Assembly (NCBI GenBank): GCA_946965045.2
Contig: OX337236.1
Location: 744,001 to 808,000, forward strand
Source: Epithemia pelagica
Taxonomy: Eukaryota; Protista; Bacillariophyta
DNA length: 64,000 nt
Direction: 5' to 3'
Shown here: positions 1 to 64,000 of the stretch, one piece after another
How positions within the stretch are numbered: position 1 is the stretch's first letter
How the letters are laid out: each line of letters starts with the position of its first letter
The notes under the pieces: generated by a model
The model's database searches: none
Seen by the model: the letters and a program-made list of their open reading frames with translations, nothing else
What the model was told of the DNA's origin: nothing
Translations under genes and position numbers: made by a program

Positions 1-1629
1 ACACAAGTCAACTTCATGGTTCTATCGGCAATTGTTGGGATTTGAAATGGCAACAACAGAACTGACACCAAAGATGCTGTCCACCCACGACGAGAGACGA
101 GATGCGTGAGGCATGTTTGATTGGGTGGTATCACTGCTTCCGCTACAGGGTATCTTAGTACCGAGCGGGCTCGAAGAAAGGCAGACTCTCATTGTATACA
201 GAAACACGGAGTGTATCGCGCCGGACGATGGCAAATCACGCATGCACAGAGCCTACGACGGCGTGTGGCGATCTTTCTGGGTTGAACATGGAGCCATGGT
301 CCCTTTTTTTGTGTGTCGGAGCTGCATCTGTGCGCCTGCGTGCGTGTGTCGATATATGCGACTGAACACGTGGGAAATGGAAATCTGACGTCAGTCTATT
401 AGAAACTACTCGCGAGCGATCCGGGTTCACTTAGTATAGAAAGAATAAGTACAAAGTAGCTTTTCCACGCTTCGAGTTTAGAAGCGACCGCATCACGGAC
501 TGTTCGCGCGCCGACCCCGCATTATGTGAACACAGAACAGCTAAATGTGCGCACGAACGTCGAAGAAAGACGAGAAACTCAACCAGAATGTCTTCTTTGT
601 CGTCGTCGCTCTTCCTCGGCCCCCCTTTGTCACACTGAGTTTCTGTTTGGGATCTTTGTTGGTTGGGTGTTCTCTCTCATCGTTGTCTTCCTTCTTGGGT
701 TACCCCCAAGTAGGGGTGAGTGGTCGCATGTGTGTCGTGCTTTTGGTGTGCAAACTCTTACTCACCCCCAAGGCGCGACCTCTGAGCTCCCAGTACTGAC
801 ACAAACCTCCAAACCACCAACCAGTCTCATCGCGGCAATGGAGATATGGAGCCGTGCTTAGGGATCCTACAATGTCTTCTTCGTCGCACAAACGCCGTCG
901 CATTTCCCAGAAATCCATTAGGAAGCTACATGCTTCCCGCGGCATGGCCATTCCTCCTGCATCCGAAGCAAAACAAGAATCAAGTGATCCTATCGCCGAC
1001 ATGGCATCTCACCTTTCTTATTGTCACGTGTTGCATTGAATGGATCAATGGACATTGAAACCACTCACCAAACATTGGACTTCTCTACAGATCACTTAAG
1101 CTTGTCGACCTGCATAACGCATGGCCGAACAGCCATTAGTCTCATCATGCCACAGTAGGAGCATTTACTTGTCCCTTCAATTGACACAACTGACAAATGT
1201 TGTGATACGAGACATTTCTACTCATAAACATTGCTAATTTGATTTTGTTGAGACCCTTCTTGCTATTCCTGTCGTCATCCATCCACTCCATTTTCATTTC
1301 TTCGCTTACATGAAACATGTCCAAATCATCGTCCATAAAGCTGCACACGGAGGCTCCCAAATCAGAGCTAGAAAAAGCCGAGAAAAGCGCCCAGACGGTG
1401 GGAAACGACGTGAAGGTTCCAGCATCTCGTCCCATAGGACCACAAATGGCAGATACCCAATCACAGAGAATCACATTTCCACTCGGTCCAAACACATTTC
1501 GTAGTCATTTTCAGTAGTTTTACATTTTGTTTCGACCAAAATGTTAAACGGATGGCTGTCTCTATGACAGAGTGACTTTCTCACTTCCATGATCTGATGA
1601 GAATATCTGTCTACCACATTGTCAAAGGT

Positions 1630-2451
1630 TCATTGTCCCACTTCCTTGAGTAAGTTCATCAAGGCATCACAGTCTTTGTCCAGAGACATGGTGGGTTTGG
1701 TGAAATGAAGTTTTACCATGGAACAGACAGACAAAAGGGCGCTTCGCCCACTGTCGTTCCATTCTTGGTCCACTCCGGTAAGATTGAGAATGGCAAAAGC
1801 CTCGGCCGCCTTGTGCGCAATTCTCTCACCTACTTCCGCATCGATAAACTGACTGGCCCATTGTTCTTCCATGTTGGTTGCCCAGTACTTGGCCAACATG
1901 AACTTAGCATCATCCTCCACATCCAAGACACAGAACAAGTAGGACGAGACAACTGGAAACGGAGCGGCGTCTGCTTCGTAGCCAATTTGATCGAGCTTTT
2001 GTAGGGTTTTGTATTCACTCAGGGCACGTTCGATGTCAAACTCAAAGTTGTGATCCTTATCCCAAATGGTGTGTGGGAGATACAGCTTGGTACAAATGAC
2101 AAGGTCGTCTACTGCATCCTCATCCTGTTCCTCTCCTTCGTTAGTACTATCAGTCTTCGAACCAAACACTTTGTAGTGGGGAAGGGTGGTGGTACTTGGT
2201 GTGTTACTGGGGACTCTTGTAGGGCTTTCCGGCGCAACTGCCGTCTTCGTAGGTTCTTGTGAGGGAAGAGGAATGGTGTGGACGTCTTGGAAGGAGGTGC
2301 AAAGGTGCTTGGGTAACGATATGACGACAACCAGATTTGCTCCGTAGTGGTTGTATGGTGGGTGTTTGGTGTTCGTGTCAGGACTGGGAAATCGCCACTT
2401 TTTGAAGGTCGCGCCTTGGGGGTGAGATAGAGAATGCTCATCAAATTTCGA
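1630..2451 (-). CDS. Hypothetical protein; 5' end unresolved
   Basis: The 179-aa ORF 1630..2169 looks protein-like (acidic linker then helical region). By manual translation the same frame stays open up to 2451 with no ATG, so it needs an upstream exon or is a 5'-truncated remnant. Confidence 0.35.
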   Translation of the reverse strand, partial: SKFDEHSLSHPQGATFKKWRFPSPDTNTKHPPYNHYGANLVVVISLPKHLCTSFQDVHTIPLPSQEPTKTAVAPESPTRVPSNTPSTTTLPHYKVFGSKTDSTNEGEEQDEDAVDDLVICTKLYLPHTIWDKDHNFEFDIERALSEYKTLQKLDQIGYEADAAPFPVVSSYLFCVLDVEDDAKFMLAKYWATNMEEQWASQFIDAEVGERIAHKAAEAFAILNLTGVDQEWNDSGRSALLSVCSMVKLHFTKPTMSLDKDCDALMNLLKEVGQ

Positions 2452-2495
2452 TCACTAATCCTCATGACTCACCCCCGCTAGGGGGTACTTCTTGG

Positions 2496-4649
2496 GTGGA
2501 GCATGGTTGGTGGTCGTCTTCTTGGACCATGATGACGACGATACAACAATACCACCAGTCGTCAAAAACCGAAGAGGGCCAATCAATGGAGACGACGACG
2601 ACAAGTGACCACCAAGGTGAAGCAGAACAGCAACCTTCTTCCCCATCGGTGTCCACGCCTGTTGTTCAATCGAGTTTGAAACCGTCTGCGACATCCAACG
2701 ATCCTTCAATTCGCAACGGCATCATGGAAGGAGAAGGTGCTCCTTCATCACCGCCTGTCACCAAGGCCGTGTCGTGTCCTTCGTTGGTACAACAGAGCGC
2801 CAGCCTCCAACCACCACCGCCCCCCACCAATAACATCACTAATGCTTCCAACTTTCCTCCTTGTTCTGCTCCAACCCAGTCCACTCCCCCTTCCAATACG
2901 GTCACTTCCAACCACTATTCTCCTTCCCAACAACAGTCACAGTGGACAGCAGTGCAGCAATCCTCCTCGTCTGTTCCTCCAGTGGCAGCCTCACCTCCCG
3001 AACGGTCGCGGTCCTTTTCCACCAAGGCCGTTTTTCCCCATGCACTGTCCCCCATTGCGCCTTCTCCCACTCGAAAGAAGCAACGGACGTCCATTGTCGA
3101 TTTGAGTCCGGCTTTGGGTATACCTGAGGATGCCGCCATCAGCAAGGGGACCGGGCTCCGTGTGCCACAAGGCTTGCCCTTGGAGGATGACGACGACGAC
3201 AACAACAATGACAACAGCTGTAAGGACAATGACGACGACCAAATGCAAACGGAACCGGAACAAAACGACAAGGACGAGTCGGACCAGGACGAGGAAGCGT
3301 CCAACCCTAAAATGCCAGCACGAGGTGTGGCCTTTGACCATTCCAACAATAAAGAAGAGGACAACCATGCAGAGGAGGAGGAAGAAGACGAAGAAGAAAA
3401 TGGTGGAGAAGAAGTGGATGCCAATCTCATTGAAATGTTGGCACAAGCTGCGGCTGCTCAGGGTATTTCACTGGAATGGATCATTGAACAAGCACAAGCT
3501 GAACATGAAGCGAGAAATACCCAACCGGTCGAATATCCCTTTGATCGTCTCCCCACCAATCTGGCACAAGTGGCCGAGTTTATTCAATCGGACAAGTGTC
3601 AACGAATTCTTATTTTGGCTGGAGCGGGCATGTCCGTTTCATCAGGAATTCCCGATTTTCGATCGGCCGGAACGGGCTTGTATTCCACACTGGACGCTTC
3701 GGCACTCACGTGCACCTTGGCGCAACAAGAAGAAATACGACAAGATCCTTCCTATGCGCTCGATCAACTCTTGTTTTTGGACAATCCCTTGCCGCTCTTG
3801 GAAACGAAACGAGATTTTATTTTGGGAACCTACGAACAACGATGGAAGGCTACCCTGGCCCATCGATTTGTCGAATTGTTGCACGCCAAAACGGGCAAAT
3901 TGGTCCGCTTGTATACCCAAAACATTGATGGATTGGAAGATCAATGTACGCAATTGCCAGAGGACAAAGTTATTCCAGTCCACGGCACCATGGATCGAGC
4001 CGAATGTGCTCGTTGCAATACGCGAACGAGCTTTGCCGATTTTTGTCATCAAGTGCGGACGCAAATCAAGGACATTACCGGACGTGATGCGACGGCACCC
4101 TCCGTGTCGACCGCCATTTCCTGTCCGACCTGTGGATACCATGCTCTCAAACCGGCCATTGTTTTGTTCCGATCCAGCATGCCGCAAGAATTTTTTGAAA
4201 ATGTCGGACCCGATGTCGCAAATGTCGACTTGCTCATTGTGATTGGAACCTCCTTGAAAGTAGCCCCCGCCAATTCCTTGGTGTGGAGAGTTCCGCGATC
4301 GGCCCTCCGTGTCTTGGTCAATCGTGAAGTGGTGGGAGAACATTTGGGAATGGATTTTGGGCAAGATGAAACGGAACATGACGACGATAACGGCAACAAT
4401 AACAATGAAGAGAATGACATTCCAAACAACGACCAAGAGGATGGCAGGCGGACGACTGGCCGCGATTATTTCGCCAGTGGGAATTGCGATGATGTATTGC
4501 TCGAGTTAATGCAACATTTGGGATGGTTGCCAGATTTGGAATCGCTCTTGGGCGATCAACAAATGCCGGAATCCTGTGCTGCCTTGTTGCAAGAACGTTT
4601 GGCGGCACGAGCCGACAGTACTAAGGTTACCGTAAATAGCGTTAGTTAA
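2496..4649 (+). CDS. SIR2: Sir2-family NAD-dependent protein deacylase (class I-like) with a long low-complexity N-terminus
   Basis: Motifs LAGAGMSVSSGIPDFRS, YTQNIDGLE, VHGT, zinc ligands CARC...CPTC, KPAIVLF, IGTSLKVAP. The exact start codon is uncertain. Confidence 0.93.
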   Translation: MEHGWWSSSWTMMTTIQQYHQSSKTEEGQSMETTTTSDHQGEAEQQPSSPSVSTPVVQSSLKPSATSNDPSIRNGIMEGEGAPSSPPVTKAVSCPSLVQQSASLQPPPPPTNNITNASNFPPCSAPTQSTPPSNTVTSNHYSPSQQQSQWTAVQQSSSSVPPVAASPPERSRSFSTKAVFPHALSPIAPSPTRKKQRTSIVDLSPALGIPEDAAISKGTGLRVPQGLPLEDDDDDNNNDNSCKDNDDDQMQTEPEQNDKDESDQDEEASNPKMPARGVAFDHSNNKEEDNHAEEEEEDEEENGGEEVDANLIEMLAQAAAAQGISLEWIIEQAQAEHEARNTQPVEYPFDRLPTNLAQVAEFIQSDKCQRILILAGAGMSVSSGIPDFRSAGTGLYSTLDASALTCTLAQQEEIRQDPSYALDQLLFLDNPLPLLETKRDFILGTYEQRWKATLAHRFVELLHAKTGKLVRLYTQNIDGLEDQCTQLPEDKVIPVHGTMDRAECARCNTRTSFADFCHQVRTQIKDITGRDATAPSVSTAISCPTCGYHALKPAIVLFRSSMPQEFFENVGPDVANVDLLIVIGTSLKVAPANSLVWRVPRSALRVLVNREVVGEHLGMDFGQDETEHDDDNGNNNNEENDIPNNDQEDGRRTTGRDYFASGNCDDVLLELMQHLGWLPDLESLLGDQQMPESCAALLQERLAARADSTKVTVNSVS

Positions 4650-4871
4650 GCCTCACCAAATGTCCCGTTTTTAGGTCGCACATCGACACTATAGCTGGAT
4701 GTACTCTTCCTCTACTCTTTCTTTCATTTACTTTGTTTCTATAGTTCATTTCTGTGTGAAAAGACATTAAGATTGATATATGATATGTCCCCATTGTACA
4801 AGCCGAAACTGACAAGTTGGACCCACTGAGGCTTATCTTCCGGTGAGGCTTAACGAACGCTATTTACGGTA

Positions 4872-5476
4872 AGGGCTGGGTAAGCCGATCCATGTTCGGC
4901 TAAGTAGGCTCAGTACATTAAGCTACGTAGTACTATTTTCATCACTGTAACAAGTGGGGCGAATGGTCACAAATCGAAAACTTGCTGCCACGAGAAACAA
5001 TGCAATCCGGAAACCATCACTCGACAATGGTCGAAGAAATCACCCCCATGGCAATAACTTCATGGATAATTGAGCCTGACTGAATCACTTTTAGAATAAT
5101 ACTCTTGAATACTAGAGCAACTATGGTTTCAATTTGATTCAGTCACCGTTGAGAAATGAATGAGTTAGGAAGGTTTTTGGATTACATCACCACAGAAAAA
5201 TGAGTATACCTTTTGATCCAACGCGACAAATCTTCTGTAGCTGCAGAACACAGTAATACTAGCAAACTCAAACAACTTACAGTAGTAGGATGTTGATGCG
5301 ATGCATCGGTAAATGCATGCGGCATCAACGGATCTCGCCGTCATCGTGGAGTGTTTTTGCATTTTTTCGGACTTCCCACCATTTCAGGTAATACGTGTAC
5401 TATGGGATTTTATGTACGCTACGTAGCTTTTGTACTGAACCTACTTAGCCGAACATGGATCGGCTTACCCAGCCCT
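4872..5476. mobile_element. 605-bp MITE-like non-autonomous element
   Basis: TIR AGGGCTGGGTAAGCCGATCCATGTTCGGCTAAGTAGGYTCAGTACA (45/46 match, weaker match to ~59 bp). TA on both sides (4870-4871, 5477-5478). No coding interior. Confidence 0.85.
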
Positions 5477-6247
5477 TAGTAGCAGCAGCAATGACAACAA
5501 CACTTCTCCAAGAGCGAGGATTGCACCAATGGATGGGAACCAGTCTACACAATCTCGCATGGAAGAAACAACCATGGAGGACAAGGGCGCTTTGTAGCCT
5601 TTATCATGCACAAAGCGAGTCGTGGGGGTGAGACTCCTTGTTTTTATATGAGTGATTGTGGACGATTGGATTGTATCCAAAGCCACACAACTGTGCTCTG
5701 TCGGGCAAGCCTACGTGCGGTCTCTTCCATATATTCCTTTGTTGACACTGACAGGGGATCGTGACTTGGGGGTGTTAACGTGGAATGCGTGAATGAAAAG
5801 GGCGAAAAGGCCTTTCGCTTCGACCATGTCCAGCGCCTGGGGGACTTTTCACAAGAACAACGAGCTTGTAACGTGGTTTTGTTTCCAATACAACCTCGTC
5901 TAAGTTGTTATATAATTAGAGACTCTGTATTATAGTGACATCTTCTCTACCAAGTGTTGGGACTGCGTTGTTTTTCACTGCCGTTTCGAAATTCCGACAG
6001 GGAAGAGAGTAGTGTTTCAGCTACTACCACATCAGCAGAACTTTCCGAAAAATCACTAGGCTTGATGAAAAAGAGTTTTGTGTTTCGTCCCCTTTCCCCA
6101 TGTTCAATGGAACCTCAACTCGACGAATTCAAGACTTCGTCTACGAACTTCGTCTACGAACTGCCGCAAGCACGCAACCTCACAAGCCTCATGGTTCATG
6201 TTTTGTATTCTTCTTCAACTGGGGTTGGTGCTTGTTCGTGGATTGCG

Positions 6248-7225
6248 TCACCCCTTTGATTCCTCTGGAAATTTCACACGCTCCAAATGCTGGACCAGGG
6301 GATCTAGTATGGTGGCATTTTTTATGTAGGCATTGCATTGATAACACCAGACGGACAAATCAGAAAAGCTTACCGCAATGCAATGACCATCCTTGCAAGT
6401 TGAATCGGTAGTGTTATTGGCTTTTATTCCCTCTGTCTTGGCTTCTTGTTCCGCCTCTTCTCGCACCGTGTCGTTCCAGTGTTCCAAGGCATGACAATTG
6501 GTATATCGACTGCAACGAATGGCACCGCATTCCAGACACATCCAATTTTCGTGAGACGGACAGGATCCATCGTCAGACACATCTTGCTTGAACGAACCCG
6601 TAGCCGCCTGCGAACGATTTGGTACAACATGTGTACAAGTCGTGTCTTGGAGTCGACGGCCCTGCAAGAGTTGAGACATGGTAGATACCGTGACACCCAC
6701 ATGAGATGTGACATGGGGACAATTGTCAATGGGAATGACAGGTCCACCGGAATCCTCAGCCAGGTTTTGATCTAAAATATAATTGTAACAGGTTGTTACG
6801 TCCCATCCAACGGCATCGACTGCCTGTTGTGCCACGGTGGGAGGAAATCCAAAAATGGTCATCAATTGTTCCACTGCCTGCCATTGCAAGGCCAAATTAC
6901 GATCCTTTTCTTCTTGTGGCGAAGCTGACATGGAAACCACAAACGTATTCGACTCATCGAAAGCAGAAGATGCTGCGGCTGCGGCGGCTGTTTTGGTGGA
7001 TGTGGGTAAAGCCGCAATGGAAGCCACTGCTGCAGGTGCTGGACTTGGTTGTGACACTACGCCAGGTACTGCATCCTCTCCTCCTTCACCATCTGGTGGA
7101 TATCCCTTACTTTCCATGGGAGGAGCTTTTCGTTGGTCTTTTTGTGGATATTTTTGTGGATACGGAGCGGTAGAGGACAATGATGGGGGCTCATCGCCAT
7201 CGTCTTGGTTCGTTCTCGTCGCCAT
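6248..7225 (-). CDS. Stand-alone UBA-like + ZnF-UBP (BUZ, HDAC6-type) ubiquitin-binding protein
   Basis: UBA-like QLMTIFGFPPTVAQQAVDAVGWDVTTCYNYIL. ZnF-UBP pattern CPHV...ENWMCLECGAIRCSRYTNCHALEH...HCIAVSFSDLSVWCYQCNAYI. ATG at 7225 (MATRTNQ). Confidence 0.8.
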   Translation of the reverse strand: MATRTNQDDGDEPPSLSSTAPYPQKYPQKDQRKAPPMESKGYPPDGEGGEDAVPGVVSQPSPAPAAVASIAALPTSTKTAAAAAASSAFDESNTFVVSMSASPQEEKDRNLALQWQAVEQLMTIFGFPPTVAQQAVDAVGWDVTTCYNYILDQNLAEDSGGPVIPIDNCPHVTSHVGVTVSTMSQLLQGRRLQDTTCTHVVPNRSQAATGSFKQDVSDDGSCPSHENWMCLECGAIRCSRYTNCHALEHWNDTVREEAEQEAKTEGIKANNTTDSTCKDGHCIAVSFSDLSVWCYQCNAYIKNATILDPLVQHLERVKFPEESKG

Positions 7226-7615
7226 GGTCGGAAACTGGCAATTCAGGACCTCGTGACCGGATTGAAATACTCCTCTAGTAGTAGATGGCAAATGATTGAT
7301 TCTCTACTCGCTCTACTCTCTAGCTAGCCATTGGCAATAGCTATGGATATAGCGTGTTTGTTCTTTTCATAGGAGTGTGTAGGAGTACCATAGAGCTATA
7401 GCGATACCACAAGGAGAAAGGGGAGAAAGTATGAGAGCTCCATGCTTAATAAAAGAACCACCTTATTTCAAAGATGAATACTTGTTATTATTGTGTTATC
7501 TCTCGTCTTTGGGATATGTTTCTTGAGTAGGGGAGTTTGATCGATCAAAGGCACAGAAGGTATTGGGAGCGACAGTGCCATTGCTGTAACCATGGAGGAA
7601 CGCTCCATCTCATTT

Positions 7616-9292
7616 TCAATAGACCCATCCCAATTCTTTCATGGCTTTGGCCACTTTGAGGAATCCAGCACGATTCGCTCCTTGTTCCAGTGTGATTGTC
7701 CCCTTGCCCGCACTGCTGTCGTCGCCTGTTTGTTGTTCTTGTTCCATGAGATGATAAATGGTTTTCATCATGTCTTGTAATTTTTGGTCCACCTCCTCGG
7801 CTTTCCAGGTTAATCGTTGGGCATTTTGACTCATTTCCAAGCCACTGACACCCACACCACCGGCATTGGAGGCCTTGCCCGGAATGTACAAGATATTGTG
7901 GGATCGCAAATACTCTTGCGCCGCAATCGTGGTGGGCAAATTGGCACCTTCCAACACACCGACAATGCCATGGGTTTGCACCAATCGTTGCGCACTGCTG
8001 GCATCAATTTCATTTTGTGTCGCACAGGGCAAGGCCAAGTCATAGGGAACAATGTGATTGGGTGCGAGTGTCCAGGGCGATTCCTTGGCATAATACACTC
8101 CCGACACGGCATGTTGAATACTGCTCAATCGTGCTCGATCGACGGTTTTGCAATGCACAATAATATTCCAATCGTCTCGTGTCATGCCATTAGGAAAGAC
8201 CAGGACACCACTGGAATCACTCATGGTCATGACCTTGGCCCCCAAATACAAGAGTTTTTGAGCGGCAAATTGAGCGACATTGCCCGATCCCGAAATGGCA
8301 CATTGCATGCCCTCGAGACTGCTGCGCTTCAATTGCCCTTGAACAGCCAATTGCGTCATGTACACCAGTCCATAGCCAGTGGCTTCTGGTCGTAAGGGAC
8401 TTCCGCCAAAGGCCAAGGATTTGCCAGTCAAGACACCTTCCCCATGCTTGTTGGTGAGTCGTTTGTACTGACCATAGAGGTATCCAATTTCTCGTCCTCC
8501 CACACCAATGTCACCGGCAGGTACATCGGTGGAGGGATGCAAATATCGGTACAATTCCGTCATGAAGGATTCGCAAAAGCGACGGACTTCGGCGTCCGAT
8601 TTGCCCTTGGGGTCAAAGTCGGATCCGCCCTTGCCACCCCCCAAGGGCAATCCGGTCAAGGCATTTTTGAAGATTTGTTCAAATCCCAAAAATTTCAACA
8701 CACCTTCATCGACCGTGGGATGGAAGCGCAGGCCGCCCTTGTAGGGGCCCAAAACACTATTGAATTCGACACGCCATCCGCGATTGATGTGCAAGTGTCC
8801 GGCATCGTCCATCCACGGGACACGAAAGGCAATGACACGTTCGGGTTCTGTCATGGTCAAAAAGGCTCGTTGATAAAAGGCACCATCGACTGAATCTTGA
8901 AACAAATCGAGGAGCGAGACGGCCATTTCTTGGACGGCTTGCAAAAAAGTGGGTTGATGTGGGTACTTGGTGCGCAAGTCTTGAAGCAAGTCATTCAACA
9001 GTTTGTCGTCACCACTGGAGGTCGTTATCGTTGTTGATGAGGGGTTTTCGGTTGGACAGGCAGATACATCGTGAGAAGCATCCTTGGATGTTGTTGTTGT
9101 TGGAGTAGTAGTTGTCGTTGCGGCTGTCGTTGTCATGGTGGAAGTTGCGGTAGCAAACAGAACGTTCGTAGAATTAAAAAAGAATGTAGTTGTTGTGGTT
9201 GCAGTTGTCAAGAATATTAGTTTTGTGAGCAGAGATTGCCAATTCCCGCAACCCAAATCATGATGGCGGTGATGGTGTCTCCTGGTCATCAT
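7616..9292 (-). CDS. gdhA: NADP-specific glutamate dehydrogenase with a Thr-rich N-terminal extension
   Basis: EPERVIAFRVPW, NRGWRVEFNSVLGPYKGGLRFHP, KFLGFEQIFKNALTGLPLGGGKGGSDFDPKGKS, DVPAGDIGVG, RPEATGYG, SGSGNVAQ, PCATQNE, EGAN, PGKASNAGGV. Confidence 0.96.
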   Translation of the reverse strand: MMTRRHHHRHHDLGCGNWQSLLTKLIFLTTATTTTTFFFNSTNVLFATATSTMTTTAATTTTTPTTTTSKDASHDVSACPTENPSSTTITTSSGDDKLLNDLLQDLRTKYPHQPTFLQAVQEMAVSLLDLFQDSVDGAFYQRAFLTMTEPERVIAFRVPWMDDAGHLHINRGWRVEFNSVLGPYKGGLRFHPTVDEGVLKFLGFEQIFKNALTGLPLGGGKGGSDFDPKGKSDAEVRRFCESFMTELYRYLHPSTDVPAGDIGVGGREIGYLYGQYKRLTNKHGEGVLTGKSLAFGGSPLRPEATGYGLVYMTQLAVQGQLKRSSLEGMQCAISGSGNVAQFAAQKLLYLGAKVMTMSDSSGVLVFPNGMTRDDWNIIVHCKTVDRARLSSIQHAVSGVYYAKESPWTLAPNHIVPYDLALPCATQNEIDASSAQRLVQTHGIVGVLEGANLPTTIAAQEYLRSHNILYIPGKASNAGGVGVSGLEMSQNAQRLTWKAEEVDQKLQDMMKTIYHLMEQEQQTGDDSSAGKGTITLEQGANRAGFLKVAKAMKELGWVY

Positions 9293-9576
9293 TATTTTTG
9301 GATGGTGTCAAGGTTCGAGGAATGTGTGTTCCAACGACTTCCCTGTAGGATGATATCCCGCTATGTTGGGTATGTCACGATTGAGATACGAGACCGAGAC
9401 GTTTGTGGTTGGTGTCAACGAGGCTGCTCGGGTTGTGAATGGATTGTTCTTTGGCAATGATGGAGTTGAAAAACAGAGGGTGGAATCTTGTCTGGGCGAA
9501 AAATGAGAAATCACAAATCACAGATGATGATGGTGTCATCTTTTTTCGAACCCGTGGGGCGCAAGCTGTTGGTCGC

Positions 9577-9625
9577 GCCACGTGGCATCATGTCGAAGTA
9601 TAAAATCCACGCCATGCCACGTGTC
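9577..9625. promoter_or_regulatory. Pair of G-box (CACGTG) elements upstream of GDH
   Basis: GCCACGTGGC at 9577-9586 and GCCACGTGTC at 9616-9625. CACGTGGCAT/ATGCCACGTG form a perfect 10-bp inverted pair about 290 bp upstream of the GDH start. Confidence 0.35.
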
Positions 9626-9634
9626 AAAATTATT

Positions 9635-10056
9635 GAGTCGCACAAAAATTAGTCGCTCAAATAATCCATGACATGCTTGGGGGCTCGGTGAACCAATGAC
9701 GCGTCGACCAGATAAGGTACAATATTTTTCTATGCCAGACAGAAGATCTCACTCCACAAGGACCAATCACAACATCCCTTTAAAATTTCCTTTTGTTCGA
9801 CGTTCCAGTCAGAGATTTTCGTATCTGGTTGACGAGCTGCTGTTGTAAGCATTGTTTGTTGTTGGACTGCCACAAGAACTGGAACGAGCAAGACCAGTCG
9901 TCATCGTTTGCGGGTTGAAAAGAAGGTTAGCAGAATGCCAGAAAACGAGAACAAAAAGAAGAAACGATGAGGGCGAGGAAGAGGACGAGGAGGCCAACCC
10001 GGTGGTGGTGGTGGAGGCGCTGGTGGTGGAAACAAGAACAACAACAGATCGTCCCT
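9635..10056 (+). repeat. Diverged, truncated duplicate of the helicase upstream region and first codons
   Basis: 9635-9690 matches 35761-35818. 9690-10056 matches 38967-39316, e.g. shared gttggactgccacaagaactggaacgagcaagaccagtcgtcatcgtttgcgggttgaaaagaaggttagcagaatgccagaaaacgagaac. A premature TGA (aaacgatga vs aaacgagga) breaks the frame. Confidence 0.9.
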
Positions 10057-10254
10057 AATTCCCGGTCTTCATCTCTTCCCTTGCGTCTTGGTCCCTTGGT
10101 CGAGCTATCCATTTCACTGAAGTATCGTTCAAACGGCCGATCGTTCCAGATTGCGTCGAACTTGTCCCTGTGAATCCGACGCGAGTCGACGACTCCCAGT
10201 TCCGGGAATGCATGGAACATGAGCGACCAACTCGCCCCCAGGAGGGGGGTAGGA

Positions 10255-10335
10255 GTCGACCATGATCTTTTCTATGCCTCACTCCACAAGGACCAATCAC
10301 AACAAGCCTTTAAAAATTCCTTGTTCGACGTTCAA
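10255..10335 (+). repeat. Third partial copy of the helicase promoter segment
   Basis: gtcgaccatgatcttt...caaggaccaatcacaac...ttaaaaattcc...gttcgacgttcaagtca resembles 39000-39087 and 9703-9810. Confidence 0.75.
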
Positions 10336-10529
10336 GTCATTGATTTTACGATTTATCTACTTCTTCATCATCCTCTTGATCAATATCCTGTGTGGGACCA
10401 TCAGGATCCGAAATTCGACTTCTTGGTCGACCCGATCGATTCTTTTGGCCAGTTTTTCCCGTTCGCGACGACGGCGACGACGTGGTGGATTGCAAAACAA
10501 GTGATTCATTTCAAACACCCATGACCCAT

Positions 10530-11287
10530 TGTTAGGATTCTCACCGAAAACTAGGTGGCGAAACCTACAACTCATCGAATGATGCTAGTATTTTATGGCA
10601 TCCGATGACATTTTCCTAAAAGTGAGAAAAGAATGTCGGCATGCTCGCGAAACTATAAATTTGGCCACGGCATGCTCGCAGTGCACGCGTTATCGGCGAC
10701 CGCTCGGATATTAACTATGGCCCAACACGTGCGCGCCCAAAACTATCACGTGCGCGCCTCTACTATCCGAGTACGCGCATCCACGATTCGACCTAACGGT
10801 CTATGTAATCAAAGCACGAATCACGATCACGCGAGACCATATCTCTGTTCCCACAAATCCAAGAATGCAAACAGCAACGCGCCCAGGACAAGACTTATAC
10901 CACGACAAAGCAAGAGCTGTTGCATCCCATACATGTTATCCATCACCCTATACATTCAATATACACCAATGCCGGTCTACTCCAACCAGTGAGGACCTAT
11001 CACACCAGATCCATGGCCGTATGCAAGAGCCAGGACTTCGGCACCGTCAACCACCTTAGTTAGTAATCATCTCACAATCATTAATATCACCATTTTAACA
11101 CTCATCTTAAGACTAACCTCTTATCAGTGGACCGACTGCCCCCACCCACGGCGGACTTCGACTTGCAACTCTTCTCTGACCCGTGGAGGATTGTTGTATC
11201 GGTTGGTGATTCGATTGTCGGCTCAGCGAGCCTTTTACCTATCCTACCTATCTGTCTAACCCCTGTTGAATCGAGAGAAGTTTATCA
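10530..11287 (+). repeat. 5' LTR (758 bp)
   Basis: Starts tgttaggattctc, ends gaagtttatca. By eye it is identical to the 3' LTR except for a 3-bp indel (ctaggtggcgaaacc vs ctaggtgaaacc). Confidence 0.97.
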
Positions 11288-11301
11288 GATTAACAGTCTC
11301 A
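11288..11301 (+). other. Candidate primer-binding site complementary to a tRNA-Asn(GUU) anticodon arm
   Basis: GATTAACAGTCTCA directly follows the LTR. Its reverse complement TGAGA-CTGTTAA-TC has a 7-nt loop with a central GTT. Confidence 0.5.
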
Positions 11302-11325
11302 TCGTTTATTTCCGAGAAGCTTTCG

Positions 11326-12081
11326 ATGTCTCACGACGATTCCAACCTCTCTATTCGACACATCTTTCATTCCTTCCAACAAAGCGGGGAGGAACTCCAT
11401 CCACCCGTGGCCCATCCGGGCGAGCCCTTGATTGAAACTCCGAAACCGACCCCGACTCAGGCCAGTGCTCCGAATCCCTTCCAGACCCCGGACCAAGTGG
11501 TCCAGCCTCCTTCGATCCCGACTCAACCTTCGACTCCGCCTCGCCGTTTGAACCCTACTCGCACCCGACGTACGAGCCGTCTTCTTACTGCGCATATCCG
11601 ACACTTCCGCGAGCCGACTGAGTCGACTACCGACCCCGACGTGATCCGTTCCACGACCGAACGCGAGATCGATTTCCAGTCCGTCCAACCCGTGACTGAC
11701 CTTGAGGACATCCAACGACTTCTCGACCTCTTGAACCAGTGCTCGAGACGCCGTTTCATTGTCCAAGCCCTGTTGGGCAACCCTGTGGAACCCATCCGTA
11801 TTCGATTCATCTCCTTTGAACGTCCAACCAACTACTTCCACACCATCTGGATCGTCAACTCGACGACGAATCCGCTACCTACCCCGACTACTCGTCTCGA
11901 CGAGTACGTCTCCTTTGTTCACGAGATCCATCTCTGCCAGGATTTCCGTGCGACTATCTACCCTCTCTTCACTCAACACGTGAACCACTTGTTGGAAGAC
12001 GACGACGTTGAAGAACTAGCCACTACAGTGACCGATTCCGCATCTCGTCTTCAGTACCGAGCCGAAAGTGACCAAGAATAA
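11326..12081 (+). CDS. Extra 251-aa ORF between the PBS and gag of the copia element; function unknown
   Basis: ATG at 11326. Pro/Thr-rich N-terminal half and a globular-looking C-terminal half. It ends 334 bp before the gag ATG. Confidence 0.55.
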   Translation: MSHDDSNLSIRHIFHSFQQSGEELHPPVAHPGEPLIETPKPTPTQASAPNPFQTPDQVVQPPSIPTQPSTPPRRLNPTRTRRTSRLLTAHIRHFREPTESTTDPDVIRSTTEREIDFQSVQPVTDLEDIQRLLDLLNQCSRRRFIVQALLGNPVEPIRIRFISFERPTNYFHTIWIVNSTTNPLPTPTTRLDEYVSFVHEIHLCQDFRATIYPLFTQHVNHLLEDDDVEELATTVTDSASRLQYRAESDQE

Positions 12082-12415
12082 GTAACTTTACGTAGTTTCT
12101 ACACCAAACCAGACACAAGACCGAGTTCCGTCCAAGACTTAAACTCAACGCACATCCGGGTACCCTTGGTCGCACAACACGCCACACATTCCCGTCAAAT
12201 CGCGAAAATTCGGCGAAAATTTGTTGAAACTCGGCGAAAATTTGTCGGAATCAACGGAAATTTCCAGGAGTCGCACATCACAACACACATCCGGGTATCA
12301 CATACGTGGTACATACGTGGCACACGTGGTACATCCGGGTTCACATCACATCACACATTAAATAAACCACATCACACCGCACATTAAATAAACATCGAAC
12401 CAACCAAATAACATC

Positions 12416-14008
12416 ATGGAAGCGACACCTCCCAAGACACCGTTTACTCCTCCTGAGGACAAGTCAAGTCATATAACCGACCAAGATCTCTTCGATCATA
12501 TAACTAAAGGCATCTTTGGTTGTAATGATGAACGAGCCCAATCACTTCAAAAGTGGATGCGACATCATGGTTTTGAACATATCCTTCATGTCCTCGACCA
12601 TGTTGCAACTGATCCCGAGGAGACACTCAAGGATCTCATGCAATACAAGGTTGGAAAGCAAGTCAACGACCTACAGACAAGTACAAGATTACAACTCAAA
12701 CTAATGGCATATTGGTTACTACAACAACGGCAACTCCAACATGGAAAACTACCCCGTGCTACATGGATGAACCTCACGAGGGACCAATATGACGATTGGA
12801 GGATCAACACCGACTTTACCAAGTCTGGTATGAACCAAGACCCAGTTTCTCCTCTGAAATCACCTGCACACTCCGTATCATCCCGATCTCCCACTACATC
12901 CTCTACAACATCTCAATCCATGTTAGATCTCTCTGCTTTCAAGAAAGGAACCAAAAGAGATGCAACAGCATTTGAATCATTCAAAGACGAACGATACTTT
13001 GATTCGTTTTGGCGTGTATTCAAATCAACTGCGAAAGCACAAGGATTGTCGAATGTTCTTGATTTCAATTACAAGGTACCCAAGGATGACGAATGCGCAG
13101 AGTTACTTTTCCGAGAACAACAAGTCTTTGTCTATTCTGTACTTGTACGTATTATCCAAACCGACCAAGGAAGAGCATACGTTCGAGAACATGAACATGA
13201 TGAAGATGCAAGAGCCGTCTTGAAGAAACTCCATGTTTTACACACTGAATCTGATCTAGCTAAGCGAGACGTGTTACGCCTAACAAGCTACATTTCGAAT
13301 CTTCGACTGGATGACTCTTGGCGTGGTACAACTTGTCAGTTTCTCCTACATTTCCAAGAACAGCTACGACTTCTGGATAACCTTGTACCACTGTCGGATC
13401 GTATCCATGACCATACAAGGATGACCTTCCTTATGCAAGCTGTTGAAAAGGTACCTGATTTAAGACGAGTCAAGATCTTGGATAACGTTGTCAACACAAA
13501 ATCTGGAGCCAAGTCTCTCTGTTATCAATCATATTTCCGCCTGCTTCTTGATGCTGCTTTTGACCATGACCAAGCTACCCGAACTTCTGCGTCTAACCGT
13601 CGTCGTCATGTAAAGCAACATGAATTTCAGTTGGATGAACCTTTTGAACCAGTGGAGCCCCCTGACTACCAGATCAACAACACGAATATCCAATCCGAAA
13701 AGTCCCCAACTTCGTCGAAAATCAGCCTTCCAAGAGATGTATGGTTTAAACTCTCTGAAGAGGATCGGCAAATCATTGTCGACTTCAATAAATCCGTCCA
13801 AGATTCCCCGACAACTCCACGCAAGGTCCAAACACATTCTCTTGACATTGATCCTGAACCGGACCCTGATCCTGATGCCAACAACATTGGTGATACCCAT
13901 CAAGATGCACCAGAACAAGATCCATTCGATACATCCTCTGATCCGGTTACCCAGTTCGTACACCAGGCTATTGCATCGACAGATATCAATCATCCAGCAT
14001 CTGACCTC
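12416..14008 (+). CDS. gag: Copia gag (5' part of the gag-pol polyprotein), cut at codon 531 by the DNA transposon
   Basis: Typical copia gag segment (FKKGTKRDATAFESFKDERYFDSFWRVFKSTAKAQGLSNVLD...GRAYVREHEHDEDARAV). The listed C-terminus HLRREMGPGA is read-through into the TIR. Confidence 0.9.
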
Positions 14009-14730
14009 CATCTAAGGAGGGAAATGGGCCCTGGCGCTTGATTTCCACCCCCAAAAGCGAATTTCTAGAAAAAATTCACCGAATTAAAATTTTTTATGCG
14101 CAGTTTATTTTTATATGCGCAGTTTTTAACTATAATCCTGCTTTCCCAACTAAATCTGCAAATCTAGGTCGAACAATGCACATTTCTCTAGCTAGTTCTA
14201 GAGATCGAGCTGACTATCACGCGCATGCAACAATTTTAATGCGCACAAGCCCGCGATCAAACCACGAATAACGCGCGCCACACTCCGATAATGCGCACTA
14301 CAACTATCTGGCGCGCTCGACCCCCCCGAGACGCGCATGACGCAACCCTCATGCGCAAGCGTCTGTCCCCTCACCTTTGAATCACGAATTTCCACTCCCA
14401 CCACATCACACAGCAGCTGCCAGAAAGACTGACGCACATGGATGTCCCAAAGAATGTCTCAGATGGATCCTCCTTCCCAATCACCCAAACCGCGGGGATT
14501 ACCAACTCGACACTCTGATCCATCTAACAAAACCGAACAACTTAGAATACTAGTCATTCAACAATCAACGACCACCAGAATCGATGCTCATTCATCTCCC
14601 TCCACCTCCACCCAACACACCACAACAAACAACAACAGCAGCAGCAGCAACAACAGCAATCGATCACCCAACGCTATCGAGATTCCCCTGTTCAATCCCA
14701 TTATCTATCCAGCTTCTTTCATCAACCTAA

Positions 14731-15610
14731 CAGCTCTGCCATTCCAATCACGCTACAATTAAAGCGGCTTGGGGCATCTGTCTGATTGTTTCTTGGTTCC
14801 TTTTCAGCCACCTTTTTGTTGCTTGCTTTCTCTCTGCCGAGATTCCCTTTTCAATCCTTTCACCTATCCAACTTCTTTCACCAACCTAACAGCTCTGCCA
14901 TTCCAATCACGCTACAATTAAAGCGGCTTGGGGCATCTGTCTGATTGTTGCTTGGTTCCTTTTCAGCCACCTTTTTGTTGCTTGCTTCCTCTTCAGCCAC
15001 CTTCACTCCAAAACCGCTGCACCAGAAGAAGAGGAAGAGGAACTCAAGCACGGCCAGAGCATTCGAGACATTGACACTTACACTATCTTGCAGCTCTGCC
15101 ATTCCAATCACGCTACAACTAAAGCGGCTTGGGGCATCTGTCTGATTGTTGCTTGCTTCCTTTCAACCACGACCTTCACTCCAAAACCGCTACAACACTT
15201 CACTCCAAAACCGCTGCACCAGAAGAAGAGGAAGAGGAACTCAAGCACGGCCAGAGCATTCGAGACATTGACACTTGCACTATCTTGCAGCTCTGCCATT
15301 CCAATCACGCTACAACTAAAGCGGCTTGGGGCATCTGTCTGATTGTTGCTTGCTTCCTTTCAACCACGACCTTCACTCCAAAACCGCTACAACAGGAAAA
15401 CAAGAAGAAGAGGAACCCAAGAAGAAGAACGACCACCAGAGCATTCGAAATATTGTCGACATTTGTCCTATCTTTGACACTTGCACTATCTTGCAGCTCT
15501 GCCATTCCAATCACCACGCTACAATTAAAGCGGCTTGGGGCATCTGTCTGATTGTTGCTTGTTTCACTCAGCTCTGTCCTTCATTCCAATCACGCTATTA
15601 CAATTAAAGC
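14731..15610 (+). repeat. Mosaic direct-repeat array in the left arm of the transposon
   Basis: Core cagctctgccattccaatcacgctacaa(t/c)taaagcggcttggggcatctgtctgattgtt starts at 14731, 14890, 15091, 15288 and 15494, with a degenerate copy at 15569. Intervening segments are themselves homologous mosaics. Confidence 0.9.
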
Positions 15611-16251
15611 GGTTTCGGGCTATCTGCTGTTAGATTGTTTATCAAGAACCCTCCTGTCCTCGTGATACTCCGACTTGAATAGAACAGACCCAAAGCAAGC
15701 AGTGTGACACGGTGGTAGCCAGTTGCTTCTGTTCTATTCTTGTCGCGAGATTGCTTGGACAACCAACCAACCCCTGGTTTTGGAGTAGCAAATTCTGGCA
15801 CCGATTGTTGGATCACAACGAACAAGACGCTACACATAAAGCGCATCGTAGTGTATTCCTTCGATTTGGTTGTTGTTTTGTTACCACCAGAGTTCAGGAC
15901 CAAACCAAAGACGCTACACAATTCAGCGCACACTTTTTACTGTTTAGACAAGTACACAAGGTTGTCTCAAAGACGCTACAATTAAAGCGCTTCCTCGACT
16001 ACCCTTGTTGTTGTTGTTGTTGAAACAAAGACGCTACACAAAAAGCGCATCGTGACAAGTACAAAATGGCGGGCAACCGCATCAAGGGCCCTCGCTACAA
16101 AAAGCCACCGACCGCCAAGAATCCTGGTGACCCTTCCTCAATGAATGATGAAGTGCGAAACAAAAGAAAGGACGTGTCGACTATGACTGTTTCTGGTACC
16201 AATCATACACTTTGAACACACACAAGCGAGGAATCCCACTACACCGGTATT

Positions 16252-19200
16252 ATGCCCATTACATACGAAAGTGTCCTCAATTGGTATGAAAGTGTTTTCC
16301 AAGACAAATCAGGAAAATGGACAACAGTGGAGGTACCACATGACGGCCATTATGTGAAGATATTCCTACCAATCTGTTATTCGCCTGCATTCCAAGATAT
16401 CATCTGTCACTCCGTTTTCTGTTTCACAAGAATTAAGAACGAGATGGATGATGATGACAAGTTGACTCCAATGGTTGCTCGACTGTTGTTCAAAAAGACT
16501 CTCTACAGTCCTGTTTCCAATATTTGGAATCAGGCATTTGGGACGACAGTGATAGACAGTGCCGAGAATCTGAGACAAACCATTATCAGATTTCTTTCCT
16601 CTCATGGCTTAGTCTCTAAGAAGACACGCAAGGGGATCGGTGGGATTGGAGAAGCATTGAAACGATACCTTCTAGATGATTCCTCCCTTTACAGGAAACC
16701 GCGTCTCGTACCTGTTGGTAAAATCGCATGGGTTATCGAACATATGGTGGCCATACACCGTTTCATCTCAGAATCGACATCGGACGAGAACATGGACGTG
16801 ATTTCCAATATCCAAATGGAGAAAGCACTGTTGTATACGATGCCTGACACATGGTTCAAGATGTACCTTGAAGAAAGAGATTCTTTGGTACAATATGGAA
16901 GAAACGGAGACGATGGCGGTATGTTCTACGATCTACTGCATTATATAGAAAAACAAGAGGTACTGTCTGCCAGGAAATCGAAAGAAATTGCCGTGCAACG
17001 TCGGAGTACAGACTCGCCAGCAAAAAAGAGACAGAAGATCGTCGCTGGTAATGATCCTACTGACGAGAGAAAGGAACAAGTACTACCAACTTCCATTACA
17101 ACGTTGAACCAAGTCGCCCTCAAATCAGACCGTGTAGAAGAGGTCAGGAAGATTATAAGCGACGACAATGAAAAAACCGCAGACAACGAGGTAAGATGTT
17201 CGAGCGACTTGCCAAGAACCGAGAAGGATTAGACAATCTCAAAAATGATTGATCTCTTTGTCTTAGAGACGTTGTGCTTCCATAAACAAGGGAAATGAGG
17301 AGACAGGTGATGGTGTGGTACCACCGCCTTTCATTGAAATTCCACACCTTCCTGATCCTATAGTAAACCAGAAGAGAAGAAAAGACTCATGGGACTCGAA
17401 TGAATCCATCGACAACATTGGTGACGGTTACTTAGACAAGTTCGCGGAAAAACAAGCTAACAGAAACAACGAGAACATCAAGTCGGCCATGAAGCTAGCA
17501 ACCCAGTATGCTAAGAGTATGGGGAAGGACAACACGCATGTCGAAATCAAGACATTATTTAGGTGCTCACTATGCATGTCTTACAGTGGGTTGATGAATG
17601 ACCAGGACCCTACAACGCGTGTTTTGCATATCCCACATAGACATCGTCGGAGAGATCTTTGCTACAACACTTCAAGGACGGGCATGCCGATTGAGTCTTT
17701 CTATACTTGTTTGAAATTGATGGTCCATCACAACCATCAGAACCTAGTATATGTTGACAAGGTAACATTTGATGAAGCAAACAGGAACCCATTTCCTAAG
17801 AAAATTCCTATGTCATCATGGAGACAACAGGATCCAAAGACACTGATATTGGCGATCATTGCCTTGACAACAGCAACTGATGTCAGCGACCCAGCTTTAT
17901 TTGCTTTCGAAATCGACAAAAAGATACTTCATATCTACGAACCAATAAATAATCGATCAGACCAATACTGGGAAGGAACGACGCGTCATGTACTACGGAA
18001 ATGGGACCTGGTCAATACGTCAAAAGGTGCCCCGCCTGTCAGTCTATGTTATGACCCATCATTAGTGGAAGAAGATGAAACAACACATGATACAAACAAG
18101 GAATGTAACAAGTGGCGATATCGCATTGTGAAAATGCCAGAACCTAAGAAGGATACTCCAAAGCCAATGCCACAAGCTATTGTGATCAGAATGCTTGGAA
18201 ACATAATGAGTAGTCGACCAAACCCGGGTCGGAAAGAAGGTCAGATAGACAAGAGTATGACGATATCCAATTGTTTTTCGAGTAATCAAATAAGGTACAA
18301 TAATGAATTTTCGAGAGGACTAGAGCATGCTGTTGAAGGCAATTCGATTTCTCCTTTGGTGTTGGGACCTGACAATTTCGATGGCAACAGAGACGACGAT
18401 CCTGTTGAAGTGGGGTTTTCACGTGGTACCGATAAATACGAATACCAGGAGAACGTCGATCTATCTGATGGTGGGTGTTCAGAGACGTGGACTACGGATG
18501 GTGACATATTGTTCCTATCGTGCCCGAAGGTGGGATTAGAACCCAAGGAGGTGTTACTTGACTCCAAACTTTCCAAGAGAGATATAAATCGATTGCTACC
18601 GACCGTTGTATATTGTCCAGATTCTTGTGTATGCTGTAACAGGGCATTGAAAACAGATACAGACAGCGAAGTCTGTACCCTCATCCCATGTGGACATCTG
18701 GTTCACGGAAATTGCTTACGAATACGGTTCAAGTATCATAATGTATGGTGTCCCCAGTGTGGACAAAAGATCAAGAGTAACATCCACATGTTTGGTGCGG
18801 AGAAGATAGAGGGACACAAGAAAACAGCGGAAGAAACTACAACTACGAACGAGGGATTCCCTGAAGAGGGACATAGGAAAACAGTCGAAGACACTACAAC
18901 TACGATTGAGGGACGCCCTGAAGAATCATCAAAAAAATCACCTGTGAGTAACAAGCCGTCAACACTAGAACAAAGAGGAGTTGAGACAAAATACAAGCCC
19001 GAGGTTTGTTCGATTTGTATGACCAGAAAAGTGGATTGTGAACTGTTTCTTTGTAGACATACATTTTGTCGGGAATGTGTTGGAGATTGGATGCAGCGGG
19101 GCCACAACACATGTATGGTGTGCAGCCAGGATATTCAAAGTCTATTGTACTTCTGTCCTATGACACGTTCTGTTCAAAGAACATATACTCATCCTTCTGA

Positions 19201-22200
19201 ACACAAAGCAATCTATCAGTCACCAGAGGGTGAGAAGCCTAAATACCAGCAATGGGGAGGAAATAACTCATCACGTTCCGTTGCAATGCCTGCGAATTGG
19301 GGTAACCGGAGTGAGCTGCCTGAAGAAAGACATAGAACAGAGCAAACCCAACATGATAACGAAAGAACCAAGGACAAGAGAGAGAATCCACATGGACTAT
19401 GGGGAGGACGGAATCAGAACAACGTCCTGTCGACAGCTCGAAGCCCCAGAACAAATGAGTGGGGTTCGCAACCTGAACATGACAGGCCAGTGTATTGTCA
19501 GCATGGACAGAATCGATTCAATGATGATCATCCAGGATCGAGAGGATCTAATACATCAGATTATCATGGGTCTCGTCATTCACATTTCGATCAAGATAAC
19601 CAACAAACTAGAAGAGGAGTCATTGAACGACAAGACCAACATGGATACCATGATAACCACCAAGACGAGTCTAGAGGGAGAAGAGATCAAATCATGGAAA
19701 ACACTTACCGGGATAGAAAAAGAAGACATGATAATCAAAATCAATTGTCTAATCGACATTCGATGGATTGGAGGAGATTCTCTGGATACAACGAACAGTC
19801 CAGAGAACATACAAGGCACCATTCGGTATACAGAGATAGCCACAATCAATGGTCTAATCGACATCCGATGGATTGGGAGAGATTCCCTGGATACAACGAA
19901 CATTCCAGGCACCATTTATCACTTAGAGACAGTCATCCTGGACACAACGATCATTCTAGGCGTACCCGTCAGAGAGAGCCTAACCGTCCCTCAACTGATA
20001 GAGGTAATAGCCAACCAAATCAATCACCTCGTAGAGAGGGAGAAAAGGACGTTCATCACACTACTGCGAGTCGTGGAGGGCAGGATGGCCTATCCAAACT
20101 TGGTTGGAATTCCAAGGACAATCAGGAGAGGGATGATCGGAACAGACAGAGCGGTCAGAAAGCAACCTCCAGTCACCAAGATGAATGTGGACAAGGGGAA
20201 GAGATACAAACCAGAGATGGCAACGGTCCTACAGACAAACAAAAGGGCAAGGAATGTGACAAGCAAGAGATTGTTGCTTACGAACAACACGGACATTCAG
20301 GAGATAACGGGTCTAAGAATGCCAACAACACACCTGACAGTGATAATCCGTCTAGCTGTCACAATGACAGTGTCAACCAAGATGATGCGACACAAACCAA
20401 AGAAGGAAAGGATAGTACCGACAAACAAAAAGGTAGCAGCAAGAACAACGATGACCAAATGACAAAAAACGACCATAACAAGGGAAGTAGCATCAACACG
20501 ACAGCACAAACGGATCAGCGCATACAAGACGAACGAGGTACGAAGGAGATTCACGAGTCTCCAATACACGGTAATCATGACGATACTGACGAACAGAATA
20601 CTTCACCGGAAAGGAAAAGAAAAGGATGTAAGACCATTGGTTCATCCAGGGGACTACCCACGAACAAGCAACGACGACAAGAGGGCCTATCGAAGTTGAC
20701 ACTAACACATGAAACGATGAAGAAGTATATGAGACGACAGGCTGAGAAACCTAGCCATTTGACGACAAAATTCTCCAAACCAAATGAATCCGATCATACA
20801 GAAATGTGTTTTTTTGGAATTCCTGACATGGACAAGGTAGCAAAAAGACTATGCGACTTACTATCACTCTGTCTCAGTAGCAATGATGATCGGAGAATGT
20901 TCGGCATCTGCTATACAAAGGTTCTGAAAGACTACGACATCACACCAACAGACCTCCAGACAATCATGGGAAAATTACCTAACATGTACGAACAAATGAA
21001 AGACATGGTTGGTGAAGTGACGGAAGATCCAGCAAGCCATTGTTGTTTCGAAGACAACAAGCTTCATGTGACAGAATGTGACCCGAAGTTCTTAACAACC
21101 CGGTCACCATGTGCCTTCTTGGTAGAATGTGTACTGAATCGCTGTCAACGACATAAGGGACATCGGAAATACCCCAAAACCGTGTGGTCTGCGTTTGACG
21201 ATACAATCTTCCATTGTCGCACATCCAAGAAAAACTGTGATGATTGTATGGACCATATTTTCCATGACGTGATCGTTATCATCCCTTTGGCCGGTATATT
21301 TTATACTTCGGCAATGATAATGAATACTGGGTATGCAACATCGGAATGCACTTCATCTTTGGTAGCACTACCTATATCCTGGCTGCGCTTACGACATTCC
21401 GACGGCCAACCAAGTGGTGGGGCATTCCTCAAAAAGGTTGTCAAGTGTTGGTATATTGATTGGACACAAAGTGCAAAGAGAGTTGTCCATGAATGCTACC
21501 AAGCGTCTGATGTCGAAAGTGGTTCTCCACTTTGGGCCCCTGATCATTATACAAGTGAAAAGTCCAGACCAAAAATGACACCAAATGACCAACATTCTCT
21601 TAGAGTGTGGTATCGTGAAACACTGCTAAATAAAGCCAGTGCTAACAAGACTGGATGCCGAAAGTACGTTCATGGAGCATTGTATAGAAACCTGTCCCCT
21701 CCGCCTGATACTTCGGTCCGTCCGCTCCTGTTTGATGTAAGGGAAACCGGAGAAGATACAACATTCATTGTTCGGACACGTGGGTACGCGGGTAAAAACG
21801 AAACCATCAGCCATGTCAAAGTGACAACACTTCAGCAAAATGACAAAAACCTACTTTCATTGTTACACAAGAGGTCATGTCACTTCGCGCAGAGCGGTAC
21901 ACTAGAGAGATCAGCCAATGCAAGGTGTAACCATGGTGATATGGGGACCATGACATCTGTTGGTGTGTGCACAAAAACGGGTGGCAGAAGTACATTCTTT
22001 TCTGACAAACTTTTCAAAATATCTCCAAACATGATGAATATATTGCCAAAAATCTGTGGAGGTGTTCGGCGATTCTGTGAGAGGAAATTCCCTGGTGTGT
22101 TATCGGCTTTCAGACACCTGGAAACAAACTTCGGTTTGGATGTCCCAAATGAATTGGGAGGAAACGAAAGGGGTGTGTCATCATCCATCATTTTGAGTTG

Positions 22201-22588
22201 CGATTTGATGAATGCAAGCCACTATGATATTCATGATGCATCGGTGTCCTTTACAATCTGGACAGAAACCAACCCGGGCAGCACCAACGATTGGTATTTC
22301 GTCCTTCCCAATGTCCTTATAAAGCATAAGGACAAGACTTATCATGGGCTTTGTATCCGATTATTCCATGGCATTGCGATCGCATGGGACGGGAGAATCA
22401 TCAGACATGGAACATCTGTCCATACACACTCCATACCACCGAAAGACAAGAATGTGGGAAATCATACGATTGGTTGGTTTTTTAGCACAAATGCAAGATC
22501 TTTGAGTGCTACCGTAACACAAAACGAAGATGACAATTCTCATGAAATTGGAGGCTTGGCGTCGGGCCAGAAATCTAGTGACGAATAG
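16252..22588 (+). CDS. ~2,086-aa protein: RING-H2 + RING-HC + low-complexity linker + C-terminal TET/JBP-type Fe(II) dioxygenase domain (exons 16252-17190, 17267-22588)
   Basis: A 76-bp intron GTAAGA…TTGTCTTAG (17191-17266) joins the two ORFs in frame. RING1 CVCC…CGHLVHGNC…CPQC (~18626-18760). RING2 CSIC…CRHTFCREC…CMVC (~19007-19123). Dioxygenase motifs RCNHGDMGTMTSVG, SHYDIHD (HxD at 22220-22228), WYFVLPN and WDGRIIRHGTS (distal His at 22406). Confidence 0.8.
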
Positions 22589-22876
22589 AGATTTCTAATA
22601 TACAAGACCATGTCCACCTATCAGCAAAACCACTACCTACCATCAATCAATGCCTATGATACCCCAAGGGTCTCTAGAAAATTTGGAGCCATTCGAGTTC
22701 TAGAAGCATGAAATTGGAGGCTTGGCGTCGGGCCAGAAATCTAGTGACGAATAGAGATTTCTAATATACAAGACCATGTCCACCTATCAGCAAAACCACT
22801 ACCTACCATCAATCAATGCCTATGATACCCCAAGGGTCTCTAGAAAATTTGGAGCCATTCGAGTTCTAGAAGCATG
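22541..22876 (+). repeat. Tandem duplication of a 166-bp unit spanning the TET-gene stop codon; diverged partial third copy at ~22985-23075
   Basis: catgaaattggaggcttggcg… starts at both 22541 and 22707, and the copies are identical by eye. Confidence 0.92.
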
Positions 22877-23266
22877 TCTTTGCTCCATGTCCATAGAATT
22901 TTGGGACGATGGCAACACCACACCGGTAGGGTATATTGCAAGTCTTTTGGTTGATGATAGACAAGTTCAGAGCCTTTACTGTCAATGCAAATGATACCCA
23001 AATGGTCTCTACGAAAATTTGGAGCCATTCGAGTTCTAGAAGCATGTCATTGTTCCATGTCCATGGAATTTTGCAAAGCCACACCGATAGGTCAGCCCAG
23101 CGAGTGAAACGCGACCATGTTGGGGATGATTACACTTATCCTCACAGTATGTGGTAATACTTACAGTGAATAGTACAGTGTGACGATTTCTGTACACAAA
23201 CGCGACCGATCGGTTATTCGTGGATCTATTTCCAGTTGAACTCTCGTTCATATGACAGCAGAGGTT

Positions 23267-26101
23267 TCATAAAAATCCAAAGAAGAAGCAACATTTTTCT
23301 CTGGTCATGGATACTACTATGACCGTTCCACGGCTATTTGAGGTTGATGTGGCAGGGAGTTGGTTTTGGGATCCCTTTTTTGTCCTTATTTCATAAGGCG
23401 ACTTCCCTTCCTGGAGAAAGGTGACATGATCTTCTTCAAGACCTGTTGCTTCCTGCAGCATTTCCAAGCTTTGCATCCACCAGATATTTTCTGCAAGTTG
23501 CGACTCAAAAATTCCTTTTCCACGTTTCTGTACCGTTTTTGCATTCAATTTCACAATTTCCTTATGATTACTTTCCTCTGACTCCACATCAAGCAGTCGT
23601 GCTGGTCCAAAATTCTGAATCTGTTGTATAATGTGTATGAGATTGTGGAATTTTGGTATCATCCACCCGTTGGACATCAATTTGCCTTTTTTATCGAGCC
23701 TAGGTGCATATCTCCTGATGCCATCCATCAAAATCCGCACTGATTCGAGAGACTTGGATGCTGTTGTTTGTCCTTCTTGTGAGTCTGGGTCTGTTTCCCA
23801 GAATGTATCCATACGAATCCAGCTGTTGAAACACAAAAGAGTCTCGAATAGATGCAGGAAGTCTATGTATGGTTCCCGCTCATCAACATCCCAGATAGAC
23901 CTGTAAGCAACTGGGTCATCATCAAAAACAGTTTCAGCTGTGATATCAATGTCAACACTATCATCATCATCAAGACGTGTACGTTCGTACTCTTCATCTG
24001 GTGGAGTATCATCCTCATTGTCAGCAATAGGTTCACTTGTCTCTTGCACTTGATCCACGTCCGCTTGACATGTCTTGTTGGTGGTTTTGGATTTTTGCTT
24101 TGCTTGACGTTTTTTCCATTCCGCAACCACCTTGTTCCATTTCTTTGCCATATTCTTCGCAAATATAAGGCGACCTCTGGCAGTGGCACATAGAGCTGCT
24201 GAAGCAAACATGATGCCTACCCACTCATTGGCAGTTACTTTTGACAGGTTACTGATCCCGGTCGAGAATGATGTTCCGGGATATCCAAGTTTCGATGAAT
24301 ACGAGAATACAGTCTGTCTACTTGCCCGAAAGATTGAATTGTAGACATAATCAAACATGGCCCGTTCAGTTTTTGTCATCAACGTGAAAAAGTCAATCAT
24401 GATGTATCTCATTATCCCAGATTTCAATGTATGAAGAACATCACAACTACTGGCCGAGAAAATCCCATGTTCAGAATTGGTTCCTTCACCCAGGTAAACC
24501 TTGGAAAAACAAAGATCGACTGCATATTGTCCCATGTCATGCAATTGGGTTTTTGCAGCTGACACAAGGGTATTGACCCCTCCATCTCTGCTATTTTCTT
24601 GACTCACTTGCGATGTGCTCAAACAGGTAGGAACAGTCAAAGTCGAAAATGTATCATTGTCTCTCTCTTGGTAATCAACATCCTGTTCAGTCAGTTTTTC
24701 TCGATTTTCATTAAGACCCAATGCATTCAAGCACATTTTGTATGTACTTGCAGCGTTGATATAAGAACATTCATGCCATGGGTATCTGCTATCCCTTGGT
24801 TTAATGTTGCAACACCATGATAGTCTTCCAACACTTGGATGATGCGAGGCATACCGACCTGCAAGGTTATCCTGAGACTTCCCGTCTCCTTTGACAACAA
24901 TCATTGGCAATATCAAACGGACAACTTTGATAATCCCATGGAGGCGTAGTTTCATCCATAAACCTTCCTGTTTTTGGATACTGACAAGACCTTCGAGGAT
25001 CTTAGTCAATTGAGCATGATAATTTCGGCAAGGAGTCCCTTTATCGAGGATATGTTTTGCCGCCGATGATTTTCTTTCCATGTCTGTAATAGTCCCAAGG
25101 ATGATCTGTCGCCTTGCTTTCCTCATTTGTGTTTCCGTTAGAAAAGATGGCACCATTACAACAGGCTCCGACGTATATCTTCCATCCCCTGTTGCATGTG
25201 TTTTGTCCATATAACAGACAAGACCAACCACGAAGGCATCTGGATCATCTCTATATTTTTCCACTGTTTTCCGAAATACTTCTCCGTCTTGTATATTTTG
25301 GATGTGCTTGTTTGGAACATATGGACGATACGGATCGTCATCATCAAGGATCGTATTTTCTTTCTTGGTTGCATCGGGGTCTTGTAATACACGCTGTAGT
25401 TGACTGATCAAATCAAATACTGCTGTTGTTATTGATTTCTCACTCTCTGGTACAACCACACCCTGTTTTTGGGTGAATTCCATTGGTACCGGGAAAAATT
25501 TTGCCTTGGGATAATTGAAACCTTTGGTAGAAAACTTTTCGATGAACGTTTTCCTCTTTGAATGGTTGTCCAGGAAGAACCCAGGACCGCATCTTGAGTA
25601 TGTGTCACTCGACCATGCCAGGATCGAATTGTACAAATATTTGGGGCAACCAGCTTTCCGAAGTAACATCATAAGTGAGACCAAGGCTGCATCGTGTTTA
25701 TGAAGTTTCAATTGCTTCCCATCTCTATCAAGGAACGCAGGAAAATCAACCGGGCACTCCTTGCTGTTGCGCAGAATAATATTATCTGTATCACCAGGTA
25801 CATAGTATGCTTTTGGTGGGTCAGCATGCGGAATAGTGGTTTCGTCGTCCATGATATCAATATTCATTGGATCAGCATTCATGTTACTGGCACAATCATT
25901 GTTGTCATCGCCAACATTTGGCCATTTCCTTTGTGTGTTCATTTTCAATTCACAAACTGTTTCGTGACGGCTGATTCCTCTTGCATCGAAACGTGATTGA
26001 CAGAAACGACACACTTGAAAGGATATGAAGGACTCCTCTTGTTGGCTTGTATTTGAGCATCTCTTTCGTGACTTCTTTTTTACTTTACGACGTTGGCCCA
26101 T
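23267..26101 (-). CDS. Plavaka-family transposase, 944 aa (3' end may be spliced or degenerate)
   Basis: N-terminal C2HC finger CRFCQSRFDARGISRHETVC. Motifs GLVCYMDKTHATGDGRYTSEPV (cf. Plavaka xxSDKTxL…PVY), KGDGKSQDNL, CDVLHTLKSGI and IPKFHNLIHIIQQIQNFGPARLLDVESEESNHKEIVK (cf. KxHxLxHY…I..FG…TE..E..H…K). Confidence 0.85.
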   Translation of the reverse strand: MGQRRKVKKKSRKRCSNTSQQEESFISFQVCRFCQSRFDARGISRHETVCELKMNTQRKWPNVGDDNNDCASNMNADPMNIDIMDDETTIPHADPPKAYYVPGDTDNIILRNSKECPVDFPAFLDRDGKQLKLHKHDAALVSLMMLLRKAGCPKYLYNSILAWSSDTYSRCGPGFFLDNHSKRKTFIEKFSTKGFNYPKAKFFPVPMEFTQKQGVVVPESEKSITTAVFDLISQLQRVLQDPDATKKENTILDDDDPYRPYVPNKHIQNIQDGEVFRKTVEKYRDDPDAFVVGLVCYMDKTHATGDGRYTSEPVVMVPSFLTETQMRKARRQIILGTITDMERKSSAAKHILDKGTPCRNYHAQLTKILEGLVSIQKQEGLWMKLRLHGIIKVVRLILPMIVVKGDGKSQDNLAGRYASHHPSVGRLSWCCNIKPRDSRYPWHECSYINAASTYKMCLNALGLNENREKLTEQDVDYQERDNDTFSTLTVPTCLSTSQVSQENSRDGGVNTLVSAAKTQLHDMGQYAVDLCFSKVYLGEGTNSEHGIFSASSCDVLHTLKSGIMRYIMIDFFTLMTKTERAMFDYVYNSIFRASRQTVFSYSSKLGYPGTSFSTGISNLSKVTANEWVGIMFASAALCATARGRLIFAKNMAKKWNKVVAEWKKRQAKQKSKTTNKTCQADVDQVQETSEPIADNEDDTPPDEEYERTRLDDDDSVDIDITAETVFDDDPVAYRSIWDVDEREPYIDFLHLFETLLCFNSWIRMDTFWETDPDSQEGQTTASKSLESVRILMDGIRRYAPRLDKKGKLMSNGWMIPKFHNLIHIIQQIQNFGPARLLDVESEESNHKEIVKLNAKTVQKRGKGIFESQLAENIWWMQSLEMLQEATGLEEDHVTFLQEGKSPYEIRTKKGSQNQLPATSTSNSRGTVIVVSMTREKCCFFFGFL

Positions 26102-26665
26102 GATGGTACGATGCTGGTGGTTTTAGATTTTGGTTTGGAATGAAAAATGCTCTGTAATCGATTTCTGCAAATTGAGACATCGGTGGTCAATCTTGTGGTA
26201 TATATCAGAATTTCTCCGCATTGGGTGGATCGGCCGACGTTGGTGCATAAAAGCGACTGAAAATCGCTTATGTACATGAACGGATCATAATATTTTCAAA
26301 CGGTCGTGTGTATTTACTTAATCCAATCCAGCCTGCCGGGTTAGATACCAACGGTGATAGCAGCGATTGGAATTCAAACACTGTGTCAATGCCGAGGATA
26401 CCGACACTGTCGACATTAGTAAGGAAATGACAATCATTCAAACCCATGCACTAATGTTCCATGTTTCAAGTACGATGTACTTGAAACCACCTATGCTCAT
26501 CTTCATACGTTCTCCAAAGGAACATCGTTCAAACACGGAGTTTATGATTCAAACATGGAGCATTCCAGCATTTGAATTTGAATGGTTGTCCATCAGAGGA
26601 CTTGTTGTTACCCTGCTCTTGTTCACATCCTTGTCATAAATCAGACGGAGCATCCAAGATAAACG

Positions 26666-28658
26666 ATGGCAGGAGTCACCACCAGAAATGCAGCTCCAAC
26701 GAGGCGTCGACCCTTAGCAGTCCGAAATGCAAACTATGGAAGTAATCAGAAAGAGGTTGAACGACAACGAAGAAGCATCTTGGCAGCAGTGGCAACAAGA
26801 AATAAAGAGAATCTTCCTAACAAGGACGGGACAATTACAAACAAAGATGCTCTTATTGCAGCAGCCAATGGAGGTTCAGTACTCCAAGAAGATAGTTCTG
26901 ATGACGAGGAAGAAGAGGAACAGATCTCGATGAACAACGATCAAGCACAAGCACAAGAAGGCACAACTGTGGAAGGGAGTGGTAATCTTTTGGAGCAGGC
27001 AACAAATTCAGAAAGAGATGGAGCCGATGTGACTTCAGCAGATGATAGCAATAATGAACAGGGTGGGCTGAGAACACAACCATCATCTGGTTTTGCGCAA
27101 CCAACAAACATGGCAGTTAATAACATGGAGGAAGACGACGTCGGTGTAAATATTCTCACTGGACCTGAAATGCAACGAGCATTGCAGAATATGAACAATG
27201 GACCCAGTGAGTATGATGGAGATGATTTTGATCCTAATGAGAGACATTTTCCTGCTGGAGGACTTGTCAGTAAGTTGTTAGATGCACAAAATGGAGGGGG
27301 ACAATTTGTCGGTGAGACGGCTCTAATGATGGGGGTGTTTGTGGGTTGAATGCATCAGGTGATACCTTTGCTAACGACGTTTCTTCCCTTTCGGATATGT
27401 CGTCATCTTCGTCATCTACTTTGCTAACAACAGGGCCTGATCAGGCGATGGAAACTCTTCTACAAGACGATATTCAAAATCAGTTGGCACAGGAAACACA
27501 GACAACAACAGTACACCATAATCAATCATCTTGCCCGACAAGTACGATTGTAACATCCACTACACACAAAGGTTCTGTTGAAAAGGACAAGAATAAGAAG
27601 CAAAAGCCGAAGAAAAAGCCTGAGGTGGTATCGGAGAAGTTCTTTGATACATTTGTTCGGAAGGTGGCATGGCGTTATGTCAAGTATTTCTCCATGTCCG
27701 AAGATACTAAGGCAGATCCGAATGGTCTTTGGGGGAAGTATGGCAAAACATATTTTACTGAGCACTATTTCAAAGGCAAAGGTATTACGGATGCAAAACA
27801 ACAAGAGGAGTGGTGGATTGAACATTCACCTTATATGCTTGACAAGTTCCGAAGCAAACGATCAAATGTTCTGGCTTCCATGCGAAAAGCATTTATAAGT
27901 AAGTTTCAATCGAAGAGTGAATGTGTTGGTTCATCACGTCGTCTTCTCATAAAGAGATGTGAGATAATTTGTTGCTGAATCTAGAACATGTGGGTCTTGA
28001 TCTATGGCGTGACAGTAATTTCCAGCGGAGGTATCCATGCCTTTTGAACGACTGTGAAGACTTTGGGCCAATGCCTACCCTGGAAGAATTTCTGTTATTG
28101 AGAGGAGAGAAGTGTGACAACTATGCCTATTCATATCTCTTGCAATTGTTTGGTCCATGTGTCTATGGTGAGAATATGCATAAAACCGTGATTGATTTCA
28201 ATTTTGGTGACCACACTGAGCAGCAGGGAAAGGAACATTGCGAAAAGGCCTTGAAGTTATTCACTTCAAGTGACGAGGCATTCATATTGACCATCCTTGT
28301 GGATTGCTGGGATGTGTGGACTCACATGGGCAAGACCACTTTCAAGGCGAAACTATTTGAATTAAATCCAAGGTGGTACAATGAAAATGGTGTTGATCAA
28401 ATGATTGATACATCCTCAGCAAGGTATCCTCGCTTCAAATATTCAGGCAGTTGGAACTCAAGTCGATGTATGAATGAGGATGGTATGGACTATTTTGAGG
28501 ATATGGAAGAGAAAATCGCTCGTGAAGACAGAGCAGGCGACCGCGGTATCTGGTTCATGATGTTTCTCAATGGGCAATATCGCTCTCGAATGGGGTATGC
28601 AGATGATGATGCTGTGACAAGGCCTTCTAAAAGGCCACGAAAACGGTCGTGGCAGTGA
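26666..28658 (+). CDS. 605-aa uncharacterised transposon accessory protein (exons 26666-27269, 27359-27898, 27985-28658)
   Basis: Two phase-1 introns: GTAAGT…CATCAG (89 bp, CTAAT branch site) and GTAAGT…AATCTAG (86 bp). They join three listed ORFs in frame. Acidic N-terminus; C-terminal domain with TSSDEAFILTIL…W and SW…GMDYFEDM…R. Confidence 0.8.
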
Positions 28659-28858
28659 TTGATCAGAGTGACAATTGGTTTCATTTCATATACTACTCCT
28701 ATATAGCTACATGTATTGTGTTCCATTCATTCGCTGGTTGTTAGTGGGAGTGTGTGCATGGTGTTAGTTAAATGCACTGTGTTCAACTTGCTTGCACTTG
28801 ATGCTGGAGTAATGCGCATGATGGTGATGTGACACAATCAAGGATGAGTGCATACATT

Positions 28859-29070
28859 GGAGGGTATGTGATGACTGTTGGTTCTTGACTGTGCATGAAG
28901 GTGGAGGGATGTGATGACTATTGGTTCTTGACTGTGCATGGTGTTGAAGTTGGTGAAATGTGGGTCATGCGCTTGCTGGTTCTGGAAAGCACATTTTTAG
29001 TAATAACGTGAGGAAGGGCCATGCGCATGTTCTTGTAGGTGTGCGCGTGTTCTTGTAGGTGTGCGCGTGT
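28859..29070. repeat. Subterminal short direct repeats in the right arm
   Basis: ~39-bp pair ggaggg(t)atgtgatgact(g/a)ttggttcttgactgtgcatg (28859, 28903) and a 20-bp tandem gcgc(a/g)tgttcttgtaggtgt repeated ~2.5 times (29022-29070). Confidence 0.75.
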
Positions 29071-29168
29071 CCTGCGCGCGGATGATTCTAGTAGGATGCG
29101 CTTAGGGGTGCTTTCTTATCGATAATTAAACCGCCATAAACTGGCGTACCGTTCCTTCCTTAGATGTC

Positions 29169-32100
29169 AGCAACATCTTGTCAACTTCTACGACAAAGTC
29201 AAGTCCTAAAGTCAAGTTCAAGTCTTCTGCCGATCACAAGCAAAAGGTTCATATGTCACGGTATCTATTCTCCCGCAAATCCACCTTTTCTGGTAATCAA
29301 CTCATCGATCGAGGTGCCAATGGAGGCCTTGCAGGATCTGACATGCGCATCCTTGCCAAAACCGGACGTCATATTACCATCGTAGGTATTGACAATCATG
29401 AATTGACTGGCCTTCCAGTTGTTACCTGTGCTGCCAAGTTTGATACAAGTGATGGACCCATTATTGGTATCTTCAATGAGTATGCCCACTATGGAAAGGG
29501 TTTATCTATCCATGCCCCAGCGCAATTTGAACATTTCGGCCTATCTGTCGACGAACAATCCGTCAAGGTTGATGGCAAACAACGCATTACTACCCTTGAT
29601 GGACGTGCATTGCCCTTACGAATCAAGGATGGCCTTGCATACATTCAATCTCTGGGAATCCCTTCTGATGACGATATGGATAAATATCCGCATATTGTGT
29701 TCACTTCACCCCATATCTGGGATCCTTCTGTACTTGACCATACCCATCCAGACCCCCATCAAGACCCTGCACCGAACTGGACATCTGTGGAGACTGATGG
29801 TAGTATGGAAACGTACCCCTATGACCAATATGGGGAGTATACCGATCGCGTTGTATGCACTTTGAATCTCCTCCTTGATCTCCCATATGATCATGGCCCC
29901 GATACACCTTCCTTCTTTTCCATCTATGCTGATCAAGATGGCAACGACCCCACACTTCATGCGTCTGTCCACAAGCTCTACAAGGAACAATACGACTGGA
30001 AGAAATTTCGCCCTTTCTTTGGGTGGCAATCGGAAGATGTAATCGCAGATACGTTCAAGCATACAACTCGTCATGGACACATTTCCTTTGACCAGGATAC
30101 CTTGAAGAAACATTTTAAGGCCCGGAATCCTATCCTTAACCTACCACGACGGCATGAACCCGTTGCCACTGACTCCATCTTCTCCGACACCCCGGCTGTT
30201 AACCATGGTGGCAAGATTGCTCAGATTTTTGTTGGTCGTGATACTTTGGTTACTGACATTTATGGTATCAAGTCTACCAAGCAATTTGTCAATACCCTCC
30301 AGGATAACATTCGTACACGTGGTGTCATGGAGACTTTGATCAGTGATGGTGGTTCGTCACTTATTTCCCACAAGGTCAAGGATATTCTTCGCACCCTTCT
30401 GATTGGTGAATACCGTTCCGAGCCCTATCATCAACACCAGAACAAGGCTGAGAACCGCTACCAGACCGTTAAGCGTATGACCAACGCTATCATGAATGCC
30501 TCTGGTTGCCCTGCTTCTGCATGGTTACTTTGTTTAGAATATGTGTGTGACCTCCTCAATCACACTTCCTCTCCCACCCACTCTGGCCGCACCCCTCTTG
30601 AGACTCTTACCGGTACCCCACCCGACATTACCCATCTCCTTTTCTTTCCTTTCTGGGATGAGGTCTACTATCGTGTCGACCCTTCTGAACCTACCTCCGG
30701 TTCTTACCCTTCGTCTCCCGACGAGAAGCTTGGCCACTGGGTTGGTTTTGCCCACAATGTTGGTGATGCCTTTACTTGGAAGATCCTCACTGCCGACAAC
30801 GTCATCATCTACCGTTCCGCTGTCCGGCGCGTTGCCTCCACTACCCCCAACCTTCGTGTGGATATCTCTTCAGGGGAGGAGTCGCCGCATAAACCCACTG
30901 ACAAGCAAGGTGACACTGTCTTTATTCGCAGCAGAAGTGAAGACCCATCCACACCTATGCCAACAATTGACTATGACGATTTAGTTGGACGCACATTCCT
31001 TTGTGACACTGAAGAGAATGGGGAGCGCCACCGAGCACGAGTAATCAAACGAGTTGTCGACCTGGAACAAGATGCAACCAAACAAGAAGATCGACTCAAA
31101 TACATCTTTCGCAAGTCTAACTCCAATGTTGATGAGATGATCTCCTACAACCAGCTCATGGAATACATTGAAAGGGATAATCAAGCCCAAACGACAGGGG
31201 ATAGTCTCTTCCGATTCAGAGACGTTATTGCACACCAAGGACCTTTGAATTCAAGCGACCCAGACTATAAAGGGAGTAAATATAATGTCCTTGTTGATTG
31301 GGAGACTGGGGAGACGACATACGAACCTCTATCTCTTATTGCAAATGATGACCCCATCACAGTCGCCATCTATGCCAAGAAAAATGGTTTGCTGGATCTA
31401 CCTGGATGGAAACATCTCAAGCGATACGTTAAGACAAGCAAAAGACTCATTCGAGCAGCTAAACAATCCAGGATCAAACAAGTTCGTCGCTCTATCAAGT
31501 ACAAGTTTGGTTTCCAAGTACCTCGCACCTATGAAGAAGCAGTGGAACTAGACAAGCAGTTTGGGAACACGAAATGGCAAGACGCAACAGAATTGGAACT
31601 CTCACAGATCCAATCGTATAACACTTTCAAGAACCATGGAAAAGCCAAGTTCATTAATGGGAAATTGGCCAATGCACCAGAAGGATATCATAAGATAAGA
31701 GTACATCTGGTCTTTGATGTCAAGCATGACGGAAGGCACAAGGCACGACTTGTCGCAGATGGACATCTCACCAAGGAACCCGTTGAGACCATCTATTCAG
31801 GGGTTGTCTCCATTCGCAACCTTCGCATTGCCATATTTCTTGGAACCATGAACGACATGGAAATATGGGGAGCAGATATTGGGAACGCATACCTAGAAGC
31901 ATTGACAGGAGAGAAGATTTTCATCATTGCAGGACCAGAGTTCAAGGAGTTAGAAGGACATATCTTGATCATCTACAAGGCATTATATGGTCTCAAATCC
32001 TCAGGTGCTCGCTGGCATGACAAACTGTTTGATGTTCTCATTGATATGGGATTTTCTCCAAGCAAGGCTGACCCTGATATTTGGATGAAGAAGGCTCCTG

Positions 32101-33257
32101 GAGAAGACTGTTATGAATACATCGCTGTATATGTTGATGACTTAGCTATCGTTGCCATGGACCCTGAAGCTGTCTGCAAGATCTTTACAGAAAAATACAA
32201 CTTCAAACTCAAAGGAGTCGGACCTATCGAGTATCATTTGGGGTGTCGTTATACCAAAGATCCAGACGGTACACTTGTGTCTGACCCACGAAGGTACATC
32301 GAGAAGATGATGGATACCTATGAACGATTGTTCAATGAGAAACCCAAGAAAGCAAAGCCGCCAGTCATTGCTAACGATCATCCTGAACTTGATGACTCTG
32401 AGCTTTTAGACGAAGAAGGGATCCAGCATTTCCAGACTCTTATTGGACAACTGCAATGGCTAATTACCATTGGCCGTTTTGATGTCTTCCCTGCTACCAT
32501 GACTCTATCAAGGTTCAGAGCTGCTCCAAGGATTGGTCATTTGAGGCGAGCTAAGCGCATCTATGGATACCTCATGTCATTTCCTGATGGATCTATCAGA
32601 TTCCGCACTGGGGAGCCAGATTTATCAGCTTTACCTATCCAAGAATACGATTGGAGTCGTACCGTATACATGGACGCCAAGGAACGTATCCCTGAGGACT
32701 GTCCAACCCCACTTGGGCGTTTTGTGACAACTATACATTATGTCGACGCAAATCTCATGCATGATATGGTTACTGGGAAAGCAGTTACAGCCATCCTGCA
32801 TTTTGTAAACGGTACACCCGTGGACTGGTACAGTAAGCGACAAGCCACAGTGGAAACAGCCACGTATGGATCTGAATTTGTTGCCGCAAGGACTGCAGTT
32901 GATCAGATCACGGAGCTACGCCTTACACTCCGATACTTGGGAGTCCCTCTGCGAGAGAAGAGTTACATGTTTGGAGATAACCGCTCTGTCGTTATCAATA
33001 GCACCACACCACACTCAATCATCTCCAAGAGGCACCATCTCCTATCCTATCACCGAGTCCGTGAAGCTATCGCTGCAAAGTACGTCGCATTCTACTGGAA
33101 AGATGGAAAGACAAACCCAGCTGATATCCTCAGTAAACATTGGGAATTCGCCGCAGTTTGGCCCATGCTCAGATCTTTGTTATTCTGGAGAGGAAAAATC
33201 CAGGAAAGTGATGAGGGAATTGACAAGCCTCATTCGACGAATTGTGGGGAGTGTTAG
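29169..33257 (+). CDS. pol: Copia pol part: protease, integrase, reverse transcriptase, RNase H
   Basis: PR LIDRGANGGL. IN ATDSIFSD, ISDGG, EPYHQHQNKAE. RT ADIGNAYL, YVDD. RH YVDANL, EFVA, GDNRS, ADILSK. No stops; the stop codon lies in the first 6 nt of the 3' LTR. Confidence 0.96.
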   Translation, partial: SNILSTSTTKSSPKVKFKSSADHKQKVHMSRYLFSRKSTFSGNQLIDRGANGGLAGSDMRILAKTGRHITIVGIDNHELTGLPVVTCAAKFDTSDGPIIGIFNEYAHYGKGLSIHAPAQFEHFGLSVDEQSVKVDGKQRITTLDGRALPLRIKDGLAYIQSLGIPSDDDMDKYPHIVFTSPHIWDPSVLDHTHPDPHQDPAPNWTSVETDGSMETYPYDQYGEYTDRVVCTLNLLLDLPYDHGPDTPSFFSIYADQDGNDPTLHASVHKLYKEQYDWKKFRPFFGWQSEDVIADTFKHTTRHGHISFDQDTLKKHFKARNPILNLPRRHEPVATDSIFSDTPAVNHGGKIAQIFVGRDTLVTDIYGIKSTKQFVNTLQDNIRTRGVMETLISDGGSSLISHKVKDILRTLLIGEYRSEPYHQHQNKAENRYQTVKRMTNAIMNASGCPASAWLLCLEYVCDLLNHTSSPTHSGRTPLETLTGTPPDITHLLFFPFWDEVYYRVDPSEPTSGSYPSSPDEKLGHWVGFAHNVGDAFTWKILTADNVIIYRSAVRRVASTTPNLRVDISSGEESPHKPTDKQGDTVFIRSRSEDPSTPMPTIDYDDLVGRTFLCDTEENGERHRARVIKRVVDLEQDATKQEDRLKYIFRKSNSNVDEMISYNQLMEYIERDNQAQTTGDSLFRFRDVIAHQGPLNSSDPDYKGSKYNVLVDWETGETTYEPLSLIANDDPITVAIYAKKNGLLDLPGWKHLKRYVKTSKRLIRAAKQSRIKQVRRSIKYKFGFQVPRTYEEAVELDKQFGNTKWQDATELELSQIQSYNTFKNHGKAKFINGKLANAPEGYHKIRVHLVFDVKHDGRHKARLVADGHLTKEPVETIYSGVVSIRNLRIAIFLGTMNDMEIWGADIGNAYLEALTGEKIFIIAGPEFKELEGHILIIYKALYGLKSSGARWHDKLFDVLIDMGFSPSKADPDIWMKKAPGEDCYEYIAVYVDDLAIVAMDPEAVCKIFTEKYNFKLKGVGPIEYHLGCRYTKDPDGTLVSDPRRYIEKMMDTYERLFNEKPKKAKPPVIANDHPELDDSELLDEEGIQHFQTLIGQLQWLITIGRFDVFPATMTLSRFRAAPRIGHLRRAKRIYGYLMSFPDGSIRFRTGEPDLSALPIQEYDWSRTVYMDAKERIPEDCPTPLGRFVTTIHYVDANLMHDMVTGKAVTAILHFVNGTPVDWYSKRQATVETATYGSEFVAARTAVDQITELRLTLRYLGVPLREKSYMFGDNRSVVINSTTPHSIISKRHHLLSYHRVREAIAAKYVAFYWKDGKTNPADILSKHWEFAAVWPMLRSLLFWRGKIQESDEGIDKPHSTNCGEC

Positions 33258-34006
33258 GATTCTCACCGAAAACTAGGTGAAACCTACAACTCATCGAATG
33301 ATGCTAGTATTTTATGGCATCCGATGACATTTTCCTAAAAGTGAGAAAAGAATGTCGGCATGCTCGCGAAACTATAAATTTGGCCACGGCATGCTCGCAG
33401 TGCACGCGTTATCGGCGACCGCTCGGATATTAACTATGGCCCAACACGTGCGCGCCCAAAACTATCACGTGCGCGCCTCTACTATCCGAGTACGCGCATC
33501 CACGATTCGACCTAACGGTCTATGTAATCAAAGCACGAATCACGATCACGCGAGACCATATCTCTGTTCCCACAAATCCAAGAATGCAAACAGCAACGCG
33601 CCCAGGACAAGACTTATACCACGACAAAGCAAGAGCTGTTGCATCCCATACATGTTATCCATCACCCTATACATTCAATATACACCAATGCCGGTCTACT
33701 CCAACCAGTGAGGACCTATCACACCAGATCCATGGCCGTATGCAAGAGCCAGGACTTCGGCACCGTCAACCACCTTAGTTAGTAATCATCTCACAATCAT
33801 TAATATCACCATTTTAACACTCATCTTAAGACTAACCTCTTATCAGTGGACCGACTGCCCCCACCCACGGCGGACTTCGACTTGCAACTCTTCTCTGACC
33901 CGTGGAGGATTGTTGTATCGGTTGGTGATTCGATTGTCGGCTCAGCGAGCCTTTTACCTATCCTACCTATCTGTCTAACCCCTGTTGAATCGAGAGAAGT
34001 TTATCA
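33252..34006 (+). repeat. 3' LTR (755 bp)
   Basis: Near-identical to 10530-11287; followed by the CCCAT TSD. Confidence 0.97.
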
Positions 34007-35606
34007 CCCATTGATCAAAGTATGGGGTCATGTCCAACGGTTTCTTCTCCACGTTGCCCTGAAAGCGTTGGGCTTGGTAGGTTGGTGCGATTTCCTCTGG
34101 CACAACAAACACTGCAGGATACGTTGTCCTTGGACCAAACAGGCCGTCAAAGTACACCTTCGCATTGTAGGCACCACTGTTTTTGAGGTCGTGAGTCGTG
34201 GCGATTGTCATTTGTAGAGGATAAGCGTTGCCGTCCGTGTGAAAATAGAAACAGTCGAAAGTGGGAAAGTTGGTTGTTGTGGGCCACAGGAGAGTCGTAG
34301 CAAAAGAGTTTTGGCCTGCAGCAATACGGATGATATTGTAGGGAACGGTTGCAGTCGAAACCGTGTTTGTCTCGATGACAACAGGTGTTCCCAGTGCTGG
34401 GACTTGCAACGAAAAGCTCGCCTTGCCACTCAAGCTTCGGACAACAAATGAACCACCTGCCTGCAGCGTCCGAATAGCATACGCTTCAAAAAGAGCTCCA
34501 GCATAACCTTGCGCGCCAGACATTGGCGCCAAATTTTGTCTTGCTTCTTTCAGCTTCGCGGCAGTTTCAGCAGCAAGTTTCTTGGCAACTAGCCGCTCGG
34601 CATAACGCGAGACGAGCTCAAATCGGGGGACTTCATCATAACTATCAACCTTCCAAAGCACTAGAGAGTGCACCATGAAATTTTCGACGGCCGTGGTTGT
34701 TGCTCGCATTGAAACCATCCTCATTTTAGCGGAAGAGTCGACATCCAGAACAGCTTCTTCTACTTTGAGCTTGGCATTGCCTTGCTCGAAGAGATATCGC
34801 GTAATACCATTCATGTAGCGAAAATTTGTTTTGACAACATCCCCTGTAACACCAATTATGGCTGCGATGGCAAGCGCCTCCTCTTCACTAAGAGCTGGCA
34901 TCGTGAAGGATTTGCGATTGGAGATGATGAACGAGTCTTGCATATTCTTCACGTACAAGCTAGGTGACGCAGCCATGATCACCGTTCCCCGGAAACCGGT
35001 TAGATTAATAGGTAAGGAACATCCATCCATCGCAATGAGAGTTGTAGTAGTCATATGCTCAGCCAGGTTCTCTTTCACTTTTCCAAACACTCCTTCCAGC
35101 ACCTTTCGACCTCCCTCCCACACTTGACAGATGGCATTTTCGTCCTCTACATTCCTAGCACTTTTTCCCGCGTGACAAAGTATCGTTTTTCCAAAATAGT
35201 TTCGAGTTCGTACCAAAAAATAGGCCAGAAAAGTGGATTTGCCGATTCCTGAAGACCCGCGAATGATGAACAGCTTCATCCTCATCTTGTCCTCTACAAT
35301 TTGAGTTGCTTTGCCTGTCGGAAGCTGTTCACCGATGGACTGTACAATGTCTTCGTAGCACGAACGAACGTAGGCTTCTTTATACCGACCAAAAGGCTTA
35401 CCAACATTCGTCAAATTCAGCGGATCGTTCTTCTGCGCGGCGCTTACAGCGTCCTCAAGAAACGACAAAGGTACGGAGTAACATTCATGGAGCGGTGCGT
35501 TCTTCGCCCTTTTCTTCGCTCTTACATCCTCGTTTTCGTAGGTTTCATTTCTATCCGTTTCTACTGTGGCAGGGACTTCGAAAGCTACACCAGAAATATC
35601 CGCCAT
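33975..35606 (-). CDS. Crinkler/RHS-like P-loop NTPase + restriction-endonuclease-fold protein (543 aa; last 9 aa derived from the LTR)
   Basis: YVRSCYEDI, Walker A IIRGSSGIGKST, IAMDG, ASPS, NGITRY, then GALFE, WPTTTNFPTFDCF, LQMTIATTH and FVVP: the motif series of CR-NTPase+REase effectors. ATG at 35606 (MADISG). Confidence 0.8.
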   Translation of the reverse strand: MADISGVAFEVPATVETDRNETYENEDVRAKKRAKNAPLHECYSVPLSFLEDAVSAAQKNDPLNLTNVGKPFGRYKEAYVRSCYEDIVQSIGEQLPTGKATQIVEDKMRMKLFIIRGSSGIGKSTFLAYFLVRTRNYFGKTILCHAGKSARNVEDENAICQVWEGGRKVLEGVFGKVKENLAEHMTTTTLIAMDGCSLPINLTGFRGTVIMAASPSLYVKNMQDSFIISNRKSFTMPALSEEEALAIAAIIGVTGDVVKTNFRYMNGITRYLFEQGNAKLKVEEAVLDVDSSAKMRMVSMRATTTAVENFMVHSLVLWKVDSYDEVPRFELVSRYAERLVAKKLAAETAAKLKEARQNLAPMSGAQGYAGALFEAYAIRTLQAGGSFVVRSLSGKASFSLQVPALGTPVVIETNTVSTATVPYNIIRIAAGQNSFATTLLWPTTTNFPTFDCFYFHTDGNAYPLQMTIATTHDLKNSGAYNAKVYFDGLFGPRTTYPAVFVVPEEIAPTYQAQRFQGNVEKKPLDMTPYFDQWVINFSRFNRG

Positions 35607-35678
35607 GGTATCTAGTGCTTCACTGGACTCCCTTCGTGTTCGTGTTGCGATTTTCGATGTGAAAGCGAGGATTTGAAT

Positions 35679-35818
35679 TTTGAATACGACCGCCACTTGT
35701 AACTTGTTTATCAAACTTGATGCCAATCATGGCCCTGCGTTCTGCCTTGTCCACATACTGAGTCGCACAACCAGCTTGGCCCCGTCGCGCAAATAATCCA
35801 TGACATCTTTGGGGGCTG
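35679..35818 (+). repeat. Helicase coding fragment (matches 39707-39771) followed by the true helicase upstream region
   Basis: tttgaatacgaccgccacttg(t/c)aacttgtttatcaaacttgatgccaatc…catggccctgc is present at both 35679-35738 and 39707-39771. Confidence 0.85.
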
Positions 35819-36000
35819 GGAGATGGGGTAATCCTGAGCAGGTCGCTACCTTACCAGTCAGATACTGACTGTGACCTATAGGATTTACCGAACGCTTTTT
35901 CTGAATAAAGAACACTCTAGCGACAAAAGATGATATACTGACTGCTAGTACTATTAAAACCCACCACCACCCGGTTCATAACCGCTACATATTTGTACTG

Positions 36001-36939
36001 CTAGTCATCTTCCACTTCGATCTGAAACACTTTCGCCTCACCATTTTCAATCTTCATCTGAACCAGATTCACCACTGCTCCAAACACCTTGTGATGCCCA
36101 TCCAGATCTCCTCTGTATTTCTCCTTTAAGATATTGTAATGTTTCAGTAAATTGTTGACAGTTTCATGTCTCGCCCTGGCATCAGCCATCATCTTGTCTT
36201 GATAGTCATTTCTTCCAGTAGGTGTGACAAAGTAGCATCCAGAATCGTTGTAACCACCATCAGCAATCACTTTCTCATTCGGTAGTAGCTCTTGAACAAG
36301 CCAGTCTCTGGCAATCCGTAGGTCTGGCCAAGCGCCACAAGGGAATGCACCATTCCACCACACTATCCAGCCAGTTTTCAGGCAGATTCCCACCTCATAC
36401 CTCACACCTGCTCCCTTAAACTTGTGCGAGTACCATTTTGGATCAAAAGGTGACGGTTCCAAAATCCTGAAGTCAGTACCATCCAAACTAATGAAACAGA
36501 CCTGTCCAGGTACACAACAATCAAACCTATTGTCCCATACAATCTGTTATAAGAACAACAGCAATGGTCAGATATGAGGAGGACGACTTCATGGCAAATT
36601 CATGTAGGGCCATGTACTTACATAATTAAGACCACTACACAACAAATTTACAAACACTTTGACCCACTTCCTGTAGGTCTTCCTCGTTGTTTTGGCTATT
36701 GAGACCATAACATCCTCTGTAGCATAGACTTTCAGAAAAGCCAATGTCCACAACAAATGACGAGGCGATGCACCTTTGGGCAATGAACTGTCCAGTTCAT
36801 CCCACACATGAACACAGAGCAAAGGAGACATTCCAAAGTAAGAACGAAAAGCACGTGAGAAATCAAGTGAGTGTGAGTGTCTTGCTCTACCAAGCATTGG
36901 CAGAGCCAAGTTGATGAATATTCGTTGTGTCACCAACAT
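36001..36939 (-). CDS. Harbinger/ISL2EU-type DDE transposase, 286 aa (exons 36939-36622, 36543-36001)
   Basis: A 78-bp phase-0 intron GTAAGT…TAACAG joins the HTH-like part (FRSYFG…HLLWTLAFLKVY…TYRKWV) to IVWDNRF…SLDGTDF, SHKFKGAGVRYEVG, IADGGY and RARHETVN (D-D-E intact). Confidence 0.9.
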
Positions 36940-37279
36940 GGTGGGAGAAAACCGCTTTGGAAAATTTGTGTTTGCTCAGTGTGTGTCGCGATGCTGACCA
37001 CACCTTTACTCTGATCTCGGTCTGTCTGTGTGTAGTACTGTCAGTTCATTGGAACAGGTTTTTTGGAATTTCATCACGTTCATTTGATTGGCTGGTCAGT
37101 TGAGCAGCGACACTAAACTTTGTACTGTTCTACATATAGTGACCAATTCGAATTCGTGTCCGGTCATTGGAACCGGCCTGGAACGGTGCAGAAATCGATT
37201 CAAAAATCGTTTTCATTCAAAAACTGGAATTTCTGAATGGCCCTACCTCGCCAACATCCTATTACTTTCTACATCTTAA

Positions 37280-37502
37280 GCGACCCACATATTGCCCTTA
37301 TCTTGGGTTAACTGTGGGTCGCTTGATTATATCATTTGAACGACTAGAAAGTGTCCTGGGTCGGTTTTGAAAAAACGACCTGGCTCGAAAAAATCGACCC
37401 AGCTCGTTTTTTTAAAACCGACCCAGGACACCTTATAAGTGCCCAATTCACTTGGACGAACGACCCACGGTTGACCCAAGGTAAGGGCAATACGTGGGTC
37501 GC
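37280..37502. repeat. Nested palindrome between the divergent Harbinger genes
   Basis: Outer arms 37280-37321 and 37461-37502 (38/42 inverted match, each arm bounded by cgacccac/gtgggtcg). Inner perfect 18-bp arms at 37351-37368 and 37414-37431. Confidence 0.85.
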
Positions 37503-37695
37503 ACTACTTTCAGAATTGGAGCCAAATTGGGCATGGCCTCCTCGATTGAAAAATGGAGTCCATGATGAAAACCGACCCAGTCCGGATTTTGGTGAACTGT
37601 TTTTAGGGTCATAATTAGTTTTCGTGCGAACAGACCAGTCTGGTTTTGCACTCCCTCGCGCTTTTGTTTTACGTACTAATAGTACCTATACTCCG

Positions 37696-38771
37696 ATGAC
37701 CAGGTCTGGCCGCAACACTTTGGGCGAGGGTGCCCTACTTTCGTGGAATTCAAAGTCAACAGATGCCGAATTCCTTGACAAAATCGTGTCAGAAGGCTTG
37801 ATTTCGGAGAGCGCCACACCCAAATCTGTGTGGTTGGAACACGCTGTTTTCCAAAAGTACAAATTGGAATCATTCAGGTCGGCACTCAACAAAGCCAAAA
37901 GAAAATACCAAGTCCACTTGAAGGATCAACATGAGAGAGAGACTGGTCATGGTCATGAGTTGGGTGGTGGTGAGACGGCCCCATCTATGGATGGAAAGGT
38001 AAGGAACCCCAATGATGGAGATCTCAAACCAGCTCCTTCTTTGTTTGGGTCGTCCAAAGGACAAGGTAAGTGCCAGTGTACACTGTTTGTTTGATTGTTG
38101 AGTCACTGTCCTTACCTGTTGTGGTTTATTGTCTTTTATGACCAGGTGTTGCTGCCAAGGTCGCTCCTGAGTCTGTTGTCAGTGACGATGCTATGGTGAA
38201 GAAAAGGGCGGCAGGATCCATGGCATTACAGGAGACACTACAGGTACAACTACAACAAAAGAGGAAAAAGACGAATGAAGAAGACAGTGGTAATGACATG
38301 ATGAGGAATTGGGAGCCTCCTCATGTCTTGACACAGTGGGTCGACGACAAGAAACAGCGTCATTTGGTGATTTTGGTGGTGTTGCCTACAGGTATTGCAC
38401 ATGAAGACACAACAAATTGCTTGATTGAAGTGGATCCGAGCCAGCTACAGGTACATGTGAAGGTAATTTGGCCTGACAACGCAACTCATATCCATTATCT
38501 AACCCAACACATGCCCAGAGAGTGGCATGTCGAGGAGAAAAACCTACGAATGAAACTTGCTTTGGAAGACGCCATGAATCAGATGCGAAAAAGAGAAACA
38601 GACTTTGTCAGGTCAAAGTTTTCTCTTTCTCTTCCTTTCATGGTCCAAAGCAGGTTCGACTACGAATTTATGTACGACACAACAAACGGATTCAGAGCGT
38701 TGTTGATTTCCCTACATGAGCCGGACGCACAATTTGAAGGCGGCATGAAGCACAAGATGGTGCGTCTGTAA
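37696..38771 (+). CDS. Harbinger accessory protein, 331 aa (exons 37696-38065, 38146-38771); possible C-terminal HSP20/alpha-crystallin-like domain
   Basis: An 80-bp phase-1 intron GTAAGT…GACCAG joins the two ORFs in frame. The C-terminus has VVLPTG…IEVDPSQLQVHV…FSLSLPFMV…NGFRALLISL. Confidence 0.75.
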
Positions 38772-39188
38772 ATTAATGTAGTATGATTTGGGGCGGTTGC
38801 AAAAACCGGGTGGTGGTGGGCCTAAATCTTTCTATTAGTTCTCTATTTGTCTATGTTCATAGTTTATGCTATAGTACATCGATTAAGCGTTCTGGTCGTG
38901 TTCCGCTTTGTAGTCAGTCTTTGCCTGGAATGACAGCGAGCTGCTCAGGATTACCCCAGCTCCCTGTGGTGAACCACAAAAAGGAAAAATGACGCGTCCG
39001 TCGACCATGATCTTTTTTCCAAGATTTCCCAACATAAGGACCAATCACAACAACCCTTAAAAATTTCCTCGTTCGACGCTCAAGTCAGAGATTTTCGTAT
39101 CGGGTAGACGAGCTGTTGGACTGCCACAAGAACTGGAACGAGCAAGACCAGTCGTCATCGTTTGCGGGTTGAAAAGAAGGTTAGCAGA

Positions 39189-42100
39189 ATGCCAGAAAAC
39201 GAGAACAAAAAGAAGAAACGAGGAGGGCGAGGAAGAGGACGAGGACGAGGAGGCCAACCCGGTGGTGGTGGAGGCGCTGGTGGTGGAAACAAGAACAACA
39301 ACAACAAATCGTCCCTCGACGTATATCATGAGAGGGCAATGGCCTTTCACCGATACATTTGCCAACATGACGACGCACGAGAGCGAGCCTCCAATCGTGA
39401 TGGTGCTCATGAAGTCTTTGTCGAGTTTTGGAAACAACAAAACCCCAACAGGACTATTGACAAACGTGAAGAACGGCATTCGGAATCCATGGTCATGGCT
39501 CGATTGCGTCAACGACGCTTGTTACGGTCCAAACGATACGACAATAATGTTCTCATGGTCTTTGCCGATGCCCAAGGCAAGTTGCCTGATGTCCAAGAAC
39601 GCATCTCGATTCGAGACAAGGTCTTGCAACAAAAGGCGGTCAGTCAACAAGACAAGTATGGAGTGTCTGTCCTGGTTCGACCGAGAGACGAGGCGCAAAT
39701 GGTTGATTTGAATACGACCGCCACTTGCAACTTGTTTATCAAACTTGATGCCAATCAATTCATGGCCCTGCTTCCCACAGACATGGCAGCAACCACCTCA
39801 TCTCATGCACCCGAGATTCAATTGGAAAGCATTACCTTGCATGGTCCGCACCGTCAACGGTACAATCTCAATGTTCCCTTTGCCTTGCCTTGGTCCTTGA
39901 CGGAGGATCCAGCCGTACGGGCTGTCACCACCACGGTCACTCCCAAACATATTTCCGTCTTGAGGTGTTCTGTCCAATGCAATTTTACCATGACAATGAT
40001 GGGAGATGAAGAGGGTGGTGCTTCTAGTAACAGCAACAACAACAAAAAGAACAAGAAAAAGAAGAATACCAACAACCAGACTACGAATCGTATCTCCTTT
40101 CACATTGCCCGCTATTTGACCACCAAGGGGACACTCAATTCCGCCATGGAACAAGCCTTGCAACCACGGAGTGAATATCAGAAAAAGGTGATTAAAAAAC
40201 GCGACAAAATTGATGTCGTTCTTCCGCCCGACGATGATGACAACAAGAAAAAATCCTCCGACAATCCCTTGGCCAAATTGCCATATGCTCATATTCCCAA
40301 GGAAATACGAGACTTGCTTGAAACGCGGGAACTGGAGCGGATCTTGGAACAACCTCATGTCGATGACAATCACATACTTCAGGGCTACAAAACGTTTTGG
40401 GAAAACTTGTTGTGGGCCAATGAACATCAAGCCCACAAGGACATCCAATTGTTTGATATGGATCAAGTTCCCTTGCAAAAAGAAGGCAGATCCTACGTCC
40501 TGACCGTTCCTGGATTGGCGGAAAATCGACCCTCGGTCTTGCGCGGCGATATGATCAGGGTGATTTTCCCGGCCAAACGCATGAATATGGGGCGTGTCTC
40601 TCAAGTCCGACTCCTCACGGCCTGTTTGACTCTTAACAAACACTTTGCCAAACAATACAATCCTTCCGTCGACAAGGTCGATGTTCAATTCAGCTTGTCC
40701 CGGACAGTCTTTCGAACCTCCCATTATGGCATGGCTCAAGCCGAAACACATCTTCAAGCACTCATGTTGCAGCCCTCCTTGACTCTTTATCAAGCTCGAT
40801 CACCGACTCCACCGCGTGTGGAACGCAAGCATCAATTTAAGTGGGCCAATCGTCTTTTAAACAAGGAACAACAAGCGGCTGTTCAACAAATTGTGTGGGG
40901 TTCAGCTCGCCCCATGCCATATTGTATTTTCGGACCACCGGGAACGGGCAAAACCAGTACCATTATTGAAGGTACGATGACGACTTGTGACACAATGGCT
41001 TTTTTTCTTGTCCCAAAAGTGAGTGTGCTCTTCCTTGTTGCTGACCCGTGTCGTGTTGTTGTGTATACGTGTGTTGTTTTGTTTTCTACAGGCGTTTACC
41101 AACTTGCCAAAGTTGTTGACAAGCTGTTGGTTGTGGCACCGAGCAACGATGCGGCGGACATTTTGGTGGATCGCGTGTCTTCGTACTTTCCTCCATCGGA
41201 ACTCAAACGTGTCTTGGCCTTTAGTCGAAGTATAGAGACTGTACCCGCCGGTATTCGGCACTACGTTGTGGAACTTTCGGAAGGAGATGGTGGTGTGGGA
41301 GGTACCGTCGGCCAAGCTTCCAAACATGCGAAATGCGACGAAATCATGCGAGGTCGTATTGTTGTAACAACTGTAAACTTGGCCGCCCGTTTGTCATGGA
41401 TGGGAATACCGCGGGGACATTTCAATGTTTTGCTGGTGGATGAAGCCGGACATGCCACGGAACCGGAAGTAATTTCGGTTGCGTCGACGCTCATGGACTT
41501 TAATCCCCAAACGAACAGTTCGAATCCTGGTCAATTGGTCTTGGCAGGAGATCCACGACAATTGGGACCGGTTGTAACTTCGGAATTGTGTCGTCGCTTT
41601 GGACTGGAAGTTTCCTACATGGAACGACTCATGAAAACCGAAGTGTACGGACGACGAGGTGGAACCAAGGCTCAGGGTGTGGGCGGAAAGGAACAAGGTG
41701 TTTTCCCCGGAGAGTTGGTGACCAAACTAGTACGCAATTATCGCTCGCATCCCGCAATTATTAAGTTGCCGAACGAAATGTTTTATGACGGTGAATTGGA
41801 GGCCAAAGCAGATTTCACGGTATCCCACAATCTTCAAAACTGGGAACATTTGCCAGCCAAGGGATTTCCCATTTTGTTTCATGGTGTCGATGGGGAAAAC
41901 ATGCGTGAGGGCAACAGTCCATCATGGTTCAATCCACAAGAGGTAGTGCAGGTTGTGGAGTATGTCAAATTGCTCATGCGAGAAACACGTCCAGCACTCA
42001 AACACGAAGATATCGGTATCATTACACCCTACCATCAACAAGCCCAAAAAATCCGATTTGCCTTGGAGTCGGAAGGCCTGTCCTCTTCGAGATCCGAAGG

Positions 42101-42679
42101 CTCCGCTGGGACCATGGGGCGTCATGGAATCAAGGTCGGCTCGGTGGAGACCTTTCAAGGACAAGAACGCCGCTGTATCATTGTATCCACGGTTCGGGCT
42201 GATGTGGAGCACGTTGCGTCCGATCTGAAATACAATCTTGGTTTTGTGGCAAACGAAAAACGGTTCAATGTTACCATTACGCGTGCGAAAGCTTTGCTGA
42301 TTGTCGTTGGTTGTCCCTCTGTCTTGGCATTGGACAAGGATAACTGGTTTCCCTTTTTGAGTTATTGCCATGAACACAAGGTACGTGCATGAATGAAGCG
42401 AATCTGGAAATCGAGTTAGTCATGCGGTTCGGAAATGCGTTCCAAGGGAGACACTCATCACTGTTCTGATTGATTGTTGGTGGATAACAGGCGTGGTTGG
42501 GCGAAGAATGGGATCCCAAGGACGTTGCCGAGAACACGGAAGTTGCGGAATTGGTGCGACAAGAGAATCTAAAAAAGAACGATAGTGAAGCTCGTCTACG
42601 AGGTGCAGGCGACGATGATGATGATGAAAATGAAGAAACTGTCGAAGAAGGCTTTGCATTTGTCAATCGGGAGGAATAG
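39189..42679 (+). CDS. MOV10: MOV10/SDE3/Armitage-like SF1 (UPF1-family) RNA helicase (exons 39189-40971, 41092-42380, 42491-42679)
   Basis: VPGLAENRPSVLRGD, LNKEQQAAV, IFGPPGTGKT, VAPSNDAAD, LVDEAGHATEPE, LAGDPRQLGPV, SYMERL, KLVRNYRSHPAI, SPSWFNPQE, IGIITPY, KVGSVETFQGQE, LGFVANEKRFNVTITRAK. Introns at 40972-41091 and 42381-42490. Confidence 0.93.
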
Positions 42680-42921
42680 GAGCCAACTTATTTTGAGTAT
42701 GCACAGGCTAAGATCCAGCTACCCCACTGAAATTGAGACACATTGTCGTCGAACCACTCCTAGTATAGTTAACTCTAAAGGACGACAGTCAACAGTACGA
42801 CGAGGAAGGTGCTCCTAGCGGTCCCAGTGCGACCACCGAGTTGTTTCATGCCGCAATGTAGCGTCGAGAATCTACGTTTTGGACAAGAGACTGATTAGGC
42901 GAGAGACAATTACGGGGATCC

Positions 42922-43025
42922 TACTTACTGCCGATTCATTCACAGTCTTTAGTAAAGATGCCTCTACCAACTTGCGCAAGAGCCCGAACAACAGGGACGA
43001 AGCCATCGACGGCGTTCTCGGCATC
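42922..43025 (+). repeat. 104-bp coding-like fragment, copy 1 (copy 2 at 46665-46768)
   Basis: LTADSFTVFSKDASTNLRKSPNNRDEAIDGVLGI vs LTADSFAVFSKEASTNLRKSPNNRDEAIDGVVGI; most differences fall at third codon positions. Confidence 0.8.
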
Positions 43026-43548
43026 ATAAATGAGACTTGTCGGTCTGTTCTTCTAACTTGATTTTGCCACTCAAAATACTTTGAAGAAAACATAAAACAT
43101 TCATTTCCAGTCCAGTGGAAGTTTCAAAATGAGTAGCGACGCATTGGTGCTGCAGATTATTGATCGCATGGCCCTGGCTCTCAATAGAATATCGTACGGG
43201 TGTTCGCCGTTGACTGGAGAAACGCCAGCTATTTCTGCATGTGTGAATCCGTGGCATGCAAGCAGGCGTTCAAGTTGCGTCTGTGTCCAATTCATTTGTA
43301 TCCATTGTGGATCTTCGAAGGTTCCATTCGGAAGACGTATTTTCTTTTTCATGTCGTAGGATCCTTTCGCCTCTATCTTGGCGAATGTGAGCCTCGAAGA
43401 AAAAAAAAACACCATTAAAAATCGCTTACTCCTTACTCCTCTAGAAGACAAGAGACAAGGTAAGTTCGCATTAATTGGAAGCCCAGTGAATGGAGTTACC
43501 TAGCATTCCGGCATCTTCTTCAGAATCCAAGACTACACTACCCTCCAA

Positions 43549-45448
43549 ATGACAATGACAACATCCACCCTTCCAATCACTGGAATGGCGACTCCTTCTT
43601 TGCCAAGCAGCCGTGTGGCAGTGATTGGGTTTGGTCCAGCCGGCATGTGTTTTTGTCATCATGTAGAAGAACGTCGACGCAAATTACTGGAACAATGTTC
43701 CGCCTACCAACCGCTCGCAAATGGTAGTGGTACCAACGGAAAACACCCACAAACGATCGAGTCGAGCGAAGCCCAAATCCAAGCCGAATTGGCCAAGTTA
43801 CCCACTGTGACATGTTTTGAACAGGCCGATGGACCGGGTGGGCTTTGGAGACCCGATCAAACGGCAACACCCGTCCAACCAGACAATGACAACGACAAAA
43901 TTCATTCGTGGACCAATGGACCCAAGGAAGCTATGGAATTTTTTGATTATGCCTTTGCCGATCACTACGGTGCGGAAACACTCGTACCCTCCTATTTGCC
44001 TCGATCAGCCATTTACGAGTACTTGCTGGCACGTGTCACCCGACATGCTCCCGATTTTTGTGAACGATACGCCCAATTTCGCACCAAGGTACTGCAAGTG
44101 TCCATTGTGAGCAACGACGACGACACCAACAGCAAGAATGGTCCCTTGTATTCGATTCGTACACAATGCGTGAAACTCATCAAGAATCCACCCATTACTT
44201 TGATCGAGTGATTTGGGCAGCAGGAACAAATAGGATACCCAAAATGCCGTCTTCCATCTGTAAGGCCTTGAAAGCCTTTACCAGGGGACCTGTGATGCAT
44301 TCCAGTGACTTGTCATGCATGAATTGGAACGTAAATATCAAAGACAAGCATGTCTTATTGATTGGTGGCTCGTATTCGGCCGAAGATATGACCTTGGCCG
44401 CGTTGAAACGGGGCGCGAAGCGAATTACGATTTTGGTGCGACATGCCGATCATGCCGTACCCGTTTTGTGGCCCTGTGCATGGCCTCAAGACGATCAAGT
44501 GGAAATTCTACAAGACATGGCCGTGGACAGCGTTGATCCTGATACACAGACCGTTCATTGTGTGTCTACATGGTTGCCTTCGGAACAGGAGGAAGTCGAG
44601 GAGGAATCGACACCTGGGAACGCCCCTGCCCATGGTTCAACAACGACACCAAGTCCTTCCACTAGTCCACGAGACCTTACCGATGTTGACACTATTGTGC
44701 TGTGTACAGGCTATACCTGGTGTTATGACGAAATGATGGATGAGACAGTGACAGATTACGGCGGGCGATCCAAAGTCGACGATAAAAGGTATAAAGCCGA
44801 TAATACCGTAACGGTGCCCGACGATTGGACAATGAAGCCTCATCCCAGTCCTTTATTCCAAGAAATGCTGGGACCTGTGCCCAACCCCCAAAGGGTGTAT
44901 GTCTCCGATTTGATGGAACCTTATTCTTATCACTGTTGTGTCAAGGTGTTGAATCCAACTCTCATGGAAGTTGATGTAGAAGAGTTCACAAGTCATATGT
45001 TGGCCATTGATATTTTTACTCACCTGCTGCTGTCCTGTATCACTGGACGAACCAAGATTCCTACGCGAGAAGAAGTGTTGGAGTATTCCCGTCAAAGAAC
45101 TATGGAGGGCCTCAATCTTCCCTATATTCGATATTGGTTGGATCCACCCTATCGACAAGCCTTGAGGAAATTCTTCCAAACCACACAAGACATGGATGAA
45201 TTACATGAGGAATTGGGAATGAGTGACCACGAAAGGAGTGAGAGCGAGTTTTATCATACTCTTTTAGCTCAAGCGGCAGCTGATGGTCACTACCCAGTGG
45301 ATTTGGGCAATTTTACCTCAGGTTTGACGGCCAAGGGAAAAGCATGTTCACTGGCAATGTAGCTGCTCCCTTCACAATGCTTTGGATGGAACTCGACGAT
45401 ACGAACAACAATGCTTTGGACTTCGTTCAACAACCGCCGCCACATTAA
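43549..45448 (+). pseudogene. Decayed flavin-containing monooxygenase (bacterial Tmm-like FMO)
   Basis: VAVIGFGPAG, FEQADGPGGLW, WTNGPKEAMEFFDY, HSSD and LIGGSYSAED are present. There is a -1 frameshift at the AAA run 44173-44175 (CVK|THQESTHYFDRVIWAAG). The C-terminal FTGNVAAPFTMLWMELDD is in another frame after 45347. Confidence 0.75.
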
Positions 45449-46664
45449 GGAATAAATAGTTCTTAGGCATTGTCACACCCAAGCATCGCATCCATCTGCA
45501 GAGCCACATAAAGGAATAAATAGAAGCATCGCATCCATCTGCAGAATGCCCTAGTTTTCAAAGCTTTTTGCAAAAGATGTATATAGCAATCTTTATTTCA
45601 GTAAGACCATCCTCAGTCCTGAGTCCATCTCCTGAGCAGATTCTTGAGTACAAAATTATATCCGCGACTGAATATGACGGAGATCTCGAAAAGATCCCAA
45701 AGATCTTTCACACCAAATCTTGACGATGTTGGCACGGAGGCGCACACTCCGGAACCAAACTTGCGTCACTCTTGAACTTCCACTCTCTCTCTGTGGTGTC
45801 TGGTGTGATGGATGTAAGCTTTACACAACCCGGGCAAATGGTTTGGTCGGAACAAGAAAAAGCATCATCGAGCGAGCATTCACGAATCGACCACGGAACC
45901 CACCACGACGACAACGCCCTCCACGGCCGCCTTGACGGGCTTGGAAGGACAAACAGCGGCGGCTCTGGCTGCTGCTACTGCCGCCGCCGCCATGACCCTT
46001 CGAATGCCAAAGGGGCCGGAAGCATCTTCTACCCTCACCCTTCACAGTGCCAACCATACGGCGTCCCATTTGTTGGCATGACAATCGTCACTGGGAGATC
46101 GACGCATTCCACGACGGGTGGTCGACCCCCCGCATCACCACAACCTCCACAATCTGCGACACAACAACAGGCTCATCCGTGTCGAACATGAAACCACCAC
46201 TGACTTGGAATTGGGGAGTAAACTGGCGTCCTATACTTACGTGTAACCCTTTTCCTTCCCACACGGGCAAATCGGATGGATCTTCTGTCCCCTTGTCACA
46301 GGCCCAGCGATCCGATAAGCATGTGTACAATGACATGCTCAAAGTGCTCTTTGTGGGTCCCAAAAAGCCTCGGACTAGCACTACCCTCGCCAAAAACTTT
46401 GTAAATCAGCTCACATTCCATGGTTGCGCAGGAGAAGTTGGTGTTTGGGGAATCATATGTGCCCACCACTAATTGAAGATGAACTCGGATACTGCCCATG
46501 GCGACCACCCCGAAGAAACAGTTTATGACTCCCATCTCATAACTTTTCCTTCGAGGTTGAACTCAGGACCAAGCACAAACGACGACGACGGTGACGACAA
46601 CATGGCGTTTGTGGGTGTTGTCGTTGCCGAACCATTTGGATTTGGGGAATATTAAGGGATATCG

Positions 46665-46768
46665 TACTTACTGCCGATTCATTCGCAGTCTTCAGCAAGG
46701 AGGCCTCTACCAACTTGCGCAAGAGCCCAAACAACAGGGACGAAGCCATCGATGGCGTTGTCGGCATC
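46665..46768 (+). repeat. 104-bp coding-like fragment, copy 2
   Basis: Paralogue of 42922-43025. Confidence 0.8.
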
Positions 46769-47001
46769 CTGTCATTTCTTTTGTGTGTTCACCATCCCAT
46801 TAGAGAGAAAAATTCAGCAAAACGACAAAGAAGATCAACTGCCATTACAGATTTCGCCGTCCATGCAGATCTTTCAGTGTCATATCAGTATTACGGCACA
46901 CAAGAAACGAAATGCTTGCTCCAACCAAGATGCTTCCATACCGTTAGCGGTAGACCATGATGGATTGGGGCCAGAATCCACCGACACACTTGTGTTACTC
47001 A

Positions 47002-48661
47002 TTATGCCTGTTCTTCATTTACCATGGTGGATGGAGACGTGGTTTCTTCATTGTTGTTGTTTTGATTGGTAGTGGTGTTTGACGCGGATACATCGTTGTT
47101 GAGGTTGCTTCGTCCTTGTTCGGTACGACTTGGGGGTGCGGATTCGGGTGGTGGTTCGAATGTCTCGTCATTATTGCTGTCATGTTCGTTCTCTTGTTGG
47201 TCTTCCGCCGTCACATCGTCGGGATCGACAATAAAATCTCTTCGACAGCAGGGACAGAGCGGTCCTTCTCGTTGTTTGAGCAACCATTTTTCAATACAGT
47301 CTTCATGAAAGACATGTTCGCAGGAGGGATTCGAAGACCAAACGACGGTCGATCCAATGGTAAAGGATGACAAACAAATGGTACAAATTCCCGACGCCAT
47401 TCGTGTAGGTCTATCCGGCACTGTGGTAGTGGTCGTGGATTCGCCGCCTGAGGGTGGCCAGAGTCCTTGTGGACATGGCAAACCAGGAATGGGAATTTCA
47501 ATCATGACATTTTCATCCTCCTCGTCGATATCCTCCCAAACTATGTTTGTGGAATGCAAGTTGTTAGTATTGTTGGCTGTATTGTTCTGGGCAACAGAAT
47601 CAATGGATAGTGGGGCACTTGTTGTTGTATCCTGTTTCTCCATTGTGGTTCCTTTTTCGTCTTGTGGGGTAGCATCCTCCTCTTCACTGTTGCCCAACGG
47701 AACCTCGACAATGGGGGACGACGACGACATGACGGTTGTGGGTGTTGTAGTCTGTGGATTTGGGGGAGCGGGTGGATTGGGAAAATGTTGAGCCGTCAAT
47801 GTCTGTCATTCGAATCCAGCAGTACGTGGTTGTGTTGTTTCAAAAAACAAAACCAACGATGGCAAAGAATGGAGTCATCCAAAGAGCGACAAGACAAGTG
47901 TGAGTGTACGATATTGCGCCAAAACGACACGAAACAAACGGGAGGCTGTGCAGAACTGTGCTGCGTGCATCAAGAGTTCCACGTACCACTCGTACGGGTG
48001 CAATGAGTTGCACAATCCTTGCTTTTCGTTCTGCCAAGTATTTTCGTCGAGCCGCACGAGATTCTTCGCTATTCGTATTATTGTTTGGATTGGCATTGCT
48101 CGAGGAAGAAAAGGAGGCTCCGGCCAATCCACCACTGCCACCAATCACCACCAGGGTTCCATTCGGACCACGACGACTTCTCGTTGTAGTAGTGTTAGTA
48201 TCTTCAAGGGCTTGCAGCCGTCGCTGCACACCTCGTTCCTCGCAATGCAATCGAAAATAATACAAGACCGGTGTCATAAAGCACATGCCCAAGACGGACA
48301 AGTACAAAAAGGTCAAGACCGTCCGTCCTCGTTCCGATTCCCCTTGCATCCTTCGCCGAACAGTGCCATGGAGACGATGCACCCCCTGTTTTTCGCTTTG
48401 ATACTCTTTCGTCAAAGACGATAACGACGAGGAATCCCTCAAGGAAAACCCTCCTTTCATTACAGTCACTGAATCATTCACCACATCATCTTCTTGGGTC
48501 CAAGACAGAGCTGAGAAGAAGGCCGGTTGGACTTGTTGATCCTTTGTACTTTTCGTCGTTGATACGGCCACAGCCTTTCTGCCGCTATTGCTTGCAAACA
48601 ACAGCAGTAGTACCAAAAGAAGAAAGTGACGATTTGGAATCGACACCTTGGATGCACTCAT
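47002..48661 (-). CDS. Signal peptide + single TM + RING-H2 E3-ligase-like protein (exons 48661-47987, 47802-47002)
   Basis: Hydrophobic leader HFLLLVLLLLFASNS. TM VLTFLYLSVLGMCFMTPVLYYF. RING-H2 CTICLSSF…CEHVFHEDCIEKWL…CPCCR. 184-bp phase-0 intron GTACGT…TGACAG. Confidence 0.88.
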
Positions 48662-49721
48662 TATCATTGTCTTTTTCGACACCTTCGGATGACCCTCCAG
48701 CAACGGATTGCGTGGACCGTAGAGAATCGTACTAGGATATCCAAACTATCAATCAATTCAGGAATCGCTGCTGTTACTGTCGAGGACAATCGACTTCACT
48801 GGACAAATGTAACTTCAACAAAGGAACACTCGGACAACAGGTAATCGAATGTCTTCCCCGTACGAGGACCTGTTGACGAAACGAGATCTTGACACAAATC
48901 AACGATGCAAAGTTTGTCTTGGACGCTTCAAGAGGGAAGTGATAGTTGAAAATTGCAAGGAACTTGATATTATGCGTCCACTAAAGATTAAAAGAATCAC
49001 CAGGTCAGGAACCAAAGTGTTCTCATTTCCTTTGGCCTTTGGCTTTTGAGTGGAAGGGTATCGACGACGAAGAAGATCCGCGACGCTGTGCAAAATCTCG
49101 GGGTATCAACGAAGAAGATCCGCGACGCTGTGCCTTCCCGAAAGGAAAGCAAAAAATGTCAGTACAGTACATACAACGATAGGAAGACCAAAAACACGAC
49201 CAGGATCAAACATACTTAGAGAAGTTCAGGTCTTGGTCCGCAAGGCTAGCTATGCATTCAAAACGGCTTAGGAAAAATTAAATATTGCCCATAGCCCCCG
49301 GCCAATTCCCGTCCAGTTTTCAGCCACGTACGAGTATCTCATGGGATCTTTCACACGAACGGGACTGTTCTATCTGTCGTCAGCATCATGACGAGTGAGT
49401 AGTAGGGAAATAGCTCGACAAACATTAGGCCACAAAATATGTTTTGTCAACCTCACAATTCACAATGGAGTCGGCTTCATGACAACTTGCGTTCGCCATA
49501 ACCTCTCCTGTCGTTGGGCATGCCGAGCCATGTGCCATGTTGCCAACGGATCCTTGGAAAAAGGTCTTGTAGGCTTCCCGTATGGAATACCAATGGCTCC
49601 CAATGGGATGCTCACAAAGTGGTTCCATACCGATTGGCTGGAATCTTTGACCGAGAAGCGGACGCCACATGGACTATTGTCATCCTCACTTGGTTCGCAA
49701 CAGCACCTATACACGCAAGAT

Positions 49722-52093
49722 CTATCCCTTTACTTCCTCCAGTGCCAAAAGGACATCTTCCAGAGTAATGAGCAACCCTTCAATGCCGGTCCCATCTTGT
49801 CGAGACCGAGCCAGGGCAATCGATCCCGCACATCGCACTAGACCGGCAATGTCCGCACCCGAAAATCCATCCGTCAAGCCGGCCAAATCACAAACATTCT
49901 TCCAGCGATTCGATCCCACCGTCGTCGCCACCAAGGACTTTGCCAATTGCCGGAGTGATTTTTGGAATTTGTGGCGGCGACGACGATTCGATGATGCGGC
50001 GGGCAATGTCGTCACCTCAAAACGAGACGGTTGAACCGTGCCATTGTCGGTTACATCCTCTCCGACCACTGGCACGCCATCGATAGCACAGCACAAGGGT
50101 TTGCTCAGCCGTCCTCGTTTTCGGAGGGCTCGAAAGTGAATTTGTAATATTTCTCGCCTTCCCTCACGATCGGGCAGTGGGATTTCGATTTGAACCTCCA
50201 ATCGACCGGGTCGCAAGAGTGCATCATCCAAGAGTTCTTGTCGATTCGTCATTCCAATCAAGAGGATATTGGGAATGGCATTGACTCCATCGAGTTTGGC
50301 CAAAATTTGATTCACCACGGAAGATCGCGTCGATTCTCCACTGTCTTCGGCCGACGTTCGTTTCCGAAAGACGGCGTCAATTTCGTCAATAACGACAACA
50401 TGCAAGGCCGATCGGGTCGAATCACCATTACAAGCCGCCAATTCTGCTTCCGCGTCCGCAAACAAGGCCCGGACCAGCTTTTCGGAACCACCCACCCAAC
50501 GATCCAAGAGTTCCGGTGCCGACACAATTTTGGGAGCACGGGCCCGCAAGGCCGAAGAAATCTCACGCGCTAATGCCGTCTTTCCGCAGCCTGCGAGAGA
50601 ACGAAACGAAAATCCACGTTACGAAGTGTTCCATGAGTGGGATGGGGGTCCACACGAAACTCGCTCGTGTAAGTTATAGTTCACTTACCCGGTGGTCCAT
50701 AAAGGAGCAATCCGCGAACCGGTGTCAGTCCAATCAAGGCCAATTCTTCGGCTTCTAGCGCGTTGGCCGCCAGCTCGCTCGATGTCTTGTCTTCCATGGA
50801 TTCATCATTTTCATTGTCGACATCGGCAGGACGAATGATTCGCCCATCCAATACCCGTCGTACAATGGCATCTATTTGGGCTTGTAAGCCTCCAACCGAA
50901 GACTGAAAGTTGGATCGAAAGGCTTCATTGCGTTCTTGTCCCGAGAGAGAAGCAGGAGAATAACCACTGAGATTATTCGACTCTGAAGTCTCTTCGTCGT
51001 CTTTCGTATTGTTGTCCTTGTCCTCTGACACAAAGTCAAAAATCTCGTGCGGGTCCCAGCCAAAGCCTTGAATGACCATGGATCCTTTCAATGCCCCTTG
51101 CAGGCTTTTTCCGCGGGGCAACAAGACAACTTCCAAGACTGCTGCCGATCCAATATCCACCCCTTGATACATGCGATCGGGACCACCGTACATCATCCAC
51201 GCTGGAATGTGATCCTGGGCGCGTGTTTTGACTTCTTGTCGCACCCCCGCTTGTCGAGGAGGTGCTCGGCTGTTGCTGGAGACCAAGAGTCGAGAGCGTG
51301 TGACACCACCATACAAGAGTTTCCCATAAATGATACTGGCGGGAAACTCGGACAAGGGACGTGGCAAGGCTGTCCCCGAGGGCAACAATATCATTCGACA
51401 CCCGACACGATTCAAAAAGGCTTCTTTCGACTGATCAATCAAATCATAGGATTTGTCCGACAAGGTGGCATCTACCAGTTCCCGAAATGGTTCGGAAAAA
51501 TCCACAATCATGGGCGTCGGTACCGTTTTCATCCATCGCATCCATGCCGAGGATTCATCCCGATCCAATCCCATTCGTTGGTCCGGCAATTTGATGCAAA
51601 GTCGATCAAAAGCCTTTTGCAAGGCAAAGGCACTGGCGTCGTTGATCCAATTGGTGGCACTCGAAGCCTGTGTTCCTGCTTCTTTCCCTATCGCATCTCG
51701 CCGTATATCACTTTCCAGAAGACACAAGGCGGCCCGACCAGCCAGTAAATCAAAGGCCGAATCCTGGCGTACGACAGCTTCCGCACGTACTTGTTCCTCC
51801 GCACTCAAGGTCTCCTCCTCTTCCTCTTGTTGAATATCATCCTTGACGGGTGTTGCCTCAAGAACATGACCGCTGTTCTTCTTGGCCAACTCGTCCTCTT
51901 TGAGGGCCAGGGGAGCTGCAATCCTAGGGAAAGAGCTCGATGTGCCGATCGATTGAAAGGCATGCACAGAAAACGGAATCATCAGAATGTGCAAACAAAC
52001 TGCAATCACCAACGCACATGGTTGGTTCGACCAGCAACGTGGCTTCTTCTTCATTCTAGTATCACGGTTTGAAACATCTTGTTCTGATCCCAT
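49722..52093 (-). CDS. NSF-like single-domain AAA+ ATPase, probably plastid-targeted (exons 52093-50689, 50590-49722)
   Basis: A 98-bp intron restores [20 protein letters not shown]…[20 protein letters not shown]. Also present: [61 protein letters not shown]. The N-terminus has a signal peptide ending …SVHA-FQ. Confidence 0.88.
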
Positions 52094-52378
52094 GGTACGC
52101 TTCACTTTAGCGGAACGAAAAAGTAGGATGCCATTGTCGTTGTGTCATTTTTCTCGCATACGCACTTCTCGATTCCCGAGCGGGACTGCGAGTGTGATTG
52201 GACTATCAGGGCTAGTCGTTTGGTCATCACCTTTTCTTGCATAGGAGTAGGAGTAGGAGTAGGAGTAGTTCTCCTAGCTCCTAGCGTACTCCTAGTATCT
52301 TCGAGTATGCCTTCTCCTATTGCCAATCACATCAACTTGAACCTTTCTTTTTGTTCCTTTATGGTTTCTAGAGAGTAG

Positions 52379-53692
52379 CTACTTGGAGAGGCTGTCCAAC
52401 CACGTGTCTAGCTCTTGTGCGGCATGATGCCATTGATTGGTGAGCATGACATCGTGAGGTGCATCCACAAAGCGTGCGGCATCGACATTGAAATACCGTG
52501 CGGTTTCTTCCACGCCTTCGTGGTCCACAATGACATCGCCCGTGGCACCCAAGACCATGCAAGGTGGCAAACGAGCCACAAAGGGTGCCTGGCCATTTTC
52601 CGCGGTTGTCGCCGACGGCAGTTGTTTGGCCAAATCCAACAAATCAATCGTGGCCTTGGAATCGCGGGTAAAATACTCTTGATAACGAGCAATATCTTGA
52701 TCCGAAACTCCATGATCGTCCACCACTACGACTTGCTCTTCTTGGGCAGATGGATCCTCCTCTTTGGAGTTTGGAATGGTCGTGGTTGTTGTTGTTGTTT
52801 TGGGTCCTCCAAAAAACAATTCCCGACAGAGCGGGGCATCGGTCAAGAGTTGTTTCATTGCAAAGCCACGGGTAATTTTGAAACTGCGACGCCACCAGAA
52901 TTTGCGCAGATATCGTCCAATGATGCGGCCATTGCCACTGGGTGGGACCGCACACATCATGACAATGCCCCACAATTGTTGGGTCCGTTCGGGATGCAAT
53001 TCCAAGAGTTTCATGACGGCCAAACTTCCAAACGAATGAGCAATGACAATCGGTTTGATGATTTGCGTGGTTGTCGTAGTAGTTGTAGTATTCGATGGAC
53101 CGAGTAGAGACGGCAATTGATCCAATAAGGATTCCAAATCGGCCACATGTTGTTGAATTTGTACCTTTTTGACTCCTTCACCGGCAAAGGTTCCACCCGT
53201 GCCTCTCCAACAGGGTGCCACCACTCGATATCCTTTGCGAACAAAGTAGGGAAAAAAGTATTCTGTCCAACACCATCCTCCATGAAAGGATCCATGCAAA
53301 AACAACAAGACGGGCTTGTCGTCATTGTTGTCCTTGTCTGCGGCGGCACTTGTGTCCAATGTGACTTTCATGGAAACGCCCGTGGCCAATGGAATTTGAC
53401 GTTCTTGGTACGACGAAAAGGACGGTTCGTTGTCATGATCCGTGGTGGCTGTGTTCAATGCTGTGGCTGCCATGGTTCGAATGCGGTTTGTGTTGGTTGG
53501 CACTAATACTTCTGTGAATGTTGTTCCGTAAATCAGAGTTTCGCTCCACGGTTTTGGAAACCCGCGCCTCCAAGGCAGCAGTGCTTGACAGGATGCTGGT
53601 AGGAGGATGAATGGAATGAGAACCAGCCATCGTCGTCGTCCTCTTCCTCCTTGCACTTGGGAACCAAATGAGAAGAATGAAGCAAGCAGCAT
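52379..53692 (-). CDS. Alpha/beta hydrolase with an N-terminal targeting peptide
   Basis: LFLHGSFHGGWCW, nucleophile AHSFG, VLGATGDVIVD (Asp), APHDVML (His). Confidence 0.88.
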   Translation of the reverse strand: MLLASFFSFGSQVQGGRGRRRWLVLIPFILLPASCQALLPWRRGFPKPWSETLIYGTTFTEVLVPTNTNRIRTMAATALNTATTDHDNEPSFSSYQERQIPLATGVSMKVTLDTSAAADKDNNDDKPVLLFLHGSFHGGWCWTEYFFPYFVRKGYRVVAPCWRGTGGTFAGEGVKKVQIQQHVADLESLLDQLPSLLGPSNTTTTTTTTQIIKPIVIAHSFGSLAVMKLLELHPERTQQLWGIVMMCAVPPSGNGRIIGRYLRKFWWRRSFKITRGFAMKQLLTDAPLCRELFFGGPKTTTTTTTIPNSKEEDPSAQEEQVVVVDDHGVSDQDIARYQEYFTRDSKATIDLLDLAKQLPSATTAENGQAPFVARLPPCMVLGATGDVIVDHEGVEETARYFNVDAARFVDAPHDVMLTNQWHHAAQELDTWLDSLSK

Positions 53693-54260
53693 TCTGTTCT
53701 CCTTCTCTGTGACGGCTTCTTTTTTTTTCTTGTTTGGTTGGTCGACTGTGACAAGTGTTCGGATACCTTATTGTTGTCAATGGCTCGTTCAGATGAGTGT
53801 TCTTGATGCCGATCAGTGTTCTGTGGATCTTTTTTTTTTGCGAAGTGCGAGTTCGCATACAAAAAATGTGGGGTTTACGTTTCGGGTGGATGTACCTTGT
53901 CTTTCAACGCAAACCGAAACCGAAAATCATTGTGCCCATAACCTGATAGGAGTACCTTCTTCGAAAATCTAACCGCCGACGCAATGATCGACTTGAAATG
54001 GCGTCAGATAGTCACACACATTCTCGGATTCTATTATAGGCCATGCCCTGTTGAATGAATTCGCAATTCAATCTCGTTTCATCTCTTTGCTGAAAAACGT
54101 TCAAGTCATTGAATCATCAACACAAACAGCAAAACGACAGAACAATAAGGTTGCCTGAAGCAGAACGCAAAATCTCGATCCTCCATTTCTGACACCACCA
54201 CATCAATCCGAAAAGGCATACTACTATCTTTACTTTGAAGAAAAAGTCGAAAAAGAGACG

Positions 54261-56342
54261 ATGCAGAGCAATACAAACAGTGACAGTGAACGGGCAAGAC
54301 TGGCCTACCGTGAATCCAACTCGGACACTTCGGCCTCGTCGTTCGGTCCAGGGCCTTCCGCGTCATCGTCCCGCTATTCCTCGTCGTCTCGCCATTATTA
54401 TTACTACAATGATCCTTCGACCGATTCGTCTCGTCATCCACTTCGTCGACGTGGTGGTGGACGAAAACGAGGAGCTCCTCCTCCTCATTTGGCCATGCCC
54501 TTGTCCATGCGACTTATGAAACAAGTGGCTGGTATTTGCGGTTGTGTCGATTGCGATCCACCAACATCATCATCGTCCAAGTGGTTGGAAGATCATCCGG
54601 ATTTGAATGTCATGTTGAATTATGACATGCAATCCTTGTATTGTCGTCCCACCGCAGACAGTAGCAATCCTCCTCCCTCGTCAGTATCGCCCATGGTATT
54701 GGCACCCATGACCTTGCCCGTGACACCCGAACTACCCCTCACAACCAATCATCCAGACAGTGGCGTCGATTCAGAGACAGAAGACGACGAAGACGAAAAG
54801 CACCACCATCCAGGGACACTCATGAATGTCTATGCTCAACCTACACCACAACAGTCTACCACCTCACCGGAACAAGAAGAAGTGCAACAACTCTTGGGAT
54901 TGAAATCGTCCCCTCCCGTGGCATCCATACCACCGGCACCCAACGCCACCAACCCTTCAGCCCTCTCGTCTTCACCTGCCTTGAATACTACCATGCCCAG
55001 TCCTTCCTTCCAATCCTCTCATGCTCGAGTGGTGGAAAGAATCTTGAGTGACTATATTGCCGCCTGTCGGTTTTATGGATGCGGCGATCGTGTCAATGCC
55101 GGCGTCTTGACAACGCTTCGATTTTCCTTGCCCTGTCTTCGTGTCGTTGGTCGCTTTCACGATGCCGACATGTTGGCCTTGGCAGAAATTTTGTTTCGCT
55201 ATGTCAATGGACCCCTCCGGTACATTAAACGCTTGGATTTTTCCTTGTCCGGCAAACATGCTCCACCCCGATGGACCGGTCATACCAGTCGAGGCATGCA
55301 CAGTCATGGAGCCTTGACCTTGGCCAAGGTCTTGCAAATGTCTCAATATATCGAACAGGTCTTGCTGAGTCGCAATCGGATTGGCCCCTATGGTGCCTCG
55401 GCGCTTTTTATTGCCTGTTCGACCAATCCAGTAATTCGGAAATTGTATTTGCGACGATGTCGCGTGGGAGAACGGGGTGCCCTTGTCTTTGCCGAATTAG
55501 TCGTACCATCCAAAACGACGGGACTGCAAGAAATTGACTTGTCGGCCAATTGTATTGGAGTCAAGGGATGTTTTGCCATTGAACAAGCCCTCTTGGAACG
55601 GACCTCGGCAGCCGAGAAACAAAAAGACGACAATCACAACAATGCCAAACCACTCCCAACCATGACAATTGATTTGGAAGGCAATTTAGTATTACAAGAA
55701 GTCATGAATGCTGCTACTCATGGATTGGGTATTGTCTTGGCCATGATTGGGAGTTACTTGTTGACTCAACGTGCCAAGAAATATGACGATTATCGACACA
55801 CTTGGTCCTGTGCCATTTATTCCATGTCCTTGATTGTCCTGTATACCAGTTCGACACTCTATCATTCCTTCTTTTCCATGCAAAATACCAAATATATTTT
55901 TGAAATCTTGGACAAGAGTGCCATTTACATTTTGATTGCCGGCAGTTACACACCCTTTTTGCAACTCATTCTGGGTCATGAAGCGATTTGGTCCATTGGG
56001 TTGTTGGCCTTTTTGTGGAGTTGTTGTTGCTTGGGTATATCCGTCGAAGCAATGTGTCCGACATGGAAGTACAGGACTACCTTTAGCTTGGCCATGTATT
56101 TGAGCATGGGCTGGTCCGCCCTGGCCTGTTTGCCCCGAATTGCCTTGCTCGTCCCTCGTTCCTGTATTCAAATAATGGTACTCGGGGGAGTGGCCTATAC
56201 CTCGGGAGTCCCCTTTTTTGTCCGCAACAACAATTTGGATCATGCCGTCTGGCATGTCTTTGTGTTGGCCGGAAGTATCTTTCATTGGTGTGGCGTCTAC
56301 TTTTATGTCGTGGACTTTGTCCTTCCCCATGAATACAGGTAG
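54261..56342 (+). CDS. RNI-like LRR domain fused to a haemolysin III (HlyIII/PAQR) 7-TM domain
   Basis: LRRs VLLSRNRIGPYGA, LYLRRCRVGERGA, IDLSANCIG, IDLEGN. HlyIII motifs EVMNAATHG, LYTSSTLYHS, LDKSAIYILIAGSYTPF, YLSMGW, GGVAYTSG, HAVWHVFV…H. Confidence 0.9.
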   Translation: MQSNTNSDSERARLAYRESNSDTSASSFGPGPSASSSRYSSSSRHYYYYNDPSTDSSRHPLRRRGGGRKRGAPPPHLAMPLSMRLMKQVAGICGCVDCDPPTSSSSKWLEDHPDLNVMLNYDMQSLYCRPTADSSNPPPSSVSPMVLAPMTLPVTPELPLTTNHPDSGVDSETEDDEDEKHHHPGTLMNVYAQPTPQQSTTSPEQEEVQQLLGLKSSPPVASIPPAPNATNPSALSSSPALNTTMPSPSFQSSHARVVERILSDYIAACRFYGCGDRVNAGVLTTLRFSLPCLRVVGRFHDADMLALAEILFRYVNGPLRYIKRLDFSLSGKHAPPRWTGHTSRGMHSHGALTLAKVLQMSQYIEQVLLSRNRIGPYGASALFIACSTNPVIRKLYLRRCRVGERGALVFAELVVPSKTTGLQEIDLSANCIGVKGCFAIEQALLERTSAAEKQKDDNHNNAKPLPTMTIDLEGNLVLQEVMNAATHGLGIVLAMIGSYLLTQRAKKYDDYRHTWSCAIYSMSLIVLYTSSTLYHSFFSMQNTKYIFEILDKSAIYILIAGSYTPFLQLILGHEAIWSIGLLAFLWSCCCLGISVEAMCPTWKYRTTFSLAMYLSMGWSALACLPRIALLVPRSCIQIMVLGGVAYTSGVPFFVRNNNLDHAVWHVFVLAGSIFHWCGVYFYVVDFVLPHEYR

Positions 56343-56556
56343 TGAACACGGCTATTACCAAAGGCTCTTTCAACAGCGATAGACTCAATAGGTTGGTAGA
56401 ACTATATAAAATAAGACTCTCGAGGCAATCAGACACCACACAGGCATGATTTCTTTTTCTTTACAGCTTTTATCTATACTACAAGACAATAAAAATGTTT
56501 CGAGGTTCTTTGGTTTTCTCGTTCCCTACTACATTCTACAGAATGACGGATTGTCT

Positions 56557-57159
56557 TCATCCTTGTGGTTGTGGAGGGGGTGGTAAATTCAAATTGGGTG
56601 GAGCAGCGCCCATGGCGGCACCGGCACCAAAGGGTGGCGGAGGAGGAGCAGCACCACCAGCAGCTGCGGCACCGGGAGGTCCAAATCCATAGTGTGGCGG
56701 TGGACGTGGTGGAGGACCACCTCCCATTCGGTTGCCGCCAACACCAGGTGGTGGTGGTCCTCGTTGTTGATGTTGTTGTTGTTGAAAGTGGGGTGGTGGT
56801 GGCGGTGGCATGCGAGTTCCTGGTGCTCCGGGAGGAGGAGGAATAAATCCGGGTCGGACCCAGGTCCGTTTCCCCGTATTGGTATCGACATAATACATAA
56901 TCCCCGTAACTTCATCAATATGATCTTTCCATCCTTCTGGTAAGGGCGGTACCGCCGGATCATGTACGCCTCGTGCTTTTAAAAAGGCCTGCTGGGCCGA
57001 AGCCAGTCCCATGGGTCCGCGGCGCCATTGATCCACGTACGGTTCGTAATGCAACTTGAAATTCTCGCGAAATTTCCAGCCTCGTCGTTGCTGTTTCCGG
57101 CCGGCTGACGAATCGTGCGTCAAATACGTATTGGAATAATCGTCAAAGAAACGAGGCAT
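56557..57159 (-). CDS. U1 snRNP C-like protein with a WW domain and Pro-rich tail (200 aa)
   Basis: [33 protein letters not shown] aligns without gaps to U1-C [33 protein letters not shown]. WW domain [31 protein letters not shown]. Confidence 0.8.
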
Positions 57160-57569
57160 ATCGTTTGAACTTTCGCTCGTTGGTTCGTCGTTGATGGTGT
57201 TGGTAGTTGGTCCTCGTCGTCGTTGTCTTACTTTTTCCGTTTTGTCGTTGTCCACCAAATAATGAGCGACCAAACTGGAAAGATTTTCTATAGCGCTTAA
57301 GACAAGAAATATGATAGTCCATCAAATAATGAGCGACCGAACCACGAACACATCCTAGCGATAGCGAGAGATAAAGGTAAACCATGATAGGATTAATGAT
57401 CTCCTTTTTCCTCGCTTGGGAGTTAGCAGGACTCAAATCTGTCGCCAAAAAGTCTCCAAGAAATCTCAGCATTGGCAAAACAAATCTGCAACCCAACTAA
57501 ACGACGAACCTACGTCCTTATTAGAGGCACTACCAGACATAGAACAATCATCTAGACGAGAGTATAACC

Positions 57570-58004
57570 ATGGATCCCGGTTGGTTTGTATTATTTCTGT
57601 TTTTCATGGGCGAAGCAACGGTTGTGACTTTGTTGGTCCTTCCCATGCCCAACAATCGCGTCCGTGGTGCCATTCGAGATTTTGTGGCTCAGTTATGGGA
57701 ACAAAAGCCGATTCAGTACTTTGTCTTTGCCATGTTGGCCTTGGATTTGTTTTATTTTTGGTTCGTCTTTGATGCACTCTTGCATCCCTTGCATGATTTT
57801 GGTATCTGGCGCAATCCAGCCATGGAAGGGGGCATTACCTGCGAAGCCAAGCAAAACTTGTTTTACAACGAACGGAATGCCTACCTCACGGGAATGTCGG
57901 TCTTTTTGTTTATCGTCATTAATCGATTGGTAGACATTCAAGACAAACTACATGCTGCGAGAGATCGAGTCAAGGAATTGGAAGGCCAACGAAAAGACAT
58001 GTAA
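57570..58004 (+). CDS. BAP29/BAP31-like ER membrane protein
   Basis: Three TM segments, E..V..LL.LP motif, LFYNERNAYLTG (cf. FRAQRNLYISG), short coiled-coil tail. Confidence 0.8.
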   Translation: MDPGWFVLFLFFMGEATVVTLLVLPMPNNRVRGAIRDFVAQLWEQKPIQYFVFAMLALDLFYFWFVFDALLHPLHDFGIWRNPAMEGGITCEAKQNLFYNERNAYLTGMSVFLFIVINRLVDIQDKLHAARDRVKELEGQRKDM

Positions 58005-58341
58005 AAACCTCACCACAGAACGTTCTGGAACGATTTGAAGTGAGAGAGTGAGTGACCTTATATGTTCATGCCAAAGTCCCATCGCCTGTAAACCAACGGG
58101 GTTGGTCAAACTCCATGGAGTCAGTACAACAAGCTCCTTTCAAGGTCCTTCATAACCACGGCAACGATATTCTGGAATTCAGAAAGTGTCTTTTCCCCAT
58201 CTACAGCTCGAATTTAGGATAGAATCCAGTTGATAAACGAAAGCCTTCAGACACAAAGTATAGACAGGAACTAGGGTCCGAAAGCCGACCCTTTTTATGC
58301 TTCTTGTCGATTCAGAGTATCTTAAAAGATGCTTCATCGAT

Positions 58342-61300
58342 TCAGCGACACGCACTTGGGACACCACTGGTCGGAGCAGCCACATCCACCAAGACAAGTT
58401 TGAGTGGTGGCAAGTTGTAAGAAAAGTTGGGACGATAACAAGGGGCCGTTCCCACGGGTGCCCTGCTAGTAGTCGTACTAGCATTACCACAGGAAGAGGA
58501 AGGATAACGGGGTCCTCCGGCTGCCACGGTGAGACGTACTTCGGTTTGGGGCATGCTGAAAAAAGAGGACGAACCTGATAAGACCTCGTCGGAAAGGGGT
58601 TTGCATCGCACCAAATAACCCAGTGTGGGTTGCAAGGCCACTCTGGCACTGGTTCGACAGATTTTCTGCAATAAATATTCACCCCGCCACCAAGGATCCA
58701 TGTGAGCCAATACCAACTGAGCCTGTCGTTCTTCGTCCAACCCAACAAGGGGATTGTCTTCGAGCCTTCTCGCGCTGATTTCTCGTTCCAATACTTCTCG
58801 ACTGGAGCGTCGAGCTCGTCCAACGGCGATTGCGATTTCGGAATCAGGTGGGATGCCCCTGCTAAAGACGACTCCCGTCTCGGGTTTGAGCAAGGCCGCT
58901 TCTTCAATCCAGTCCACAAACTGTCCAGCCTGTTGATCCCTCTGCCTTAACCAGGAGGACAATAACAGGACCAGAGCGGCATCCCGTTCGGCATACAACT
59001 TGGCTTGACCCGTTCCATCGTCCAAGAGGCCACTGCACTCCCATTTGACTCCCCCATAAATGCGAACACTGTGCCCCTGGGGACACTGCAAGGTTCGGGA
59101 TGCTCGTTCGGCAAAACGCCATGCACCAGCCGTATTGGCGGGAGGTCGTTGTTGTTGGTATAACGGAGTCGTTGTCGAGTCCATACCGGGGATTGGTACT
59201 GGCTCGTCCCAATAGGATGGTCTGTCGTCCGAGGAAACATCCGCTGTTGTTCTCGTTCGTTTGGTGAGAGGCTTGAAGCATTTGCGACATTCCACCATGA
59301 CGGAACAATAGGACACTCCCAAAAAGGAGGCATTGCGAATTTCATGCACCACTGAAGGTGCCATGCTGGTACCACCAACACCACCGACAGTTTTACACAA
59401 GCGTGTCATCAAATCTCCAATCGACACAAGGGGAATACCAGTGTCATCGCCAGGGCCATCCTTAGTCAATGTATGGACTCCACTACACAATGGACCAGGG
59501 ATGAAACTCCCCATACGGGTGGGTCGCGTACATAGCATACCGGTGACAAAGTCTTCGCCACCAATAAACTCAAAGGGAGATGGGCATTTTTCTTTACCTT
59601 CATGATGACTGGTGATTCGATGGTTTAGTGAATTTTCCTCTTTGCTGCTACTTCCCAGTTCAAGGCCCACCCCAAGGCTGGACAAATCACACTGGAATCG
59701 TATGTATCCGCGCTCTTTGGTATCCATTTGCCGGGCCTGGCAGGGAACATGCATTCGTACTAGCAACCGTTTCTGGAACGGCAGCGACGGTTCCAGCAGT
59801 TCGTCGTAGCCACCCATTAACAGCGCACATGAGTGCGGTCGACTCGCCAGTTGAATCCATACATGGACCATGGCCCACTGTTCATCGGTCATGTCTTCCC
59901 ACGGGGGACGACGACTCTCATTGGCAGGATCCGAGCGAGCCCACGAACCACTCGCCGCTTGTTTGGTGGCCCTCAATGCACCCATGGAAATTGAACAAGA
60001 GGTCTTGATTTCAACTGTCTGTAGCAAAGAGAGAGGACTGGCCGATGGATCAGCCTGAAAGTGTGCCAGAGTAAACAAACAACCGGTAAAAGTGCGTGGG
60101 TTACGGGGACGGATAGATTTTCTCATCAACAGTCCGGAAAAATAGGCCTGGCTCTCAACGTTCATGGATGATGGAGTATCCTCCAAGACTTGTCCAACGC
60201 TAAGCGTAGGCTTTTGTGGTGACACTGGGTTTTCGTCCTCCTTGTCTCCGACAGCAACGTGAGCGTTGTTCTTGGCAGCGACGCCTCCCTGATTCATGTC
60301 GTCACCAAGGAAATGCATTTCATTGCAAATCAAAAAGGCATTGGCAATAAAGTAGAATCCATCGTTCGTTTCCATCGCAAAACAGCCGTGTCCTAGCTTT
60401 TCCCGGTGGTGGCGGTCGGTTGCCTCTGTAATGGGCCATGGTCGAACACGGACATTCTCCTGATCTGAACTACTTGGAACCCACAGTGTGGTGGTAGTGG
60501 TGGTGCTGGTGGCAGACGGAGGAGCAACAACACACAAGAGGGAAACGGCAATGGCCTGTACCTGTACCATGACAAGGTCAGTTTCGGTCGATGCATGGGA
60601 CTGGTTCTTTGGTTGGATGGAAATGACAGGAAAGGATGCACCCCGAACCGAGACAGTGGTCCCTGAAGACAAGTGATGGCTTGTTTTGGCGTTGCTGGTT
60701 GTACGACGACCACCCGTCCAAATTCGGGTGGATTCCTGTTCCGTCCGAGACAAAAATTCCTCTTGGGCATCCAAGACAAACGTTGCCGTCCAGTTCATTT
60801 TCACGGGGCCTCCGGTTGAATGTCGGTGTTTGTGACGGCTCCGCCGTGTGGTCGAGGTCGGGAGTGTCGTGCGAAAGGCCATCCATCGAGATTGCAGCTC
60901 TTGTCGACACAAATCTTGAATCTGTCGCAACGAAACAAGTTTCCAGTGAGAAGGCGGAATGTGGTTGTTTCCGGGTGGTGGTGGCCACGAATTCAAAAGT
61001 CGACAAGCGTCCGGGAATGGATGGCGGCTCTCTGGACCGTCCTCCTCCCCATCTTCCTGTTCGCCATTATCATGGTTGGCCTCGTCCCATGCGGACTGGT
61101 TGGGATGAAAGAATTCGACATAGACATTGCGCAGGCGTCGTTTCGGAGTGTTCTTTATAGTATCGGTGGTCGTCGAGTGTTGCATGGAACACGGATGATG
61201 GTGGTTGTTGCAGGATGGAGACGAATTTAAAAGGCGGACCATGGTATCCACCACACGTGTCGTACAATTTGACGAGTCGACGATCTGCTGACGACAAAGC

Positions 61301-63378
61301 CAGTGTTGGACTCGTCGTCGATGGTTCCATTCGCGGTATCCAATTGGGATGGATCGAGCATACCACAAGGGCTGAACACAGGGAAAGGTCAAGGACTTGT
61401 TGTTTGGAGGAGGAGATGCCGACGGACTGGGATGCATCAAATACACGGACGATCGAATACACGCAACCAACCAATGGACGACAATGACAGGAGGAGATCC
61501 ACCACCAGCCGTGGATCCTCCACCACTGGCATGGTCGTTGTTGTTGTTGTTGTCATGTTCGCTTCCAAAGCAGTGTATATTGACAGCCTTGATGCGGGCT
61601 CCCACCCGCAAACTCCATTGCAAACTAGTATCCATGGGAAAGTAGGTCAAATACAAGAGGGATCGATGGGTTGAATAATCAGGGTTCGTCGTTGTTGTTG
61701 TAGGAGCGGCCAGGAGTTCCAGGTAATGCAACTGGTATCGTCCGGATCCCGAAAATCCTGCCGTTTCGGTACTTGAGGAGGTGGGCGCATTATCCAATTG
61801 GATCCAATGAACGGATTGGATAATTCCTTCGACGGAGCAACAGGCATTGGTCTCCATTTCGTTCTGGTCGTCGAGAGTATCCTGTTCTTCTTGATTCTCT
61901 TGTTCGTTCATGTCATTGGGAGTGGCCCTGGTGGTAGTATGCGGGTGGTCCACATCCAGAGTCGTTGTCCTTGCCGCCACGGAGGAGGAGGAGGATAAAC
62001 CACGGTCGAGTGGTGTCCTCCGTGGCACTAGTAGTGATGGGGACGACGGCCCAGAAGCGACAACCAGTTGGGAGACATGTTGAACGACAAAGACATAAAG
62101 TGGCACACTGGGACGACAGTCGTCTTGCGCTGTCGTGTACTGCTTGGCCACGACCTGTGGCACTCTCCATTCCTGTCGTGGCACGTGATGCAACACAACT
62201 GCTTGTCCCACACGAGGCGGCGAGTAGCCGAGCGTGTGCAATTCCTCCCAATAGGATCGTTGCAGAACGACGGTACACGTATAGTCTCGAATCCAGGTTT
62301 TGTCGGGACCTGGTTCGGAATCGACCAATTGCAACAATCCAAACACGGAGGACGACGATTTCGGAGAGGAGGACTTGGACGAAGAGGAAGGTGGCAAGTG
62401 CAAGCAAGGTGTCAGAGCTTGCACCCGTCCCTGCAAGGAATACAATCGACTCGTCGGGTGGTTGTTACTGTGGTTGTTGTTGCTGGTGCTGGTGAGGGAT
62501 GCTTCTTCTCGTCGAAACCGTGCCAAGGAATACACGACCGTCTCGTGCCGCAGTGTGGGTATTGGAATGGCAGAAGGACTGGATGGTCCCCACAAGGGGA
62601 TTGGTGTTGTTGGTGACGCGTTGTTCCAAAGGGCCATGCCATGAGGTGGAATTTCCAAAAAGGTGGATATCCAAAGGGTCGTCGTACCATCCGGACCATT
62701 CATCCTGGGCATCGATGGTTGTTGTTGTGGTTGTGGTTGTGGTTGTTGCTGCACGTGGGGTGGTTGCGTGGCGGGAGCCGGATTCCCGATCGAATCCTGG
62801 TCCTTTGGGTGCAACTGCCATAGCAGAGGCATGGGCAAGACATGACACGTGTAATGGTAAATGACAATGGGGGTGGGAGCCAGAGTCATGGAACTGCCAA
62901 ACGTTGGCAGTTTGGACGACGACAAGATACTGTCGTAGGCAAGAGACACCAATGAGTAGGGACCAGGACAAGTCTGCTGTTGGTCAGAATGGACGTGCGT
63001 GTCGAGGTGTGTCTCGGTTGTGTCCATGATTGTTGTTATGGTACAGGGACTCGTTGTTGTTGTGGTTGGTGGTGGTTGATGCTGACAAAAGACCCAACCC
63101 GCCCATTGAGGGTCGGCCATCTGGTTCGTATGGGTGCTGGCAGCCGCAGAGGACAGTGGTCGTTTTCGGCTCGTCGTCGTCCTCCGAACCGCCTCTCCAG
63201 TATTGTTGTGGTCGAATGGTTGGTGCCCTGTGGTTGTTTGCGAGACATATCGTAGCCAACCGTGTAACACTCCTTTCGGTTTGTCATTGGTACAACGGAC
63301 CGTGTGGCTCGAGGAAAATGTTGGACAACGACGATTTTGGTCTGGAAAGAATGGGTAGTCGGTCATGCTGACACCCAT
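58342..63378 (-). CDS. Large multi-OB-fold protein, CTC1-like (CST complex) candidate; 5' end uncertain
   Basis: LYLTYFP…LRVGARIKAVNIH and a C-terminal CRKC…CPQGH…WECSGLLDDGTGQAKLYAERDAALVLL resemble plant-type CTC1 OB folds. Recognition from memory, not searched. Confidence 0.5.
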   Translation of the reverse strand: MGVSMTDYPFFPDQNRRCPTFSSSHTVRCTNDKPKGVLHGWLRYVSQTTTGHQPFDHNNTGEAVRRTTTSRKRPLSSAAASTHTNQMADPQWAGWVFCQHQPPPTTTTTSPCTITTIMDTTETHLDTHVHSDQQQTCPGPYSLVSLAYDSILSSSKLPTFGSSMTLAPTPIVIYHYTCHVLPMPLLWQLHPKDQDSIGNPAPATQPPHVQQQPQPQPQQQPSMPRMNGPDGTTTLWISTFLEIPPHGMALWNNASPTTPIPLWGPSSPSAIPIPTLRHETVVYSLARFRREEASLTSTSNNNHSNNHPTSRLYSLQGRVQALTPCLHLPPSSSSKSSSPKSSSSVFGLLQLVDSEPGPDKTWIRDYTCTVVLQRSYWEELHTLGYSPPRVGQAVVLHHVPRQEWRVPQVVAKQYTTAQDDCRPSVPLYVFVVQHVSQLVVASGPSSPSLLVPRRTPLDRGLSSSSSVAARTTTLDVDHPHTTTRATPNDMNEQENQEEQDTLDDQNEMETNACCSVEGIIQSVHWIQLDNAPTSSSTETAGFSGSGRYQLHYLELLAAPTTTTTNPDYSTHRSLLYLTYFPMDTSLQWSLRVGARIKAVNIHCFGSEHDNNNNNDHASGGGSTAGGGSPPVIVVHWLVACIRSSVYLMHPSPSASPPPNNKSLTFPCVQPLWYARSIPIGYREWNHRRRVQHWLCRQQIVDSSNCTTRVVDTMVRLLNSSPSCNNHHHPCSMQHSTTTDTIKNTPKRRLRNVYVEFFHPNQSAWDEANHDNGEQEDGEEDGPESRHPFPDACRLLNSWPPPPGNNHIPPSHWKLVSLRQIQDLCRQELQSRWMAFRTTLPTSTTRRSRHKHRHSTGGPVKMNWTATFVLDAQEEFLSRTEQESTRIWTGGRRTTSNAKTSHHLSSGTTVSVRGASFPVISIQPKNQSHASTETDLVMVQVQAIAVSLLCVVAPPSATSTTTTTTLWVPSSSDQENVRVRPWPITEATDRHHREKLGHGCFAMETNDGFYFIANAFLICNEMHFLGDDMNQGGVAAKNNAHVAVGDKEDENPVSPQKPTLSVGQVLEDTPSSMNVESQAYFSGLLMRKSIRPRNPRTFTGCLFTLAHFQADPSASPLSLLQTVEIKTSCSISMGALRATKQAASGSWARSDPANESRRPPWEDMTDEQWAMVHVWIQLASRPHSCALLMGGYDELLEPSLPFQKRLLVRMHVPCQARQMDTKERGYIRFQCDLSSLGVGLELGSSSKEENSLNHRITSHHEGKEKCPSPFEFIGGEDFVTGMLCTRPTRMGSFIPGPLCSGVHTLTKDGPGDDTGIPLVSIGDLMTRLCKTVGGVGGTSMAPSVVHEIRNASFLGVSYCSVMVECRKCFKPLTKRTRTTADVSSDDRPSYWDEPVPIPGMDSTTTPLYQQQRPPANTAGAWRFAERASRTLQCPQGHSVRIYGGVKWECSGLLDDGTGQAKLYAERDAALVLLLSSWLRQRDQQAGQFVDWIEEAALLKPETGVVFSRGIPPDSEIAIAVGRARRSSREVLEREISARRLEDNPLVGLDEERQAQLVLAHMDPWWRGEYLLQKICRTSARVALQPTLGYLVRCKPLSDEVLSGSSSFFSMPQTEVRLTVAAGGPRYPSSSCGNASTTTSRAPVGTAPCYRPNFSYNLPPLKLVLVDVAAPTSGVPSACR

Positions 63379-64000
63379 TCATTCTGGGTTGTTTTCTTTG
63401 TAAAGTTCTTGTTGTGGATGGGTGTTCTTGTCGCAGTGCATGCATCCACAAGACCGACACCACAACAAACACCAAGACTCCTCCTGTTCTCTGTTTTTCT
63501 TTGGTGTGGCGTCCACGCCAGAGAAACAACCACCAAACCGTCTCAATAGGAAGACGAAGAAGAAGTACAGAAACAACAGAAGCAAAGATCCGTATTCGAT
63601 TGCCGTTGCATCTCCCTCCTCTTTTGCCGACCCCCCAAGAAAAATGAGGGAGCTGTCGCGTCATTGTTGAGAGCCAATTAGAGCTACCATGGCTATGTCT
63701 ACTATATGGTGTTGTCCTTTTTCTGTTTTTCTGGAGAACCAACTACTCCTACACCACAACAAATATAGATGGAGAACCGTAATCCGTTTCCTGTTCCTCT
63801 CTTTTCTCTCTCTATGAGGGATCCCTACGTTGGCAGAGAATCCTTCTATTCTAGTAGAGGTACTTGGTTCCACAACCTATACTAATATAGAATACGTGTC
63901 CAAAGTATACTATATACTATACTGAATGGATCGATTTTGAGTTTGCTGGTTTGTTTTCTGTTAACTCGATGTTGTTTGTGTGTGCTGTTCCAATCGCCAC

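Follow-up and report, generated by a model that had tools for sequence, protein, structure and literature searches.

TET genes linked to PlavakaB-type transposons were reportedly first noted by Iyer et al. in 2014. Fungal PlavakaB elements with TET genes occur in Agaricomycetes (Agaricus bisporus and Gymnopus confluens), and all TET-carrying Plavaka are PlavakaB (Kojima, 2025, PMC12730594). PlavakaB elements have 5'-CATCA..TGATG-3' termini and 2-3-bp target site duplications (TSDs), and the proposed role of TET is escape from silencing by 5-methylcytosine (5mC) (PMC12730594). Giant Plavaka elements of 17-19 kb are described from the red algae Bostrychia moritziana and Chondrus crispus (bioRxiv 10.1101/2025.02.11.637652). 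In the literature searched, TET-carrying transposons are documented for fungi and oxygenase-carrying giant Plavaka for red algae, and none of the papers found ties TET- or oxygenase-bearing transposons to diatoms.

The element analyzed here lies in a 64,000-nucleotide stretch of the diatom Epithemia pelagica genome (contig OX337236.1), called the window. It very probably belongs to a young family of 18.4-kb Plavaka-like cut-and-paste transposons with a TET-fold enzyme, of which the window copy is a crippled derivative. Like the fungal elements, the family combines apparent cut-and-paste movement, 2-bp TSDs, and CATC..GATG termini with an EnSpm-like transposase that has an H(3-4)H motif, and its cargo includes a dioxygenase of TET/JBP fold. 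Unlike them, it has a diatom host, its transposase and its dioxygenase are too divergent for PF18759 and PF12851, respectively, RING fingers and dioxygenase form a single protein of about 2,150 aa, there are three further conserved genes, the element measures 18.4 kb, and C(2)C is not conserved. Like the red-algal elements, the family is giant and has several accessory genes with tandem arrays adjoining them, and in both cases one accessory gene has a 2-oxoglutarate (2OG)-dependent oxygenase domain. The red-algal cargo, however, is PAG1-3 (6mA-methylase/SET protein, ParB-oxygenase), whereas the cargo here is the RING-TET protein, a Cys-rich pair, and an unrelated accessory gene. RING-TET is a new architecture, and its enzyme family has an atypical co-substrate site.

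Element ends, host site and copy family

Both ends of the 15.2-kb window element are exact (Table 1). Its 15-bp terminal inverted repeats (TIRs) match at 14 of 15 positions when the left repeat is compared with the reverse complement of the right. Many uninterrupted copies of the copia host provide the empty site, with their flanks joined by a 2-bp overlap and a single TC. Because these empty sites fix them, the junctions are base-exact, and a longer TSD or chance ends were rejected. Direct reading of the sequence showed that the copia reading frame is restored once the element and one TC are taken out. The two copia LTRs (300 nt each) are 100% identical. The left subterminal array has five tandem units of 159-209 bp and eight occurrences of the small palindromic motif CGCT-ACAATTAA-AGCG. 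The original prediction had proposed these ends, the 15-bp TIRs, the TC duplication, the restored gag-pol frame, subterminal repeats, and a very young host site; all were borne out, with tandem repeats in addition, and the junctions it wanted checked in uninterrupted copia copies agree. The window element is supported as a delimited TIR transposon that inserted very recently and belongs to a young multi-copy family.

Table 1. Positions of features of the window copy and its host site.
Feature	Positions	Strand	Remarks
Host Ty1/copia	10557-33575	+	RVT_2 match (Pfam); gag-pol ORF split by insertion
Left copia LTR	10557-10856		
TSD, left copy	14007-14008		TC; single TC at site in uninterrupted copia copies
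Element	14009-29166		
Left TIR	14009-14023	+	CATCTAAGGAGGGAA; same in 12 copies
Left subterminal array	14686-16051	+	Repeat families D1-D4, D6, D7; reaches RING-TET start codon
RING-TET exon 1	16066-17190	+	Broken by TGA at 16213-16215; CGA in other copies
RING-TET predicted intron	17191-17266	+	76 nt, GT..AG; joins exon 1 in frame to exon 2
RING-TET exon 2	17267-22588	+	1773 codons; RINGs, low-complexity linker, C-terminal dioxygenase
Weak RING	18620-18760		Weak zf-RING_2 match
Clear RING	19001-19141		Pfam zf-C3HC4_3, 30.8 bits, above cut-off
TET/JBP-fold dioxygenase domain	21359-22585	+	HxD 22220-22228; distal His 22406-22408
Tandem repeats	22541-23073	+	166-170-bp units, downstream of TET gene; one unit more than in C17m
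Transposase gene, truncated	23267-26101	-	944 aa vs 1285 aa in full-length copies
Deletion junction	23290-23293		AACA microhomology, 4 bp
Accessory gene	26666-28658	+	Three predicted exons: 26666-27269, 27359-27916, 27985-28658
Right subterminal short repeats	28848-29061	+	43-bp and 20-bp units with TGCGC (D17, D18)
Right TIR	29152-29166	-	Reverse complement is CATCTAAGGAAGGAA
TSD, right copy	29167-29168		TC; sequence reading and copia empty sites
Right copia LTR	33276-33575		

A genome-wide search with both ends, as had been suggested, found about 25 left and 27 right ends, and perfect 2-bp TSDs of varied sequence flank 11 of the 12 copies fetched. The roughly 25 copies are 98.6-99.9% identical to one another, whereas red-algal giant Plavaka copies are mostly degenerate. 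Full-length copies measure 18.4-18.5 kb and encode five genes: RING-TET, two paralogous Cys-rich proteins, a transposase of 1285 aa, and the accessory gene, whose ORFs are intact in all copies. Crude dN/dS of the element genes is below 1, with one exception: singleton changes in exon 1 of the accessory gene. CpG transitions are enriched about 5-fold among the copies.

A second, diverged family in the same genome (family B) keeps the five-gene order and has homologous TIRs; the core TCTAAGGAGG is common to both families. Amino acid identity between the families is 25-54% over the five genes. The TET gene sits at the same position in both, which have diverged to 42-50% identity. On two environmental contigs (L032 and L033) the TET and transposase genes are convergent. 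These genes belong to the element, as the family B gene order, the L032/L033 pairing, and the crude dN/dS indicate. The accessory gene is conserved in family B, on L032, and on a related element, L030, which carries a different cargo of 1018 aa; this cargo was rejected as a TET protein (hhalign probability 0.1).

Assignment of the transposase and the dioxygenase

Transposase class was approached through language-model features, motifs, and termini. In the Atlas feature comparison, the best hit scored 0.97 and shared 208 features. Of 100 hits, 41 were Plavaka clusters and others were Transposase_21; each of the ten best family-bearing ones has Plavaka or its clan in common with the protein. Toward its C-terminus the protein looks like DUF6830 clusters. 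Both likenesses come without alignment or E-value. One Atlas cluster has Bacillariophyta as its most frequent phylum. The protein has an H(3)H motif (PKFHNLIH, conserved as IPK[FY]HNLxHI) and an E..H motif, and both are typical of EnSpm-like enzymes. The C(2)C (CxxC) motif of the CMC/Transib group was not found as such; the conserved cysteines instead lie in W-x-C...PW-x2-C with C-x13-C spacing. The CATCT..AGATG termini agree with those of PlavakaB in 4 of 5 terminal bases.

Profile searches were silent. PF18759 (Plavaka) gave no match to the 944-aa protein at E up to 10, to the full-length 1292-codon frame at E up to 1, or to relatives including environmental ones, and a genome-wide scan returned 0 candidates. 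Across all ORFs, the full-length copies, and the environmental relatives, Pfam matches were limited to the RING fingers and copia RVT_2. Word-indexed protein searches found transposase relatives that are near-identical or 51-60% identical, and from the C-terminal half relatives that are 41-43% identical, all without Pfam marks. Neither these searches nor a transposase-profile scan of metagenome loci, which confirmed zero relatives, tied the transposase by alignment to any named Plavaka protein. An AF2 model of the transposase core from 8 sequences (pLDDT 31.7) was kept out of fold searches. By its language-model features the transposase looks Plavaka-like. The original call of a Plavaka transposase is tentatively supported by these features and by the termini and the 2-bp TSD, and its PF18759 check failed.

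The RING-TET gene begins at 16066; the start first proposed, at 16252, is an internal ATG. A search of sequencing runs found the stretch in DNA runs only; these are three assemblies (X1-X3) with contigs as long as 509 kb, in which the predicted intron is present. In full-length copies the protein has one clear and one weak RING followed by a C-terminal TET/JBP-fold dioxygenase, and at least 7 copies have an uninterrupted ORF of 1757-1776 codons. The dioxygenase domain has 656 homologs, and its AF2 model reached pLDDT 86.6. Foldseek matched the model to TET2 (3e-11), CMD1 (3e-9), CcTet (3e-7), and NgTET1 (3e-6), which account for all of the top 22 matches, with FTO behind. VIA-align gave Z 20 for TET2, 16 for CMD1, and 15 for the next TET member, and at most 11.4 for other oxygenases. 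The model shares the DSBH fold and the TET-specific N-terminal extension with TET2, NgTET1, CcTet, and CMD1 (PDB 4NM6, 4LT5, 7VPN, 7CY4-8; Z 15-20), and sequence identity to them is 9-14%. Atlas fold matches were PF12851 and PF20515 clusters. In sequence searches, PF12851 (Tet_JBP) did not match the window protein and matched 1 of 46 homologs (E 0.003), and a PDB search with the TET family profile gave no match. Assignment of the domain to TET/JBP, by fold only, is supported by the model comparisons. The TET/JBP enzyme of the original prediction therefore stands as a RING protein with a TET/JBP fold, and the PF12851 check it proposed failed.

Catalytic residues can be read from the roles described for TET enzymes, namely the Fe ligands, the base-contacting Asp, and the 2OG arginines TET2 R1261 and R1896 (PMC7854593). 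The HxD...H iron triad that is common to these enzymes (here H288, D290, and H350) is invariant in 46 diverse homologs. So is D293, at HxD+3, the predicted counterpart of the Asp that contacts cytosine N4 in CMD1 and NgTET1. An upstream arginine, R189, occurs in 44 of 46 sequences and is perhaps the counterpart of TET2 R1261, a match made without a residue alignment. At the expected position of TET2 R1896/NgTET1 R289, the last strand lacks a conserved Arg across the 46 homologs; N368 and H369 stand there instead, in the motif N-H-T-x-G-W-F. Because this arginine seems to be absent family-wide, canonical 2OG use is uncertain. Its apparent loss recalls CMD1, in which the equivalent Arg is unused and ascorbate replaces 2OG.

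Damage to the window copy

Deletions with 4-bp microhomology are typical of faulty gap repair. The window copy has an internal deletion of 3.44 kb with such a junction, and the lost segment is present in all 18.4-kb copies. Among genome copies, this junction is spanned at the window locus alone, and a second public assembly has it in identical form. Both Cys-rich genes were lost with the deletion, leaving the window copy two family genes short, and so was the C-terminal third of the transposase, a conserved region. The DDE-type core and the H(3)H motif survive in the truncated protein. Loss of the C-terminal domain matters because this domain is conserved in relatives down to 35% identity. The TGA that interrupts RING-TET exon 1 is codon 50 of the gene, and its difference from the CGA of other copies is a CpG-to-TpG change. 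Of the three genes thought to be intact, the accessory gene looks so, and the transposase and RING-TET genes are damaged. The intact, active element originally proposed gave way to a private deletion derivative. Since its transposase is truncated and RING-TET stops at codon 50, the window copy, which lacks the complete transposase gene that an autonomous element needs, is most likely non-autonomous and movable only by the transposase of intact copies such as those on C17, C2, and C16.

Possible mechanism and alternative readings

The transposase, of DDE type and EnSpm/CACTA-Plavaka kind, would recognize the CATCTAAGG... termini and integrate the element through a 2-bp staggered cut. The window copy entered the copia element very recently. 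Faulty gap repair may have produced its private deletion. The dioxygenase may act on 5mC in element DNA and so counter methylation-based silencing by the host, and the RING part may add a ubiquitin-ligase function. A 5mC substrate is plausible because the genome has at least 5 DNMT loci and the copies show the CpG transition enrichment. Strong CpG decay also implies that the elements are methylated despite their own enzyme.

A transposase from outside the Plavaka lineage, with only a superficial likeness to it and a place in some other CMC branch or in a superfamily not yet described, would account for the silence of PF18759 at any threshold, genome-wide and in distant relatives, for the unconserved C(2)C motif, and for the lack of an alignment-based tie to a named Plavaka protein. 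This reading is rather unlikely given that the ten best family-bearing Atlas hits are all Plavaka or its clan, that the C-terminus is like DUF6830 clusters, and that the termini, 2-bp TSD, and EnSpm-like motifs fit. Far less probable is that the window copy itself is intact, autonomous, and currently active. Its ends and TSD are perfect, its copia LTRs are identical, its 944-aa frame is open with the catalytic core kept, and the ATG at 16252 could still yield an N-terminally shortened RING-TET protein. Yet the 3.44 kb found in all 18.4-kb copies are gone, together with the conserved transposase C-terminus, RING-TET stops at codon 50, and no second locus carries the deleted form.

The preferred reading of a Plavaka-like family with a crippled window copy leaves the use of the TET-like gene to be weighed. 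As a passive passenger or inactive relic of no use to the transposon, the gene would fit the CpG decay of copies that are methylated anyway, the missing second 2OG-binding arginine, and the different cargo of L030. We consider this improbable, because the gene keeps its position in two diverged families and on L032 and L033 neighbors transposases that are only distantly related, its metal ligands and base-contacting Asp are invariant, its ORF stays open in at least seven copies, and crude dN/dS is below 1. We give a similarly small chance to the enzyme being something other than a plain 5mC oxidase. The apparent family-wide absence of the second 2OG arginine, functionally as in CMD1, makes another co-substrate possible, for example ascorbate, and the product could be an unusual 5mC adduct. 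With its RING E3 the protein would then be an anti-silencing effector for DNA and chromatin, in a Pfam-invisible transposon clade that is also on environmental contigs from other samples.

The genome offers a very young family, several apparently complete master copies, family B, DNMT genes, and a methylation-type mutation signature. Together these make the genome a practical natural setting in which to ask if transposons can edit the methylation of their own DNA. The window copy, a dated, defective derivative in a copia element with identical LTRs, is a useful internal control. About 66 TET-like matches were found in the whole genome.

Boundaries of the element and its age

In the window, the element runs from 14009, where it opens with CATCTAAGGAGGGAA, to 29166; its last bases are the reverse complement of CATCTAAGGAAGGAA. 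In the sequence, its terminal inverted repeats match at 14 of 15 positions, and TC stands on either flank. Probes of 600 bp over each junction break exactly at 14008/14009 and 29166/29167, and many uninterrupted copia copies in the genome have the two flanks abutting with a 2-bp overlap, leaving an empty site with a single TC. The element ends therefore rest on more than the inverted repeat, and those given in the original prediction are exact; none of the uninterrupted copies examined contradicts junctions at 14008/29169. The proposed 2-bp TC target site duplication (TSD) with a restored copia frame also holds, as the empty sites have one TC and removal of the element with one TC joins the two halves of the copia ORF in a single, stop-free frame. 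The host copia has an RVT_2 domain (Pfam). Its LTRs are identical, which makes the copia, and with it the element's insertion, very recent, in agreement with the very young host site first suggested. Over the 300 bp probed, more than 30 further genomic copies show 99-100% identity, which suggests a copia family that is still active or was so until very recently.

Coordinates of features in the window and in contigs (C) of the genome assembly; L, fetched stretches
Feature	Location	Remarks
Host copia LTRs	window 10557-10856 and 33276-33575	300 nt each; 100% identical to each other
Deletion junction	window 23290-23293	4-bp microhomology AACA
Palindromic motif	window 14738-16051	eight copies
Empty copia site (example)	C18:2647859-2648158 and C18:2648157-2648456	
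Copy with unmatched flanks	C16:3130006-3144168 (L017-L018)	14.2 kb; flanks gt/ga
Second-family copies	C17:1183549-1208880 (L022-L025) and C3:3780180-3802927 (L026-L029)	
Cluster of TET-like ORFs	C5:847441-931968	ORFs of 620-650 aa within 85 kb

The window copy and its family

The copy in the window is a defective derivative, both private and dated. Compared with full-length copies, it is missing 3.44 kb (about positions 9125-12566 of the element on contig C17), and in the genome search the deletion junction is spanned at the window locus only. A second public assembly carries an identical 6.8-kb stretch (100%), so the deletion does not stem from an error in a single assembly, though common reads may underlie both. 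Two paralogous Cys-rich genes were lost (ORFs of 374 and 399 codons; mutual BLASTP E 2e-8), together with the last 341 transposase codons, leaving 944 of 1285 aa and no conserved C-terminal domain. In every copy the start of the RING-TET gene lies at 16066, and the ATG at 16252 previously taken as its start is internal. Codon 50 (16213-16215) is TGA in the window copy versus CGA in the copies on C17, C2, and C18, a nonsense change of the CpG-to-TpG type. Neither the RING-TET gene nor the transposase gene is thus intact here, contrary to the original prediction.

Further copies with 2-bp TSDs, which the original prediction had proposed to look for, are plentiful: probing the 60.5-Mb assembly with the terminal 200 bp gives approximately 25 left ends and 27 right ends, most of them 96-100% identical, corresponding to about 25 copies. 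Eleven copies were fetched for comparison with the window copy, and the TSD is perfect in 11 of these 12 (10 fetched copies and the window copy), with varied sequences (TC, TA, AT, CT, TG, CA). Of the fetched copies, seven measure 18.4-18.5 kb and one 18.0 kb, and those in the 5.4-16 kb range derive from longer ones by internal deletion. Copies are 98.6-99.9% identical over the right 3.6 kb, and the nearest relative of the window copy is an 8-kb derivative on C18. Both large frames, RING-TET (1776 codons) and transposase (1292 codons), remain uninterrupted in no fewer than three copies: those on C17 and C2 and the 18.4-kb one on C16.

The sole copy of the 12 with unmatched 2-bp flanks, also on C16, has the four bases gagt on either side; inter-copy recombination or aberrant insertion may account for its flanks. 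In the window copy, the palindromic motif CGCT-ACAATTAA-AGCG occurs within and outside tandem units of 159-209 bp, and its last two copies immediately precede the start codon of RING-TET. The motif is a candidate transposase-binding or promoter element.

Conserved cargo, transposase and dioxygenase

A second family in the same genome (22-25 kb, termini CGTCTAAGGAGG) carries very large tandem arrays with periods of roughly 105 and 170 bp. One of its two copies has TG/TG TSDs, and the other has mismatched flanks. Its gene order (ORF1-like region, TET, Cys-rich A, Cys-rich B, transposase, accessory gene) is that of the window family, at 25-54% amino acid identity. On two environmental contigs, L032 (ENA ERZ28668934) and L033 (ENA ERZ27314334), a TET-like gene (28% identity) is convergent with a distant transposase homolog (22-30%). 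The TET-like C-terminus there belongs to a protein of 1228-1739 aa, and none of the TET-like and transposase proteins of these contigs has a Pfam match. The accessory gene follows on L032, and L033 also carries a copia RVT_2 gene. A third environmental contig, L030 (ENA ERZ27315315 k141_2029390, 1-12879), encodes an accessory-gene homolog and a transposase with 36% identity across 1,160 aa, and it shares the terminal CATCTAAGG with the window family at positions 38-46; its cargo differs, with a 1018-aa protein where the TET gene would be. Crude dN/dS among copies, with CpG bias left in, stays below 1, apart from singleton changes within exon 1 of the accessory gene. These comparisons indicate that the cargo genes belong to the transposon and that both families keep the five-gene module, which is also seen, as TET-like gene and transposase (with the accessory gene on L032), in environmental samples.

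Among described systems, two come closest: TET+ PlavakaB elements in mushrooms (PMC12730594) and giant red-algal Plavaka elements, whose accessory genes include a ParB-oxygenase (10.1101/2025.02.11.637652). Novel features are the host lineage, the fusion of RING with TET, and the Cys-rich gene pair, together with a dioxygenase and a transposase that escape current Pfam models. A literature search found no paper tying such elements to diatoms.

The transposase is probably Plavaka-like, a putative member rather than a proven one. No Pfam model matches it or its 35-60% identical relatives, and PF18759 matches nothing else in a genome-wide scan, so the Plavaka-type assignment originally made gains nothing from the Pfam profile and draws instead on language-model features, termini, and TSD. 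Plavaka clusters are nearest in language-model features (0.97, 208 shared features, 41 of 100 hits), with Transposase_21 (EnSpm) clusters further off. PlavakaB, which comprises every TET-carrying Plavaka, has TSDs of 2-3 bp and ends CATCA..TGATG (Kojima, PMC12730594); the window family has 2-bp TSDs and ends CATCT..AGATG. Conserved transposase motifs are YxDKTH, GDxKSQDN, IPK[FY]HNLxHI (H(3)H), and ESNHK, and the CMC/Transib CxxC motif is replaced by cysteines 13 residues apart. The C-terminal domain (HPNYQSxGPWRDWV ... VGVVDENPEMI) is kept in relatives of just 35-37% identity and resembles DUF6830-type clusters that occur with Plavaka.

In the RING-TET protein, Pfam detects a single RING finger that passes the cut-off (zf-C3HC4_3, 30.8 bits), preceded by a weaker one. 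The expected TET/JBP profile match was not found: Tet_JBP (PF12851) does not match the window protein and touches one of 46 aligned homologs (E 0.003). HMMER, run exhaustively with the last 528 aa of the protein, returned 656 homologs (378 at E <=1e-10), and the family profile found nothing among PDB sequences. The proposed TET/JBP assignment is supported by fold. An AlphaFold model built from the homolog alignment is confident (pLDDT 86.6), and its best 22 Foldseek matches are all TET/JBP (TET2 3e-11, CMD1 3e-9, CcTet 3e-7, NgTET1 3e-6), with FTO ranking behind. VIA-align gives Z 20.0 over 300 residues for TET2, 16.4 for CMD1, 15.0 for CcTet and NgTET1, and at most 11.4 for other oxygenases; an Atlas fold search leads to PF12851 and fungal Tet-like PF20515 clusters. 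Residues H288, D290, and H350 are invariant in 46 sequences, as is D293; the residues at its position, CMD1 D350, NgTET1 D234, and TET2 N1387, contact the flipped cytosine at N4 (PMC7854593). The arginine equivalent to TET2 R1896/NgTET1 R289 is absent family-wide in the 46 aligned sequences, and 44 of them retain R189, an Arg located upstream. Given the fold matches and invariant residues, we accept a TET/JBP fold and a cytosine-type pocket as modelled for this dioxygenase.

Methylation context and occurrence

An excess of CpG transitions is the usual mark of germline 5mC. Among copies, transitions amount to 0.11 per CpG site versus 0.02 per other C/G site (about five-fold), which points to the elements as a methylation target, and the genome has at least five DNA_methylase (PF00145) loci above cut-off. 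Methylated elements would fit an anti-silencing role of the dioxygenase; the same signature implies that any protection by the enzyme is incomplete.

Approximately 66 TET-like matches occur genome-wide, in identity classes of 93-100%, 61%, about 50%, and 34-39%, some clustered on C5 (table). They form a lineage-specific expansion resembling those described in mushrooms.

The three best-matching public runs are DNA assemblies, continuous through the predicted intron, and no RNA run is among the public runs that match the element. Element fragments occur in metagenome runs from biofilm (X4-X7) and marine sediment (X8-X11), so the host or a close relative lives in these habitats; fragments from X4, the one run compared, differ from the element at 0-3 positions per 155-350 nt.
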